A stretch of DNA of 64,000 bases from an uncultured Gemmataceae bacterium (GTDB lineage Bacteria > Planctomycetota > Planctomycetia > Gemmatales > Gemmataceae): NCBI GenBank assembly GCA_963750165.1, contig CAVVPN010000011.1, forward strand, positions 2,208,001 to 2,272,000, read 5' to 3'. Under the pieces are notes generated by a model that saw only the letters and a program-made list of their open reading frames with translations, had not been told where the DNA came from and searched no databases. Positions 1 to 64,000 of this stretch are shown piece by piece (the stretch's first letter is position 1; each line of letters starts with the position of its first letter). The position numbers and the translations under genes were made by a program.

Positions 1-911
1 CCTCCCGGCTGCGCGCCGAAGCGGTCCAGCGCCAGCGGCTCGCCCTTCTTCAGCGCCTCCAGCGCCGCCACCGCCAGCAGCTGGCCGATGCGCTGCGCCT
101 CCTTCGGGCCGCTGACCTGCCGCGGGTTGCGGATGTCGATGTGGTTGAGGTTGCCGCAGCAGGCGTTGAAGAAGATCACGCGCCAGTCCGCCCCGAGCGC
201 GTGCCGCAGCGTCGCGGTCAGGTGGTGCGGGTAGTCGGCGGAGTACTGCGTGCCGCTCACGCAGTCGGGGTGCAGGCCGTAAATCACGGCGAGGATGCGC
301 TGCGACGTGAAGTTGAGGACGTGGACACGCGGATCGATCTGGCCGACGGGGCGGACGACGTTGGGGTTGCCGCGGCCCGGGTTGGTGCGGACGCTGCCGT
401 CCTTCATCAAAAAGCGGCGGTAGTGGGCGACCGTGGCCTCGCGGCCGACATGCAGCGTCACCTGCTTTTCCGCGGCGGCGCGGCCGGCGGCGCGCACCAC
501 GCACGCCGCGATGCCGTCCACCGTCTGCCGCACCCACTTTTCGTTGACGGTGCCCTGGTAGAAACCGGGGTAAATCTTCTCCGCGTCGGAGGTGAAGCCG
601 TCGTTGCGCGGCAGCAGGCCGCCGGTGTGCGTGTGCGTGCAGTGAACCCAGACGTGGCGCGGCGGCGCTTTGGTCAGGCCGGCGACCGCCGTGCGGATGC
701 GCCGAACGATGGGGGCGCCCATGCCGATCAGGTCGCAGGCGACCAGGGCGACACTCTCGGCGTCGCGCCGCAGGTAGAGCACCTTGGCCTTCAATGGGTC
801 GAGGGTGCCGGTGGCCAGGCGGTCGCGGAAGTAGCCGGGCATGGAGCCGCCCAGGGGTGGGGTGATGTCCACCTCATCATACGCCGCCTGCAACGCGGGA
901 ACCTGTGCCAT
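1..911 (-). CDS. Neutral/alkaline ceramidase N-terminal-like hydrolase (partial, runs off window start)
   Basis: Read manually: MAQVPALQAAYDEVDITPPLGGSMPGYF...DPLKAKVL...CTHTHTGG...HPD...SADYP...GNLN; these are typical ceramidase-like family motifs; GGAGG RBS upstream. Confidence 0.7.
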   Translation of the reverse strand, partial: MAQVPALQAAYDEVDITPPLGGSMPGYFRDRLATGTLDPLKAKVLYLRRDAESVALVACDLIGMGAPIVRRIRTAVAGLTKAPPRHVWVHCTHTHTGGLLPRNDGFTSDAEKIYPGFYQGTVNEKWVRQTVDGIAACVVRAAGRAAAEKQVTLHVGREATVAHYRRFLMKDGSVRTNPGRGNPNVVRPVGQIDPRVHVLNFTSQRILAVIYGLHPDCVSGTQYSADYPHHLTATLRHALGADWRVIFFNACCGNLNHIDIRNPRQVSGPKEAQRIGQLLAVAALEALKKGEPLALDRFGAQPG

Positions 912-1029
912 GTCGCACCTCCAGGAGGGATAACGCGCCGCGCCCACGGGGGAAGCGAAAACGCTGTTGCCTCCAGCTCCGAGGCCTCGCCGACCGATGC
1001 GCAAGCCCGTGACTGCTTCATTGACCACA

Positions 1030-2624
1030 CTACCCCGCTTGCGGCCCCGCCGCGCGCACCTCCGCGCTCACTCCCGCCTCATACGCCTTGAAATTGTCGC
1101 GGAACAACTTCGCCAGCTTCCGCGCCGCCGCGTCGTAGGCCGCCGCGTCCGGCCAGGTGCCGCGCGGCTGCAACATCTCCGGCGGCAGGTGCGGGCACAC
1201 TGTCACCACGTCGAAGCCGAACACCGCGTCGCGCACCGTCGGCGCGTGCGCCAGCTGGCCGTTGTGGATGGCGTCAATGATCGCCCGTGTGTAACTCAGC
1301 TTCATGCGGCTGCCGATGCCGTGCGGGCCGCCGCTCCAACCCGTGTTCACCAGCCACACGTGCGTCTGGTGCTGCCGCATCTTCGCGGCCAGCAATTCCG
1401 CATATTTTCCGGGGTGCCACACCAGAAACGGGCCGCCGAAGCACGGCGAGAACGTCGCCTGCGGCTCGGTCACGCCCATTTCGGTGCCGGCCACCTTCGC
1501 CGTGTAGCCGCTGATGAAGTGGTACATCGCGTGCGCGGCGCTCAGCCGGCTCACCGGCGGCAGCACCCCGAAGGCGTCGCACGTCAGGAAAATCACGTCC
1601 GTCGGGTGGCCGGCCAGACACGGAATCCGGGCGTTGCGGATGAACTCGATCGGGTAAGCGCCGCGCGTGTTCTGCGTGATGCGCGTGTCGTGGAAATCGA
1701 CGTGCCGGTCCTCCTCGTTCAGGATGACGTTCTCCAGCACCGCCCCGAAGCGCAGCGCCTGAAAAATGTCCGGCTCCGACTCCGGCGTCAGGTCGATGGC
1801 CTTGGCGTAACAACCACCCTCAATGTTGAAAATGCCGTGATCGCTCCAGCAGTGCTCGTCGTCGCCGATGAGCAGCCGCTTCGGGTCCGCCGACAGCGTT
1901 GTCTTGCCGGTGCCGGACAGGCCGAACAGCACTGACGACCGCCCCGTGTGCCGATCCGCCGTCGCCGAGCAGTGCATCGACAAGATGCCGCGCTTCGGCA
2001 TCAGGTAGTTCATGATGGTGAAGACGCCCTTCTTCATCTCACCGGCGTATTCGGTGCCGAGGATGACCACCTCGCCGTCCTCGAAGCAGAGGTCGATACT
2101 CGTCTTGCTGGTCATGCCGGAGGTGTGGCGGTTGGCGGGGAATTCGCCGGCGTTGTAGATCACATAGTCCGGCTGGCCGTAGTGCTCCAGCTGCGGCCGC
2201 GTCGGCCGGATCAGCATCGTGTGCATGAACAGGGCGTGGTACGGCCGCGAACAGATGACGCGCACCTTGAGCTGATGCGCAGGGTCCCAGCCGGCGAAGC
2301 CGTCGAAGCAGAACAGCCGCTTGCGCGTGTTCAAATAATCGACGGCCCGCTCCCGGTTGATGGCGAACACGGCCGGCTCGATCGGCACGTTGACGTTGCC
2401 CCACCAGATGTCCTTTTCGGTCTGCGGCTGGCGGACGATGTGCTTGTCCTTCGGCGAGCGGCCGGTCTTGGCGCCGAGTAAGCGACCAGGGCGCCCGAGT
2501 CGGCGATGCGCGCGGCGGGGTCGTAGCGGATGGCCTCCTCGTACAGCCGCGACGGCGTCAGGTTGCGCCACACCTCCTCGACGGTGATGCCGTGCGGCTT
2601 CAGATCAACCTGGTGACTGCTCAT
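1030..2624 (-). CDS. pckA: Phosphoenolpyruvate carboxykinase (ATP); one frameshift near 2475
   Basis: KTGRSPKDK, YAGEMKK, MHCSA, FGLSGTGKTTLS, IGDDEH, EGGCYAK motifs; N-terminus MSSHQVDL...GALVAYS is in the adjacent frame. Confidence 0.92.
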
Positions 2625-2669
2625 GAAAACCTCTTGTCCGCCAGCGCCAGGACGCATGCCGCCGCACGC

Positions 2670-4580
2670 TCACTTCGCCCCGCCCCACAACCGCACGGTG
2701 CCGTCCTGGCCGCCGCTCACCGCCCAGCGGCCGTCCTGGGCGAACGCCACGTCCCACACCTGGCCGTTGTGACCGGTCAGTTCCCGGACCTGCTGGCCGC
2801 TCTCCACGTCCCACAGCCGCACCGTGCCGTCCGCGCTCGCCGACAGGATGCGCCGGCCGTCCGGCGCGAACGCCACCGCGTTGACGTAGCCGGTGTGGCC
2901 CTTGAACGTCCGCAGCATCTTGCCGCTGTTCAGATCCCACAGGATCAGCGTCTTGTCCGTGCTACCGCTCACTGCCCGCCGGCCGTCCGGCGCGAACGCC
3001 ACGCTCATCACCGTGTCCTTGTGGCCCGTCAGCTTCTTCAACTCCAGGCCGCTGTCCACGTCCCACAGCCGTACCGTTTTGTCCAGGCTGCCCGACAGGG
3101 CGCGCTTGCCGTCCCGCGACAGATCGACGCTCCAGACAAAATGGTCGTGACCCACGAAACGCTTCAACTCGCTGCCAGTCTCGACACTCCACAGCCGCAC
3201 CGTTCGGTCGTCGCCGCCCGAGAGCACCCGCAGGCCATCCGCCGACAGCACCACGCTGCGCACGTAATCGTCGTGGCCGCTGAACTGCCGCACTTCGCGG
3301 CCGGTGAGCGCGTCCCACAGCCGAATGGTGCGGTCGAAGCCGCCCGACAGCACCCGTCGCCCATCCGGCGACATCGTCACCGCCCAGACGACGCCGTTGT
3401 GGCCGTTCAGGCGACGCTGCTCCTTGCCGCTGCGGCCGCCCCACACATGCACGGCGCTGTCGGCGCCGCCACCAGCGACGCGGCGGCCGTCCGCCGACAC
3501 GCCGACACCGTAGACCGGCCCCACCGCGCCCTCGAACTTCCGCACCTCGCCGGTGATCTCGCCACTGCGGTACTCCGCCGGCAGCAGCCCGTTGATGGTC
3601 TTCATGCGCACCTCAATGGTGCTGCGCGGCGGATCCTCGGATTGGAGGTACGCCTGCTGATACCACTGATAGGCGTGCAGCAGGAGCTGCGTCTTTTCCG
3701 CGGCGTTGGCCTTGCCGGCGCGCTTCCACCAGGCGTCGGCCAGGGCCAGCTGTTTCTCGGCGGCCTGCGGTTGCGCCAGATCCTGCTTCGCCAGGGTGGC
3801 CAGCGTTGGGTTGTCCGACCGGGCCAGCATTTCCAGGCCGCGGTCCCAGTTGCCCTTGATGAACGCCTGGTACTTGCCCATCACGAGGTTCGCTTTGGCG
3901 TCCTTTGGGTTCTTCCGCAGCGCGTCGGCGAAGGGCTTGAGTGGCGCGAACGCCTTTTGCAGCCGCTCCACCTCCTTCTGCCGCTTATCGACGCCGGTCA
4001 CCAGGGCGACGCTGCGGAGCTTGACGGCGGCAGCCCGGGCCGTGACTCCCAGCTCCCGGGCGACCTCATAGTCGTCGTCGTTCAGGGCGTCCTCCAGCAG
4101 CAGCAGGGCGGTGTCGAGGACGAACTGATAATTCTCCTTCGAGGCGGCGGCCTTGCTGGCCAGGCGTAGAATCCTGGTCTTCATGGCGAACGCCTCGGCC
4201 GGCTGGACGGCGAAGTGCAGCGACAGCTCCTCGATGGCCTGCAGCGCTGTGGTCACGTCGCCGGACAGCGCGGCCAGGTCGCGGGCGTCACGGAACAGGA
4301 CGTACTTGCCGGCCAGGTTGTCGTCGGTCAACCGACCCTCCTGGAGCAGCGTCGCAGCCAACCGACGGCGGGCGTTGTTGTCCGTCTGCGCCTTGGCGAA
4401 CTCGGCCTCGTAGACTTCCCGGACCAGAGCCTCGGCCTTCTTCTGGGCGGCCGGGCTCGGCACCGGCGTTTTCTTGCCGGGCTGGGCCGCGGACAGGGAC
4501 AGGGTACACGCCAGGGCGCAGCCGAGCAGGCCGGCCAGTAGGAGCCCACGGCAACCGCCGTCCGTTTTACGCGAACGCAT
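2670..4580 (-). CDS. Secreted WD40-repeat protein with helical N-terminal domain
   Basis: Signal-like N-terminus; about 7 GH...WD repeats at the C-terminus. Confidence 0.88.
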   Translation of the reverse strand: MRSRKTDGGCRGLLLAGLLGCALACTLSLSAAQPGKKTPVPSPAAQKKAEALVREVYEAEFAKAQTDNNARRRLAATLLQEGRLTDDNLAGKYVLFRDARDLAALSGDVTTALQAIEELSLHFAVQPAEAFAMKTRILRLASKAAASKENYQFVLDTALLLLEDALNDDDYEVARELGVTARAAAVKLRSVALVTGVDKRQKEVERLQKAFAPLKPFADALRKNPKDAKANLVMGKYQAFIKGNWDRGLEMLARSDNPTLATLAKQDLAQPQAAEKQLALADAWWKRAGKANAAEKTQLLLHAYQWYQQAYLQSEDPPRSTIEVRMKTINGLLPAEYRSGEITGEVRKFEGAVGPVYGVGVSADGRRVAGGGADSAVHVWGGRSGKEQRRLNGHNGVVWAVTMSPDGRRVLSGGFDRTIRLWDALTGREVRQFSGHDDYVRSVVLSADGLRVLSGGDDRTVRLWSVETGSELKRFVGHDHFVWSVDLSRDGKRALSGSLDKTVRLWDVDSGLELKKLTGHKDTVMSVAFAPDGRRAVSGSTDKTLILWDLNSGKMLRTFKGHTGYVNAVAFAPDGRRILSASADGTVRLWDVESGQQVRELTGHNGQVWDVAFAQDGRWAVSGGQDGTVRLWGGAK

Positions 4581-4708
4581 AACTCCCTCGCTTGCTGATC
4601 TCACAGGTGCTTCGTGATTGGGCTGTCGGGGATATTGTGGCAAGTTGCTCCGCGGAGACAACCGGGCGGTGGGGTGAGGGGGTGAGGGGGTGAAAGAACG
4701 GAACCCTC

Positions 4709-5251
4709 TCACCCCACCGCCTCCGGCCACGGCCCCGGCGACCGTGGCGGTAGTTCCTCAAACTTGACCTCCTCCTTGAAGACGCGGAAACCGCGGCGCT
4801 CGTAATTGGCCAGCGCCCCCGGATGGTCGAGGTCGCAGGTGTGCAGCCAGACACGCGCTGCGCCGCGCTGCCAGGCGCGCTCGACCGCCGCGGTCAGCAG
4901 CGCTCCCCCCAGGCCGCAGCCGACGAAGCGCGGCAGTAGTCCGAAATACACGATCTCCACACTGCCGCCGGCCTGTTCCTCCAGCTCGAAGTAGCCCGCC
5001 GGGCTGCCGGCGACGTACGCCACCCACGTTTCCAGTTCGGGCCGGTCCAGGTAGGCGAGCCATTGTTGATACGTCCACGGCAGCCGGTCGAGCCAGTACC
5101 AGCCACCGCCGACCGCCGTGTATAGGAAGCGGTTCAACTCCGGCAGTGGGATTTCGGCGCGGCGGATGGTCAGTTCGGGCCGCGCTGGGCTCGGCCGCAA
5201 CTGGTCGCGGACGGTCATTTCCAGGTGTTTGACGGTGACAGCGGTGGCCAT
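4709..5251 (-). CDS. GNAT family N-acetyltransferase
   Basis: FGLLPRFVGCGLGGALL acetyl-CoA motif A; WLHTCDLDHPGALANYERRGF. Confidence 0.88.
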   Translation of the reverse strand: MATAVTVKHLEMTVRDQLRPSPARPELTIRRAEIPLPELNRFLYTAVGGGWYWLDRLPWTYQQWLAYLDRPELETWVAYVAGSPAGYFELEEQAGGSVEIVYFGLLPRFVGCGLGGALLTAAVERAWQRGAARVWLHTCDLDHPGALANYERRGFRVFKEEVKFEELPPRSPGPWPEAVG

Positions 5252-5324
5252 CGGTTGTCCTCTTCATGGCCGAAGGGCGCAGCGCCGACAGACGGGTTGG
5301 CACGGCCCGTCCTCGGCTGGCGTG

Positions 5325-5402
5325 GGTTGCCACAGCAAGGGGGCCAAGGGGGCCAAGGGGGCCAACTTTTTCACACGTCGAGATTTGGCGCCCTTGCCTG
5401 GC
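5325..5402 (+). repeat. Dispersed nonamer-array repeat, copy 1
   Basis: CAAG-(GGGGCCAAG)n-...GCCAACTTTTTCACACGTCGAGA; similar copies at about 10110 (reverse), 18790 and 27765. Confidence 0.75.
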
Positions 5403-5578
5403 AAACCGCGGTGGCCAACCGTCGGCGCACGACTTCCTGATTGGCGACGTGCTTCTGTTCGAGGATCCAGCGCAGCTGACAAAAATGAGTGAAAAGAGCC
5501 GAGCCCGGGATCGTTTCCCTGATTATTCACTCTTTCTATCTTTTTCGTGTTTTCGTCCTTTCGTGTTTTCGTGATTCG

Positions 5579-6805
5579 TCATTTCTTCGCCGCCGCGTCG
5601 TAGAAGAGCAGGTCGGCGTTGCGGAAGAAGATGCCGTTATTGGGCGGGTTGCCGAACGGCGCGTTGATCGCCAGCACCGCAAGCTGGATGGTCTCGCCCG
5701 GTTTGGCGCGGTCCGTCAGCTTCACCAGGTTCGAATAGTTGAAGCCGCTGATGGCGCCGCCGCCGCTCTTACCATACGCCAGGTCAATCTTGCCGTTGAC
5801 CCACACCTCGCCGTAGTCGTCCACGGTCGTGCGGAAGTACACCGCCTTGCCGGCCACGTCCTTGCCGTTCACCTTCTCCGGGATCGTCACCTGCATGCGA
5901 TACCAGGCCATGCTGAACTTGCCCTGCTCGAAGGACTTGTCCCACTTCTTCAAGACCTCCGGAGCCACCGCCTCCCATTGGCTGTCGTCGAACTTGCCGT
6001 GCGCCTTCGGCGCGATCTCGTTCTTCTTCGGCCCGGCGTGAACCTCGACGCGGTGCCGCCGCCATTCGCCCTTGATCGCGGCGGCACCCGTCTTCGTCAG
6101 CAGGTTGAGCCTGGCCACTTCCGTGCCCTTCGGCGGGCTGACCAGGTTGGGTTTGTTGGCGCCGCCGTCCGGGGCGTCGGGCGTGAAGAACTCCAGACCG
6201 GTGAAGCCGTGCAGGAAAATCTTGTTGCCCGGTGGGTTGCCCAGCGGGCCGTTGATGCCGAGCACGGCGATCTGGAACACATCGCCCGGTTTGGCGTCGC
6301 GTTTGGCCCCCTTGCCCTTGTCTGGCTTCTGCAAGCGGACGCGATTCACGGTGTTGAAGCCGCTGACCTCGCCGCGGCCGGTCTCGCCGACCTTGTGGTT
6401 CAGGGCGCCATCAACCCAGACCTCGCCGTAGTCGTCCACGACGGTGGAGAACCACACCGGGCCGCCCGCGAACTTCTTGCCGTTCACCATGTCCGGGATG
6501 GTGATCTTGAGGCGATACCAGCACCAGCAGTAGCCGCCGGCGCCGCGCCCGTTTTTGAGCGTCTCGGGTTTGAGCACCTCCCACTTGCTGTCGTCGAAGG
6601 TGCCGTGGGCCCTGGGCTCGATCCCGTTCTTCATCGGGCCGACACCGGTGGTCACATCGGCGTAGCGCCACTCACCCTTGACCTCCTCGACACCCTTGGT
6701 GGTGGCCAGGTTGATCTTGCCGACCAACCCGGGCTGCGCGTGGGCGACGCCCGCAAGCAGCAGTGCGGCCACGACGGCCAGGACGATGGTTCGGATGCGG
6801 AACAC
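5579..6805 (-). CDS. Secreted protein with two tandem GH2/beta-galactosidase jelly-roll-like (sugar-binding) domains
   Basis: Signal peptide; two homologous halves each with GEWR, FDDSxWE, WYR and VDDYGEVWVxG motifs. Confidence 0.7.
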   Translation of the reverse strand: MFRIRTIVLAVVAALLLAGVAHAQPGLVGKINLATTKGVEEVKGEWRYADVTTGVGPMKNGIEPRAHGTFDDSKWEVLKPETLKNGRGAGGYCWCWYRLKITIPDMVNGKKFAGGPVWFSTVVDDYGEVWVDGALNHKVGETGRGEVSGFNTVNRVRLQKPDKGKGAKRDAKPGDVFQIAVLGINGPLGNPPGNKIFLHGFTGLEFFTPDAPDGGANKPNLVSPPKGTEVARLNLLTKTGAAAIKGEWRRHRVEVHAGPKKNEIAPKAHGKFDDSQWEAVAPEVLKKWDKSFEQGKFSMAWYRMQVTIPEKVNGKDVAGKAVYFRTTVDDYGEVWVNGKIDLAYGKSGGGAISGFNYSNLVKLTDRAKPGETIQLAVLAINAPFGNPPNNGIFFRNADLLFYDAAAKK

Positions 6806-6981
6806 GGAATGCCCCCTTTGCGGAAACGGACTGCGGGTGACTGTCAGGCTTGCGGATGAAGGTATCAGGTTTTACGGCGGACGCCAGGGGCAGTCGGCCG
6901 TCTTCTCTGGAAAACCGGACTGCCATGTGGGAAAATCAATACGATTACCGAACCGTCCCAAACAGACGCTGGAGGAAACCC

Positions 6982-7315
6982 ATGACGCGAATCACGATCG
7001 CAGATCCCCTGGCGGACCAGTTGCAGACGGTCTCGCAACCGGTCGAGCTGTGCGACGACGCCGGCCGTGTACTGGGCCAGTTCCTGCCAGCCCTCAACCC
7101 GTCGCAGTATGAGCCTTGCGAACCACCCATTATTGCAGATTGCGACTGGGTGTAGCGGAAGTCGCCAGACTTCCGAGCAGCACCGGACGGAAGTCTGGCG
7201 ACTTCCGCTACACCCAACTGCGAACCGCTCGAGCGATGAGGAGCTGGAACGACGGCGCCAATCCACGACCTGGTACACCACCGAAGAAGTGCTGAAATAT
7301 CTGGAGAGTCTTTGA
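6982..7315 (+). pseudogene. Putative antitoxin-like small protein interrupted by a 100-bp MITE
   Basis: Removing 7133-7232 restores a 77-aa ORF (MTRITIAD...PCEPPI-SDEELERRRQSTTWYTTEEVLKYLESL); translationally coupled (TGATG) to the next ORF. Confidence 0.65.
7131..7232. mobile_element. TA-flanked MITE carrying a GTAG-type REP pair
   Basis: Near-identical to 13342-13443; internal inverted repeat GGGTGTAGCGGAAGTCGCCAGACTTCCG...CGGAAGTCTGGCGACTTCCGCTACACCC. Confidence 0.8.
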
Positions 7316-7443
7316 TGTGCCGCATTCGCTGGGCACACGCAGCGCTGATGGACCTCGCCGCCTTCTGGGTCCGGGCGGATTCGACCCTGCGCCAGCAGAT
7401 CACCCGCGCTTCCTGGAGGCAGCTTGTCTGTTCCCGGGGGTGA
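7315..7443 (+). pseudogene. Truncated RelE/ParE-like toxin fragment
   Basis: MCRIRWAHAALMDLAAFW resembles a RelE/ParE N-terminus; only 42 aa; overlaps the stop of the upstream gene. Confidence 0.5.
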
Positions 7444-7474
7444 CGGTACATTGCAGGTGTTTTGAGGAAGCCGC

Positions 7475-7826
7475 GCTGGAGTGGCGGAATGGCAGACGCA
7501 TCGGACTTAGCGTGTTGAGCACCGGGGTGGGAAACCCCCCGCGTGAATTCAGTCGAAGTCGGGGAAACCTCTCCCCTGCCGGGGGTGGCAATCCCGAGCC
7601 AAGCTTGTTCCGGACGACGCCTCCGTGTCCGCGGCGCCGCCCCCAGGGCCGGCACCGTGCGAGGCGGAACAAGAAGGTGTAGAGACTTGGCGGCTGAGGC
7701 CTACGGGCGGACACCCACGGCCAAGGGAAAGTCCAGACCACGAACCGCAAGGGTGGCGAAAGCCATCGTGGTACGAAAATCCGAAGTCCCGTCAGGGGCG
7801 TGAGGGTTCGAGTCCCTCCTCCAGCA
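7475..7826 (+). tRNA. trnL: tRNA-Leu(UAA), intron-containing (exons 7475-7508 and 7776-7826)
   Basis: Acceptor GCTGGAG/CTCCAGC; spliced anticodon arm TCGGA-CTTAAAA-TCCGA; long variable arm; GGTTCGAGTCC T-arm. Confidence 0.92.
7509..7775 (+). ncRNA. Group I intron in the tRNA-Leu(UAA) anticodon
   Basis: Inserted after U34, ends in G; TTGAGC guide; core-like elements GGCAATCCCGAGCCAAG, GGTGTAGAGACT and AAAGTCC resemble the trnL(UAA) intron. Confidence 0.88.
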
Positions 7827-7858
7827 CTTCCCGTCCGCGGTCCCCGAACAGGTGCAAC

Positions 7859-8287
7859 ATGGCAGCACAATTCAACGAGGGCGGCATCCGCTTTCAATAC
7901 CCCGAGAACTGGCAGCTGGAGCGCGCGGAGCACGAGACCGGCTGGACGGTGTCGGTGCAGAGTCCGGGCACCGCGTTCCTGCTCATCACCGTCAACGTCG
8001 AGGGGCTGGAGCCCGTGCAGATGGTGGACACCGTGCTGGAGGCGATGCGCGACGACTACCCCGACCTGGAAGCGGACGAGTGCGTCGATACGCTGGCGGG
8101 CCAGCCGGCTGTCGGCCATGAGATGCGTTTCATCAGCCTTGACCTGACCAACACCTGCTGGACGCGCGGCATCTACACGCCGGAGGGCACCGCCCTGGTG
8201 ATGTGGCAAGCCAACGACCTGGATCTGGAAGAAACCGGGCCGGTGCTGCGGGCCATCTGTGCGTCACTGGAGGTGGACGAGGACTGA
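7859..8287 (+). CDS. Conserved hypothetical protein (PsbP/DcrB-like N-terminus)
   Basis: Clean high-GC3 ORF; GIRFQYPENW motif. Confidence 0.7.
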   Translation: MAAQFNEGGIRFQYPENWQLERAEHETGWTVSVQSPGTAFLLITVNVEGLEPVQMVDTVLEAMRDDYPDLEADECVDTLAGQPAVGHEMRFISLDLTNTCWTRGIYTPEGTALVMWQANDLDLEETGPVLRAICASLEVDED

Positions 8288-8296
8288 CGCGGTGCC

Positions 8297-8667
8297 TCAC
8301 CAGTCGGTGTCGGGGTACTGCTCCGGCGCCTTGCCGTGGCTCTCCAGGATGCGCGTTTTGGCCTTCCTGGGAAGCGGTTCTACGGACTCCAGCTTCACGT
8401 CAAACTGCCAGTTGTCGCCGAAGTCGTACACCAGTTTCAGCGACTGCCCGGGTTGCAGCGGTAGCTCGCCGATGTGGACTTCATTGGTGTACGGCCCCTC
8501 GTCCATGTACTCGTGGTAGACGCGCACTTCCCTGCCGAACGGATCGCGGTAAATGAACTCGTGCAGGTGCTCGTCGTCATGCGGAAGTCGCGCAGGATGG
8601 GGCCGGGCTGCTCCGCGGTGATGGCCTGGCCGTGGATACCGCAAGTCCCTCCGGCGAGGTAGCTCAT
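8297..8667 (-). pseudogene. Plasmid pRiA4b ORF-3-like fragment
   Basis: DDEHLHEF and YDFGDNWQF motifs; 5' part in a different frame or truncated. Confidence 0.6.
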
Positions 8668-8780
8668 GGGTTTCCGCTGCCTTTTCCCGGTTTTCACTTG
8701 CAACCCGCGGTCGGCAGGGGATGATGGGGCGGCGGAAGACCACGGACAGTCATCACCATTCCGATCTCGGGAGGCGTCTG

Positions 8781-9293
8781 ATGAACACCCTGCGAACCCC
8801 CTGGCGGCTGACGATGTCGGCCGCGTGCGTGCTGGCGCTGCTGGCGCTGGCGAGCCCGGCCTGGACCGGTGGCGGCCAGGACAAGGACAAGGGCCAGGAA
8901 AAAGACAAGGACAAGGGCGAGACGAAGGGCCTGGGCAAGCCGTTCGAGCAGGTCACCCTGGACGCGGACGCGCTCGACAAGCAGTTCAAGGTGCTCAAGG
9001 TGAGCGGCAAGAACAATGAGCAGAGCTTCTACGTGCTGAGTTGCGCGCTGGTGGCGAAGCACAAACTGGACGTGGGGATGCTCAACGAACTGTTGACCAA
9101 GACGGAACTGCGCTTCTATGCTGGCGACATCATCGTCGGTCGCTACGTGCTGCAGCCGGCCGACCCCCAGCAGATGCAGCGTGGACTGGTCAAGGACGAG
9201 AAGATGGTCGTGCACGTGCAGCTGGCCCCGGACGCGGTGCGGAAGCTCGCGGAAGAGAAGCCGACCAGGGCGGCGCTGGTGAAAACCGAGTAA
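8781..9293 (+). CDS. Secreted hypothetical protein
   Basis: Signal peptide; GGAGG RBS; Lys/Asp-rich linker. Confidence 0.7.
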   Translation: MNTLRTPWRLTMSAACVLALLALASPAWTGGGQDKDKGQEKDKDKGETKGLGKPFEQVTLDADALDKQFKVLKVSGKNNEQSFYVLSCALVAKHKLDVGMLNELLTKTELRFYAGDIIVGRYVLQPADPQQMQRGLVKDEKMVVHVQLAPDAVRKLAEEKPTRAALVKTE

Positions 9294-9409
9294 AGCTGGG
9301 GTGAAGCCGGATCGAGCCGGGAACTGATCGGTAGGGGGGTGCGGATCGGTTCCCGGCGTCGTTTCCACGAACCGTCGAAAGAAACAGGCGCAGGTGGGCG
9401 CTGCTCATG

Positions 9410-10057
9410 TCATCCCCGGACTTCGTTGAAGAAGGCGTCGATGCGTTCCAGGAGTTGTGCCTCCGTGAGCTTGCCGTTGGGCCGGCACTTCATCATGTCC
9501 GCGCTGACGCACTGCTTCAACTCGTCCAGCCAGACCTGTCCTTTCTGGCCCGACCAGGCCGCCAGCGCGCCGCGCACCCGTGCCTTGTTCGCCTCGTGAA
9601 TCCTCTCGCCCGCAATTCCGGAAAGAGCCATGATGGCCACCCAGTTGGCGAGTTCGTCCAGGGGCGTGTCGGCCAGATTGCCCGCGGTCCATCATCGCCC
9701 AGAAGCATCCGTCGAAACGATCAGCTTGGTAATGTCCCCCTCGGCGTGCAGCCACTGGAGGATTTCCAGACACTGGGCCTGATAGGGCTCGCCGCCCTGT
9801 TCCGCGTCGCGGTCGGGCGCCAGCACCTCGAACGGCGGGGTCTTGTTCCAGCGCCGCTCGATCTCGGCGTAGACCAGGGTCAGGAACAGGTCATGTCCGT
9901 CGCTGGGCATGGGCGGCCCGGTCACGTAGATTTTGAACGGCTCCGGGTTCTCGATGACCGGGCGCGGGCGGGACCGGCCCAGCCAGTGCAGCAGTGCCAT
10001 CGACGGCCACAGGGCCAGGGTCCGACTGCCGTCCGCACAGGTGTACTCGATGCGCAT
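9410..10057 (-). CDS. Hypothetical protein, frameshifted
   Basis: Coding-like segments MRIEYTC... and ...VAIMALSG...FFNEVRG in different frames. Confidence 0.4.
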
Positions 10058-10107
10058 GGCTTCACGTCCCTCGGTAGGGTGACCACCGTTTTCACCGACG
10101 CGGAATG

Positions 10108-10168
10108 AGCCGGCAAGGACGCCAATTCTCGACATGCAAAAAAGTTGGCGTTCTTGGCGTTCTTGCTC
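10108..10168 (-). repeat. Dispersed nonamer-array repeat, copy 2
   Basis: Reverse complement GCAAGAACGCCAAGAACGCCAACTTTTTTGCATGTCGAGAATTGGCGTCCTTGC. Confidence 0.7.
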
Positions 10169-10235
10169 TGTCAGGCGGCGCCACCCCATGCCCCGCCGTG
10201 CCGGCAGCGCCGGGCGCGAATCGGCATGAACGCCG

Positions 10236-11556
10236 TCAACTCCCGGCAGCCACTTCGCTCAGCGCCTGCCGCGCCGCCGTGATCGTCTGGTCGATGTGCT
10301 GCGCCGTCATCGCCGCGGACAGGAACGCCGCCTCAAACTGGCTGCACGGCAGATACACGCCGCGGTCCAGCATCGCCCAGAAGAATTTGCCGAAGCGTTT
10401 CACATCGCTCTTGCGCCGAGTCATAATCGGTCACCGGCGCCGCGCTGAAGAACAGCGTCCACATGCTGCCGACACGCGCCAGATGGAGTGGCACACCCGC
10501 GGCGCGCGCCGCCTGGCCCAGCCCCGCGACGAGCTTCTGCCCCAGCCTGTCCAGCCGCTCATACGGCGGCTGCTCCTTCAGTTCTTGCAGCGTCGCCAGG
10601 CCGGCGGCCATCGCCAGGGGGTTGCCGGACAGCGTGCCCGCCTGGAACACCGGCCCGGCCGGCATCACCTTGCTCATGATATCCGCCCGGCCGCCGTACG
10701 CACCCACCGGCAGGCCGCCGCCCACGATCTTGCCCAGCACCGTCAGGTCCGGCTGCTGCTTGAATAACTGCTGCGCCCCGCCCGGCGCCAGGCGGAAGCC
10801 GGTCATCACCTCGTCGTAGATCAGCAGACTGCCGTGCCGCAGCGTCAGGGCGCGTAACTCCGCCAGGAACCCCGGCGCCGGCATCACCAGGCCCATGTTG
10901 CCGGCCACTGGCTCCAGGATGACGCCGGCAATGCGGTCGCCGTGCGCCGCGAAAGCGGCGGTCAGGCCCCGCACGTCGTTGTAGCGCAGCAGCAGCGTGT
11001 CGGCGGTGCAGCCGACGGGCACGCCGGGGCTGTTCGGCACGCCCAGCGTCGTGGCGCTGGAGCCGGCCGCCACCAGCAGGCTATCGACGTGGCCGTGGTA
11101 GCAGCCGGCGAACTTGACGATCACATCGCGGCCGGTGAAGCCGCGCGCCAGCCGGATGGCGCTCATCGACGCCTCGGTGCCGCTGCTCACCATGCGCACC
11201 ATCTCAATCGACGGCACCAGTTCGATGATGAGCGCCGCCAGCTCGCTCTCCAGCTCGGTCGGGGCGCCGAAGGTGGCACCCTTGCGCAGCGCCGCCTCGA
11301 CTGCCTGGACCACGCGCGGGTGGCAGTGGCCCAGGATGAGCGGGCCCCAGGAGCCGCAGTAGTCGAGGTAGCGATGGCCGTCCACGTCGAAGAGGTACGG
11401 TCCCTCGCCGCGGTCGATGAACAGCGGCTGGCCGCCGACGCCACCGAAGGCGCGAGCGGGGCTGTTGACGCCGCCGGGGATCAGGTCACAGGCGCGGGCG
11501 AACGCCGCCCGGCTGCGCTCACGGGATGGTGCGGGGGGCACGGGGTACGTCTCCAT
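10236..11556 (-). CDS. hemL: Glutamate-1-semialdehyde 2,1-aminomutase; frameshift near 10412
   Basis: [50 protein letters not shown]-terminal PCSQFEA in the adjacent frame. Confidence 0.93.
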
Positions 11557-13310
11557 ACATCGGGGTCGGTCAGAACCAGCGCGGCGGGCGCGGCGAACCA
11601 CGGCACCGCGTCGGGCCGCCGCGACGACTTTGTCGGCAGGGCGAGCAGGTGTTTTTTGGCGAGCAAGAACCACTTGCGCGTCTTTGGGTCGTCGCGCTCA
11701 CTCTGTTCCTCGGGGATCAGTTTTTCCCAGAGTTTGCGGGCGTTTTTGTTTTTGTCCTTGTCCTTGTTCTTCTCCCAACGGAGCGCCTCGACCGCGATGG
11801 TTTCGCGCTCATCGGCGGGCTTATGTTTCGGGTCCGCCAGGGTCTTTTCCAACTCGTCCACCCTGTCCAGCCGCGCCAACCGTTCCTGCGCGACCAGGGC
11901 AAATTTACGCTTATCCTCGTCGCTACTGTCCTTGTTTTTGACGAGCTTATTCCAAAGGCTGCGGGCGTCGGCGAGTTTGCCGTCATTCTCATCCTTGACG
12001 CCTTGACGGAAGATTTTCTCGTCGGCATCGAGCCCAACCTTCTCCTCTTTGCCCAGGCGAACCATCAAATGGTCCTCCAGCAGGCGCGCGTCCACCTGGT
12101 CGGCCCAGGCCTTGACCCTCTGGGTCTTCTCGTTGTCCTGGTCGCCGTAGTAGGCGAGGTAATCCTTGATCGGCCCCTCGCGGGCGTCCTTCCACAGTTC
12201 CGTGTCGTTGCTATCGATCAGCCGCTTGGCTCGTTTGTACAAGTCATCGGCATCCGGCCGCCGCAGAAATACCAGGTAAAACACAACGCCGACAAACAGC
12301 AGCAGCGTCACCAGGCCGACGACCTGGAACCAGCCCTGGCGGTAGAACGGCACCTGCTCTTCCTTCTTTTTCTTCTTGCGCAGCAGCGCCCGGGCGGCTT
12401 CCTTGTCCTCGTCGGACAGCGCCTTCTGCTCCGGCAGCCGGTCGCCGACGCGGGAGCGGGCGGCCTCCACGCCGGCGCTCTGCCGGGCCTCGACCTTTTC
12501 CTGGACGCGGCCCAGCGCTTCGCCGACGGCCGCGGCGTTCAGGGGGCGGTGCTCCGGCTTCTTGGCCAGCAGCTGATCGATGAGCGTATCCAGCCACGGC
12601 GGCACATCGACGAACTGGGCGACGCGCGGCGGCTTGACCTTGACGTGCTTGAGGAACATGTCCATCGGACTGTCCGCGATCAGCGGCTTGCGGCCCGTCA
12701 GCAGTTCGAAGAACATGACGCCCATCGAATACAGGTCGGACTTGTGCGTCAGGTCGCGTTCGCCCTTGCACTGCTCCGGCGACATGTACGAGGCGGTGCC
12801 GACGGTGCAGTTGGCCTCCGTCAGCGCGGTCACGTCCAGGTCCTTGGCGATGCCGAAGTCCGTCAGCTTGACGGTGTCGTCGGGCAGCACCATGATGTTG
12901 GACGGCTTGAGGTCGCGGTGGACGATGCCCTGGTTGTGGGCGTGCTGCAGCGCGGCGCAGAGCTGCTGGCCGAGCGTGACCAAATGTTCCCAGCTAATGC
13001 GGTCGCGGCGGGCCATGACGCGGTCGAGCGATTCGCCCTCGACGTACTCCATCGCGTAAAAGGGCATGCCGTTGAACTTGCCGGTGGCGACGAGCTTGAC
13101 GATGTTGGGATGCTTGAGCTGTTTGAGGATGGCCGACTCGCGCTTGAAGCGGAGCATGGCGGTCTCGTTGGCGGCGAGGTTGGGCGAGACCACCTTGATG
13201 GCGACGTGCTGGCCCGTCTCATCGTGGCGGGCGCGGTAGACGGCGCCCATGGCGCCGGCGCCGATCTCCTTTTCGACCAGGAACGGCCCGATTTTTTGTC
13301 CGACCAGCAT
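11481..13310 (-). CDS. Membrane-anchored Ser/Thr protein kinase (true 3' end uncertain)
   Basis: [23 protein letters not shown] and SPE motifs; TM helix after the kinase domain. Confidence 0.92.
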
Positions 13311-13341
13311 GGGGGGAACCTCGCCGTGCGAAAACTCACGT

Positions 13342-13443
13342 TATTGCAGATTGCGAATGGGTGTAGCGGAAGTCGCCAGACTTCCGAGCAGCACCGGACG
13401 GAAGTCTGGCGACTTCCGCTACACCCAAACGCAAATCGCTCTA
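13342..13443. mobile_element. TA-flanked MITE with REP pair (same type as 7131-7232)
   Basis: 100 bp between TA dinucleotides; the right-hand TA lies in the TAG stop of the adjacent gene. Confidence 0.8.
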
Positions 13444-13740
13444 GAACCGCTTCGACTGAATCTTGTCGCTGTACAGTTCGCGATCTGCCTCCTGGCGCTC
13501 ACGCAGTTCCTCCGCCTCCTTCTCGGCGGCCACCTGCTGGGTCAGGGCCTGGCCCCACAGCACGTAGTGCAGAAAGCCCACCGCGGCCATGATGGCCACG
13601 GTCACGACGACGTAGAGGAAGAAGCCGCCGCTGGCGTAGATCAGGAAGAACAAAAAACCGCCGCCGAACAGCGCCACCAGCGCGAAGGTCAGCAAGCTGC
13701 CGCGCTGCTGTTGCTCGGGTGTGGGATCCTTGGGGTGCAT
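13441..13740 (-). CDS. Small two-TM membrane protein
   Basis: Two hydrophobic helices; GGAGG RBS. Confidence 0.75.
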   Translation of the reverse strand: MHPKDPTPEQQQRGSLLTFALVALFGGGFLFFLIYASGGFFLYVVVTVAIMAAVGFLHYVLWGQALTQQVAAEKEAEELRERQEADRELYSDKIQSKRF

Positions 13741-13857
13741 GGTATCGCCTCCGGTTGGGCGCCGCGACCGCGGCGCGGTCTATTCTGGCCAGGGCGTTCA
13801 ATTCATTGTATCGTGCTCACAGGAGATTTCCCGTCCGCCGCCCGCACGGAACCCGCC

Positions 13858-15507
13858 ATGACGCACCGCAACCTCGCCGCTGCCCTCCACGCTCAGGCCG
13901 AGCGCCTCGGGCCGCGCACCGCCCTCCGTTACAAACACCACGGCCTCTACCACGACCTCTCCTGGCAGGAGTACCGCGCTGCCGCGCTGGCCTGCGCCGC
14001 CAGCCTGCTGGAAGCGGGCGTCCGGCCGGGCGACCGCGTTGGTGTCTGGGCGGAGAACAGTGTCGATTGGCTGATCGCGGACATGGGCCTGCTCACCGCC
14101 GGCGCCGTCAACGTACCGCCGCACGCGCCGCTGTCGGCCCGCCAGGTCCATTACGAACTGGCCGACGCCGGGGTGCGCTGGCTGTTCGTGTCCAACCAGG
14201 AGCAACTGCAAAAAATCCGTCAAATCCGCGGCGAACTGCCGGAACTGCACGGCGTCATCGTCTTCGACCAGGCGATTAGCACGGACGAGGCCCAGGGCTG
14301 GGCCGGCTTCCTGCAGCGCGGCCGGCTGGCGCTGTGCAAGCGCGGCGCCGAGTTGGAGCGCATCGAGGCGCAGTTGGGGCCGGACGATCTGGCGACGGTC
14401 ATTTACACATCGGGCACGACCGGCAAGCCCAAGGGCGTGATGCTGACGCACGGCAACCTGCTCAGCAACGCGGAGGCGACCGAGGCGGCGACGCACCGGC
14501 CGCCGGAGTCCGTGCTGCTCAGCTGGCTGCCGTTCAGCCACATCTACGCCCGCACGCTCGATCACTACCTCAGCATCATCGCCGGCGTCACGCTCTGTCT
14601 GGCCGAGTCCGCCGAAACGGTCGTGCAGAACCTCGCGGAGGTCCAGCCGACGCACCTGTCCGCGGTGCCGCGCTTCTACGAGAAAGTGTACGCCGCCGTC
14701 GCCGCGCTGCCGCCGGAGGACCGTGGCCGCCGTCTGCGTGCCCTCTTCGGCCCGCGCATGGAATATCTGAACTCCGGCGGCGCTCCGTTGCCGCCGGCGG
14801 TTGCCCGGGCGTACAAGGATGCGGGCCTGCTGGTGTTGCAGGGCTACGGCCTGACGGAGAGTTCGCCGGTCATCAGTTTCAACCGCCGCGAGCATTACAA
14901 GCTGGAGACGGTTGGCCAGGCGCTGCCGGGCGTCGAGGTGGCGGTGGCGCCGGACGGCGAGGTGCTGACGCGCGGGCCGCACGTCATGAAGGGCTACTGG
15001 AACAATCCGCAGGCGACCGCCGAGGCCCTCCGCGGTGGCTGGCTGCACACCGGCGACCTCGGCAGCCTCGACGCCGAAGGGTTTCTGACCATCACGGGCC
15101 GCAAGAAGGAACTGATGGTGCTGTCGAACGGCAAGAAGGTGGTGCCGTCGTACCTGGAAGGATTGCTGCTGGCGGATCCGTGCATCGACCAGGCGGCGGT
15201 TTACGGCGAGGGCAAGAATTTCTTGACGGCGATCATCGTGCCGCAGTGGGAGCAGGTGCGCAAGGTCATGGGTGTGCAGGGGGACGAGGAGCAGCTGGCC
15301 GCGAACCCGGCGGTGCAGGCGCTGCTACAGAAGCGCATCGCGGCGGCGCTGAAGGACGTGTCGAACTGGGAACAGATCAAGAAGTTCATGGTGCGCGCCC
15401 GGCCGTTCAGCGTCGGCTCGGAGGAGTTGACCGTCAGCCTGAAACTGCGGCGCAACGTCGTGTTCGAGCGGCACCGGGCGGACCTGGAAGCGCTGTATCG
15501 GGAGTAG
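13858..15507 (+). CDS. Long-chain fatty acid--CoA ligase (AMP-dependent synthetase)
   Basis: YTSGTTGKPKG, GYGLTE, WLHTGDLG and GRKK motifs. Confidence 0.92.
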   Translation: MTHRNLAAALHAQAERLGPRTALRYKHHGLYHDLSWQEYRAAALACAASLLEAGVRPGDRVGVWAENSVDWLIADMGLLTAGAVNVPPHAPLSARQVHYELADAGVRWLFVSNQEQLQKIRQIRGELPELHGVIVFDQAISTDEAQGWAGFLQRGRLALCKRGAELERIEAQLGPDDLATVIYTSGTTGKPKGVMLTHGNLLSNAEATEAATHRPPESVLLSWLPFSHIYARTLDHYLSIIAGVTLCLAESAETVVQNLAEVQPTHLSAVPRFYEKVYAAVAALPPEDRGRRLRALFGPRMEYLNSGGAPLPPAVARAYKDAGLLVLQGYGLTESSPVISFNRREHYKLETVGQALPGVEVAVAPDGEVLTRGPHVMKGYWNNPQATAEALRGGWLHTGDLGSLDAEGFLTITGRKKELMVLSNGKKVVPSYLEGLLLADPCIDQAAVYGEGKNFLTAIIVPQWEQVRKVMGVQGDEEQLAANPAVQALLQKRIAAALKDVSNWEQIKKFMVRARPFSVGSEELTVSLKLRRNVVFERHRADLEALYRE

Positions 15508-15583
15508 TCATTAGTCATTAGTCATAAGCGTTGCAGCCAGAAGCAGGACGCTTGTAACTAATGACTAATGACTACTGACTACT
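15505..15583. repeat. Inverted heptamer tandem arrays (TAGTCAT)n/(ATGACTA)n between convergent genes
   Basis: Directly visible; could form a hairpin. Confidence 0.7.
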
Positions 15584-15584
15584 A

Positions 15585-16190
15585 TCACAAAATGCCGGCG
15601 CCGAAATTATTGTTGTCGGCACGCTGGTCGTCGCGGGCGCTGACGGGCCGCGGGCTCTCGTGGCCCTGGGTGTGGGTGCCGCCGCGCTGGCCGTGCGGCG
15701 CGTGCGTGCGGTAGCCCTCCGGCCGTGGGCTGTTCAGTTCGCCGACCACCGTGGTGAAACTGTCCTCGAATTCGCCGCCGTCGTAGTCGTCGTAGCTGCA
15801 AACGTAGCCGGGTTGCTTGGCGCGTTCCCGTTCCTCCTGGAAGGCGCGGAGCACCGCCGTCTGGATGACCTCACGGCAGGCGGAATTGATCGGGTGCGCG
15901 ATGTCGGCGTGCAGCTTGGCCCGGCCGTCGGCGTCGCGCGTGGCCCGGTCCTCGTCGAGCTTGTGGCCGCACTGGTTGCAGTAGCGGGCCCGCAGATGGT
16001 TCTTGCAGCCACACTGGTGGCAGCGGTCGGTGAGCTTGCGGCTCGGCATGGCCACAAACGAGCCCTTCGTGCCCTCAATGATCTTCAGGTCGCGCACGAC
16101 GAACGCATCGTCGAACGTGACCGAGCAGAAGGCCTGGAGGCGCTCGTTGTTGTCTTCCATGAGCTTGATCCGGACTTCGGTGATCACCAC
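15585..16190 (-). CDS. spoVG: SpoVG family protein with zinc-ribbon insertion
   Basis: ITEVRI, SVTFDD, FVAMPSRK, DIAHPIN; CxxC...CxxC insert; AGGAG RBS before GTG. Confidence 0.88.
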   Translation of the reverse strand: MVITEVRIKLMEDNNERLQAFCSVTFDDAFVVRDLKIIEGTKGSFVAMPSRKLTDRCHQCGCKNHLRARYCNQCGHKLDEDRATRDADGRAKLHADIAHPINSACREVIQTAVLRAFQEERERAKQPGYVCSYDDYDGGEFEDSFTTVVGELNSPRPEGYRTHAPHGQRGGTHTQGHESPRPVSARDDQRADNNNFGAGIL

Positions 16191-16296
16191 AGCTGTTCTC
16201 CTTTTTTTCTGTGGCACTATCCAGGTGGAAGCAGGCGTCCCCCGTCCTCAAGGGCTCGCCTACCCCCCTCGTCGGCGCCGGGTGCCTCCCGCCGGC

Positions 16297-17181
16297 CTAC
16301 GAGCAACTCCGCACCAGGTAGATCCGTGTACGCTCTTGTCCGTCCGCGGACTGACGCAGTTCCTGCGCGAGCCGCTGGGCCTCGCGCCGATCCCGACACA
16401 GGGCGAACAGGCTGCTGCCACTGCCGCTCATCAACTGGCCCGCCGGCCGCAGCGCCGCCAGGCGGGCGTACTCTTCCCCGATCCGCGGGCACAACGCCTC
16501 GGCCACGGGTTGCAACCGGTTGTGCAGCCGGCGGCCGATTTCCTCCGGGTCGCCCCGTCCCAGCGCCACCAGGATGCTGGCGCCGCTCTGCGGCTGGGCG
16601 GGCACGGTCAGAGTTCGATACACGTCCGCGGTGGCCAGGCCGACCGGCGGGCACACGAGCACGAACCATTGTTGTCGGGCCAACGGCACCGCTCGCGTCT
16701 GTTCGCCGCGGCCCGTACACCAGGCGGCCGGCGTGGCGAAGAAGAACGGGATGTCGCTGCCGAGCTGGGCGGCCAACCCGGCCAGTTCCGACGGCGGCAG
16801 TCCCAGGCCCCACAGGGCGTTCAGCCCGGCCAGGGTCGCCGCGGCGTCCGTCGAGCCTCCCGCCAGCCCGGCCGCCATCGGGATGCGCTTCACCAACCGG
16901 ATATCGGCCCCGCGCGCACTCGGAGCGTGCTGCTGCAACAGCCGCGCGGCGCGCACGATCAAATTGTCGGGGCCGGTGGAGAGGTCCCGGACATCGCAGC
17001 GCAGGTGGAGTTCCGGCGTCGGCACTTCGCGGAACACCAGCGTGTCGAACAGGCTGACCGCGACCAGGAGCGTTTCCAGCTCGTGGTAACCGTCCGGCCG
17101 TTTCGCCAGCACTTCCAGATAGAGATTCACCTTGGCCGGCGCCCAGACCACCACGTCGTTCACGTAGCGCGTGATCAGCAT
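16297..17181 (-). CDS. ispE: 4-diphosphocytidyl-2-C-methyl-D-erythritol kinase
   Basis: APAKVNL, KRPDGYHE, PMAAGLAGGSTDAA, LGSDIP, MSGSGS. Confidence 0.95.
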   Translation of the reverse strand: MLITRYVNDVVVWAPAKVNLYLEVLAKRPDGYHELETLLVAVSLFDTLVFREVPTPELHLRCDVRDLSTGPDNLIVRAARLLQQHAPSARGADIRLVKRIPMAAGLAGGSTDAAATLAGLNALWGLGLPPSELAGLAAQLGSDIPFFFATPAAWCTGRGEQTRAVPLARQQWFVLVCPPVGLATADVYRTLTVPAQPQSGASILVALGRGDPEEIGRRLHNRLQPVAEALCPRIGEEYARLAALRPAGQLMSGSGSSLFALCRDRREAQRLAQELRQSADGQERTRIYLVRSCS

Positions 17182-17534
17182 GGGGGTAGGTGCGGGAGGG
17201 GAAGGGAACCCCATCCGTGGGAACAAACAATCATACCCGATGAAATTCCTTTTTCTACGGGAGTGGGCCACGCTGGAAGGCAGGCCCGTGTACCCAAGGT
17301 GCGTGATCTCAGAAGTAGAGCGGGGATATTACCCCACGGAGGGCCGGGGCGTCAAGGGGGCTCTGCCACAGGTTTCGCACTTTTCGCGCAATTTCTTCCC
17401 CGTGCCGTCATGGGCCAGGGTCCGCACAATACAGGAAAGTGTTCAGTGTTCAGTCATCAATCCTGACTGCAAAACGGGTTCCGACGTGGTGTCTTCACTG
17501 AACACGGAAAACTGAACACTCAACTGGAGGTTGC

Positions 17535-18767
17535 ATGTTCGTCACTCACCTCGAAAGCGCCCTCGACGGCACGCGCTTCGCCGCCGGCCAGGTCCACACT
17601 GTTCACCAGGGCCGGCCGCTCTGGGTTCGCTACGACCTCGACCGCGTCCGTGCCACCGTCCGCCCCGCGGACTTCGCCGCCCGACCGCCGTCGCTGTGGC
17701 GCTACCGCGAACTGCTGCCACTGCCCCAGGACGCCGAGCCCGTCACGCTCGGCGAAGGCCTGTCGCCGCTGCTGCCGTGCCCGCGCCTGGGACGCGAACT
17801 CGGGTTGTCGCGCCTGCTCATCAAGGACGAGTCGCAGTTGCCGACCGGAAGCTTCAAGAGCCGTGGCATGGCGGCGGCCGTCAGCATGGCGAAGCACTTC
17901 GACCTGAAACGCCTGGCGGTGCCGACCGCGGGCAACGCCGGCGGTGCCCTCGCCGCCTACGGGGCGCGCGCCGGCCTGGAGGTGTACGTCTTCATGCCCG
18001 AGGACACGCCGCGCATCAACCAGATTGAGGCGTACCTCTGCGGCGCCCACGTGTTCCTGGTCAACGGCCTCATCAACGACTGCGGCCGCCTGGTGCGCGA
18101 GGGCACCGAGCCGATGGGCTGGTTCGACATGTCCACGCTCAAGGAGCCGTACCGCCTGGAGGGCAAGAAGACGATGGGCCTGGAGATCGCGGAGCAACTC
18201 GGCTGGCGGCTGCCGGACGTGATCCTGTATCCGACCGGCGGCGGCACCGGCCTGATCGGCATGTGGAAAGCGTTCGCCGAACTGAAGGAACTCGGCTGGC
18301 TCCGGTCGGACCAACTGCCGCGGTTGATTTCGTGTCAGAGCGCCGGCTGTGCGCCGATTGTGCGGGCGTTCGAGAAGGGCGAGCGCTTCGCGGAGCTGTT
18401 CCCGAACGCACACACCGTGGCCAGTGGGCTGCGCGTGCCGGCGGCGGTCGGCGACTTCATGATGCTGGACGCGATTCGCGAAAGCGGCGGCCTGGCGCTG
18501 GCCGGCCGCGAGGGCAGCATCCTCGACTGGATGCGCCGCGTGGCGGCGCTGGAGGGCATCGCCATCTGCCCGGAGACGGCGGTGTGCTTCGACTGCCTGG
18601 CACAGCTGCGGGCGGCGGGACAGGTCCGCGCGGACGAGGAGGTCATCGTGTTCAACACGGGAGCGGCCCAAAAATACCCGGAGGCAGTGCCGGTGCAACT
18701 GTCGCGCCTCGACAAGGATAGGCCGATTGATTACGCAGCACTGGCTGCACCCTCCACCGGTTCGTGA
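17535..18767 (+). CDS. thrC: Threonine synthase
   Basis: TLGEG, PTGSFKSRG (PLP Lys), AGNAG, EGKKT, PTGGG. Confidence 0.9.
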   Translation: MFVTHLESALDGTRFAAGQVHTVHQGRPLWVRYDLDRVRATVRPADFAARPPSLWRYRELLPLPQDAEPVTLGEGLSPLLPCPRLGRELGLSRLLIKDESQLPTGSFKSRGMAAAVSMAKHFDLKRLAVPTAGNAGGALAAYGARAGLEVYVFMPEDTPRINQIEAYLCGAHVFLVNGLINDCGRLVREGTEPMGWFDMSTLKEPYRLEGKKTMGLEIAEQLGWRLPDVILYPTGGGTGLIGMWKAFAELKELGWLRSDQLPRLISCQSAGCAPIVRAFEKGERFAELFPNAHTVASGLRVPAAVGDFMMLDAIRESGGLALAGREGSILDWMRRVAALEGIAICPETAVCFDCLAQLRAAGQVRADEEVIVFNTGAAQKYPEAVPVQLSRLDKDRPIDYAALAAPSTGS

Positions 18768-18787
18768 GGACTCAGCGGGGCATCGTC

Positions 18788-18853
18788 TGGCGTGGGTTGT
18801 CGCAGCAAGGGGGCCAAGGAGGCCAAGGGGGCCAACATTTTCACACGTCGAGA
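18788..18853 (+). repeat. Dispersed nonamer-array repeat, copy 3
   Basis: TGGCGTGGGTTG...GCAAGGGGGCCAAGGAGGCCAAGGGGGCCAACATTTTCACACGTCGAGA. Confidence 0.75.
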
Positions 18854-18894
18854 GTTATTATTCCTGGGGCAGCGCGGCGCCGTGCGAGAGTTGC

Positions 18895-18923
18895 TTGACC
18901 GGGCCGCGGAAACGTTTTAAGAT
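18895..18923 (+). promoter_or_regulatory. Sigma70-like promoter
   Basis: TTGACC-N17-TAAGAT upstream of the GGAGG RBS and ATG at 18967. Confidence 0.55.
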
Positions 18924-18966
18924 CAAACCATATTGGTGCGCACATCAGCCCCTGGAGGACTTGCCA

Positions 18967-20146
18967 ATGCGAAGGTTGCAACGGTTCACCTTACTGGCCG
19001 CTCTGGCGGCGCTGACGGCGCTGCTGGGTCCGGCGAGCGCCTCGGCTCAGCCGGAGAAGCCCAAGGCTGTGGAATTCGTCACGGCCGACGGCGTTGAGCT
19101 GCACGGGACTTTCTACCCCAGCAGCAAGGCCAAGGCACGCACGGTTTTGATGTTGCACGACTTTGGCGAGCACAGCCGCAAGGCCGACTGGGTGCGGCTG
19201 GCCAAGTCGCTGCAGGCCAAGGGCTACGCGGTACTGACCTTCGACTTCCGGGGCCACGGCGAGAGCACCAAGGTGACCAAGCCGGGCATCTACGATGTCA
19301 ACCCGGCACTGGCATCCCCGGGCTTCTGGGACAAGCAGGAAAATCAGTTCGGCATCAGGGGGTACATGGCCAACAATCCCAAAAAACCTCGGCCGACCGA
19401 GATCGAATTCACGCAATTCACGCCGACCTATCACCGTATCCTGGTCAACGACATCGCCGCCGCCAAGGCCTACCTCGATCAGCTGAACGACAACGGCGAG
19501 TGCAACTCCGGCGACCTCGTGCTGCTGGGCGCCCGCGAAGGGGCGACGCTGGGAGCCATCTGGTTGAACTCGGAGTGGCATCGCTTCAAGTGGCTGCCGC
19601 CGCAGCCCGGCCTGCCCAACGGCGGACTCGACCTGCAAAACCCGGAAGGCCAGGCCGTCGTCGCCGCCGTCTGGTTGAGCCTCACGGACCAGATGGCCGG
19701 CCCCAAGGACAAAACCCCCTACCGGGTTAGCCCCGTCGGTATCCTGTACGAGCCGGGCAAGAAACGCACGACCCCGATGGTCTTCTTCTACGGCGACGGG
19801 GACACCAAGGGCAAAGCGCTGGCGGTGCAATGCGAGAAGGCGATCCGGGGCAACGATAAGAAGAATTACCCCTTCACCGGTGCCGTCAAGGTGGGTGGGG
19901 CGCAACGCGCAGGCCGGCATGGGGCTGCTGTCCCAGTCGCTGAAGACGGACAAGGAAATCCTCACATACCTGGAGAACGCGCTGGAAGGCAAGTCGGTGC
20001 CGGTCAAGACGCGCATCAACACTCAGGACAGCTACATGTGGCAGACCGTGGTCAACGGTCAGGTGCAGCGGGCGGTGGCCCGGCAACAGGGGCTGACCAT
20101 CCCGAACTTCATCAGCTACCAGTACTTCACCGGCACCACGCGCTAA
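18967..20146 (+). CDS. Secreted alpha/beta-hydrolase-fold protein; frameshift near 19900
   Basis: Signal peptide; TADGVEL, MLHD, FDFRGHGES; nucleophile elbow is GAREG (no Ser). Confidence 0.7.
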
Positions 20147-20235
20147 TCCCGCCGCCCCTGGCTCCGACCCACCCGCGACGCCGCGGGTGGGTCTTTTTGT
20201 TCCCCGCCTGGCCGGAGTGCCAAGGAGTCCGCGCC

Positions 20236-20818
20236 ATGAACCGCGCCGCCGCCTTCGCCCTGTTGTGCGAGTACGTGCAAGACCTGAGCCTGCGCCGCCA
20301 CATGCAGAGCGTCGAGGCGGCCATGCGCGCCTACGCCCGCAAGCTCGGCGAAGACGAGGAGAAGTGGGGTGTCGTCGGTCTGCTGCACGACTTCGACTAC
20401 GAGCGCTGGCCCGACCCGCCGGACCACCCGCTCAGGGGCAGCGAAATTCTGCGCGAACGCGGCTACCCCGACGACGTGCGCTACGCCATCTGTTCCCATG
20501 CCGACTACCTGCCCGACTACCCGCGCGTCCACCTGCTGGACCAGGCGCTCTACGCCTGTGACGAGCTGGCGGGGCTGATCACCGCGGCGGCGCTGGTGCG
20601 GCCGCACGGCATCACCGACCTGACCGCCGCCAGCGTCAAGAAGAAGATGAAGTCGAAAGGCTTCGCCCGCAACGTCAAGCGCGAGGACATCGACCGCGGT
20701 GCAGGCTGACTTCGGCGTCGAACTGACAGAGCACATCCAGTTCGTCATCGACGCCATGAAACCGCTGGCCGCCGAGCTGGGCCTGGAGCGCGGCGCTGGC
20801 GGCCCGGACGAGGGCTGA
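20236..20818 (+). CDS. HD-domain (HDIG) hydrolase; frameshift near 20703
   Basis: RRHMQSVE, LLHDFDYE, ACDEL, KGFARNV; C-terminus EHIQFVIDAM in the next frame. Confidence 0.85.
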
Positions 20819-20882
20819 CCGGCCGGCCGAAAGTAGGATCCAAGGAGAATGCAGGAAAAATCCAGTTCGCGGCCGTTTTTCC

Positions 20883-20911
20883 TTGACGAAGCGTGTGGGA
20901 CCGCATAAGTT
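20883..20911 (+). promoter_or_regulatory. Sigma70-like promoter
   Basis: TTGACG-N17-TAAGTT. Confidence 0.4.
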
Positions 20912-21184
20912 CCACCATACCTCTTCCCTCGCTATTCCCAAGGTCGGGCTCATGAAGTCGCCCCGGGTACGCCTGGAACCGCAACGCACGGACGTGGTCA
21001 GCCGGGAACGGTTCGGGAGGCGGAAAAACGCCTGATCCCTTTCTCATCTAATTCTCATGGCCTTGTCCTATGCTCTGGGGTAGTGAACGGAACGGGCGAG
21101 GCGCGACGAATCAACGGAGACAATTCCCGGTACGGGACCGGGATGGCGGGTGCTTTGTTGTGTGACACAACAAAAGGAGCAACC

Positions 21185-21628
21185 ATGAAGAAGTTCGTGT
21201 GCGCGGCGGTGGTGGCCTGCGTGGCGTTCTGCCTGGCTCAGGCAGATGAGTTCACGGCGGTGATCACCAAGGTCCAGGACGGCAAGGTGACGTTCAAGAA
21301 GTTCAAGGGCTTCAACAAGGAAGAGAAGAAGGTCGATCTCGGCGACGAGACGACCCTGCCGGCCACCAGCACGGTCAAGGTGACCAAGGGTAAGTTCGAC
21401 AAGGACACCAAGAAGGTGGATTACACGGCCGTCGAGGGCGGCCTGTCGAACGAGATGTTCAAGAACATCGGTGAGGCCAAGAAGGGCAAGGGCAAGGGCA
21501 AGGGCAAGGGCGGCTTCAACGTCGGCGGCATGATGGCCACCATCGTCACCGACTCCAGCAACAAGAACATCACCGAAATCAAGATCGGCGGCGGCGGCTT
21601 CTTCGGCAAAAAGAAGAAGGACCAGTAA
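21185..21628 (+). CDS. Secreted Lys/Gly-rich hypothetical protein
   Basis: AAGGAG RBS; signal peptide; KGKGKG tract. Confidence 0.8.
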   Translation: MKKFVCAAVVACVAFCLAQADEFTAVITKVQDGKVTFKKFKGFNKEEKKVDLGDETTLPATSTVKVTKGKFDKDTKKVDYTAVEGGLSNEMFKNIGEAKKGKGKGKGKGGFNVGGMMATIVTDSSNKNITEIKIGGGGFFGKKKKDQ

Positions 21629-21647
21629 TCCTTCCGCGTCGGCAACC

Positions 21648-21681
21648 AGGCACCTCCGCGCACGCGGGGGTGCCTTTTTTC
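21648..21681 (+). terminator. Rho-independent terminator
   Basis: AGGCACCTCCGCG-CA-CGCGGGGGTGCCT followed by a T tract. Confidence 0.8.
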
Positions 21682-21732
21682 TTGCGGCTCCCGCGCGACT
21701 GGTCATCATCTTACCAATCGGTTTGTGTGATG

Positions 21733-24700
21733 CTACGCCGCCGCCTTCGTCAACTCGATCACCAGCGGCTTGCCCTCGACCTTGACCGCCGCCCGGTACG
21801 CCTGCTGGCCGAGCGAGTCCACCGACCAGCGCAGCACCAGGCACTCGGCGGCGATGTACTCGCGGTGTACGTCGATGGCCGTCGCCAGGTCGGCGTCCTC
21901 TGTCGCCAGCCGCAGCACAATCCGATCCGCCATGTCCAGGTCGGCGTCCTTGCGGGCGTTCTGGACCGCACGGACCACTTCGCGGGCCAAACCTTCGCGC
22001 TTCAAGTCCTCGGTGATGCGCGCGTCCAGTGCCAGTTGGGTCTGCCGATCTTCCAGGCCGGTCCAGCCCGCGCCGGCGACGTATTGCACGAGCACGTCCG
22101 CCGGTTCCAGGGTCACCTCGCCGCCCGGGCACGACAGGGTCACGGACTGCCCGGCGTTCACCTTCGCCGCCACCTGTGCCGGGTCGGCCGCCGCCAGGGC
22201 CGCCTGCACTTCCTTCAAGCGGGCGCCGAATTTCTGCCCGAGCGTCTTCAGGTTCGGCTTCACCTGGTACTGGAGCAGCGAGCCGTTGCCTTCGTACAGG
22301 GTGACACGCTTGAGGTTCAATTCCTCGGTGATCTGGTCCGCGAAGCGCTCCACTGCCCGGCGGGCGCTGGCGTCGCCGGGCTGCACGCGCAATTCCGCCA
22401 GCGGCTGCCGCACCTTGATCTTGACTGTGTTCCGCGCCGCCGAGCCCAGCGACACCAGGTTCAGCAGGGCATCCATGTCGTCGGACAGCTGGTGGTCGAT
22501 CAACGCTTCGTCGGCCTCCGGGAACGAACACAGGTGCACGCTGGCATCGCTGTCCGGCCTGGCCCCGGTCAGGTTGCGGTACATGACCTCCGTCAAGAAC
22601 GGCATCACCGGCGCGCACAGTTTGCTGAGCGTCAGCAGCACCGTGTACAGCGTCTGGTATGCCGCCAACTTGTCCACGCCGTGCTCGCTCTTCCAGAAGC
22701 GGCGACGGTTGCGGCGCACGTACCAGTTGCTCAACTTGTCATCGACGAACTTCTCCGCCTCCAGGCAGAATTTTTGCACGTCGAAGCGCTCGAACGACGC
22801 GCGCGCCGTCTGGATGAGCAGCTGCAGGTCGGACAGGATCCAGCGGTCGAGGTCGGGCCGCTCCCGCACCGGCACCGCCGGCGCGGCGCGGTCGAAGCCG
22901 TCGGCCACGGCGTAGTTGCAAAAGAACGCATAGCTGTTCCACAGCTTGAGCGTGAACCGGCTGCGCAGCTCGTCCACCGGGCCGGGGCCAAAATTCAGGT
23001 TCGACGCCGGGTTCGTGCGGCAGAACAGCCAGCGCATCAGGTCGGCGCTCATCGGCGGATAGCAAACGCCCTTGAGCACGTGGACATCGTGCTTGCCAAG
23101 CCGAATCGTTTCCTCGCGTAGCGATTGCCAGTCCTCGGGCAGGTCGCGGGCCGCCTGCTGCTCCGGCTTGAGTTTGGGGTCGCGCTCGCAAAACAGGTCG
23201 TAGCCCGAATCGGCGGCCCCTTCAAAGGGGATGGCGTTGCCCGTGGACTTGTGCATCTCCTTACCGGTCTGGTCACGCACCAGGCCGTGGCCGAGGATCA
23301 CCTTCGTCGGCTCACGACCTTCCAGCATCGTGCTCATCGCCAGCAGGGCGTAGAACCAGTTCCGGAACTGGCCCGGGAACGACTCCACGATCATGTCCGC
23401 CGGGAACCACTTCTCCCAGTACGCCCGATCCGTGTTGTACTTCAGCGTCGAGTACGCCACGATGCCGGCGTCCAGCCACGGATTGCCCACATCCGGAATG
23501 CGCGACATCAAATTGCCCGTCTTCGGGTTCCTGATCTTCACCAGGTCGATCCACGGCCGGTGCGGCGTGTGGCCCTCGAATTGTTCCCAACCCGCGACGG
23601 CGCGCGCCTGCAGCTCGGCGCGCGAGCCGATCACCTCGAAATCGTCGGTTTCCTCATCGACCCAGATCGGCAGCGCCAGGCCCCAGAAGCGCTTCTTGGA
23701 GATCATCCAGTCGCCCATGTTCGTCAGCCAGTCCAGCTCGCGGGCCTTGCCGTTGATCGACTCCGGCAGCCAGGTGATGCGCTCGACCACCGCCTTGATC
23801 TCGTCGCGCCAGCGCATGTCGATGTACCACTCATCGACGAGCCGAAACAATAACTCCGTCTTGCAGCGCCAGCAGTGCGGGTAGCTGTGCGGGTACTTTT
23901 CCACGGCCAGCAGCAATCCCTTCTGCTGCAAATCGTTCAACACCCAGTCCGCGGTAGAGTGCTCGACGGCAGATTGTCCCGTCAGGCCGCCGAAGCCGGG
24001 CAGGAAGACGCCGAAGTCGTCCAGCGGCGCGACCGGCACCAGCTTTTGTTCCTTGCCCAGTTGAAAATCCTCGCGGCCGCAGCCCGGGGCGATATGGACG
24101 ATGCCGGTGCCCTCGACCTCGCCGACCGCCTCCCAGGCGACGACGCGGTGCAGTTGCTGCGCCGACTGCGCCGGCCCCCAGTGCTGCTTGAGCACCACGT
24201 CGGCCGTCTCATCGGGATAGCCGCCAGGATGGTTCTGAGCCGGCAGTTCGTCGAACGGCCCGTCATACGCCCAGCCGACCAGCGCCGCGCCTGGCAGCTC
24301 GCCGACGACCTCATAGCCGCCCTTTTCCTTGAAGATCTGCTCCAGCGTCTTCAGCCTGGGCACGCCCTCGAGCCATTGCTTGCGCTTGAACTCCTCCTCC
24401 AGCCGTTGGGCGGTAAAAGCGCCTTTGGCGAGGTAATAAACCTGGTCCTTGTGCTTGACCTTCAGGTACGTCAATGCCGGGTTGACCGCGGCGGCAACAT
24501 TGCTGCTGAGCGTCCACGGCGTCGTCGTCCAGATGAGGAGATTTTCGCCGGGCCGGCCGCGCAGCGGGAAGCGCACGAAGACAGCGCGGTGCGCCACCAG
24601 CTGATAGCCCTCGGCCATCTCCTGCTGGCTGAGACCAACGGAGCAGCGCGGGCACCACGGCATGGCGTCGTAGCCTTTGTAAACCAGGCTGCGGCCGTGG

Positions 24701-25257
24701 CACTTCTTCAGGAAGCTCCAGATCGTGTAATTGTTCTCCTCCGACATCGTGTAGTAACTGCGGCGCTGGCCCGGTGGCTTGAGAAAATCCTCGGGCCGGT
24801 CCCAGTCCATCCAGTAGCCCAGGCGGATCGATTGCTCGGTCTGCACGCGCGCGTACCGGTCCACGCGCTGCTTGCACAGGTTGACGAACTGGTCGATGCT
24901 GCGGAAGGTGTCGCCGGGCAGCAGGTTTTCGATGTCGCGCTTGGACTGGAGCTTCAGTTCCTTCTCGACCTCGACCTCGACCCACAGGCCCTGGCAGTCG
25001 AAGCCGTTCTGGTAGCGCTCGTCGTGGCCGGTCATGGCGAAGTAGCGCTGGTACGCATCCTTGTAGGTGCGGCCCCAGGCGTGATGGACGCCCATTGGGT
25101 TGTTGGCGGTGATGGGGCCGTCGAGGAAGGACCACTTCGGCTTGCCGCGGTTCTGTGCCCGCAGCTTGTCGAAGACCTCGTGGCGTTGCCAGAAATCCAG
25201 GACCGCCCGCTCCTGCGCCGGGAAGTCCACCTGCGTGTCCACTTTGTCGAACGACAT
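21733..25257 (-). CDS. ileS: Isoleucine--tRNA ligase, type 2
   Basis: DGPITAN, GVHH in place of HIGH, GFDCQGL, WTTTPWTL, GTGIVHIAP, EMHKS in place of KMSKS, EGLARE C-terminal domain. Confidence 0.93.
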   Translation of the reverse strand: MSFDKVDTQVDFPAQERAVLDFWQRHEVFDKLRAQNRGKPKWSFLDGPITANNPMGVHHAWGRTYKDAYQRYFAMTGHDERYQNGFDCQGLWVEVEVEKELKLQSKRDIENLLPGDTFRSIDQFVNLCKQRVDRYARVQTEQSIRLGYWMDWDRPEDFLKPPGQRRSYYTMSEENNYTIWSFLKKCHGRSLVYKGYDAMPWCPRCSVGLSQQEMAEGYQLVAHRAVFVRFPLRGRPGENLLIWTTTPWTLSSNVAAAVNPALTYLKVKHKDQVYYLAKGAFTAQRLEEEFKRKQWLEGVPRLKTLEQIFKEKGGYEVVGELPGAALVGWAYDGPFDELPAQNHPGGYPDETADVVLKQHWGPAQSAQQLHRVVAWEAVGEVEGTGIVHIAPGCGREDFQLGKEQKLVPVAPLDDFGVFLPGFGGLTGQSAVEHSTADWVLNDLQQKGLLLAVEKYPHSYPHCWRCKTELLFRLVDEWYIDMRWRDEIKAVVERITWLPESINGKARELDWLTNMGDWMISKKRFWGLALPIWVDEETDDFEVIGSRAELQARAVAGWEQFEGHTPHRPWIDLVKIRNPKTGNLMSRIPDVGNPWLDAGIVAYSTLKYNTDRAYWEKWFPADMIVESFPGQFRNWFYALLAMSTMLEGREPTKVILGHGLVRDQTGKEMHKSTGNAIPFEGAADSGYDLFCERDPKLKPEQQAARDLPEDWQSLREETIRLGKHDVHVLKGVCYPPMSADLMRWLFCRTNPASNLNFGPGPVDELRSRFTLKLWNSYAFFCNYAVADGFDRAAPAVPVRERPDLDRWILSDLQLLIQTARASFERFDVQKFCLEAEKFVDDKLSNWYVRRNRRRFWKSEHGVDKLAAYQTLYTVLLTLSKLCAPVMPFLTEVMYRNLTGARPDSDASVHLCSFPEADEALIDHQLSDDMDALLNLVSLGSAARNTVKIKVRQPLAELRVQPGDASARRAVERFADQITEELNLKRVTLYEGNGSLLQYQVKPNLKTLGQKFGARLKEVQAALAAADPAQVAAKVNAGQSVTLSCPGGEVTLEPADVLVQYVAGAGWTGLEDRQTQLALDARITEDLKREGLAREVVRAVQNARKDADLDMADRIVLRLATEDADLATAIDVHREYIAAECLVLRWSVDSLGQQAYRAAVKVEGKPLVIELTKAAA

Positions 25258-25338
25258 CGCGCGCACCTCACTCGACAACAATAAAACGTTATCTTAGTGA
25301 ATTGCGGCGCGGGGCACCAAGGTGGGATCGGCGCGAGT

Positions 25339-25377
25339 GAAAACAACGGCGGCGGCCCGTAAGGGAGCCGCCGCCGG
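25339..25377 (-). terminator. Rho-independent terminator after the PEP-CTERM gene
   Basis: CGGCGGCGG...CCGCCGCCG followed by TTGTTTT on the minus strand. Confidence 0.7.
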
Positions 25378-25401
25378 GATGTGCAGAGGGGTTCCGATAA
25401 G

Positions 25402-26067
25402 TTAGGCGGCCTGGGCCTTGCGGCGCCGACGGGCGATGACGAGGCCGGACACGCCACCGATCGCCAGCAGGGCGAGGCTGGTGGGCTCCGGCGTGGAGGT
25501 GACGGTGCCGCCGTTGACCTGCCAGACCAGGGACGCCGGCGGGCCGCAGCACTCGCCGTAGGACAATTCAAAGTTATAGTTGCCAGCCGAGGGGGCGGTG
25601 ACGGTGAATGGGGTTTCGTCCAACGCGGTCGCGAAGGGTTGGTCCACCACCAGGCCGATGCCGTCGATGTTCAATTGCAAACCGTCATCGTGCCCGACGA
25701 CAAACATGTTGGGGCCGGCGTTCAGGGAAATGGTGCCAGTGAAGTAGAAGTAGATGTTGTCCAGGTTGGCGTTTCCTCCACCGTCAGTAGTGAACGCTGA
25801 CGACGTGTCCGTATAAGTCGGGCTGTTGAGGAAGCTGTTAAGTGTGTAGTTGGAGCCACTATCGCTGGGGTTGTAGTTGAACGCGCCCGAGTTGAACGTC
25901 GCGTCCGGCGTGCCCAGGGTCGCGGCCTGGGCCAGCGTGGCGTCTTGCGCAGCGGCTGTCTGGTTTACCCAGAGCTCACCCGTGATGAACCCTGCACGCG
26001 CTTGCGCAGCGTTACCGAAAAGCACGGCGGCGACCGCCAGTGCCCCAACCATCACCATCCTTCGCAT
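25402..26067 (-). CDS. PEP-CTERM surface protein with PA14-like domain
   Basis: Signal peptide; HDDG motif; C-terminal TPEPTS-TM-RRRRK. Confidence 0.88.
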   Translation of the reverse strand: MRRMVMVGALAVAAVLFGNAAQARAGFITGELWVNQTAAAQDATLAQAATLGTPDATFNSGAFNYNPSDSGSNYTLNSFLNSPTYTDTSSAFTTDGGGNANLDNIYFYFTGTISLNAGPNMFVVGHDDGLQLNIDGIGLVVDQPFATALDETPFTVTAPSAGNYNFELSYGECCGPPASLVWQVNGGTVTSTPEPTSLALLAIGGVSGLVIARRRRKAQAA

Positions 26068-26458
26068 GAAATGTCCCCTTCCCTTTGGGCGATAACCTCG
26101 ATCCATGGACGTAGTTCACCAGAACCCACCACCAATGGTAGGTCTACCGGCAAACCAATTTGGGGGCACCGTGAGGGTAAGTATCAATGAGCGACCTCAA
26201 CCTGTCAAGATAATTCATGGTATTAATTGGGAAAAAGTCGCGAATAAATCGTGTCGCTTCACGCCCTGTCAACCAAAGTTGACAATGTGTAAACGCCATG
26301 TTGCGCCCGGTTTGCAAAAATACTTCCCCAGTCGCAAAGGAGCTGCTCCGTCGGCCCAACCCACGGTCTTGAGCCGGTTCCTTCCCGTTGGGCACAACGG
26401 TTGCACTCCATTGGTGCTCCGCTGTTTCCCTGATGCCGCGCCGTGATGGGGGTGTGCC

Positions 26459-27622
26459 TTGAGCGCCGACAGTCCCGATCCACTTCCCCAACGGCCGGCC
26501 GCCGCCCTGCTGTGGCTGGCGCGCGGCGTGGCGCTGCTGGCGCTCGGCGTCGCTGCTTATCTTCTGTGGGCCTCGTTCATGGCCAGCGGGCGGGTGGCGG
26601 GGTGCGGCGAAGACTCGGGTTGCGAGCAGGTGCTCGCCAGCCGCTGGTCGCAGTGGTTGCGGTTGCCCGTCGCGCTGCCGGCGGCTGTCGTCTACGCACT
26701 GGCGCTCATCGCCCTCTTTGAAATCCAGGGCACGGATTCGTGGCTCGGCGGGCGCCGGGCCTGGCAACTGCTCGTGGTCCTGGCGGCAGTGCTGGTCGGT
26801 TCAGCCTGCTGGTTCCTGGGCTTGCAGGCGCTGGCTGTGGGGGAGTTCTGCGGCTATTGCCTGGCGGCGCACGCCTGCGGGCTGCTCCTGGCCGGCTTCA
26901 TCGTGTGCTGCAACCCGCTGCGCTGGCGGGCACCGGCCGAGGTGCCGGCGCTGTTGCTGGCGGGGCTCTGCGGGACGAGTTTGCTCATCGCCGGGCAGGT
27001 GCTGGTGGAACCGCGGGCGCCGGACATGCGGGTGCAGGCCCGCGTTGAGTTGAAGGACGGCAACGTTACCTTCGACCCGGAGAAGCACCCGCGGCTCGGT
27101 TCGCCCCGGGCCCGCTTCGTGCTCGTGGAGTTGTACGATTACACCTGCGAGCACTGCCGGGTCACCACCGGTTACCTGGAAGAAGCGCGGCGGCGCTACG
27201 GCGACCAGCTCGCGATCCTGCCCCTGGTGGTCCCCTACCACCCCGACTGCAACCCGCACGCCCACGCAGCCAGTCTGCGCCACGAACACGCCTGCGTCCT
27301 GGCGCGGCTCGCCCTGGCCGTCTGGCGGGCGAAGCCGCAGGCTTTTGAGTCCTTTCACCTCTGGTTAATCGAGTCGCCGCCCGACCCCGACGCCGCCCGC
27401 CGCCGTGCCGCGGAACTGGTCGGCGCCGACGCACTGGCGCAGGCCCTGGCAGACCCGGCACTGGATCAACAGCTGGCCGAGCACGTCCGCCTTTACGCCC
27501 GGGCCGGCGCGGGCACGTTGCCGATCCTGTTGCACGGCTCCCAGACCGCCCAGGGACGGCCGCCCGGCGCGAAGCAACTATTTCAATTTCTGGAACGGAA
27601 CGTGGGACTGCCGCCCCCGTGA
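26459..27622 (+). CDS. VKOR family protein fused to a DsbA/thioredoxin domain
   Basis: C-x5-C..VLASRWS, FCGYC in TM region; YDYTCEHC in C-terminal domain. Confidence 0.88.
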   Translation: MSADSPDPLPQRPAAALLWLARGVALLALGVAAYLLWASFMASGRVAGCGEDSGCEQVLASRWSQWLRLPVALPAAVVYALALIALFEIQGTDSWLGGRRAWQLLVVLAAVLVGSACWFLGLQALAVGEFCGYCLAAHACGLLLAGFIVCCNPLRWRAPAEVPALLLAGLCGTSLLIAGQVLVEPRAPDMRVQARVELKDGNVTFDPEKHPRLGSPRARFVLVELYDYTCEHCRVTTGYLEEARRRYGDQLAILPLVVPYHPDCNPHAHAASLRHEHACVLARLALAVWRAKPQAFESFHLWLIESPPDPDAARRRAAELVGADALAQALADPALDQQLAEHVRLYARAGAGTLPILLHGSQTAQGRPPGAKQLFQFLERNVGLPPP

Positions 27623-27695
27623 CGTTTGCTTCGTTCGGAGCCCGCGGCGCCGGCAAGAGAACCCTTGTCGGCGCCGCGGGCTTTGAACCGGCCCT

Positions 27696-27900
27696 TAGCG
27701 CGGTTCACGCACGGTTTGCGCACACGTGGCGGCGGGCACGGGCTGACCTCCAGCGGCCTGCGCTGCCACAGCAAGAACGCCAAGAACGCCAACTTTTTCA
27801 CACGTCGAGATTCGAGCCTGGGAGCGGCTCGCGCAGTTTGCAGGACGGTTCGAGAGCACTGGTCTGCCGTTCGTGGTCCACACCACTGCGAACCGCGCTA
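27696..27900. mobile_element. TA-flanked MITE carrying nonamer-array repeat copy 4
   Basis: Terminal inverted repeats TAGCGCGGTTC...GAACCGCGCTA, related to the TAGAGCGG family. Confidence 0.65.
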
Positions 27901-28015
27901 GGAATTGAACACCAGCCGCGGTCCCTGTCAAGAAAAAGTTGCCCCCGTTGGGAGTGAGCGGAAATAATATCCCCGCAGGCGCAATGGCTCTACCAGATCT
28001 GAGGTGAGCGGGGAG

Positions 28016-28762
28016 TCAGTCCCCTGTTGGCCCCGGTGAACAGGGGGCTGACGCTCCCCGCTCGCCTGCGGCCGACGCCGCGCGGATCAACGCGGGCACC
28101 TCTGCGACCGAGTTCAGGAGGTGCGTGTGCGGGCACGCCTGGAGTTGTTCCCGCGAAAAGCTGCCTGTCGTGACGCCGATCACCAGACCGCAGCCGGCGT
28201 TGCTGCCTTCCTCCAGGTCCGCCTTCGTGTCGCCGATCTTGGCAACGCGGGCTGCGTCGCGCACGCCCAGGCGCTCCATCAGGTGCCGGATCATGTCCGG
28301 GTGCGGCCGGCCGCGCGGCACCTCATCGCTGGTCACGTCGGCATCGATCACGTCCGGCGCTCGCCAGCCGAGGCGGCCGAGCAACACCTCCGCGATGGGC
28401 CGGAAAAAACCTGTGTTGACCGCGACCCGGACGCCCGCCCGCCGCAGGGCCGCGAACGCGGCGGCTGCTCCCGGGATCTCCCGCACCGCCGGGTCGTGGG
28501 CGTAGTAGTCCCGCATCCGCCGCGTAAAATCCACGTGAACGGCGTCGATGTTGTCCGCCGTCGGCGGCACGCCGCGCGGCCGGCCGAACTCCTCCAGCAA
28601 GATGCGGATGGCTTCCGGCTTGGGCAGGCCCATGACGGCGTTCACCGCCGCCGGGTCGGCCGTAAGGCCCCACGCGGCCAGGGTGGCGCGGAACGAGGTG
28701 TTGACCGCGTCGCCGTCATCCACCGTGGTCCCGGCCAGGTCAAACACCGCCAACTCGATCAT
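28016..28762 (-). CDS. Phosphonatase-like HAD hydrolase (TIGR03351/HpnX-like)
   Basis: FDLAGTTVDD, NTGF, GRPHPDMI, KIGDT. Confidence 0.88.
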   Translation of the reverse strand: MIELAVFDLAGTTVDDGDAVNTSFRATLAAWGLTADPAAVNAVMGLPKPEAIRILLEEFGRPRGVPPTADNIDAVHVDFTRRMRDYYAHDPAVREIPGAAAAFAALRRAGVRVAVNTGFFRPIAEVLLGRLGWRAPDVIDADVTSDEVPRGRPHPDMIRHLMERLGVRDAARVAKIGDTKADLEEGSNAGCGLVIGVTTGSFSREQLQACPHTHLLNSVAEVPALIRAASAAGERGASAPCSPGPTGD

Positions 28763-29899
28763 GACTCGCCCCCCAACCAGTCCGTCACCACCCGTTCCGC
28801 CAGTCCGAACGACAGCGTCATGCCGGCGCCGCCGGCGCCCGCCACGGCGATCACCTGCGGCGTCAGCCGGGCGACCACGTATGCGTCCGTGCGGTGCTTC
28901 AGATAGGTTCCGTGCCAGCGGGCAGTGATGGTCAAACCCGGCACCGCCAGGAAGGTCCGCAGGTACGCCAGGATCAGCTCGTCAATACTTGGCTTGTCGA
29001 ACGGCTCGATGGCATCGCCGTACTCGTGGGAGTCGCCGAGGGTCAGTTCGCCGTGGCCGTTCTGCGACACCAACACGTGAATGCCGTAGCGGCCGTATTC
29101 GGGAAGCTCGGCGTCCAGGCGGCGGACCAGGGCCGGCAGCGTCGGGCAGCGGGCGAACGAGGCGTAGTGCCGCAGCGTCAACCCGGCGGCCAGGTGCGTG
29201 CCCAACTGGAAGCGGTCGCCGAACGCCTGTGAGCGCATCATCTGCAGCTTGACCGGCAGCAGTTTGCTGTCCGCGAACGCCGTGGGGGCCAGGTCGCGGA
29301 AGTCGGCGCCGGTGCAGATCACCAGGTGGCGCACCAGCCGGTCGCCGTCCGGCGTCACCACGCGCGGCAGGTCATGACCGAGCACCGGCGTGCCGAACGC
29401 GAAGTCCACGCCGTAAGTGCGCGTCAACCACGCGGGCAATTCGGCGATGACCTGGCGCGGGTCCACCGCCAGTTCCAGGGGGCTCCACAGCCCGGCGCAG
29501 GCCGGTCGGCACCACGGCCGGGAAGCGGGCGGTGACCTGGACGGGGCTCCACAATTCACAGGGCCGGTCCTCGCGGGTCGCCTCGGCGACGAATTCGCGC
29601 AGCACCTGGGCCTCGTCATCGTGATAGGCGGCGTGCAGCGAGCCGCACTGCCGGTGCCACAGGCCGCTCGCGGCGAGCACTTCGAGCCACAGTTCGCGGC
29701 TGCGGCGGGCGATCTGGTACACCGGCCCCGCCGGCTGCCCGACCGGCCAGATCATGCCGAAGTTGCGGACGGAGGCGCCCTGCGCCCGGCGGTGTCGCTC
29801 CAGCACAAGCACGCGCAGGCCGCGGCGGGCCAGCACGAACGCATGCGCCAGTCCAAGGATGCCCGCCCCTACCACGCCCACGTCATACGTGCCGCTCAT
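28759..29899 (-). CDS. FAD-dependent oxidoreductase (TIGR03364/HpnW-like); frameshifted near 29480
   Basis: GAGILG, GASVRNFG, GDSHEY, GGAGMTLSF. Confidence 0.85.
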
Positions 29900-29912
29900 G
29901 CTCTCTCCCGCT

Positions 29913-29976
29913 GAAGTCAGAAGTCAGAGGTCAGAAGTCAAGAACCCGGGCCTCTGACCTCTGACTTCTGACTTCA
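29913..29976. repeat. Inverted heptamer arrays (GAAGTCA)n/(TGACTTC)n
   Basis: Directly visible at the 3' end of the HD gene. Confidence 0.7.
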
Positions 29977-30523
29977 GGACTGCTTCCAGGCACGGCCGAT
30001 AGTGGTCGAGACCCGGGACGGCCAGCCCCGGCACCTTGGCCCCGTCGTCCCAGCGGCGGACGGCCACGGCCGCGCGGAACCCCGGCTCCCGCTCGAAATG
30101 CCGCACCTCTTCCGGCGACATCGGCCCGCCCTGCAGCCGCAGGCTGAGCTGCGACGCTTCGGACAGTCCGGCGAGGTAATCCGGCTCGACGGCGCACAGG
30201 TAGCGCTTGGCGGCGACGTGCAGGCGCACGGGATCGACCACCACCGGCTGGAAATGGCCGCGCAGCCAGGTGGCGCCGCCTTCCTCGTGCCGCGCGTCGA
30301 TGCCGTGCTCGGCCACGTCTTCACCCAGGCCGTGCAGCAGGTGGCCGACATCGTGCAGCAACGCCGCGGCGACCAACTCGGGCGCCGCCCCGGACTGCTC
30401 GGCCAGGTCGGCGCACTGCAGGGCGTGCTCCGTCTCGGTGACGGCCTCGCCGAAATAGGCGCCGTTGCCCTGCTCGCGGAACAGCGTGAGGAGGCGGTCG
30501 ATGACGTGCATGGTCTCGGTCAC
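29924..30523 (-). CDS. phnZ: Phosphonate-degradation HD-domain oxygenase (PhnZ-like)
   Basis: YFGEAV, EHALQ, LLHDVGH, HE, LHVAAKRYL, QGG, RRWDD. Confidence 0.85.
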   Translation of the reverse strand: MTETMHVIDRLLTLFREQGNGAYFGEAVTETEHALQCADLAEQSGAAPELVAAALLHDVGHLLHGLGEDVAEHGIDARHEEGGATWLRGHFQPVVVDPVRLHVAAKRYLCAVEPDYLAGLSEASQLSLRLQGGPMSPEEVRHFEREPGFRAAVAVRRWDDGAKVPGLAVPGLDHYRPCLEAVLKSEVRGQRPGFLTSDL

Positions 30524-31615
30524 TCCTGACCCTCCATTTCGGGGACCACCGCGACGCGCACACCGGGCTGGGCGTGAGCGGCGACGAACGCCTGGTCGGC
30601 CTGCTTCAGCGGGAAGGTCGCGGCGACCAGACTCCGCCAGGAGAAGTCGCGGCCCGGCCCGGCCAGGAACGCCAGGGCCGTCGCCAGGTCGCGCGGATGG
30701 TAGTTGTGGACGCCGCGGATCGTGAGCCAGCGCCGCACCACCGCCTCCGGGTCGAAGCCCACTTCGCCGACCGGGGCCACCGTCCCCGCCAGCAGCACCG
30801 TCCCGCCAGTGCGCGCCAGCGCCAGCGCCGCCCGGACAGTCTGCCGCCGTGCCGGCCAACTCCAGCACGAGATCAGCCCCGCGGCCCGCGGTCGCCTCGC
30901 GAACTCGATCCGTCAACTCCACCGCCTCGGCCGGCAGGGCGTGCGTTGCCCCGAACCGGAGGGCACGCTCCCGGTTCGCAGGAACGGGGTCGCTCACCAG
31001 CACCGCCCTTGCCCCGGCGGCCCGGGCCATCGCGCACGCTGTCACGCCAAGCACCCCCGCGCCCAGGACCAGGACCGTTCGCCCCGCAACCGGGCCGCCG
31101 CAGCGGAGCAGCGCCGCCACCGTGGCGGTCGCGCAGTTCGCGGGCGCGGCCACCAGGTCCGGCACCGCGTCCGGCACCTGGAAGCAGACCGTCCCCGGCA
31201 CCAGCACCACGTAATCGGCCAGTCCGCCGCCCAGCAGCCGCTGCGGGCTCAAGCGCTGATGACCGTATTTGTACGGACGTTCGCACTTCTGCGGCAGGTC
31301 TTCGGCGCAGAAAAAGCACACGCCGCAGCCGACCGCCACGGCCCAGCTGACCCGACTGCCCACCTCCAGCGGCACGCCCGCAGCGTCCTGCCGCGGCGCC
31401 TCCGGGCCGAACGCCGCAATGCGGCCGACGATCTCGTGCCCCAGCACAGTCGGCGTCGGCTCGGTACGCCGCCCGGCGTGGGTGTGCAGGTCGCTGCGGC
31501 ACAGCGTACAGCAGGTGACGCGCACCAGCAACTCCGCGCCCCGCGGTTCCGGGACGGGGGACCGAATCAGCTCCAGCGCCTGGCCGGCGCCGGTGAACAC
31601 GACGGCGCGCTGCAT
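30520..31615 (-). CDS. Zinc-binding alcohol dehydrogenase (TIGR03366/HpnZ-like); frameshift near 30838
   Basis: CRSDLH, GHE, CxxCxxC...C, NCATAT, GAGVLG, GVHNY. Confidence 0.85.
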
Positions 31616-32967
31616 CAGGTGATCCGCTCCGCGATGATGCCCTCGGCGTGGGCTTCGGGGACTGCCGCGAGTAAGTTCGCCACGGGCCGCCGGGTCATCG
31701 GATGGGTCGCGAAGTAGCGCCAGCACGGAATCAGCAGTACCAGGCAACCGCCGGCGATGATCCAGCTCAGGATGAGGAAAAAGGTCAAAAAGCTCTGCAC
31801 GGGCGGCAGCAGGTTCTTGCCCAGCAGCACCGCGACGTAGCCGAGGTAGCCGAAGGAGTCGGCCAGGTACATCAGGTAGCCGACGGTGCCGCGGTCGCGC
31901 GTCACGGCGATGAGCCGCTCGAAGACGGTCACGTGGATGGCGATGTACGGCAGGTACAGGCCGATGCCCATCAGGACCATGAACGGGAACGGCGCCAGCG
32001 CGTCGTGCTCGAACGCCTCCAGCGTGACCACGAGCAGCAGTGCCCCAAGTACCGACAGGCCCAGGCCGGAGAAGAACGCCCGGCGGTTGTTGCGGATCAG
32101 CACCATCGAGCCGTTCAGCACCGTGATCGCGGCCGCCACGGCCATCTCCGACCACGCGAAGACGGACGCCGGCACCGTCTCCTGCATGTCGTCCCAGATT
32201 TCCCGGGAGAAATCGGAGCGGACACTGCGCAGGATGGTGACCAGCAGGTAGACCAGCACCAGCAAGGTCAGGCCCACGGCGTAGCGGCGGAAGAACCGCC
32301 AGCGCTCGGCCCCGTCCATGGGAGTGCGCTCGCTGCGGGCGGCCACGTCGCGGAACGATGGCCGCGGGATGCGCGACAGCATCCAGGTGGACAGCAGCAG
32401 CGGTGGCACGAACAGCAGGCCGGTCAGGGCCGGCATCCAGAATTCGGAGACGCCGGCCTGGAGCAGGGCGTCGCCGGCCGAGCGGGTGACGCCGTCGGCG
32501 ACGATGAAGCTGGCGCACAGCCCCGCGGCGAGGGCCTCGGTGTTGCGACGGCCTTCGAGGAAGCCCAGGACCATGCCGAACACCATGCCGAGCGGTACGC
32601 CGTTGCAGAACAGCCAGAAGATGTTGAACGGCGGCGGCGTCAGCGCGAACAGCACCAGCCCGACCTCCGCGATGGCGATCAGCACCAGCAGCAGGGCGGC
32701 GCGGCGGTGCGGCGGCACCTCGGCGACGACCTTGATGCCGAGGAATTTGGAGAGGGTGTAGCCGAGCACCTGGGCGGTGATGAGCCACGTCTTGTAGCCG
32801 ACGCCAGCGAATGTCAACACGTCGTGGTAGTTGGCGGCGGTGAAGGGCTTGCGGAAGGCGTACATGCAGAAGTAGGCGCCGAAGCCGGCGACGAGGCACC
32901 AGATCGACAGCGACCAGCCGCGCCTGTTTGAGAGCGACAGATCCTCCGCGCTGCTGAGTTCCTTCAT
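31615..32967 (-). CDS. DUF5690-like MFS membrane transporter
   Basis: YFCMYAFRKPF, FLEGRR, FERLIA, YLADSFGYLG; many TM helices. Confidence 0.82.
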   Translation of the reverse strand: MKELSSAEDLSLSNRRGWSLSIWCLVAGFGAYFCMYAFRKPFTAANYHDVLTFAGVGYKTWLITAQVLGYTLSKFLGIKVVAEVPPHRRAALLLVLIAIAEVGLVLFALTPPPFNIFWLFCNGVPLGMVFGMVLGFLEGRRNTEALAAGLCASFIVADGVTRSAGDALLQAGVSEFWMPALTGLLFVPPLLLSTWMLSRIPRPSFRDVAARSERTPMDGAERWRFFRRYAVGLTLLVLVYLLVTILRSVRSDFSREIWDDMQETVPASVFAWSEMAVAAAITVLNGSMVLIRNNRRAFFSGLGLSVLGALLLVVTLEAFEHDALAPFPFMVLMGIGLYLPYIAIHVTVFERLIAVTRDRGTVGYLMYLADSFGYLGYVAVLLGKNLLPPVQSFLTFFLILSWIIAGGCLVLLIPCWRYFATHPMTRRPVANLLAAVPEAHAEGIIAERIT

Positions 32968-33173
32968 TGGGACTCCTCGTTCAGGAAGCGCGCTAAGCTC
33001 GACTGATGCACTTTTTCGAGGGGGCGAGTTTCGGGAAAGCCAGGGATTTTCGGGGGTTTTGCATATTTTGAGACAGGCCGCACCCGATATGGGGTGTGCA
33101 AAAAGTCCTTCTCCAGCGTAAAACCGCAGAAAAACCTGGCAAATCCCCTTCCGAAAAAGTGCATCAGTCGAAC

Positions 33174-33298
33174 TAGAGCGGTTCGCGTTTGGGTAGCGCA
33201 CAAGTCGTGGGACGGCTCTCCAGAGCCGTCAGCGTTCTCCCGACGGCTCTGGAGAGCCGTCCCACGACTTGTAGACCACGCGACTGGGAACCGCTCTA
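33174..33298. mobile_element. TA-flanked MITE with REP pair
   Basis: TAGAGCGGTTC...GAACCGCTCTA ends; internal GGGACGGCTCTCCAGAGCCGTC inverted pair. Confidence 0.78.
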
Positions 33299-33324
33299 AG
33301 CGCGTTCGGAAACAAAGACGACTC

Positions 33325-33425
33325 GTCCGAGCCGCGCACGCAGCGTATTCGCGGAGTAAGCGGCCACAGCGTCCCAACGCTTATCCAACGCTTACTCCGC
33401 TGCGCTGTGTGCGCGGCCCGGACGA
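33325..33425. repeat. REP-like inverted pair
   Basis: TCGTCCGAGCCGCGCAC...GCGGAGTAAGCG / CGCTTACTCCGC...GTGCGCGGCCCGGACGA. Confidence 0.6.
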
Positions 33426-35740
33426 AGCGCGGGCGACAACTTCTGCAACTGCCGCGGGACCGGCACCTGGTTCGGGATCCGCTGCTTCAGCCCGCCGGGC
33501 CCCTTCATCGGCCCTTGCCCTTTCGGGATCAGGCTCTCGTCCTTCTGCTTGCCGTCCTTCTCGACCACAATCCGCTCCGCGCCGATGTTGATCGCCAGGG
33601 CCCAGCCGAGCTGCTGCGCTTTAGCGAACGTCGTGTCTTTCTTGAGGAGTTCCAGGTACTCCGGGCTCAGGAGCTTGACGACGCGCGTCTTGCGCTTACC
33701 GACCTCCTCGGCATCGACCCACTGGCCGTCCTGGAGGTAGAACGCCCGCCGGCCGATGAGGTTGATGTTGTCGAAAGACGTGTCCTTGCCGCGGCGGTCG
33801 CGGTACGTGTTGGCGGCCTTCCCGGCGACGATCTGGGTCTGCAACTTGCGATCGTTGATCGCCTGGTTGACGGCCCACTGACCGGCCTGCTCCTTGCGGG
33901 CCATGGCCAGGCGCTTGCCCGCCTCGGCGACCAGCGCCCCGCCGCCACCCTTGAACCCGGCCGGCCCGGCCGCGGCGATGAACTCGGTGTACTCCGTCAC
34001 AATGCCGTACTGCTTGCTCAGCCGGACGACCTCCTCGACCAGCTCCTTGTTCGCTCCGCGCAGGCGGATTTCCTGGAGGAGATAGCCGATCTGCCGGGCG
34101 GCCCACAACGGAGCCAGGAACTCGTTGGTCGTCGCCGCCGCGCCACCGGGAAGGTCCGCCGCGACAGTGTACTTGACCGGCTGGCCGGCCAGCGTGCCGG
34201 CGATCGTGAAGGTGTGCTGGCCGCTCTTCTTGTAGCGGCCGACCATCATGATCTCACTGCCCTTGAACAGCACCGGCACTTTCGACGGCAGCACCTGCTG
34301 GGCGCCGGAGTCGCCGAACGACACCTTTACGCCGGACAGCAACGGGTGCGACAGACGGTCGTACAGGGCGGCGACCTTGTTGTCGAGTTCCTCCTTCGGC
34401 GCGAAGTACTCACTGGAGCCGTCGGTCACCTCGGCGAGCTGGTCGAGCAGGTGCGCGTTGACATCGTTGCCGACGCCCATGACGAAAATCCTGGTGCCGG
34501 CGTTCTGCTGCTTGACCTGCTCAATGATCTTTTCCGGCGAGCGCTCGCCAACGGTCGGCGCGCCGTCGGTGACGAAGATCATGATCCGCTCACGTCCCGC
34601 GGCGGCCTTGCCGGCCAGAGCCTTCCGGAGCGCGCCGGAAATGTTCGTCTGGCCGTGGGCGACGACATCCTCGACGAACACCCGGGCTCCCTTGAGGTTC
34701 TCCGGCGTGGCGTCCACGAGATCGTTCTTGAACGGCTTCACGTCGGTGCCAAAAGTGACGATGTTGAAACGGTCGGTCCTGTCGAGGTTCTGGATGCAGT
34801 AGTCGAGGGCGGCCCGGGCCTGCTCGATCTTTTCACCGCGCATCGAGCCGCTGGTGTCCATGACGAAGATGACATCCTTCAGGACCGCCCGCTGGGCGGC
34901 GGCCCCGGCCGGGTTGCCCAGCAGCATGAAGTAGCCGTCTTCCTTTTCCGAGGGGCGATAGGCCAGCACGCGCAGGCCGAGGGCGTCGGTGTCGGCCGCC
35001 CAGTAGAGGCGGAAGTCGTCCAGGCCGGTCCAGCGCTCGGCCTTGACGGTGGCCGTCGCCTCGGTGGGGGTTTTGCGCGTAATGGTTGTCGTGTGCGTCG
35101 GGCTGAAGATGGACCGCAGCGGCTGCTTGTCCGTGAGGTGGACATTGACGGTGACACGCTCGACCGGGGCCGCCGCAAAACTGGCGGCGGGCATCGGGCA
35201 GGTCAGCATGTGGACGCCCTGCGTGCGCTTGACCGCCATGTGGTACGTGATCGACAGTTTCCCCTTGCCGCCGAGGTTGACGGTGGGAACGAGGATCGCC
35301 GGCCGGCCGGTGAAGGCCAGTAACTTCGTCAGGCCGCTGCGGGCGATGGTCTCGTACACGGCCTGGGCCTTGGCAGGGTCAAGGAAGGTCGCGTCGCCGA
35401 GGAGCTTTGGCTCCGCTCCGAGCTTGCCCCAGGTGACCCGGATGCTCGCGCCGTTGACGCCGTCCGGCAGCGGGACGAGGCAGACGGTCGGGGTGGTCTT
35501 CTCCGGGCCGTCGATGACCTCCTCGACCTCGATCCGGGCCGCGTCCTTCGCCACGGTAACAGTCGCCGTGCTGAAGCGGATGGCGTAGCAGTGGCATGGC
35601 ACGCCCGGGGCCGGGGTGAATTTTTTCCCATCAAGCTGCCCGGGAACAAAGATCGGCCCGGCCTGAAGCGGTGCCGCCAGCAACAGGAACCCGGTTGCCA
35701 GCAGGAGCGCGGGAAGCGATCGGAAGCATGCGCGCGTCAT
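33392..35740 (-). CDS. Secreted VIT/vWA domain protein
   Basis: Signal peptide; DTSGSM MIDAS, TDG, YGIVTEYT. Confidence 0.85.
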   Translation of the reverse strand: MTRACFRSLPALLLATGFLLLAAPLQAGPIFVPGQLDGKKFTPAPGVPCHCYAIRFSTATVTVAKDAARIEVEEVIDGPEKTTPTVCLVPLPDGVNGASIRVTWGKLGAEPKLLGDATFLDPAKAQAVYETIARSGLTKLLAFTGRPAILVPTVNLGGKGKLSITYHMAVKRTQGVHMLTCPMPAASFAAAPVERVTVNVHLTDKQPLRSIFSPTHTTTITRKTPTEATATVKAERWTGLDDFRLYWAADTDALGLRVLAYRPSEKEDGYFMLLGNPAGAAAQRAVLKDVIFVMDTSGSMRGEKIEQARAALDYCIQNLDRTDRFNIVTFGTDVKPFKNDLVDATPENLKGARVFVEDVVAHGQTNISGALRKALAGKAAAGRERIMIFVTDGAPTVGERSPEKIIEQVKQQNAGTRIFVMGVGNDVNAHLLDQLAEVTDGSSEYFAPKEELDNKVAALYDRLSHPLLSGVKVSFGDSGAQQVLPSKVPVLFKGSEIMMVGRYKKSGQHTFTIAGTLAGQPVKYTVAADLPGGAAATTNEFLAPLWAARQIGYLLQEIRLRGANKELVEEVVRLSKQYGIVTEYTEFIAAAGPAGFKGGGGALVAEAGKRLAMARKEQAGQWAVNQAINDRKLQTQIVAGKAANTYRDRRGKDTSFDNINLIGRRAFYLQDGQWVDAEEVGKRKTRVVKLLSPEYLELLKKDTTFAKAQQLGWALAINIGAERIVVEKDGKQKDESLIPKGQGPMKGPGGLKQRIPNQVPVPRQLQKLSPALRPGRAHSAAE

Positions 35741-36024
35741 CGTCGATCTCCCTTGCGTTTGGGTTGCGAGGACGGTCTCGTCGATTCAAGGCATTGTCGC
35801 AGAAAATAGCCTCGGAGGCGAGAAACCCAGGAGGTTCTTTACCAACTAGACGAGAGACGGCCCGGGATCGGCGGAAAAATGCAGAAAGAAAAGGAAAACC
35901 CGTCTCACCCCCCATTCGTGGCCGGGTGCCCGCAGATTCCCTACACCTGCGCTCCCGGAAGACTGTCCCAGGGGCGAATCATGGGAGCCTCTGACCGGCC
36001 CGGTGGGTCCGCAGCCCGTGTGAC

Positions 36025-36141
36025 GATTTTAAGGAGGCGCCGAACAACAACTTCGTAGGACGGCTCTCCAGAGCCGTCGGGACGGCTCTGGAGAGCCGTC
36101 CTACTCTTGGAAGTTGTTGTTCGGCGCCTCCTTAAAATCGT
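36025..36141. repeat. REPIN-like long palindrome
   Basis: ACGATTTTAAGGAGGCGCCGAACAACAACTTC-GTAGGACGGCTCTCCAGAGCCGTC and its inverse. Confidence 0.8.
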
Positions 36142-36357
36142 GTTATTGAAACCCGACCCGTTTTTTCTGCTCGGCCTGACCACCGGCGGCAATCGGGCAG
36201 GAGTGGGAGGCGCGCCGTGTGGCCCTGTGGCCAGGTGACTCGCGCCCCGCCCCTTCCCCCTTGCCCCCCGCCCCCCTGCTTCTAACGTAACCAGCAGGAA
36301 CCCCGGCCGCCCGGTCGGACCCGGAACGACCCCGCTTCGCTCAGTGGAAACGATGCC

Positions 36358-38174
36358 ATGATTCAGGCGTTGCAAGCCCCCGCCAGCAGTGCCGCCGGCG
36401 TTGTCTGGGATCTCGGCGATCTCTATCTCGGGCCCGATGACGGCCAGATCACGCAGGACCTTGACGAGGCTCTGCGCCGCGCCAGCGCTTCGAGCAGAAC
36501 TATCGCGGCCAGATCAACGTCCCGGGCGGCCCCGACCCCGAGACGCTGCGCACCGCCCTGGACGAGCTGGAAAGCCTGTCCGAGCAGATGGACCGCCCGG
36601 CGGTCTTCGCCGGTCTGCTGCACGCCGCCAAAACCGACGACCCCAAACACGGCGCCCTGCGCAGCCGCACTCTTGAGCAGCGCACCGTCATCAGCAAGCA
36701 CCTGATCTTCTTCGAACTGGAATGGGTCAAGTTGCCGGACGAGGCGGCGGGGCCGCTGCTGGAACGGCCGGAGCTGGCCCGGCACCGCCACTACCTGGAG
36801 AAGATGCGGCTGTTCCGGCCGCACTACCTGAGCGAGCCGGAAGAGAAAATCCTCAACGACAAGAGCGTCACCGGCAGCGCCGCCTTCGTGCGCCTGTTCG
36901 ACGAGACCGTGTCCACCATGCAGTTCCCCTTCGCGCTCAACGGCCAAACGGAACTGCTGTCGCAGCAGCAAATCCTCTCGAAGCTCTACGATCCCGACCG
37001 CGCCGCCCGCAAGGCCGCCGCCGAGGGCGTCACGCAGGGCCTGCAACAGAACGCCCGGCTGCTGACCTACGTGCTGAACACGCTGGTGCTCGACCACAAG
37101 ATCGACTGTGAGCTGAAAAAGTATCCGACGCCGATGGCGCCGCGCAACCTGGCCAACGAGATCAGTGACGCGGTGGTCGAGGCGTTGATGACCGCAACGG
37201 AGCGGCATTTCGGACTGGTGCAGCGCTACTACCGCCTCAAGGGCCGGCTGCTCGGCGTGGGCGAACTGTTCGACTACGACCGCTACGCGCCGCTGTTCGA
37301 CGACCTGCCGACGTGCGACTGGCCGCAGGCGCGGCGCACCGTCGAGGAGAGCTACCAGGCGTTCAGCCCGCGGGCCGGCGAGATCATCCGCGAGTTCTTT
37401 GACCGCCACTGGATCGACGCGGAACTGCGGCAGGGCAAGCGCGGCGGCGCCTTCAGCAGCAGCGCGGTGCCGAGCGTCCACCCGTACATCCTGATGAACT
37501 ACACCGACAAGCTGCGCGATGTGATGACGCTGGCGCACGAGCTGGGCCACGGTCTGCACCAGTACCTGTCGCGGCCGGTCGGCTACCTGCAGTGCGACAC
37601 GCCGTTGACCACGGCGGAGACCGCCAGTGTTTTCGGCGAAATGCTGACGTTTCAACGGTTGCAGCAGATTTACCACGACCCGCGCACGCGGCTGGCGCTG
37701 CTGTGCAGCAAGATCGAGGACGGCTTCGCGACGGTGTTCCGCCAGGTGGTGCTGACGCGCTTCGAGCAGGCCGTACACCGGGCGCGGCGCGAGCAGGGCG
37801 AACTGCCGACGGAACAGATCAACGCATTATGGATGAACGCCAACCAGCCGATGTTCGGCGACGTGGTGAAGTTGACGGACGGTTACGGCTGGTGGTGGTC
37901 GTACATCGGCCACTTCATCCACTCGCCGTTCTATTGCTACGCCTATGCGTTTGGCGAATTGCTGGTGCTGGCGCTGGTGCAGAAGTACAAGCAGGAGGGG
38001 CCGAAATTCGTGCCGGGCTACCTGGACTTTTTGGCCAGCGGCGGCTCGGACAAGCCGGATGTGCTGGTGAGCCGGCTCGGCGTGGATGTGACGGACCCGG
38101 CGTTCTGGGAGCTGGGGCTGCGGCTGCTCGGCGACATGGTGGGCGAGGCCGAGGCGCTGGCGAAGCAGTTGTAA
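36358..38174 (+). CDS. pepF: Oligoendopeptidase F (M3B); frameshift near 36490
   Basis: WDLGDLY N-terminus, GKRGGAF, HPYILMNY, HELGH, AETAS, FYCYAY. Confidence 0.9.
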
Positions 38175-38175
38175 G

Positions 38176-38247
38176 TATCCTGGCTCGGAATCGAACCGAG
38201 ATCTGGACCTTCGGAGAGTCCGGTGTTGTCCGTTACACCACCAGGAT
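38176..38247 (-). tRNA. tRNA-Arg(CCG)
   Basis: Acceptor ATCCTGG/CCAGGAT; anticodon loop CTCCGAA; GGTTCGATTCC. Confidence 0.85.
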
Positions 38248-38252
38248 GCAAG

Positions 38253-38327
38253 AGCCGACGGCCGGGGTCGAACCGGCATGGGCCCGCTTACGAGACGGGT
38301 GCCTTTCCAATGTCGAGCCACGTCGGC
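38253..38327 (-). tRNA. tRNA-Thr(CGT)
   Basis: Acceptor GCCGACG/CGTCGGC; anticodon loop CTCGTAA. Confidence 0.88.
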
Positions 38328-38331
38328 ACAG

Positions 38332-38393
38332 CAGAAGCGCAAGGATTCGAACCCTGTGCAGCAGTTTTGGAGGCTGCCTGCTCTCCCAGGAGC
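38332..38393 (-). pseudogene. tRNA-Trp(CCA), 3' portion; native 5' end displaced to 62544-62552
   Basis: Anticodon loop CTCCAAA, intact T arm and 3' acceptor CGCTTCT; the matching 5' strand AGAAGCG is found beyond the right att site. Confidence 0.85.
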
Positions 38394-38409
38394 TTGCACT
38401 TTCTCCAAT
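38383..38409. repeat. Left att junction: 11-bp core CTCCCAGGAGC plus 14-bp arm GCACTTTCTCCAAT
   Basis: Core repeated at 62533-62543; arm is the exact reverse complement of 62510-62523. Confidence 0.9.
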
Positions 38410-38425
38410 CATGACGTACATTCAT

Positions 38426-38454
38426 TTGACGAGGTTCGCGCTTTTCCTTACACT
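38426..38454 (+). promoter_or_regulatory. Sigma70-like integrase promoter
   Basis: TTGACG-N17-TACACT. Confidence 0.6.
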
Positions 38455-38493
38455 CCGAGGGGGCTGGATATGAAATCAAAGCAGGATGCAACC

Positions 38494-40088
38494 ATGCCGC
38501 AGCGTGCCTATAGCTATCGCCGCGTCTCCGATCCCTACAGCAAGGACGGCATCGACCGCCAGGAGGATTACGCCACCGCCCTGGCCGTCAAACACGGCTG
38601 GTGTCTGGACGACACCTTGCTCTTTACCGACCGCGGCCGCAGCGGCTTCCACGGCCACAACCGCAAGCCGACCGCGGCCCTCACGCAGTTCCTGGACCTG
38701 GTGAAGCGCGGCCGCATTGCCCCGGGTTCGGTACTCATCATCGAGAACATTGACCGGCTCAGCCGCCAGGAAGTGGACATCGCCTACGACCTCTTCCGCG
38801 ACATCCTCAAGGCCGGCGTCTGGATCGCCACGCAGACGCCCGAGCGCATCTACCGGCCCGGCGTCAGTTCGTTCATGGACCTGATGGAACCTATCTGGCT
38901 CATGTACCTGGCGCACGCCGAGAGTCTGAAGAAGTCGGAGCGTACAAAACACGCCTGGATCACTGCTCGCCGCAAGGCCCGCGAGCAGAAGACGCCGCAC
39001 GGCAACCTGCCGCCCTGCTGGCTGCGGAAGTTGCCGACCGGTTATCACTTCATCCCCGAGCGCGTCGCCGCCGTCCGCCGCGCCGTGCAACTTCTCACCG
39101 AGGGGTACGGCTTCCGCCGCGCCTGCCAGCAACTGGAAGTCGAGGGAATCGAGGCCCCCACCATGGAACTGGTCAACCGTCCGAAGAAGGTCAAGTCGCC
39201 GCAGCCGCCGCGCCAGGTGCGCGGAAAATGGGACCGCAAATTCCTGGCGGACCTGGTGCAGACGCGCGTGCTGCTCGGCGAGTTCGCGCCCTGGGCGAGC
39301 CGCCGATCCCCGGATATTACCCAGCACTCCTGACCGAAGACGAGTGGCTCGCCCTCGGCGGTGCCGTGGCCGGCCGTAAGAACCACAGCGGCCGGCCGAC
39401 CGGCAAGCACCGCTTCAACCTGTTCACCGGCTTTATCACCGACGCGGCCGGCAACGCGCTCCACCTCCAAACCCCGTTTCCGCTGGACGACCGGCTCAGC
39501 TATCTGGCCGGCCCGGGGAAAGGCGCCGTCCGCGTCCGCTACCAGGACGCGGAAGACGGCATCCTTGACGCGCTCGCCATGCTCCGTGTCGAAGACGTAA
39601 TCGAGCCGACTGCCCAGCATCTGGAGCGCGAGCGGAGGATTGCGGAATTGACCACGCGTCGCGTGGCCCTCGACCATCGCCGCCAACTGCTGGTTGCCGC
39701 CGCCGCCGACCCCGACGAGGACCTGGCGACCAACCAGGCGGCGCGCAAGGCCGTGGCGGACGCCCTGGCGACGCTGGAAGAGGAGTTGCGCCGCCTGAAA
39801 CTGGAAAGCCAGACGGGCAAGGCCGAGCACCTATCCGAGACGCAGACGCTCGCCCAACTCTACCGGGCCGCCGCCGGCGACGAAAAAGCCGAACTGGCCC
39901 GCCGCATCAAGGCCGCGCTCCCCGCCGTTGTCCGCGGGATTACTGTGGAGGCCGTGAAGGTGAGCGCCAAGCGGCAGCGGACGCGCGTCACGATCGAGTT
40001 GCGGGGCGGCGGCCGCCGGGCCTTCGTACTCTTGCCCGGGGAACATACGCCACTTCACATTGATGCCCTAGCTTCCGAAGACAGCTAA
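38494..40088 (+). CDS. Large serine recombinase (integrase); frameshift near 39300
   Basis: AYSYRRVS catalytic motif, DRGRSG, ENIDRLSR, ESLKKSER; YYPAL and coiled-coil C-terminus in the next frame. Confidence 0.9.
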
Positions 40089-40224
40089 CCGCCAATGCGC
40101 AATCGGCGTAGGCGTCCGGCAGTTTTCGGAACTGCCGGGCGCCCGCCACGGACTGCACCCACCCGTCGGCCCCGTCCCAGAACAGCCCCGCCGCACTCAG
40201 CACCACAAAGCAATTCTCGACCAT
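39988..40224 (-). CDS. Small hypothetical protein
   Basis: MVENCFVV... with GGAG RBS; overlaps the integrase 3' end. Confidence 0.35.
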   Translation of the reverse strand: MVENCFVVLSAAGLFWDGADGWVQSVAGARQFRKLPDAYADCALAVSCLRKLGHQCEVAYVPRARVRRPGGRRPATRS

Positions 40225-40415
40225 CGGCGTCTCTCCCACGCGGGCGACGCCCCAATCCTGCCGCCGGCCCACGATCCCGTCCACCCCGCCGCCGCCGCGG
40301 CGGCCGAAACCCGCCGCCCTGTTTTCGGCCGACCGTCAAACCGGCACACCTCGACAACCCGGCGCATCTCAACATCTTCGGGGCCACCCCACCGCCGCCG
40401 GAAAAATTCCGGCGG

Positions 40416-40904
40416 ATGGCAGAGCTTGCCGCTCAGGCAATTCGGCTAAGCCGAGTAAATTTAGACGGGAGACGTGCGCGTCTCGTTGGCGACGGTTCGA
40501 CAAGCAGGCCGTGGCCGAGCTGCGCCGCCAGGGCAAGAGCACGCGGCAGATCAGCGACGACCTCGGGGTGAGTGAAGCAACCGTGCGACGTGATTTGCAA
40601 GTAGCGTCAACTGCGTCATCGAATGACGCAGTTGACGCTATCACCGGCAAGGACGGCAAGGAATATCCCGCCTATCGGCCGGCCGTCACCTGCGTCATTC
40701 GATGACGCAGGTGACGGCATTACCGGCAAGGACGGAAAGAAGCGTCCCGCCCATCGGCCGGCCGTCACCCCCGAGCAGCGGGAGCGGCGGCGGGCCAGGT
40801 CCCGCCGACGTGCCCAGGCGGCCCGCCAGGAGCCACGGCGGCCCCAAGCCGGCTCAACGGACGCCCGGCGGCCGAGGCCGCCATACGCAAGCCCAGGGCA
40901 GTAG
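40416..40904 (+). CDS. HTH protein with duplicated ITGKDGK motif (frameshifted)
   Basis: LRRQGKSTRQISDDLGVSEATVRRDL HTH; 79-bp tandem duplication. Confidence 0.55.
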
Positions 40905-40987
40905 AAACACGACCCGGCCGCCCCCGAACGCAAACACTCGCCATGATGGGCAAAGAAACCCGCAGCCAACTCTGAAGAGGGCGCACG

Positions 40988-41194
40988 ATGACTACGATCA
41001 TGACTGCCGAGGTGGCGGCCTACCTGGACGACTTGCTCACCTGCGAGCAGGTGTGCGCGGAACTGGGCTGCAGCGCCCGCACGCTCCGCGAGTGGATTTC
41101 CAAGAAGCGGTTCCCCGAGCCGCTGAGGATCGGCAAGCGTTGCAGCCGGTGGCGCAGGTCGGACGTGGAGCAGTTCAAGCAGGCGCAGGGCTGA
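40988..41194 (+). CDS. AlpA/excisionase-like HTH protein
   Basis: LLTCEQVCAELGCSARTL...FPEPLRIG...RWRRSDV. Confidence 0.85.
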   Translation: MTTIMTAEVAAYLDDLLTCEQVCAELGCSARTLREWISKKRFPEPLRIGKRCSRWRRSDVEQFKQAQG

Positions 41195-41273
41195 CCGGAG
41201 GACGGGCACGTCAAACAAAAACGCCGGCAGGGTGCACTACTACCCTACCGGCGCGAAAAGAGGTACTGCCAAG

Positions 41274-42812
41274 ATGATAACCCAAAGCTCCGTTCCGTTC
41301 ATCTCCGACGCCGCCGGCCCGGGCCAGATTCTTGAGGCGCCCAGCCGCGCCTCCCCACGAATCGTCACCACCGACCCGAACGGCCCCGCCCCGGGCAATG
41401 AGCACCTGGGCGACCTGGGCAACGCCGTGGCCTTCGCGCGGCACCACGCAGACCACCTTCGCTACTGCTGGCCCTGGAAGAAGTGGCTCTACTGGACCGG
41501 CCGCAAGTGGACGACGGACGAGTCCGGCCACGTCTACCAGCTGGCCAAGGATGTGATCCGGGCCATGTACCAGGCCGCTGTGGACGAGTCGGACGACGCC
41601 ACCCGCAAAGCCAAGGTAAAGCATGTCCTGGCCACCGAGAGCCGCAAGGCGCGCATCGACGCCATGATCGACTTGGCCCGCTCCGAACTGGTGATCCAGC
41701 CCGATCAACTGGACAATTACATGATGCATCTCAACGTGGGCAACGGCTTGCTCGCCCTGGGCATTTTGGATAAGCCCACGGATGTGTTTCTCCCCCACAA
41801 CCAGTATGAAATATTCTGCCGAGACGAATTTTGCATGGCCATCGCCCCGGTGTGGTACAAGCCCGCAGCCGCCTGCCCGACTTGGCTGAAGTTCCTCGAC
41901 ACGATCTTCTCCGGCAACGTCCGCGTCATCAACTTTGTGCAGGAGCTGGCCGGCTACGCGCTCACCGGCGACGTCCGCGAGCAGGTGCTGCCGATCTTCT
42001 ACGGCAGCGGCGCCAACGGCAAGAGCACCTTCGTCAACACGCTGCTGGCGATCCTGGGTGAAGACTATGCCATCCCCGGGCCGCGCGACCTGCTCATGGC
42101 CCGCAAGGGCGACTCCCACCCCACCAACGTCGCTCGCCTGTTCCGCAAGCGTCTGGTGGTGTGGCAGGAAACCACGGACGGCAACCGCCTCGACGAAGCT
42201 TTCGTTAAGGAGTTGACGGGTGGCGACCGCCTCAACGCCCGGCGCATGTGCGAAGATCCCTGGTCGTTCACCCCGACGCACAAGGCCATCCTGGTCACCA
42301 ACCACAAACCCGAAATCCGCGGCACTGACCACGGCATCTGGCGCCGCGTCCGGCTTGTTCCGTTCAATGTCCGCATTCCCGACGAGCAGCAGGATAAGGA
42401 GTTGCCGGAGAAGCTCCTGGAGGAACACTCCGGCATCCTGAACTGGTGCCTGGAGGGTTGTCGGCGCTGGCTGACCCAGGGGCTGAGCCTGCCCGCCGAG
42501 GTCAAGGCCGCTACCGAAGAGTACCGCGACCAGCAGGATTTGATTGCGCTGTTTCTCGATGAGTGCTGCCTGACGGGCAGCGACGATTATCGGGTGAAGG
42601 CGAGCGTCCTGTTCACCGCCTGGGGTAAGTGGTGCGAGCAGAACAACGAGACCATAGGCACGCAACGAAAATTCGGAGACACCCTCACGGGCCGAGGATT
42701 TAAGAAAAAGGTCAGTAATGGCATTTGGCGCTTGGGTATCACCCTTGCCGGCCATGACAACCAGAACGCTCAGAACGATCAGAACGACCGCAACGACGAG
42801 ATACCCGAGTAG
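41274..42812 (+). CDS. P4/D5-family primase-helicase (D5_N plus SF3 helicase)
   Basis: DLGNA, WLYWTGRKW, GSGANGKSTF Walker A, VKELTGGD, TNHKP, GIWRR. Confidence 0.92.
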   Translation: MITQSSVPFISDAAGPGQILEAPSRASPRIVTTDPNGPAPGNEHLGDLGNAVAFARHHADHLRYCWPWKKWLYWTGRKWTTDESGHVYQLAKDVIRAMYQAAVDESDDATRKAKVKHVLATESRKARIDAMIDLARSELVIQPDQLDNYMMHLNVGNGLLALGILDKPTDVFLPHNQYEIFCRDEFCMAIAPVWYKPAAACPTWLKFLDTIFSGNVRVINFVQELAGYALTGDVREQVLPIFYGSGANGKSTFVNTLLAILGEDYAIPGPRDLLMARKGDSHPTNVARLFRKRLVVWQETTDGNRLDEAFVKELTGGDRLNARRMCEDPWSFTPTHKAILVTNHKPEIRGTDHGIWRRVRLVPFNVRIPDEQQDKELPEKLLEEHSGILNWCLEGCRRWLTQGLSLPAEVKAATEEYRDQQDLIALFLDECCLTGSDDYRVKASVLFTAWGKWCEQNNETIGTQRKFGDTLTGRGFKKKVSNGIWRLGITLAGHDNQNAQNDQNDRNDEIPE

Positions 42813-42815
42813 CGC

Positions 42816-42926
42816 GGAACCTTTGGAACCTTTTGGAACCTTGGAACCGAATTTCGAGGTTGAGCGCTCGGGAGACGTGTCTATAGAAACTAACCTGAAA
42901 AAAGGTTCCAAAGGTTCCAAGGTTCC
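42816..42926. repeat. Iteron-like direct and inverted GGAACC repeats (putative origin)
   Basis: Four GGAACC units facing three GGTTCC units directly after the helicase gene. Confidence 0.75.
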
Positions 42927-42948
42927 ACGACTTCGCAAGGAGAAGCCT

Positions 42949-43254
42949 ATGGAGTCCATCAACCCGGTGTTGCCCCTGTGTACCTTCAGCGAGGCGGAAG
43001 GCGGCCGCTACGAAAAGGCCCTCTGCTTGCACCAGGACGACGGCTGCCCACTTGGCCTGAACCGAGCCGAGGGCAGACACTGTCCATGCCGACAGCGCGT
43101 GACCGTCGAACGCTTCGATAGCCACGACGTACAGGTGCTGTCGTGTTGCTTTCCAAAGACGTACAGCGGCACCACGATCCGCGATCCAGAGGAGTTCGCC
43201 CGCTGGATCCGGCGCCAGCATCAACGCCGCCTGGACGAGGCCAGGCGGAACTGA
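42949..43254 (+). CDS. Cys-rich hypothetical protein
   Basis: AAGGAG RBS; 101-aa ORF. Confidence 0.6.
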   Translation: MESINPVLPLCTFSEAEGGRYEKALCLHQDDGCPLGLNRAEGRHCPCRQRVTVERFDSHDVQVLSCCFPKTYSGTTIRDPEEFARWIRRQHQRRLDEARRN

Positions 43255-43346
43255 ACCCGCGTGAAAAACATTATCCCCGGAACGCAGAAGTCAGTCAAAC
43301 TGCGGTCAGGTCGGAGAAAAATCGGAGAGTTTCGGCGGGGTCGGTC

Positions 43347-43781
43347 ATGAACGCGGACAGCAACGATCTGCCCGAACCGGAAGGCCCGGATGAGGTTCCG
43401 GCGGCGGGCTTCACTGTCAAGGAGGCGCGTCTCGCCCTCCTCCTCGCGTGCGGTGATAGTAATTCCGTTGCTTCCAAGAAAATCGGAATTGCCGAAAGTA
43501 CCGCGTGGCGGTGGCGCAAGTCGCCAGTGTTCCAAAAATTGCTCCTCGAATTGCGCGCGGCGTTAATCTCCGAAACGACCGGCAAACTCGCCCAAACCGC
43601 GTGCCAGGCGGCGGCCGTCCTGAACCAGTTGCTTAGCGACTCGAATAGCAGCATCAAGCTCGGGGCGGCCCGGACTGTGCTGGAACGGGCAACCGAATTT
43701 TACAAGCTCTCCGACATGCAGCAGCGCCTGGAGAACATGGAAGCGGAGTTGGAAGGTTACAGGGCCGCGCAAGGGGCTTGA
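43347..43781 (+). CDS. HTH protein, small-terminase-like
   Basis: ASKKIGIAESTAWRW HTH followed by a helical region with IKLGAARTVLE. Confidence 0.6.
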   Translation: MNADSNDLPEPEGPDEVPAAGFTVKEARLALLLACGDSNSVASKKIGIAESTAWRWRKSPVFQKLLLELRAALISETTGKLAQTACQAAAVLNQLLSDSNSSIKLGAARTVLERATEFYKLSDMQQRLENMEAELEGYRAAQGA

Positions 43782-43823
43782 AGCGTACCACGCCAGCCCA
43801 GGCCGTCATCGAGGTGTTCGCCA

Positions 43824-44027
43824 ATGATCGATCTTCGTGAACTTTTCAGCGACGAGTTGCTACGCGACGCCCGCGACCTGCTTGTCGAGCAGGTTCGCGA
43901 TAAGGCTCTGCCAGCCCGTGAACGCCGGCAGGCGGCGGTGATCTTGCTTCAGGCGAGCGCGAAGGTCGCCCGGCTGTCGCCCAGGTTGGCCGTTCCGGTC
44001 AAAACTCAAAACGGAGTTCCGAAATGA
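43824..44027 (+). CDS. Hypothetical protein
   Basis: GAGG RBS; coupled to the next ORF. Confidence 0.55.
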   Translation: MIDLRELFSDELLRDARDLLVEQVRDKALPARERRQAAVILLQASAKVARLSPRLAVPVKTQNGVPK

Positions 44028-44284
44028 TCCATCAGACTGCCATCGCGCTTGTCGCAGGCACCGATTACAACCGCGTCGAGATCGGCCGGGCCGCCGCCAT
44101 CGTCGAGCGCACGGGCTGCAGCCCGCAGAGCGCGCTGGCCACGTCGCGGCAGCAGCTGCGTTCCGAGGTGGCGTTCGACCAACCCGTCAGCGTCCGCGAG
44201 CGCGACCAGGCCCTCGCGTACATGCGGCAGCATGCGACCGAGGACTTCGACGCGGCGGTCCAAGCGGTGCGTCGGCTCAACTGA
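44024..44284 (+). CDS. Small paralogue of the scaffold C-terminus
   Basis: C-terminus is 20/28 identical to the end of the 50180-51385 protein. Confidence 0.75.
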   Translation: MIHQTAIALVAGTDYNRVEIGRAAAIVERTGCSPQSALATSRQQLRSEVAFDQPVSVRERDQALAYMRQHATEDFDAAVQAVRRLN

Positions 44285-44319
44285 ACCAACGCGGTGCTTG
44301 TAGACGGCACCGCTGCGGC

Positions 44320-44353
44320 GGGCGGGGGTTTCGGCAAGGCCCCCGCCCTTTTC
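44320..44353 (+). terminator. Rho-independent terminator
   Basis: GGGCGGGGG...CCCCCGCCC followed by TTTT. Confidence 0.6.
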
Positions 44354-44372
44354 CCCTACTCCGTGGAGTCTT

Positions 44373-45041
44373 ATGGAACACCCTGAATTAGCCTGCAACG
44401 GCCTCCGAGCATTTACAACAGCCCGTCTCCTCATCGGCGCCGAGCCGAGCGCGCTGGACACTGTTGGCCTGCACCTGGAAGCGGGCGAGCGCTGGAGACT
44501 CGAAGCCATCCAGGCTCAGCAGCACGTCCTCGCCCAGATTCGCGACGCCGGCACCGCCGCGCGGACCGAGCAAGAGCCGGTGCTGAGCCGGCTGCGCGAC
44601 CAGCTGCAGCGCGGCGAGCAGTCGGTGACCGCCGAAAGGGCCGGTGCGGAGCAGCTGCGGCGTGAAGTCGAACGGCTTGCCGAAGCCGGTGACGCGGCCC
44701 TGGACATTCGCAGCCAGCTGGCAGACGCGACGCGCCGCGCGAACCTGGCCGCGGAGTTCGTCGCCGAGGTCAAGAGGAAGCTGGCCGACGCCGAGCGCGC
44801 CGCGGATCGGGCCGCCGCCGCCGCCAGTAGCATCGCCGCGGCGGCCGTGGCCACAAAGCTGGGCGCTGAGATCGAGGAGGAGAAGGAGGGGTTCCTGATC
44901 GACCTGGCCCATAGCTGGAAGGTGTTTTACACCAAGGAGTCGGCGCGCGCCCTGGCGGCCCAGCGGGTCACCCAGCCGGCGGACTGGCAGGCGGCGCGGG
45001 CGTCGGCCGGCGCGGCGAATGTGGAGGTGCCCCAAGCATGA
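44373..45041 (+). CDS. Coiled-coil hypothetical protein
   Basis: GGAG RBS; Ala/Glu/Arg-rich heptads. Confidence 0.65.
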   Translation: MEHPELACNGLRAFTTARLLIGAEPSALDTVGLHLEAGERWRLEAIQAQQHVLAQIRDAGTAARTEQEPVLSRLRDQLQRGEQSVTAERAGAEQLRREVERLAEAGDAALDIRSQLADATRRANLAAEFVAEVKRKLADAERAADRAAAAASSIAAAAVATKLGAEIEEEKEGFLIDLAHSWKVFYTKESARALAAQRVTQPADWQAARASAGAANVEVPQA

Positions 45042-48000
45042 CCGCCGCCGCGCTGCCGCTGCTGGACGGGCCGGAGCAGTCCCTGCATTACGAGCGGGCG
45101 AAAAGGCCCGCGTTGCTGAACCGGCTGGCCGGCCCCGAGGGCGGCGCCTACCACCCCGCGCCGCGCTCCACCGTCCACTACGCCCGCAAGGGGCTGACCG
45201 ACCCGCTCAACCCCGGTGCGTTCGCCCCGGCGGGCGAAGGCGTCGAACACCCCGACGCGACCAAGACCCCCCAATCCGGTCCCGCCGGCCCGCAGCCGCC
45301 GCAGCTGGGCGCGGCGAAGAAGCCGATGGCCCCGCAGGCGCCGCAATCCTCGGTGCCCCGGGGCGGCTGGAAGCGATACCTGGCCACCGCGCCCAGGCCC
45401 GAGGAGGTTGGGCCGGCGCTGGTGGCCCACGATTGGGACCGAAGCGCCACGCCCGGCGACCAGGGCGCGGTCGCCGGACACCTCGCCGGACTTGAGCCGT
45501 CCGACTTCTGGAAGGTCGCCCACCACGTTGGCGCCGCCGCGGCACAGGGCGAGGCGCACCCGCAACTGGTCGGTCGCGTCCGGGACCAGATGCGGATGCT
45601 GCACCGGCCCGGCACCTTTGCCGTGGACGAGTCCCGCGCCCCACTGGCCTACCGCCTGGACCTGACGGGGCTGTCTCCCGAGGAGCAGGCCGACGCCAGG
45701 GAACTGCTGCGGGGCATGCCCCGGGTGCGGGGTGTGACGCACGGCTACTACCTGCAGCCGGGCCTGGCCGAGCACCTGCCTGCGCTGCTGGGCCTCAAGG
45801 TCGGTATCAAGAAACTCGGCCGCGGCGAAATCGGCGATCTGACGCCGCGCCGGCCCTCGCAGGTGCCGCTGGCCGAGTGGCAGCACATGACCGCCGACGA
45901 GCGCGCCGACGTGGCCGCGCAGCCGCAGGACAAGCTGCGGCGGGCGCGGGAGTTCTTCGACACGCTGCCGGACACCGAGGAGACGGCCGCCGCCGCCCAC
46001 GCCGGCCGCGCCAAGCGGGGCTGGTACGAGGACTTCGCCAACGTGCTGGGTCTCTGGGGCAAGGACCGCAAGCTGTTCGCCGGCCTGCTGGCGACGCAGA
46101 GCACCAAGCACACCGTGCAGCGCAACCTGATCGACGCTTTGGCCATCTGGAACGCCTGGAACGCGGCGGGGCGGCCGACGGATTTGATCCATCATGTGGA
46201 CCAGACCAAACGCGGACCGCTCAACTCGGTGTCGATGGCGTTCCTGAACGAACTTGGCAGTCAGCCGGGCATGGGCACGGTCATGTTCCCGGCGCGACGG
46301 GTGGCTGCCGCGCGGCTGCTAGCCGGGTCGGCTCAGTCGCACGAGCTGGACCGGGACGAAAAACCCAAGACTAGCAATTTCCAGACCGGCCTGGCGGACA
46401 ACAGCCCGGAAGCGCGCTGCGCCGTGACCAACGACGTGTGGATGGCGATGTTCAACGCCAAGCGGCATGAGGCCGGCGACTTGCAGGAAGAGTTCAGCCG
46501 CGCCGGCAACACGCTCTACCACCTGCTGTCCGCCCGCGCCCGCCGGGCCGGTTCGCAGCTTGGCTTCGACCCCCGCGAGGTGCAGGAGACCGTCTGGTCG
46601 CTGGGCATGGCGATGTCGGGCCTGGCCGCTGCTGGGCTGTCGCCGGAGGAGATCGTGCGGTATATTACCCACGAGCACGTCCGTGAGGGCGTGAACGACT
46701 ACAAATCCCTTATGAGGCAGAACCCCCATGTACGACGACTCCTCTCCGAAATCCCCGTCGCCGGAGGAAAGCGCTCTCTTCTCGACGCTGTTGACGGACT
46801 TTTTGCAACAGAGCGAGCGGCAGAACAGCGCGGCGAGGTACGACCCCTCACAGGATCCATTTTTGGCGGCGCTGGCGAACCTGAACGACGCCTCGCCCTC
46901 CGCATCGCCAAACGAATGTCCCGATACGCCACCAGCTTCCCCGGGAGTCTGAGGCCATTCCAGGACGCCGTGCAGGCAGCGCGGGCCGCGCGCGAGCAGG
47001 ATCCAGCATTCAACGCGATCCTGCGGCGCGGCAAGCAGGGCAAGGGCGGCGGCACCGTCCACTACGACCGGAACGGGCTGCTGCACTACGCGGCCGGGAC
47101 GGGCGACGCGGACCCGCCGGACGCGGCTGCGTCGGATGCAACCCCGGCCGGCGGGTCGGGCGGGGCGGCCCGGCTGACCCACCTGGCCAGCGTCCCTCAT
47201 GTGGACGCGCCAGCAGCCCGGCCGGACATGCGACCCAGCCGCCCCACGCAGCTGGCCCCGAAACCGCCGCCCCGCCTGCCCCTGACGCCGCTGGCGCACG
47301 GCCAGCCGATGCACCCCGAGGTGGCGGAGCTGCTGCACGCCCACGGCGTCCCGGACGCCCACGTGCGCAGCCTCAACCATGCCCTGGCCAACCCGGACCA
47401 CCCCGACACCGGCCGGCAGTCCGACTACTTCCGCAACCACGTCGAGGCGCTGCGCCACTTCGGCGTGCCGGGCCACGTCGTCGAGCACCTGGCGGCCGAG
47501 CCGGAGCCGCGGCAGGCGTCGCTGCTGGAGCGGCTGCAATCGCTGACGCCGCACGAGGCGGGCCGGCACTTCGCTGAGCACCCCTGGCACGAGTCCACCT
47601 ACAGCGAGATGGCGGAGGCGGCGGGGCACCTGCACAGCCTGTCCGACGAGCACTTCTGGCCCTTCGCCGAGCGGGCCATGGCGCACCTGAACGCCAACGA
47701 GGGCCGGCCCCAGGTGGAGCGGGCGCGGTTCCTGCTGCGGGCGGCGCTGGCGGCCCGGTCGGGCGTCGGCGACGTTCAGCCGACGCCGGAGGACTGGAAC
47801 CGCTACGCCCAGGTGCTCGACCTGTCCGGGGTGCGGCCCGCGGAGCACGACCGCGTGCGCGGCTACCTGCACGGACTGCCGCACGTCGAGGGACTGCCGG
47901 ACGCCTACCTGATGCCGCCGGGCCTGGCGGTCAGCCTGCGGCGCGGCCTGGGCGAGGACTTCCCGCTGCAGTTCCACCCGGTGCGCGGCAGTGACGTGGC

Positions 48001-49182
48001 GCCGCTCTTACAGCCGCATCTCGGTGAGGACGGGCGGACGGCGGACCAGCTGGCGCAGGCGGCCGGGTTGCCGCCGGCCCTGGCCGAGCGGTCGCTGCAG
48101 TACCTGGAGAACCACGGGCGGGTGATGCCGGTGCGGGACGAAACGGGTGAGACGTACTACTACGGCAGCACGCCGGGGCAGGGGCAGCCGGCGATGAGCG
48201 AGCTGCAGCGGCGCCTGCTGGGGCTGTTCGAGTCGCCGCGCTACGAGGACGCCATTACCGATGTCCTCGCCGGGCACTCGGCCGAGGAGGCGCAGCGGGC
48301 CTTCCAGGGGCTGCGAGACGCCGGGCTGGTTCAGGAGCTGGACAACGGCACGCACTGGACGAACGGGGCCGGCAGCGCGGCACTGCAGGCGGCGGGGGGC
48401 AAGCCGGCGGTTGCGGCTCAGGGCAGTGGCGGGGAACAACCCGGTGCGGCGGCGGACGGCGGCGCGGGGGCGACTCAGGCGACGGCGCCGGCCTACACCG
48501 GCCACCGCGAATTCATGGCGCGGTGGTCCGACCCAAAGCACCGGGCCACGGCGTCCGCGTCCGCCCAGGATCTGGCCAACCTGAAGACGTTTCTCGGCCG
48601 CGAGCCGCGGCCGCACGAACTGGCGGGCATGACCTGCGCGCGGCGGGGGCGGACGCGAAGGTGGAAGCCTACGGCGGCGCCATGAGTTCCCTGGTCGATC
48701 ACGAGGGGGTGGAGGCATGCCGCGGCTACGGCCGCCACCCGGACGGCAGCCTGGTCTGCCACAACGACATCTTCTACATCCACAAGAATTCGCCGCACAA
48801 GGGTCAGGGCTACCAGTTCACCGCCCGCCAGGTCGCCGCGCTCTGCGCCCTGGGTTTCCATAAAATCATGATGGGGTCGGCGGTCGGCCGCAAGGGAGCG
48901 AATTCGAACGGCTACTATACCTGGCCGCTGTTCGGCTTTGGCGGCAGGATGCATGACTACCAGTACAGCGAGCTCGCCCCGGAGTTCCAGAAGGCCCTGG
49001 GCAAGAGCCGGGAAATCCTCGACCTGTTCGAGTTGCCCGGCGGCCCCGAGGAGTGGAAGGAGAAGGGCAGCGGCCTGAGCAACCTGGAGTTTGATTTATC
49101 GGACGGCAGCCGCAGCATGCGGCGGCTGGAGGCGTACATCCGCGAGCGCGAGTCGCGACCGGCACAAGGAGCAGCCCCATGA
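45038..49182 (+). CDS. Large polyvalent phage protein (repeat domain, glycosylase-like domain, wHTH, GNAT-like); probable frameshift near 48645
   Basis: GWYE...PK..F...VTNDVWM...VQETVW domain; internal duplication; C-terminal KGQG...NGYYTWPLFGF in the next frame. Confidence 0.65.
46728..46952 (+). CDS. Nested +1-frame small acidic protein
   Basis: GAGG RBS; codon bias shifts to this frame over this interval. Confidence 0.5.
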   Translation: MYDDSSPKSPSPEESALFSTLLTDFLQQSERQNSAARYDPSQDPFLAALANLNDASPSASPNECPDTPPASPGV

Positions 49183-49367
49183 GCATCGGCGAACGGATCA
49201 AGGAGTGCAGGCGTTACCAGGACGAGATTCGTCAGCTGCAGGAACAGCTGGAGCAGCGGTTCCGGGAGACCGGGGCGGTGGACGCCGAGCTGCAAGGGCG
49301 ACTGGACGCGCTGACCGGGGAGGCGGCCCAGGCCGGCTGCCTGGAAGAGGGCGATGGCGACGTTTGA
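49179..49367 (+). CDS. Small acidic helical protein
   Basis: AAGGAG RBS; ATGA overlap with the upstream gene. Confidence 0.6.
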   Translation: MSIGERIKECRRYQDEIRQLQEQLEQRFRETGAVDAELQGRLDALTGEAAQAGCLEEGDGDV

Positions 49368-50075
49368 GCAATTCGCCCTTGAACATCGCGCCGGGCCGTG
49401 TTTCACTGCAGCATCACCCGGCGACCGCACCCCATTCCCCGAGGCCAAGATCGTGAACAACATGAACGGCACCCTGAATCAAGGCAGCCCCATTTTCAAG
49501 GCCCTCGAAGCGCCCGAATGCAAGGAGCACTTCGGCCACAAGATCGCGTCGCGCGCGGCGCCAAAGCGCTGGATCGCAACAAGGAAAGCATCACGGACGA
49601 ATACATCGCGTCCTACTTGAGGCGGCACCCCGGCCTGACCGTTGACGATCTGGTGTTGTGTCACGGCGTCACGCACCTCACACCCACGACGCTGTGCCAG
49701 ATATTCTGGCTGGAGCCCAGGACCAAGGCCCTCGCCTTCGGCACCATTCAGGAGCGGCTGCAGCGAGAACTGCAGGACGCCCGCGATGCCTGCCAGGCCG
49801 TTCGCGCGGCGGTGCCCGAGGAGTTCCGCCAGGACGGCGTCAAGCTGGACGAGATGGTCTGCGCCATGGCCGCGCGCATCGACCGCCTGACCCTGCAGCT
49901 GGAGGCCGGCCGGCAACTGGAGTCCCAGGCGGACGCCCCGCAGGTGGCACCCGCGACCGATGGCATGCAGCCCACGCACCAGTTCGTCCGCCGCATCGAG
50001 ACGGTCGAGACCACGACGGTCTACGCCCACGAGGACGCAGCGGACCCCGAGGTGCTCATCGCCGTTCACGCCTGA
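49354..50075 (+). CDS. Hypothetical phage protein (frameshift near 49575)
   Basis: MATFEQF... continues as ...DEYIASYLRRH... in another frame. Confidence 0.5.
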
Positions 50076-50083
50076 GCCGCCCG

Positions 50084-50140
50084 CGGGCCGGGGCGCACCC
50101 AGCGCGGCCCCGGCCCGTTTTCTTTCACTTCTTTTTTTTC
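50084..50140 (+). terminator. Rho-independent terminator
   Basis: CGGGCCGGGG...CCCCGGCCCG followed by a long T-rich tract. Confidence 0.75.
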
Positions 50141-50179
50141 TCCATCCCCCGGAACGCGCGAATCCCGTCTCATGTGGTC

Positions 50180-51385
50180 ATGGCGACCGCGACCGCCGAC
50201 CCCACCCGCAACCTGATCGACCGGCTGGCGGATGCGTCCCAGTGGCACATCATCCGCGGCGTGCCGGTCTTCGACGTGCACGTGCGGTCGGATGGCGGCA
50301 CCGAACCGGTCCGGGTCGGCGCCGACGAACTGGAGCGCATCGTCGCCCGCGCCAGGTTCCGCCGCGAGCACAAGCGGGTGGTCCCGGTCATCCAGATCGG
50401 GCACACCCGGCCGAAGGAGCCGGAGCCGAACCAGCCGGACATCGTGGGGTTCGCCGACCACTGGCGGGAGGGAACGTTCGATGGGAAACCGTGCCTCCTA
50501 GTAGACGAGTTCTACGAGAAGGCCGAGGTGCCCCAGTTGTTCCACCCGGACGGCCGCGCCAAATATCCGTTCCGCTCGGTCGAGTACGACCCGCGGCGGC
50601 ACGAGGTCACCCGACTGGCCGTCCTGAAGCGCGACCCCGAACGCGATCTGGGCCTGGTCTATGGCCGCTGCGGCGGCGTGGTGTTCTACTCTCGGAGCCA
50701 AGACATGCCCCTTGCCGACCCGACGATGCAGCCCCAGGCCAACCCCATGCCGGCCCCCGCGCCGGCCGACGAGCACCCGGTCCTCAAGTACCACCGCAAG
50801 CTCGAGCGCTTCATGAAAAAGTGCTACGAGCGCGACCCGCACGCCTTCGACGACTTCGACGGCGAGGACAAGGATGGAGAGGACAAGGACAAGCCGGCGG
50901 AACTGCCGCCGCCGGACGAGGGTCGCGACAAGGACAAGCCGGGCGAGCCATATCAGCGGGGCACGCTCTCCTTCGAGATGGCCCAGCTCCGCCGCCAGGT
51001 AACCGACCTGGCCCGCGACCGCGACGAGTCGCGGCAGCTGTACGCCCGCAGCGAGGGTATGCGGCGGGTCCAGGAGTTGCAGACCGAGGGCTACGTCTTC
51101 AAGGATCCCGCCAAGAAGGCCGGCGAGTTCGCGGCCCTGGCGACGGACGCCGCCCGCGACGCGCTCGCCGACGACATCCGCGTCCATTACCAGCGCGACG
51201 ACAAGGCGCCGACCGGCGGCAGCTTCCTGAATCTGACGACGCCCCCGGGCAACCCCGGCGGCCGCAGCACCGACCCGGACGCCATCACCGTCCGCGAGCG
51301 CGATGCCGCGATCGCGTACATGCGGAAGCATGAAACCGAGGACTTCGACGCGGCGCTGGCCGAGGTCCGCAAGCAGTCCAAGTGA
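50180..51385 (+). CDS. Mu gpI-like prohead protease/scaffold
   Basis: PVIQIGH...IVGFA...YPFRSVE...LAVL protease-like motifs; acidic linker and helical scaffold tail; sits upstream of the capsid genes. Confidence 0.7.
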   Translation: MATATADPTRNLIDRLADASQWHIIRGVPVFDVHVRSDGGTEPVRVGADELERIVARARFRREHKRVVPVIQIGHTRPKEPEPNQPDIVGFADHWREGTFDGKPCLLVDEFYEKAEVPQLFHPDGRAKYPFRSVEYDPRRHEVTRLAVLKRDPERDLGLVYGRCGGVVFYSRSQDMPLADPTMQPQANPMPAPAPADEHPVLKYHRKLERFMKKCYERDPHAFDDFDGEDKDGEDKDKPAELPPPDEGRDKDKPGEPYQRGTLSFEMAQLRRQVTDLARDRDESRQLYARSEGMRRVQELQTEGYVFKDPAKKAGEFAALATDAARDALADDIRVHYQRDDKAPTGGSFLNLTTPPGNPGGRSTDPDAITVRERDAAIAYMRKHETEDFDAALAEVRKQSK

Positions 51386-51418
51386 ACCGCGGCCGACGAC
51401 ACCCCAGGGGCCTTTAGC

Positions 51419-52096
51419 ATGAGCAACTACGCCGAGTACGTCATCGGCCGCCGCGGCTACGGCAAGCTGACGCAGACCGCGGGCACCGTCATCAGCCGGC
51501 TGATCGAGCCACGCAAGAACGCCTGGACGCGGATTACCGGCGTGCTGACCACGACCGCCGCCACGGCGCACCTGCTGACGCTGCTGCGGCCCCTGGGCCG
51601 CACGACGTTCAGCGCCGTGGCGGCGGCCGGGCAGGCCGTGGTCACGCTCACTGCCGACCCGGGCGCCTACCCCAGCGGCGTGCGGACGGCGGCCGACGCC
51701 ATTACTTCGGGCGACTACGTCGTCTACGAGGCGGCAGACGGCACGCTGGTGCAGGACACCGCTGCGGGTACCTGGAACAGCACGACGGGCGCGTTGACGC
51801 TGAACACCTTCCTGCCGACGGGCGGCGTCCTGGTGGGCGGGCGGTTCTGGTACTTCGGGCTGGCCACGGACACCAACCCCAACGACGCCCAGGCGCACCC
51901 GCGCTGGAACCTCCTGGCCAACACCAGCAATTTCTTCGGCCGCGCCGACGGCATGGGCAGCATCCCGGACAACCCGCTCATGAATCTGGGCAAGGGCGAG
52001 GAGCAGCCGCTGCTGCTGCAGATCGACAACGGCAGCAACGCCAGCACCCTGGAGTCGGTCGGCGTCGAATACGTCAAGAAGGCGGCCGCGGGCTAG
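51419..52096 (+). CDS. Putative virion structural protein
   Basis: Thr/Ala/Gly-rich beta-type composition; position in the head operon. Confidence 0.55.
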   Translation: MSNYAEYVIGRRGYGKLTQTAGTVISRLIEPRKNAWTRITGVLTTTAATAHLLTLLRPLGRTTFSAVAAAGQAVVTLTADPGAYPSGVRTAADAITSGDYVVYEAADGTLVQDTAAGTWNSTTGALTLNTFLPTGGVLVGGRFWYFGLATDTNPNDAQAHPRWNLLANTSNFFGRADGMGSIPDNPLMNLGKGEEQPLLLQIDNGSNASTLESVGVEYVKKAAAG

Positions 52097-52143
52097 GGCC
52101 AGGGCGTCGAGGGCGGGGGCGGCACGGCGAGCGGAGGCGAGAC

Positions 52144-52350
52144 ATGCAGCGGATTCCTGGGCACCTGACCGACAACAGCGCCGGCACCGCCAGCGCCACG
52201 GCGATTGCGGCCCTGAGCGACGGCAGCACCTACGCCAACGACGTGGCCGCGATCCGCAACAACCTGGCGACCATCGCCGCCACGCTGAACAGTCTGATCG
52301 ACCTGACCAAGGCGCTGGCCCGGCGGGTCGGCGAGTTGGAAGGGCAGTAA
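52144..52350 (+). CDS. Small coiled-coil (head-fibre-like) protein
   Basis: GGAGG RBS; IRNNLATIAATLNSLI heptads. Confidence 0.55.
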   Translation: MQRIPGHLTDNSAGTASATAIAALSDGSTYANDVAAIRNNLATIAATLNSLIDLTKALARRVGELEGQ

Positions 52351-52384
52351 CCGCGGCACGCCACAGCAACCCGGGGGATGAATC

Positions 52385-52808
52385 GTGGAAGGCACGTATT
52401 TCAAGCCAAGTGCGGGCGGCCAGGCCGCGGGCACCATCTATCCGGCGCGCTTCGTCAAGCCGGGCAGCGACGAGGGCCTGATCCTCATGGCTGGCTCGGG
52501 CGATTTGCCCAGCGGCATCAGTTTCAATGAGACGCGGCGCTGCCAGCTGGTCGATAACACGGCTTCGCCGGGCATCCTGGCCAACACGGGCGAGCCGCTG
52601 AGTTACTACACCCAGGGCGCCCGCTGTCAGCCTGCAGCTGGGCGGCACCGTGAGCGCTGGCAACCTCCTGAAGCCGAACACGAACGGCGACGGCACCGGC
52701 ATCGCCACCACGGCCGACGGCGACGCCTACGGCGCCCGCGCCCTGCGCAACGGCACCAGCGGGGACATCATCCCCGTGGAAGTCTTGGTCGGCGAACGCG
52801 GCGCGTAG
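52385..52808 (+). CDS. Capsid cement/decoration protein (DUF2190-like); frameshift near 52628
   Basis: TIYPARFVK...GEPL...LGGTVSAGNLL...GARAL..GTSGDIIPV; directly upstream of the major capsid gene. Confidence 0.65.
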
Positions 52809-52879
52809 TCCACACATGGCCCGCCGAGTGCTTCGAGCGCTCGCCAGGAATGCCGCCGCGAGGCGGGGCGGGTCTCCAT

Positions 52880-52951
52880 CCCGGGGAGGAGCCGCGGAGG
52901 CTCGCCAGGCTCATAACCTGGAGGCGGTCGGTTCAACTCCGACCCCCGGCA
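52880..52951 (+). tRNA. tRNA-Met(CAT)-like, degenerate initiator-type
   Basis: CCAGG-CTCATAA-CCTGG anticodon arm; GTCGG-TTCAACT-CCGAC T arm; C1:C72 mismatch; atypical A8 and D loop. Confidence 0.65.
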
Positions 52952-53148
52952 CTGACTCCCCCGGCTGCTTCGGCGGCCGGGCGCGGGGACGCAGGGAGGC
53001 GTCCTTAGCTCACCAAGGGATCGTGCGGCGCGTCCGCGCGGTCAATGAACGGGCCGGCCGGGAGTAGCTACCCGGCGAGACGGCCAAACACGTTGCGACC
53101 CGTTTGGGGGCCGCGCGGACGATCCGCGGTCCCACGAGGTCAACGGCC

Positions 53149-54234
53149 ATGCCGTTCGTCTACACCGGTCAGTTCAACGCCTACGTCCCCAAGGCCACCG
53201 GCCAGGTAGTCGCCTACGCCCGCAACCCGAAAAAGTACAAGCTCAACCGCTACACGCAGCTGGTGCCGGCGCCGGAGGACTTGTTCCTCTACTACCTGAT
53301 CCATCCGGACGACTTCGTCACGCACTACAACCAGACCGCCGCCATCTGGCAGGACGGCCAGTTGCGGCCGATGAAGTCCGGTCAGCGCATCCGCCACGAC
53401 CAGGTGCAGGGCCAGTGCGTCCGCTATGACTACGACTTCCAGATCGGCTGGAAGACGCTCAAGAGCGCGGACTACAACGTGCTCATGGCCAACACCAAGT
53501 CGGCCGAAAACGAGGCCATGATCGCCTGGACCGAGGAGGCCATCGCCCTGATCGAGGATGCGGCCAACTGGAACGGCAACACCGCCGACGCCGCGGACCT
53601 CGACGGCGGCGCCACCTGGGACGCCGGCACGCCGGAGAATCCCGTCATCAAGAAGACGCTGGGGGCGCTGGCCGAGCAGATTAGCCTGGGCACCAATGGC
53701 ATCGTCGGCGACTTCGAGAACCCCGAGGACGTGGGCCTCATCCTGCTCCTGGCCCCGGGCGCCGCCCGCCGCATGGCGGTGACGCCGGAAATCCACGCGA
53801 TTTACAAGGAGTCGCTGTACGCCGACGCCCTGGTGACGCGGCAGAGCGCCAACCCGAACGCCGTCTGGCAACTGCCGGCCCGGCTCTACGGCTTCACCGT
53901 CGTCGTCGAGAACGCGGTGCAGGTGAGCACGTCCCCCGTGGCCGCGGCCACGGCGGCGGCCACGACCGGCAGCCCGGCGCCGCGGTCGTTCCTCAAGAGC
54001 TACACGAGCGCGGCGATCCTCAGCCGTGTCGGCGGCATCGACGGCGAGATCGCCGCGCCCAACTTCTCGACGGTGCAGCGCTATTACACCGGCACCGAAA
54101 TGGCCGTCAAAATTTTCGACGAACCCAAGCACGAGTTGACCGACGGTCACGTGGAGCGCTGCGGCACCACCAAGCTGGCGGCGCCGGCGTCGGGGTTCCT
54201 CATCACCAACATCTTCCGGCCAGGCGTCGGCTAA
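53149..54234 (+). CDS. Putative major capsid protein
   Basis: 361 aa; follows protease and cement genes, precedes the gp36-like adaptor; LYGFTVVV C-terminal pattern. Confidence 0.72.
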   Translation: MPFVYTGQFNAYVPKATGQVVAYARNPKKYKLNRYTQLVPAPEDLFLYYLIHPDDFVTHYNQTAAIWQDGQLRPMKSGQRIRHDQVQGQCVRYDYDFQIGWKTLKSADYNVLMANTKSAENEAMIAWTEEAIALIEDAANWNGNTADAADLDGGATWDAGTPENPVIKKTLGALAEQISLGTNGIVGDFENPEDVGLILLLAPGAARRMAVTPEIHAIYKESLYADALVTRQSANPNAVWQLPARLYGFTVVVENAVQVSTSPVAAATAAATTGSPAPRSFLKSYTSAAILSRVGGIDGEIAAPNFSTVQRYYTGTEMAVKIFDEPKHELTDGHVERCGTTKLAAPASGFLITNIFRPGVG

Positions 54235-54267
54235 CCCGGGCGACGGCTGACACAGAGGGTCCGATTC

Positions 54268-55065
54268 ATGGAAACCGCCGCGCTGATGAAGGGGCACGTC
54301 CACCGGCTGTTGCCGATCCCGGCCGCCGAGGACCAGGGCAAGAGCGCGCGTTTCGGCCGCTACGGCGAGCCGTGCGTGCAGTCGATGGTTCGCAAGGCGC
54401 ACCCGCTGGCCGACGAGGGCAGCTACTTCCTGTGCAACAACGCGCAGACGGCCATCACCGCCGTGGCCGCCACGGCGTTCGCGGCGACGACGCCGCTGCT
54501 CATCGTCACCAACACCGACGTGCCCACCAACCCGAACGCCAAGAGCATCTACCTGGACTTCCTGTCCCTGCTCAACGGCAGCACGGCGTTCTCGAACAGC
54601 ACCAGCAACATCGGCATGTTCTGGGCCAGTTACCTCGACCAGCTGGCCCGCTACTCCTCGGGCGGCAGCAACCTGTCGGCCAACATCGTCAGCCCGAACA
54701 GCGGCGTCGCCAACCCGACCTCGGTGGCCAAGGTCTACCTGGGCAGCCTGACGGCGGCGGCGGCCGGCCCCAACGTCCGCTGCCTGATCGGCCAGCGGCT
54801 GTTCCGCGCCCCGGTCACCGCCACGGCCATGTCGCTGGCGTACCTCGACGACTGGCACTACGAGTTCGGCAGCGTGGAATCCCCGCCGGCGGGCACGCCG
54901 GGCACCTCGGGCACCGTCAACGCCAACGCCCTGCACAGCGTCTTCAAGCACCCGCCCGTGGTGATCGGCCCGGGGCACAGCTTCCTGCTCTACCTGTGGA
55001 TGGCGGCCAACAGCGGCCAGACCGGCGGCACCCTCTTGCCCGATCTGGGCTGGTGGGAGCGCTGA
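54268..55065 (+). CDS. Putative virion structural protein
   Basis: Ser/Thr/Asn-rich ORF; PVVIGPG motif; operon context. Confidence 0.55.
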   Translation: METAALMKGHVHRLLPIPAAEDQGKSARFGRYGEPCVQSMVRKAHPLADEGSYFLCNNAQTAITAVAATAFAATTPLLIVTNTDVPTNPNAKSIYLDFLSLLNGSTAFSNSTSNIGMFWASYLDQLARYSSGGSNLSANIVSPNSGVANPTSVAKVYLGSLTAAAAGPNVRCLIGQRLFRAPVTATAMSLAYLDDWHYEFGSVESPPAGTPGTSGTVNANALHSVFKHPPVVIGPGHSFLLYLWMAANSGQTGGTLLPDLGWWER

Positions 55066-55160
55066 GCGGCGGCCGGACAGTTGGGTTTTGCGAAACCGTG
55101 GCGGATTCCGGCGCCGATCGCGGCCGGAATCCGCCGTAGCAGCCCAGTCAAGGGGCGGCC

Positions 55161-55700
55161 ATGACGCAGACCGTCATCAGCGGAGCCAGCGCCTACTGCA
55201 CGCCGCAGCAGTTCCTGGACCGCTACGACCTGCGGACGGTCGGCCGGCTGCTCTCCGATGACGGTAAGAGCACGCTGAACCAGATGCAACTGCTGGCGAG
55301 TCCGATCCTGGCCTCCTTCCTCATGGAAGCCTCGGGCGAGGTCGAAACGGTGTGCCTGCAGGGAGGGCGGTACACCCCGGCGGACCTGGCCGCGCTGGCG
55401 GGGACCAACCACGGCATGACGCTGGCCGGCCTGGTCGCGGACCTGGCCATGTGGCGGCTGTGGCGGCGGCGGCCCAGCAAGGACGACAAGGCCCCGGCGT
55501 CCGTGGAGGATGCCCGGGATCTGCTCCAGCGGCTGGGCGACGGCGAAGCCATCTTTGGCTTCCAGGAGACGGCCGACGCGGGCGTGCTGCACGCCGGGCG
55601 GCGGCACCAGCGCGACGAGACCTTGCTGCCGCCTCGCTACTATGGCCGCGGTTGGGATAGCGACCGCGGCTATGGCTTTGGCAGTGGCGTGGGCGACTGA
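55161..55700 (+). CDS. Mu gp36/DUF1320-like head-tail adaptor
   Basis: YCT...ASGEVE...GRY...DLAMWRL...DARDLLQRLGDG pattern. Confidence 0.75.
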   Translation: MTQTVISGASAYCTPQQFLDRYDLRTVGRLLSDDGKSTLNQMQLLASPILASFLMEASGEVETVCLQGGRYTPADLAALAGTNHGMTLAGLVADLAMWRLWRRRPSKDDKAPASVEDARDLLQRLGDGEAIFGFQETADAGVLHAGRRHQRDETLLPPRYYGRGWDSDRGYGFGSGVGD

Positions 55701-55711
55701 GGGCCACGACG

Positions 55712-56299
55712 ATGACGCTACAGGTCGGCATCCCCAACCCGCTCTCCACCGGCGCCGTGGCCATCTACGTTGGCACCGGCAAACACAACGCGCCGGCCCT
55801 GCTCGGCACCGGCCGCACGGCGCCCCGCTACCTGATCGAGCGGGCCTGGATTCCCTTCTTCAATGATCTGGGCGGCTCGGCGATGCCCTTTGACGAGCTG
55901 TACGCGGGCACGCGGGCGCTCGTCTCGGTGGACCTCAACTGGCTCGACCTCAAAGTGCTCAAGGTGGCGCAGGCCGTCCCCGGTTCCGTCAGCCAGCAGA
56001 CCGGCTTTCAGGCGCTGCTCGACCAGGGTTCGTTCATGGTCGCCGAGAACCTGGCGTCCCCGCTCTGGCTCAGGTTCCTCAACTACAACAAGCCGGCGTT
56101 TCGGGCGCTCGGCCTCGCCCCTGGCATCCGCTTCCCCTACAGCTGGCTGCTCGGCCCCGACCGCCACGAGCCGGGCACGCAGTCGCTGAATATCAACCTC
56201 ATCTGGCGCTGCCAGCGCGGCTTCGTGCCGGCGCTCGGCGGCTTCCTGTTCGCGGACAACGACATGACCGGACTGCCGCCCTTCCCCGGCCTGAAGTGA
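55712..56299 (+). CDS. Putative tail tube protein
   Basis: LG....P........ND.GG..P.D....G..A.V...L pattern; precedes the chaperone pair. Confidence 0.5.
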   Translation: MTLQVGIPNPLSTGAVAIYVGTGKHNAPALLGTGRTAPRYLIERAWIPFFNDLGGSAMPFDELYAGTRALVSVDLNWLDLKVLKVAQAVPGSVSQQTGFQALLDQGSFMVAENLASPLWLRFLNYNKPAFRALGLAPGIRFPYSWLLGPDRHEPGTQSLNINLIWRCQRGFVPALGGFLFADNDMTGLPPFPGLK

Positions 56300-56306
56300 G
56301 CACCCC

Positions 56307-56708
56307 ATGAGTCAGCGCGGCCCCAACGACGTGTTCGGACCCTACGAGTGCGGCCAGGGCCCGGTCTACGGCGATCCCTTCCGCCTCTACCGCGGCTTCG
56401 TCCACGGTTTAGGCGGCGAGCCGGGCCGTGTCCTGCGCGGCTGCCGGAGCGCCGACGAGACCGAGCGCTTCGAGTGCGTCGAGCGGTTGGTCGCCACGAC
56501 CCGCGAGGTGTTTGGCCTGGTGCCGTTCGACCCGGCGGACGGCTCGGGCGTCCTGGACCGCGAGGCGGTCGAGTTGGCCCGGCAGTTCCTGCTCTGGGTC
56601 GAGGGTGTAAAAAAAAATGGCGTGACGCCGCCGACCTCGCCGCCAATTACGGAGTTGGCGTCCTGCCCGGACCCTTGGGTCACGCCGGACGCTTCGGTCT
56701 GTGGCTGA
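56307..56708 (+). CDS. Tail assembly chaperone (G-like)
   Basis: Follows the tube gene; slippery A9 run near the 3' end. Confidence 0.55.
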   Translation: MSQRGPNDVFGPYECGQGPVYGDPFRLYRGFVHGLGGEPGRVLRGCRSADETERFECVERLVATTREVFGLVPFDPADGSGVLDREAVELARQFLLWVEGVKKNGVTPPTSPPITELASCPDPWVTPDASVCG

Positions 56709-56926
56709 ACCTGCCCCGGCAGCGGGCGCGGCACGCCTGGGCCGGCAAGGAGGCCATCGAGTTGGCGATGGGTCGGGGCAGGGTGCCGCGGCTGTACTTT
56801 GAGGCGGTGTGCGCCACCGAGGCCCAGGCCGAGGAACTGGCCTTCCGGGTCAACACGGCGCGGAAGGAAAAAGAGGCGCTGGCCTCCCTCAAGGGCGGCC
56901 CGGCGGCGTGGCAAGGGGCTTGGTAG
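56609..56926 (+). CDS. -1 frameshift extension (GT-like chaperone)
   Basis: Open -1 frame from A AAA AAA to a stop abutting the next ATG. Confidence 0.55.
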   Translation, partial: KKKWRDAADLAANYGVGVLPGPLGHAGRFGLWLNLPRQRARHAWAGKEAIELAMGRGRVPRLYFEAVCATEAQAEELAFRVNTARKEKEALASLKGGPAAWQGAW

Positions 56927-57859
56927 ATGGCGGCCGACAAGGAAGCGCTGTTGCAGATGGCGGCGGCGCTGGCCGACGAGGCGGCGGGCATGGCCGACGC
57001 CGTGGACCGCACCGCCGGGTTCGGCCAGGTCGAGATGCCGGCAATGGCGGACGAGGCGGGCGGTCTGGCGCCCCTGGACTGGCCGCAGAGTGCAGACGGC
57101 GCCGAAGGCGAGGCCGGGGGTGACGGTCAGGACCCGTTCGCGCCGCCGGACTTCGCGGGACTGGGCGGGGCGCTGGAGCCGGGCGGCATGCCCGCGGCCG
57201 GCGTGGCGCCGGGAGAGGTACCGCAGGTGCCGGCGACGGGGTTGGATGCCGCGGGCGACTTCGCGCCGCCGGTGACTGCGGGCGACGGACCCTTCGAGGT
57301 GCCGCCGTTGCCGGGGGCGGTGCCGGAGTTGCCGCCGCCCGAGTTGCCGCAGAGCGTGCCGGCCACCGTGAACTACTACCCCAACGAACCGCAGGTCGAG
57401 GCGCCGCCGCCGGCGGCCGGGCCGGACCAGGATCCGTTCCGCTTCAGCCAGTGGACCGAGCAGGACGGCGGCATCGTCTTTGAGAATGGCCCCGGTGCGG
57501 CCCCAGAGCGCGGCGGCCCGCAACCCTCGGAGTTGCCCGAGCAGGCGGCCGACGAGCCGGACAAGGCGCCGCTGGGGGGCGTCCTGGGCGATGTCTTCGG
57601 GTTGCTCCAGAGCATCCAGGAGGGGATTCAGGCGCTGGCGGGTGGGGGCAGCCAAGGGAGAGGGGCCAACGGCCTCAACTTGCCCACGGGGCCGCAAGGG
57701 CTGCCCTGGTCTGGGATACCTCCGGCGTCCTTGCCCGAGGCCAGCGAGAGCTACGCCGCGGCGTCGCCGGGGATCTTCGACGCGACCACCACGGCCGGCG
57801 CCGGGGGGCTGGCGGCTACGGTGCCGGCAGCCGGCCAAACGTGCCGACTATCGACGTGA
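56927..57859 (+). CDS. Acidic Pro/Gly-rich low-complexity protein
   Basis: 310-aa ORF in the position where a tape measure gene is expected. Confidence 0.6.
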   Translation: MAADKEALLQMAAALADEAAGMADAVDRTAGFGQVEMPAMADEAGGLAPLDWPQSADGAEGEAGGDGQDPFAPPDFAGLGGALEPGGMPAAGVAPGEVPQVPATGLDAAGDFAPPVTAGDGPFEVPPLPGAVPELPPPELPQSVPATVNYYPNEPQVEAPPPAAGPDQDPFRFSQWTEQDGGIVFENGPGAAPERGGPQPSELPEQAADEPDKAPLGGVLGDVFGLLQSIQEGIQALAGGGSQGRGANGLNLPTGPQGLPWSGIPPASLPEASESYAAASPGIFDATTTAGAGGLAATVPAAGQTCRLST

Positions 57860-57899
57860 CCGAACCTTCCAAGCGGCTGGCTTCGCACGGGTGATACCG

Positions 57900-59693
57900 A
57901 TGGCGACCTGGGCGTTCTACAACGGCGTGTACATGGACCGCGCCCGCTGCCACGTGCAAAGGCAGCAGGTGGTCAGCAACGGCTTCTACGTCCGCACCGA
58001 CGTGACGCTGCGCGTCCGCGGGGTCTACAACCCCGCCTACATCAGCTACTATCTGAACAAGCTGCCCGCGCAGGCGAAGGCGGCGGCATTGGCGGGGCAG
58101 GCGGTCGGCAACCTCGCCGCCGGCCTGGCCGCCAACGCCGCGCCCCCAGGCTTCAACCCCCTCGCCCTGGCGAACGCCGCCGCCGGGCTGGCCCAGGCGG
58201 GCAGTGTGCCGCGGCCGGCCCCGCGCCAGGCGCCGGGCGTGCCCGCCCCGCAGACCGACAATGCCATCCGCTACGTGCTCAGCCAACCGCGCAAGCGCCT
58301 CGTCTTCGGCTGCGGACCCGACATCCTGTACGACATCCCCCGGCCGCCGAACACCACGGACGTGAACAACGGGCCGACGCCCGTGCGTATCGACGTGGTG
58401 GAGGTCGAGGGCTACAAGACCTTCCACATCGACTTCATCATCACCTTCGCTGTTAACGAGGTGGACGCCACCAATCGCGGCCAGCGGCGTACCATCGACA
58501 ACAGGGGGAAGCCGGTCAACGTCACCGTCGCCAATTCGCCCTACCGGGTCAGCCCGCTGCTGCTGCACGAGTGGTCGATGGAGCACGACATCGACCAGGA
58601 CTTCTTCGTCACCCGCACGGTGACGGGTCGCGCCGTCTTTCGCACGGACGTGCTGACGCGCGAGGGGCTCGTCCCCGATCAGCTGCGTTACTGGCTGGGG
58701 CACCCGGTGCCGGAAAGGTTCGCCCGCCAGCGTGTCTGGGTCAAGGCGCTGCCGGACAACCGCACGGTCGAGTACACCATCCTCGACCGCGAGCGGACAA
58801 TCCCGTGGGACCCAAACCAGGCCACCCGCGTCGAGTGCGTGTACACGGAAAGCATCAACCACGAGGGGCTGGAATCGTTTCTGGGGCGGCAGAGTTGGTC
58901 GTACCGGGACCGTCAGGACCGATTGCGCTTTGATACCAGTTGGTCGGGCGGCTTCGCCGCCTCGGGGTTCGTGCTTGGGCTGCAGGCGGCGCCGATGCTC
59001 TGGAATGGAATTCGCAATTTGTTTCCCAATGCAGGACTCCCGGCCATGCCAGGCGCCACCGCGCTGGCCGGTGTGCCGGTGAAGAACTATCATATCGTCG
59101 GCCGCGCCTGGGGCCACCCGGGCAAGGATTTGGGCCTCCTCGCCAACTACGTCCGCCGCTTCGTCGGCACCCGGCTGGTCAACCCGCTGGCACCGCCAGG
59201 CGCCATCCTGCCGCAGCGCTTCCCTGGGTTCAACCCCATCCGGGGCATTATGCTGGGCAGCGAGGTGTACGAGCACCGCGCGGACCTGACCGGCAAGTTC
59301 GTCGAGTTCAGCATGACCATGACCGGCTCGCTACTCCGCTCCCTCGCTGGAGACATCGGCTTCGCGAACGCCCAGCCGGGCGCGTTCGATGAGGCCCCGG
59401 GACGGCCCGGCCCACCGGAGAACCGCCCCATCCTGGCGCACCCCATGCGCGGCGTGTACCTGGGGGCGGCCGTGGCGCGGGCGCTGCGGGACACGGAAAC
59501 GCCCTGGACGCCCCCGACCGACCCGCCGAACGTGCTGGAGGTGAACAACCCGCGGCCGGTGGGTTCCAACAACCGGCTCAACGCCGACCCGCAGCAGATT
59601 TGGAACGGCGATCAGGGGCAGTTCGATCTGGTCAGAAACGATGTCGCGGCGGGGGTCAACAACAACGCGGCCGATGCCGTGCAGGCCCCGTGA
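57900..59693 (+). CDS. Putative tail-associated protein
   Basis: 597-aa ORF with strong codon bias; position in the tail region. Confidence 0.55.
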   Translation: MATWAFYNGVYMDRARCHVQRQQVVSNGFYVRTDVTLRVRGVYNPAYISYYLNKLPAQAKAAALAGQAVGNLAAGLAANAAPPGFNPLALANAAAGLAQAGSVPRPAPRQAPGVPAPQTDNAIRYVLSQPRKRLVFGCGPDILYDIPRPPNTTDVNNGPTPVRIDVVEVEGYKTFHIDFIITFAVNEVDATNRGQRRTIDNRGKPVNVTVANSPYRVSPLLLHEWSMEHDIDQDFFVTRTVTGRAVFRTDVLTREGLVPDQLRYWLGHPVPERFARQRVWVKALPDNRTVEYTILDRERTIPWDPNQATRVECVYTESINHEGLESFLGRQSWSYRDRQDRLRFDTSWSGGFAASGFVLGLQAAPMLWNGIRNLFPNAGLPAMPGATALAGVPVKNYHIVGRAWGHPGKDLGLLANYVRRFVGTRLVNPLAPPGAILPQRFPGFNPIRGIMLGSEVYEHRADLTGKFVEFSMTMTGSLLRSLAGDIGFANAQPGAFDEAPGRPGPPENRPILAHPMRGVYLGAAVARALRDTETPWTPPTDPPNVLEVNNPRPVGSNNRLNADPQQIWNGDQGQFDLVRNDVAAGVNNNAADAVQAP

Positions 59694-59701
59694 GGTGAGT
59701 C

Positions 59702-60238
59702 ATGGCCACGAGTCCCGTTTTGTACAAGCTGCCGGCCAAGACCCCGCGCTTCAACTTCGACTACGGGGTAGGCGGCTACGTCCGCAACCAGCTGGCCAGC
59801 GAGTACCTGTTCAACACGGGCAAGATTGTGGTGCCCGTCATGGGCGATCCGAATTACCCCGCGACGGAGGACACCACGGTATCCGTGCAGGTGTGCAGCC
59901 CCTATGGCTTCAAGGTGGTGTCGTTCCATCTGGGCCGCGTCGGCATCAAGCCGCGGCTGCCGTCGCCGCAGTCCAACGACCCGAACCTGGAGTTCCTGGG
60001 CGGCCGGCTGTGGCTGCCCGCGCCGGTCATCCTCAACGACCTGGTGACCTACGTGTACGAAGCGGCCGGCGTCTACTACTACCGCTGCCTGAAACCCGTC
60101 TGGACCGCCGAGGGGTTCACGCTCGGCGCCTCGACGGTGGACCGCACTCCGGGCGCTGCGAACATGCTGGGCGGCCCCGCCGACGCGAACCGCTTCTTCC
60201 CCATCGACGCCACCGACGTACAGCAGAAGCAGGCATAG
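59702..60238 (+). CDS. Hypothetical phage protein
   Basis: GAGGTG RBS; clean ORF. Confidence 0.65.
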   Translation: MATSPVLYKLPAKTPRFNFDYGVGGYVRNQLASEYLFNTGKIVVPVMGDPNYPATEDTTVSVQVCSPYGFKVVSFHLGRVGIKPRLPSPQSNDPNLEFLGGRLWLPAPVILNDLVTYVYEAAGVYYYRCLKPVWTAEGFTLGASTVDRTPGAANMLGGPADANRFFPIDATDVQQKQA

Positions 60239-60258
60239 GTGGGCATCGCGCCGAAGCC

Positions 60259-60837
60259 TTACTGAGAAGGCCGGGCGAATACCTGGCAGAAATAGATGGT
60301 ATCGCCGTTGCCATCCCCCGGTTGCCCCGGGGCGATGGCGACACCGATGCCGGTTTCGGTCCAGTCGCCGCCGAAGGCAATCGGAATGAGGCCGAACTCC
60401 CAGCGCCGCTTTACCACATGGGCGGCGCTCGGCCGGGCTATGTCGGCCCGGTCGAATGCGACATCGTAGAGCGCCGCCACCTTGCCAGCGTAGCCCGCCT
60501 CCTTGGCCCGCTGCTCTGCCTTCTTACCGTCCGCGGGCAGCCCAAAACCCTTCGCTTTGGCCATCTGATCGGCGTGCAGCTGCGCGATCGCGTCCAGCTT
60601 GGCGATCCGCTTCAGTGGCAACACATCGGGCAGAGGCGGCTCTCCGATTTCCTTGCGAACCTGATTGGCGTTCGGCAGCCGCTCCTTCCGATACCACTCC
60701 CGCGCCTTGTTGTGCAGGGCGAAGAGTTCGTCCCCGAGCTTCTTCAGGTCCAGTGGCTTCTTGTCCTGGGCGGCCGGGCCGGTGCCGGGCAACACCGCCG
60801 CCAGCACCGCCACCGCCGTCAACGTCATTACGCGCAT
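60259..60837 (-). CDS. Secreted CAP/SCP domain protein (cargo gene)
   Basis: Signal peptide; LHNKAR, LDAIAQLHADQMA, TETGIG, YFCQVFA. Confidence 0.82.
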   Translation of the reverse strand: MRVMTLTAVAVLAAVLPGTGPAAQDKKPLDLKKLGDELFALHNKAREWYRKERLPNANQVRKEIGEPPLPDVLPLKRIAKLDAIAQLHADQMAKAKGFGLPADGKKAEQRAKEAGYAGKVAALYDVAFDRADIARPSAAHVVKRRWEFGLIPIAFGGDWTETGIGVAIAPGQPGDGNGDTIYFCQVFARPSQ

Positions 60838-60889
60838 GGGTGACCCTCCTTTCCTGCCATTAGAACGGCAAGCCGGGGGCTTGTCAACT

Positions 60890-61144
60890 TCACGCTTTTC
60901 GCGGCCGGCCGCGCTTCGCCGGGGCGGCAGCCGGCGATGGGGCCTTCGTGAACGCCAGGACCGTCACCCCCAGCGCCCGCGCCAGCGCCAGCGCGCTCGA
61001 CCAGCTAGGATCGGTCAGGTTCTGTTCGTAGTGCGAGACGGCACGCTGGCTGATGCCGGCCTTCTCCGCCAGTTCCTTCTGCGTCAGGCCGGCTCTCTCG
61101 CGCAATTCCTTGAGCCGTCCGCTGAAAATCTCCGCATCGGTCAC
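60890..61144 (-). CDS. XRE-family HTH repressor
   Basis: RLKELRERAGLTQKELAEKAGISQRAVSHYE; C-terminal KRGRPRK. Confidence 0.88.
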   Translation of the reverse strand: MTDAEIFSGRLKELRERAGLTQKELAEKAGISQRAVSHYEQNLTDPSWSSALALARALGVTVLAFTKAPSPAAAPAKRGRPRKA

Positions 61145-61163
61145 CGGAACACCCCCGCCAGAA

Positions 61164-61208
61164 AATACCAAAATTTGGCTTGACGCCATAGCCAGACTTT
61201 GGTATTAT
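61164..61208 (+). promoter_or_regulatory. Early promoter overlapped by inverted operator pair
   Basis: TTGACG(61180)-N17-TATTAT; 17-bp inverted repeats 61164-61180 and 61190-61206 (15/17 match). Confidence 0.7.
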
Positions 61209-61295
61209 ACCTTCGTCGCCTGGAAAAACAAGTTGGGCCGGCGAGTGCTACTAACACCCCCGGCCCGTGGCAAACCCCGAGTGACCGAGGTTCAC

Positions 61296-61652
61296 ATGAA
61301 CAGCGTAGCATCCCCCGTCCGTGCCGAGAAGGCCAACACGTCCGCCCGCACCGTCCGCCTGAGCACCAGCGCTCACGGCCACAAGCTCCTGACCATCACG
61401 GAGCGCAAGGGCCGCCAGACGCTCACCACCGCGTACCACCTGGAGCAGATCGACGCCGGCATGGGCCGCCGCGGCTTCCGTCTCTCCAAGGTCGAGCGCT
61501 CCAGCGGCACCGACAAGTCCCCCGAGGCCGACGCCTATCACGTCCTGACCGCACCCGAGGGAACCGCCTGCGAGTGCCGCGGGTTCCTTCGTCACGGGCA
61601 CTGCAAGCACTGCGAGAGTCTGGTTGCCCTGGAGCGGGCCGGCAAGCTCTAG
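61296..61652 (+). CDS. SWIM zinc-finger protein
   Basis: YHV...CECRGF....CKH; GAGG RBS. Confidence 0.78.
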   Translation: MNSVASPVRAEKANTSARTVRLSTSAHGHKLLTITERKGRQTLTTAYHLEQIDAGMGRRGFRLSKVERSSGTDKSPEADAYHVLTAPEGTACECRGFLRHGHCKHCESLVALERAGKL

Positions 61653-61742
61653 AGCCATCTGGTTGATGGGGTGCCGCGGGCCAGGGGCGTGTGCCCCGCC
61701 GCGGCGCCTTTTTCCTCGCCCCCGAACACGGAGAACATCCCG

Positions 61743-61967
61743 ATGACTATCGATACCACGACCACCCGCGGCCTACTGCTGCCCTGCCCCCTGTGCGGGG
61801 AGGCCGAGGCGCAGGTGCTGCTCGACCTGTCGGACATGGACACCTGCCACTGCGACAGCTGCGACACCGACTTCTCGCTGACCGACCTGGCCGGCCGGAT
61901 CGCCAAGTGGCATCGCCTGCTCACCTGGGTCGAGGCCGCCCCGGGCGCGGAAGGCGGTGCGTCTTGA
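61743..61967 (+). CDS. Zinc-ribbon protein
   Basis: CPLC...CDSC; GGAG RBS. Confidence 0.7.
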   Translation: MTIDTTTTRGLLLPCPLCGEAEAQVLLDLSDMDTCHCDSCDTDFSLTDLAGRIAKWHRLLTWVEAAPGAEGGAS

Positions 61968-62043
61968 AACCCACCTGGCGGATGTTAGAATCCACCTTGA
62001 AAATTCCAGGCCCCGAAACCTCTTGTTTCGAGGAGACGGTTCG

Positions 62044-62418
62044 ATGCTCACCGCGCGCCGCGTGCCCGTCAACCGCGTTCAGGCACTGCTGAAACTGGCC
62101 CGCCAGGTCCTCGACGAACAACACGGCCCCGACCCCGGCCCGGTCAGCGTCGTTATCGTCCGGGGCCAACTGGTCACCGTCAGCAGCGACCAGGCCGCCG
62201 AACAAGCCGTCATCGCCGCGGCACCGACGGCCGCGAACGTCGGCCCGCTACAGCGGCGCATCCTGCAGGCCCTGACAGCTTCCCCGCAGACCGCGCGACG
62301 GCTGGCCAGTTCGGTGAGGCACCGTTGCAATAGCTACTTTTACGAGCAGCTGCGACTGCTTGTGGACGCCGACCCACAACTGATCCGCCGCGTGTCCTGG
62401 GGCTACCGGCTGCCGTGA
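62044..62418 (+). CDS. Winged-helix-like protein
   Basis: ILQALTASPQTARRLA...LRLLV...GYRL; GAGGAG RBS. Confidence 0.6.
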   Translation: MLTARRVPVNRVQALLKLARQVLDEQHGPDPGPVSVVIVRGQLVTVSSDQAAEQAVIAAAPTAANVGPLQRRILQALTASPQTARRLASSVRHRCNSYFYEQLRLLVDADPQLIRRVSWGYRLP

Positions 62419-62455
62419 AGGTGGCAGGCAGCATGGAAACGGCCCTTCCGCCCAG

Positions 62456-62490
62456 AAAGAAAGGCCCCGGCCGTTCACTGGTCGGGGCCT
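62456..62490 (-). terminator. Terminator facing the incoming tRNA-array transcript
   Basis: Minus strand AGGCCCCGACC...GGCCGGGGCCT-TTCTTT. Confidence 0.65.
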
Positions 62491-62509
62491 GATGCGAGAC
62501 TTGTGAAAT

Positions 62510-62552
62510 ATTGGAGAAAGTGCCTTCTCCTGCTCCCAGGAGCGTCGCTTCT
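62510..62552. repeat. Right att junction: arm ATTGGAGAAAGTGC, core CTCCCAGGAGC and the tRNA-Trp 5' end
   Basis: See the left junction; 62546-62552 encodes the 5' acceptor strand AGAAGCG. Confidence 0.9.
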
Positions 62553-62561
62553 GTTCGTCAG

Positions 62562-62635
62562 GGTGTCCGGGGGGAATTGAACCCACCACCGCGACATTCA
62601 CAGTGTCGCATGCCGGCCATTACAACACGAACACC
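62562..62635 (-). tRNA. tRNA-His(GTG)
   Basis: CGACA-CTGTGAA-TGTCG; G-1 and C73. Confidence 0.85.
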
Positions 62636-62645
62636 ATCAATCCAG

Positions 62646-62715
62646 TTGCAGGCTCCGGTAACGATCCGGACGAGCCGGCCTTATGAGAGCCAGCCGGACG
62701 CCTGTCACGCCTGCA
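62646..62715 (-). tRNA. tRNA-Met(CAT)-like, atypical
   Basis: Acceptor TGCAGGC/GCCTGCA; loop CTCATAA; short D arm; T loop ATCGTTA. Confidence 0.6.
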
Positions 62716-62722
62716 CCAGCAG

Positions 62723-62801
62723 AATCAGCAGGAGGAGTCGAACCTCTTGGCAGTAGTTTTGCAGACCACCGGGGCACCATGTCCCTTCAGCCACTGCTGA
62801 C
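62723..62801 (-). tRNA. tRNA-Cys(GCA), atypical D arm
   Basis: Loop CTGCAAA; GGTTCGACTCC; enlarged D region. Confidence 0.7.
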
Positions 62802-62808
62802 GTTCCAG

Positions 62809-62892
62809 CGGAAAGGGAGGGAGTCGAACCCTCAAGGCTCATCGCTCAACCGTTTTCGGGACGGTCGCCATCGCCGATTGGCTTGCCTTTCC
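62809..62892 (-). tRNA. tRNA-Ser(CGA)
   Basis: Acceptor GGAAAGG/CCTTTCC; loop CCCGAAA; long variable arm; G73. Confidence 0.85.
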
Positions 62893-62903
62893 GTTTCACC
62901 CAG

Positions 62904-62975
62904 TTGGGGAGGTGGGAATCGAACCCACTTGCTCCAGCTCCCAAGGCTGGCGGACCGCCATTGTCCCACACCCCA
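62904..62975 (-). tRNA. tRNA-Pro(TGG)
   Basis: CCAGC-CTTGGGA-GCTGG; GGTTCGATTCC. Confidence 0.8.
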
Positions 62976-62992
62976 ATGTCACGCGCACGCAG

Positions 62993-63064
62993 TAGGGGCA
63001 GTTGGAATCGAACCAACACCTTCCTGTTTAAGAGACAGGTATGCCGCCGCTACACCATACCCCC
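62993..63064 (-). tRNA. tRNA-Lys(CTT)
   Basis: CCTGT-CTCTTAA-ACAGG; GGTTCGATTCC. Confidence 0.88.
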
Positions 63065-63088
63065 AGATCAATCGAACCGCCATCAACG

Positions 63089-63120
63089 AAAAAAGGCCGG
63101 GTGTCTGGTGACACCCGGCC
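63089..63120 (-). terminator. Attenuator terminator upstream of the tRNA array
   Basis: GGCCGGGTGT-CACCAG-ACACCCGGCC-TTTTTT, ending about 25 nt before the first tRNA. Confidence 0.85.
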
Positions 63121-63150
63121 CACACGCTGCTCGCGTGGAGTCCCGCAATG

Positions 63151-63240
63151 TCACAACCGTAAGTTGCACCGGCACGGCGCCATCGACGTGGGTTTATGCC
63201 ACGAATGGGGCTGCATCAAGTTAGTCCGTGCGGTCAACAT
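63151..63240 (-). CDS. Putative leader peptide MLTARTNLMQPHSWHKPTSMAPCRCNLRL
   Basis: GAGGA RBS; 29 codons; stop codon lies inside a predicted antiterminator stem. Confidence 0.7.
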   Translation of the reverse strand: MLTARTNLMQPHSWHKPTSMAPCRCNLRL

Positions 63241-63282
63241 GGGTTCCTCAATTCGTCTCAGGATTAGCGTCTCACGTAGTAG

Positions 63283-63309
63283 TAGACGCGGCCACCCGGG
63301 AACTGGTTC
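63283..63309 (-). promoter_or_regulatory. ECF-sigma-like promoter
   Basis: GAACC-N16-CGTCTA upstream of the leader ORF. Confidence 0.5.
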
Positions 63310-63349
63310 GCCAGGAAAACGAAATTATTTGCCAGACTTGCGCGACAAT

Positions 63350-63473
63350 TAGAGCGGCTTGCGGTTGGGTGTAGCGGTCTGGGGTAGGTGCCGCGAGCCG
63401 AGCGGCACCCGCAGCCAGTCCGGCTCGGCTCGCCGGACCTACTACCCGCTACACGCACCTGCAATCCGCTCTA
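63350..63473. mobile_element. TA-flanked MITE with nested REP pair
   Basis: TAGAGCGG...CCGCTCTA ends; GGGTGTAGCGG shell around a GTAGGT...ACCTAC pair; overlaps the yjbQ stop. Confidence 0.78.
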
Positions 63474-63887
63474 GTCGCCCAGCACCGTCACCACGACGGT
63501 GCGCTTGCGCGGCCGGATGTCGCACTCCACGAAGATGACCTGTTGCCAGGTGCCCAGGATCAGCTTGCCGCGGCCGACCGGCACCGTCAGCGACGGCCCC
63601 AGCAGCGTCGCCTGCAGGTGGGAATGGCCGTTGCCGTCGTGCCACGCTTGCTCGTGGCCGTAGTCGCGGCTCGGCGGAATCAGGCGGTCCAGCAGTTCCG
63701 GCAGGTCGCGGCGCAGCCCCGGCTCGAACTCGATGGCGCCGATTGCTGCCGTGCTGCCAACGCAGAAGACGTCAGCAATCCCCGTTTTGATCCCCGAGCG
63801 GGCCACCACCGCCGCGACCTCGTCGGTCAGGTCATGCAGTTCGCCGTGGCCGCGCGTGTGCAGGCTCAGCGTTTCCTGATGCGTCAC
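63471..63887 (-). CDS. yjbQ: YjbQ/UPF0047 family protein
   Basis: DLTDEV, GSTAA, DGNGHSHL, LGTWQ. Confidence 0.9.
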   Translation of the reverse strand: MTHQETLSLHTRGHGELHDLTDEVAAVVARSGIKTGIADVFCVGSTAAIGAIEFEPGLRRDLPELLDRLIPPSRDYGHEQAWHDGNGHSHLQATLLGPSLTVPVGRGKLILGTWQQVIFVECDIRPRKRTVVVTVLGD

Positions 63888-63891
63888 GGCG

Positions 63892-64000
63892 TCACTCCTT
63901 CTTTTCGCGGTGCCACCAGGCCGCCGAGCACCGCCGCCCAGCGGCTCATGGCCATCAGCAACAACAGGCCCACCGATACCATCACGAACAGCGTCATCAC
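63892..64000 (-). CDS. C-terminus of a membrane protein (partial)
   Basis: Hydrophobic frame VMTLFVMVSVGLLLLMAMSRW...KEGE-like end stopping at 63892. Confidence 0.45.

Follow-up and report, generated by a model that had tools for sequence, protein, structure and literature searches.

Leader peptides ahead of planctomycete tRNA arrays are spelled mostly in codons their own arrays serve and probably act as transcription attenuators

In the attenuators of the trp, his, phe, thr and ilv operons, the codons of a short leader peptide report the supply of the matching aminoacyl-tRNAs, those of thr and ilv being multivalent. Leaders of the trp/his type carry runs of one to three amino acids and a protector hairpin, and have biosynthetic genes or a synthetase downstream; because of the protector (1:2) hairpin, such a leader terminates when it is not translated. 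The T-box riboswitch is a termination/antitermination switch that binds one uncharged tRNA directly, with no upstream open reading frame (uORF). In the whiB7 (wblC) leader of Actinobacteria, as described in the accessible part of the source, full translation leads to termination and poor translation to read-through (PMC10274678). Of the long 'cryptic' tRNA arrays found in bacteria and phages, one is a worked case as to purpose and timing of expression. This is the trn operon (an L-array) of Anabaena, where the accessible parts of two papers describe initiation regulated by the TrcR repressor and a role in translational stress; these papers also report L-arrays in Planctomycetes, with HNH genes within or near arrays (PMC8421152; PMC10272220). 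An L-array is expected to stay silent until translational stress induces it (PMC8421152). The terms 'attenuat', 'leader' and 'uORF' are absent from their main texts as accessible, and a search of the open literature, with subscription literature largely outside it, found no leader-peptide attenuation of tRNA genes.

The window analysed here, 64,000 nt of a Gemmataceae genome, holds on its minus strand a leader and an array of nine tRNA genes (K P S C M H W T R; Table 1), now split in two. Every one of the nine anticodons has another copy elsewhere in the genome, which makes the array supernumerary. The array shares this property, and its deviant tRNAs, with Anabaena trn as the accessible part of PMC8421152 presents it, and it has the further marks of an L-array in being non-periodic, in having nine different anticodons and in its patchy occurrence (the terminator motif is present in 46 of 252 family genomes).

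Table 1. Features of the leader, the tRNA array and the inserted element, in window coordinates
Feature	Position	Strand	Basis
ECF-type promoter-like element GAAC-N17-CGTC	63285..63309	-	sequence reading
Shine-Dalgarno GAGGA	63245..63249	-	sequence reading
Leader uORF, 29 codons, ATG 63240 to TGA	63151..63240	-	enrichment of K P S C M H W T R codons in the core
Antiterminator 5' strand (predicted), TGA stop inside	63142..63154	-	predicted fold and covariation
Intrinsic terminator, 11-12 bp stem, 4-nt loop, T6	63089..63121	-	stem 63120-63095
tRNA-Lys(CTT)	62992..63064	-	ARAGORN; Rfam
tRNA-Pro(TGG)	62903..62975	-	ARAGORN; Rfam
tRNA-Ser(CGA)	62808..62892	-	ARAGORN; Rfam
tRNA-Cys(GCA), deviant	62722..62801	-	ARAGORN; weak in Rfam
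tRNA-Met(CAT), deviant, flagged possible pseudogene	62645..62721	-	ARAGORN at relaxed score only
tRNA-His(GTG)	62561..62634	-	ARAGORN; Rfam
att core, left junction, inside 5' part of tRNA-Trp	62533..62543	-	11-bp direct repeat
Inserted prophage-like element, 24,150 bp	38394..62543	.	att repeats and protein matches
Second GAAC-N17-CGTC element, supplied by insert	38413..38437	-	motif match; function inferred
att core, right junction	38383..38393	-	11-bp direct repeat
Hybrid tRNA-Trp(CCA)	38331..38403	-	ARAGORN
tRNA-Thr(CGT)	38252..38327	-	ARAGORN
tRNA-Arg(CCG)	38175..38247	-	ARAGORN

An initial annotation, made from the sequence alone, had placed a promoter, a ribosome-binding site and a 29-codon ORF at this locus, and all three are in the sequence where it had put them. 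The promoter motif is one that we take to be ECF-like; a sigma-70 promoter scan gave no match. The annotation was right about the T6 tract and the terminator stem but not about the stem's length, given as 10 bp, since we count 11 Watson-Crick pairs, or 12 with one G-U. Its residue and codon tallies hold on recount: 20 of the 29 residues, and 14 of the 15 over residues 11-25, are amino acids of the nine array tRNAs; there are three CGG (Arg) and two TCG (Ser) codons; and five served residues use non-cognate codons (ACC, ACT, CCC, CCC and AAA). In the ortholog that precedes K(ctt) P(tgg) S(cga) (L292), the Lys codon is AAG, which is cognate. Taken singly, the window leader is only modestly beyond chance, with 17 of 23 core residues (the peptide minus Met1 and its last five residues) matching its own array against 0.42 expected (binomial p 0.002) and all eight non-Met types present (p about 0.03); the strength of the case comes from its relatives. 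The proposed pairing of the stop-containing segment with the 5' arm of the terminator reappears as the predicted fold of the partial transcript, in which the antiterminator helix GTGACATT/CGG has -24.4 kcal/mol. Four sequencing runs (of 10, all with shares of 0.06 or less) had no reads over 63063-63266; such cover as they gave came from a repeat, from the yjbQ-like gene and from tRNAs of other organisms. A 134-bp near-palindromic, MITE/REP-like repeat (63345-63478), with several further genomic copies at ~93% identity, lies between the promoter and the yjbQ-like gene.

Relatives were collected with a terminator-only pattern designed from six examples, which yielded the 46 of 252 family genomes mentioned above (the reversed control gave one match) and at least 119 GTDB loci. 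GTDB and metagenome scans gave at least 125 distinct tRNA-linked matches, counted after removal of 31 GTDB and 17 metagenome duplicates. Where a record is named and has tRNAs behind the motif, its label is in most cases Gemmataceae, Gemmatales or Planctomycetota, so the lineage of the leader is presumably planctomycete. Among the matches listed, a leader ORF, its start codon chosen by a fixed rule, was present in 116 of 125 tRNA-linked hits (three of the other nine are cut by the contig start and six have no start or stop in range), with a length of 32-33 aa in 69 of the 116. In the same set of listed matches, 99 of 109 leaders have GAAC-N16/17-CGTC no more than 150 nt from the ATG, versus 1.1 expected from shuffles, and an RBS-like word occurs in 67 of 116, a plain count without a null. 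TGA-Y stands 28-40 nt upstream of the terminator in 56/56 tRNA-linked versus 12/95 non-tRNA hits among the matches listed, these counts coming from terminator-only searches, where stop placement was not demanded.

A relaxed class-wide pattern proved unspecific (267 of 301 genomes, with many control matches), and a search by tRNA similarity was used instead. Of the class-wide arrays found in this way, 16 of 19 visible array heads carry the leader as judged by eye, 14 of them in five other families; two of the remaining three have the promoter only and one is unclear. Twenty closer regions comprise seven with a leader, one in which the stop is lost, four with none and eight that are cut or unclear. 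Two of these seven leaders use another stop codon and terminator and still match their arrays (L328, 42/49 versus 0.39; L338, 11/18 versus 0.15). Arrays L329, L331, L332, L334, L383 and L386 have the promoter but no leader. Conservation in related arrays, on which the first reading of the locus hung, is borne out for the uORF and the antiterminator, and stop position and terminator are kept as well. In one locus (L325, G006:C111) the leader stop before a 22-tRNA array is now a Cys codon and the terminator stem is damaged, possibly representing a decayed or constitutive switch.

Leader codons could be compared with array content for 57 of the 116 leaders, the other 59 having an array cut by the locus or contig end, or one tRNA. 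In these 57 complete arrays (among the matches listed) the own-array match of core residues was 0.70, compared with 0.545 +/- 0.014 after permutation (z 11.4, 0/20,000), and frames +1 and +2 of the same leaders gave null results (z 1.2 and 0.4). With one leader per cluster (19 clusters) the amino-acid match retained a z of 6.3-7.3. Nineteen of the 20 amino acids are commoner in the leader when the array has that tRNA, Met being the exception. The excess match spans codons -5 to -32; over the final four codons it is down to 0.05-0.12. For example, an array of S,S,R,H,R,C (L195) stands behind the leader MLHRLHSRSSSSRHHCRASRSHCICS, and the leader of an N,Q,Q,K,F,G,P,R,N array (L393) matches at 37/41 positions. 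Poor fits were seen for six small arrays (L150 7/35, L154 8/26, L165 4/26, L225 4/22, L260 8/27 and L277 2/27), and within-genome swaps favoured the other array for L154, L167 and L182; undetected or separated tRNAs may lie behind both.

A match of this kind could be an artefact of ancestry, nucleotide composition or example selection, as a single similarity cluster takes in 35 of the 57 leaders, the pattern came from six examples and the starts were chosen by rule; or it could reflect T-box-like direct RNA-tRNA pairing without translation. Because kin leaders are not independent, we permuted the amino-acid labels and left ancestry intact. The mean diagonal r was 0.44 (z 9.5, 0/100,000), 15 of 20 amino acids correlated best with their own tRNA, and the other frames were again null. 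An independent set of 18 leaders, whose arrays were fetched by tRNA similarity without the terminator pattern (an automated pick that left out L328, L338, L391, L393 and one duplicate), matched at 0.81 versus 0.72 (z 4.3). As for direct pairing, a T-box would share with the window leader the reading of tRNA state by a termination switch, but the window leader has a uORF instead, and an Rfam search of the window returned no T-box and no known leader family at E up to 5. Both forms of this explanation are largely refuted, and we regard them as almost certainly wrong.

The match extends from amino acids to codons. Given a served amino acid, 788 of 977 codons fit the array anticodons when wobble is allowed, against 721 with shuffled synonyms (z 7.3), and 490 against 435 fit by strict Watson-Crick pairing (z 5.7); with one leader per cluster z was 3.2-4.8. 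The covariation of uORF codons with array anticodons that the initial annotation had supposed is therefore found beyond permuted nulls at both levels. Isoacceptor-level matching, together with peptides composed entirely anew for small arrays (S/H/R/C, N/Q, F/G/N/P/Q/R), argues for selection on the codons themselves. Core codons for His, Tyr, Asp and Asn, whose tRNAs are the four queuosine tRNAs, are U-ending in shares of 0.76, 0.80, 0.75 and 0.61, versus 0.48, 0.38, 0.57 and 0.38 off-frame; the share for these amino acids in long genomic ORFs is 0.12-0.18, on a background of 66% GC. This U-ending preference might make the leaders sensitive to queuosine loss. The last four leader residues are mostly P-L-R-L/W/C, with Pro codons used evenly (23/22/21/14), and the C-terminal P-L-R-(L/W/C)-stop hints at a candidate nascent-peptide pause at termination.

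The RNA shows covariation of its own. The base four past the T of the stop pairs with a variable base of the terminator 5' arm, and among the matches listed this switch pair is A:U in 55 leaders, G:C in 50 and other in 5, i.e. complementary in 105 of 110 informative leaders. Seven clusters contain exclusively A:U pairs and seven exclusively G:C pairs; at the switch position of 34 leaders, the terminator pair is a wobble and the antiterminator pair is still Watson-Crick. In folds of partial transcripts, which stop short of the 3' arm, the median antiterminator P is 1.0 if the ribosome is at least five codons upstream, and in unmasked partial transcripts with no ribosome its P exceeds 0.5 in 89% of 115. 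For full-length transcripts, on the other hand, the terminator is the equilibrium winner whatever the mask state (median P 0.99-1.0), and therefore read-through would have to be kinetic, by trapping. The window leader is predicted to fold into the antiterminator on the partial transcript and into the terminator on the full one (-37.3 versus -26.0 kcal/mol for the antiterminator). The two structures, which overlap the uORF end, are mutually exclusive in these predicted folds. With an assumed footprint, the antiterminator strand of the window leader would be free for stalls up to codon 25-27; since it stays free only up to that point, the drop of the match in the last four codons fits a ribosome footprint.

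The trp/his-type geometry that had been ascribed to the locus is not borne out. Because the antiterminator also forms without a ribosome on the partial transcript, there is no protector hairpin, and an untranslated leader would keep its antiterminator. The control-codon run of that type is absent too, the codons of nine amino acids being dispersed. A better fit in silico is the whiB7 geometry, with read-through by default if the uORF end is not reached. According to the accessible part of the whiB7 source, the uORF, antiterminator and intrinsic terminator are common to both systems and uORF composition sets what is sensed, but the whiB7 uORF is enriched in one amino acid (Ala) and controls a transcription factor (PMC10274678). 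The leaders described here are not members of the whiB7 family, lying upstream of tRNA genes in Planctomycetota and not of whiB7; their output is tRNA genes, and their uORFs use up to about 19 amino acids and are rewritten per array. Since each uORF lists the amino acids of the downstream tRNAs, the output can cancel the input.

We consider it likely that the planctomycete tRNA-array leader is a ribosome-mediated transcription attenuator that turns its array on when the array's own codons are decoded slowly. This reading builds on the anatomy, conservation, switch-pair covariation and codon-anticodon matching demonstrated here by sequence comparison. A ribosome keeping pace would reach the stop and mask the antiterminator strand, so that the terminator folds and a fully translated uORF ends in termination at the T-run, upstream of all the tRNAs. 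If the ribosome were instead held at any codon up to about 25-27, or were missing, the strand would remain free and would pair with the terminator 5' arm while the 3' arm was still inside RNA polymerase, so that transcription would continue into the array. Stalling would in turn be relieved by the tRNAs so produced, making the circuit a closed negative-feedback loop; such a loop would explain why the leaders are spelled in codons that their own array serves and avoid others. The codon-sensing attenuation of a backup tRNA operon that was first suggested for this locus is thus supported in silico by conserved switch parts and by leader/array covariation.

The likeliest trigger would be a functional shortage of tRNA through cleavage, modification loss or poor charging, because extra tRNA is no cure for starvation and because matching reaches the isoacceptor level; ribosome-targeting antibiotics would also be expected to induce. 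That tRNA damage is the main natural signal is a tentative reading, slightly short of evens, as starvation or antibiotics would also stall the ribosome. In its fullest version, which we hold with just under even confidence, the proposal is of a self-cancelling tRNA homeostat: the leader would list its own anticodons and be rewritten as arrays split, gain or lose genes, would favour fragile U-ending wobble codons (His, Tyr, Asp, Asn), would switch on when those tRNAs are cleaved or under-modified, would serve in defence against anticodon nucleases, and would be bypassed by integrated prophages using their own promoter.

Starvation could also be what the leader reads, in the manner of thr and ilv, as a multivalent sensor of the charging of nine amino acids. 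The same codons would stall under starvation, but more tRNA is, as general knowledge has it, no remedy for a lack of amino acids, single-codon runs are missing, the downstream genes are tRNAs and not biosynthetic enzymes, and specific isoacceptors and U-ending codons are preferred. We judge this explanation very unlikely, even though uORF composition sets the starvation response of whiB7 in the accessible part of that study (PMC10274678). A general translation-stress attenuator of the whiB7 type would respond to any stall, chiefly by antibiotics, with codon matching secondary and serving to let the induced tRNAs switch the array off; tRNA shortage would not be its usual trigger. Without a protector hairpin any failure to reach the stop would give read-through, P-L-R-L/W/C with its free synonymous choice could be a peptide-level pausing motif, and ribosome-targeting antibiotics induce the Anabaena trn array according to the accessible part of PMC10272220. 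Overlapping with our preferred explanation and differing in the dominant signal, it is nonetheless improbable given the isoacceptor-level matching and the peptides wholly rewritten for small arrays.

Under the preferred reading, attenuation by slow decoding of the array's own codons, what is new is a putative chromosomal, class-wide attenuator with leaders demonstrably retuned to each array's content. tRNA genes are an attenuation target not reported in the open literature searched, and attenuation would extend from biosynthetic and resistance genes to tRNA genes, with a closed feedback logic that we infer. The leaders would amount to a built-in, class-wide record of the inducing signal, namely the decoding of codons that the array can rescue, and would make L-array function testable with simple reporters. 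Matching can be tested in this system because the arrays are partial, and the covariation is rare direct evolutionary evidence of uORF codon content tuned gene by gene to a regulon; it also offers a natural design for multi-codon translation sensors.

Two further arrays in the same genome are preceded by leaders of the same build, whose peptides differ from array to array. On contig C10, MRYSVISLVLEQQALQAVAAYQRKLLALDRLNL and a near-identical terminator precede 18 tRNAs (I K Q L D Y E M V A S R); on C4, tRNA-Asn and tRNA-Gln lie behind the N/Q-rich peptide MFGNQNQPLMNPERW. The core of the window leader matches its own array at 17/23 and the other two at 12/23 and 2/23, and the C10 core its own at 27/27 and the others at 5/27 and 4/27; the C4 core matches its own array at 4/9, tied with C10, and the window array at 2/9. 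On C3, a fourth group of tRNAs (R G S G) carries the promoter motif and lacks the leader. The Asn/Gln leader (C4 499380-499700, minus strand) starts M-F-G ahead of its N/Q run; the order Phe, Gly, Asn is seen in other arrays, and Phe and Gly tRNA genes at C4 were perhaps lost later than their codons.

In the window itself the array is interrupted. The initial annotation listed the nine tRNAs as one run; their membership stands, since in-silico removal of the 24,150-bp insert gives nine contiguous tRNAs with tRNA-Trp intact, but their contiguity does not, as a prophage sits in tRNA-Trp. Of the nine, just six (K P S C M H, 62561-63064) still follow the leader, and W, T and R lie ~24 kb off at 38175-38403: the prophage has severed W/T/R from the leader in this genome. 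After integration, the acceptor stem of the hybrid tRNA-Trp contains G-U pairs and one A-C mismatch. Proteins encoded by the insert include a serine recombinase (38278-39333 frame, plus strand), a D5-like primase, a Mu gp36-like protein and an HTH regulator. Its GAAC-N17-CGTC element (38437-38413) sits ten bases before the hybrid tRNA-Trp, and because the insert supplies this motif there, W/T/R have presumably been re-promoted without the attenuator. Just inside the left junction (~62462-62490, minus strand) is a GC hairpin with a weak T-rich tail, not called terminator-like by a terminator scan. The layout of the insert is as if the distal tRNAs were re-promoted and the proximal transcript closed. 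Inverted repeats flank its 11-bp att core, it carries its own tRNA-Met (52880-52952), and 14 of 18 insert proteins tested were blank or weak in Pfam. In L375, L376 and L390 an HNH-like ORF, recognised by eye, interrupts the array before the W/T/R block, the same block that the prophage strands in the window.

The GAAC/CGTC motif also occurs away from the leaders, with 34 intergenic matches in the genome, including ones before archease-rtcB (C3 1267600-1269500), EF-G (C4 44900-47200), GluRS-GlnRS (C4 991900-995900), IF3 and an HNH gene. A stress regulon shared with archease-rtcB was not upheld, as the strict motif stands before archease in one of 29 genomes, namely the window's own, and across the genome it is not over-represented relative to other spacings (167 versus 68-173). 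Looser look-alikes of the motif are visible before archease in relatives. Unusual anticodons were also seen: C12 of the window's genome carries tRNA-Ile(TAT), several arrays carry Ile(TAT) or Ala(AGC), and in L392 (G110:C1) ARAGORN called a tRNA with anticodon CTA within the array.
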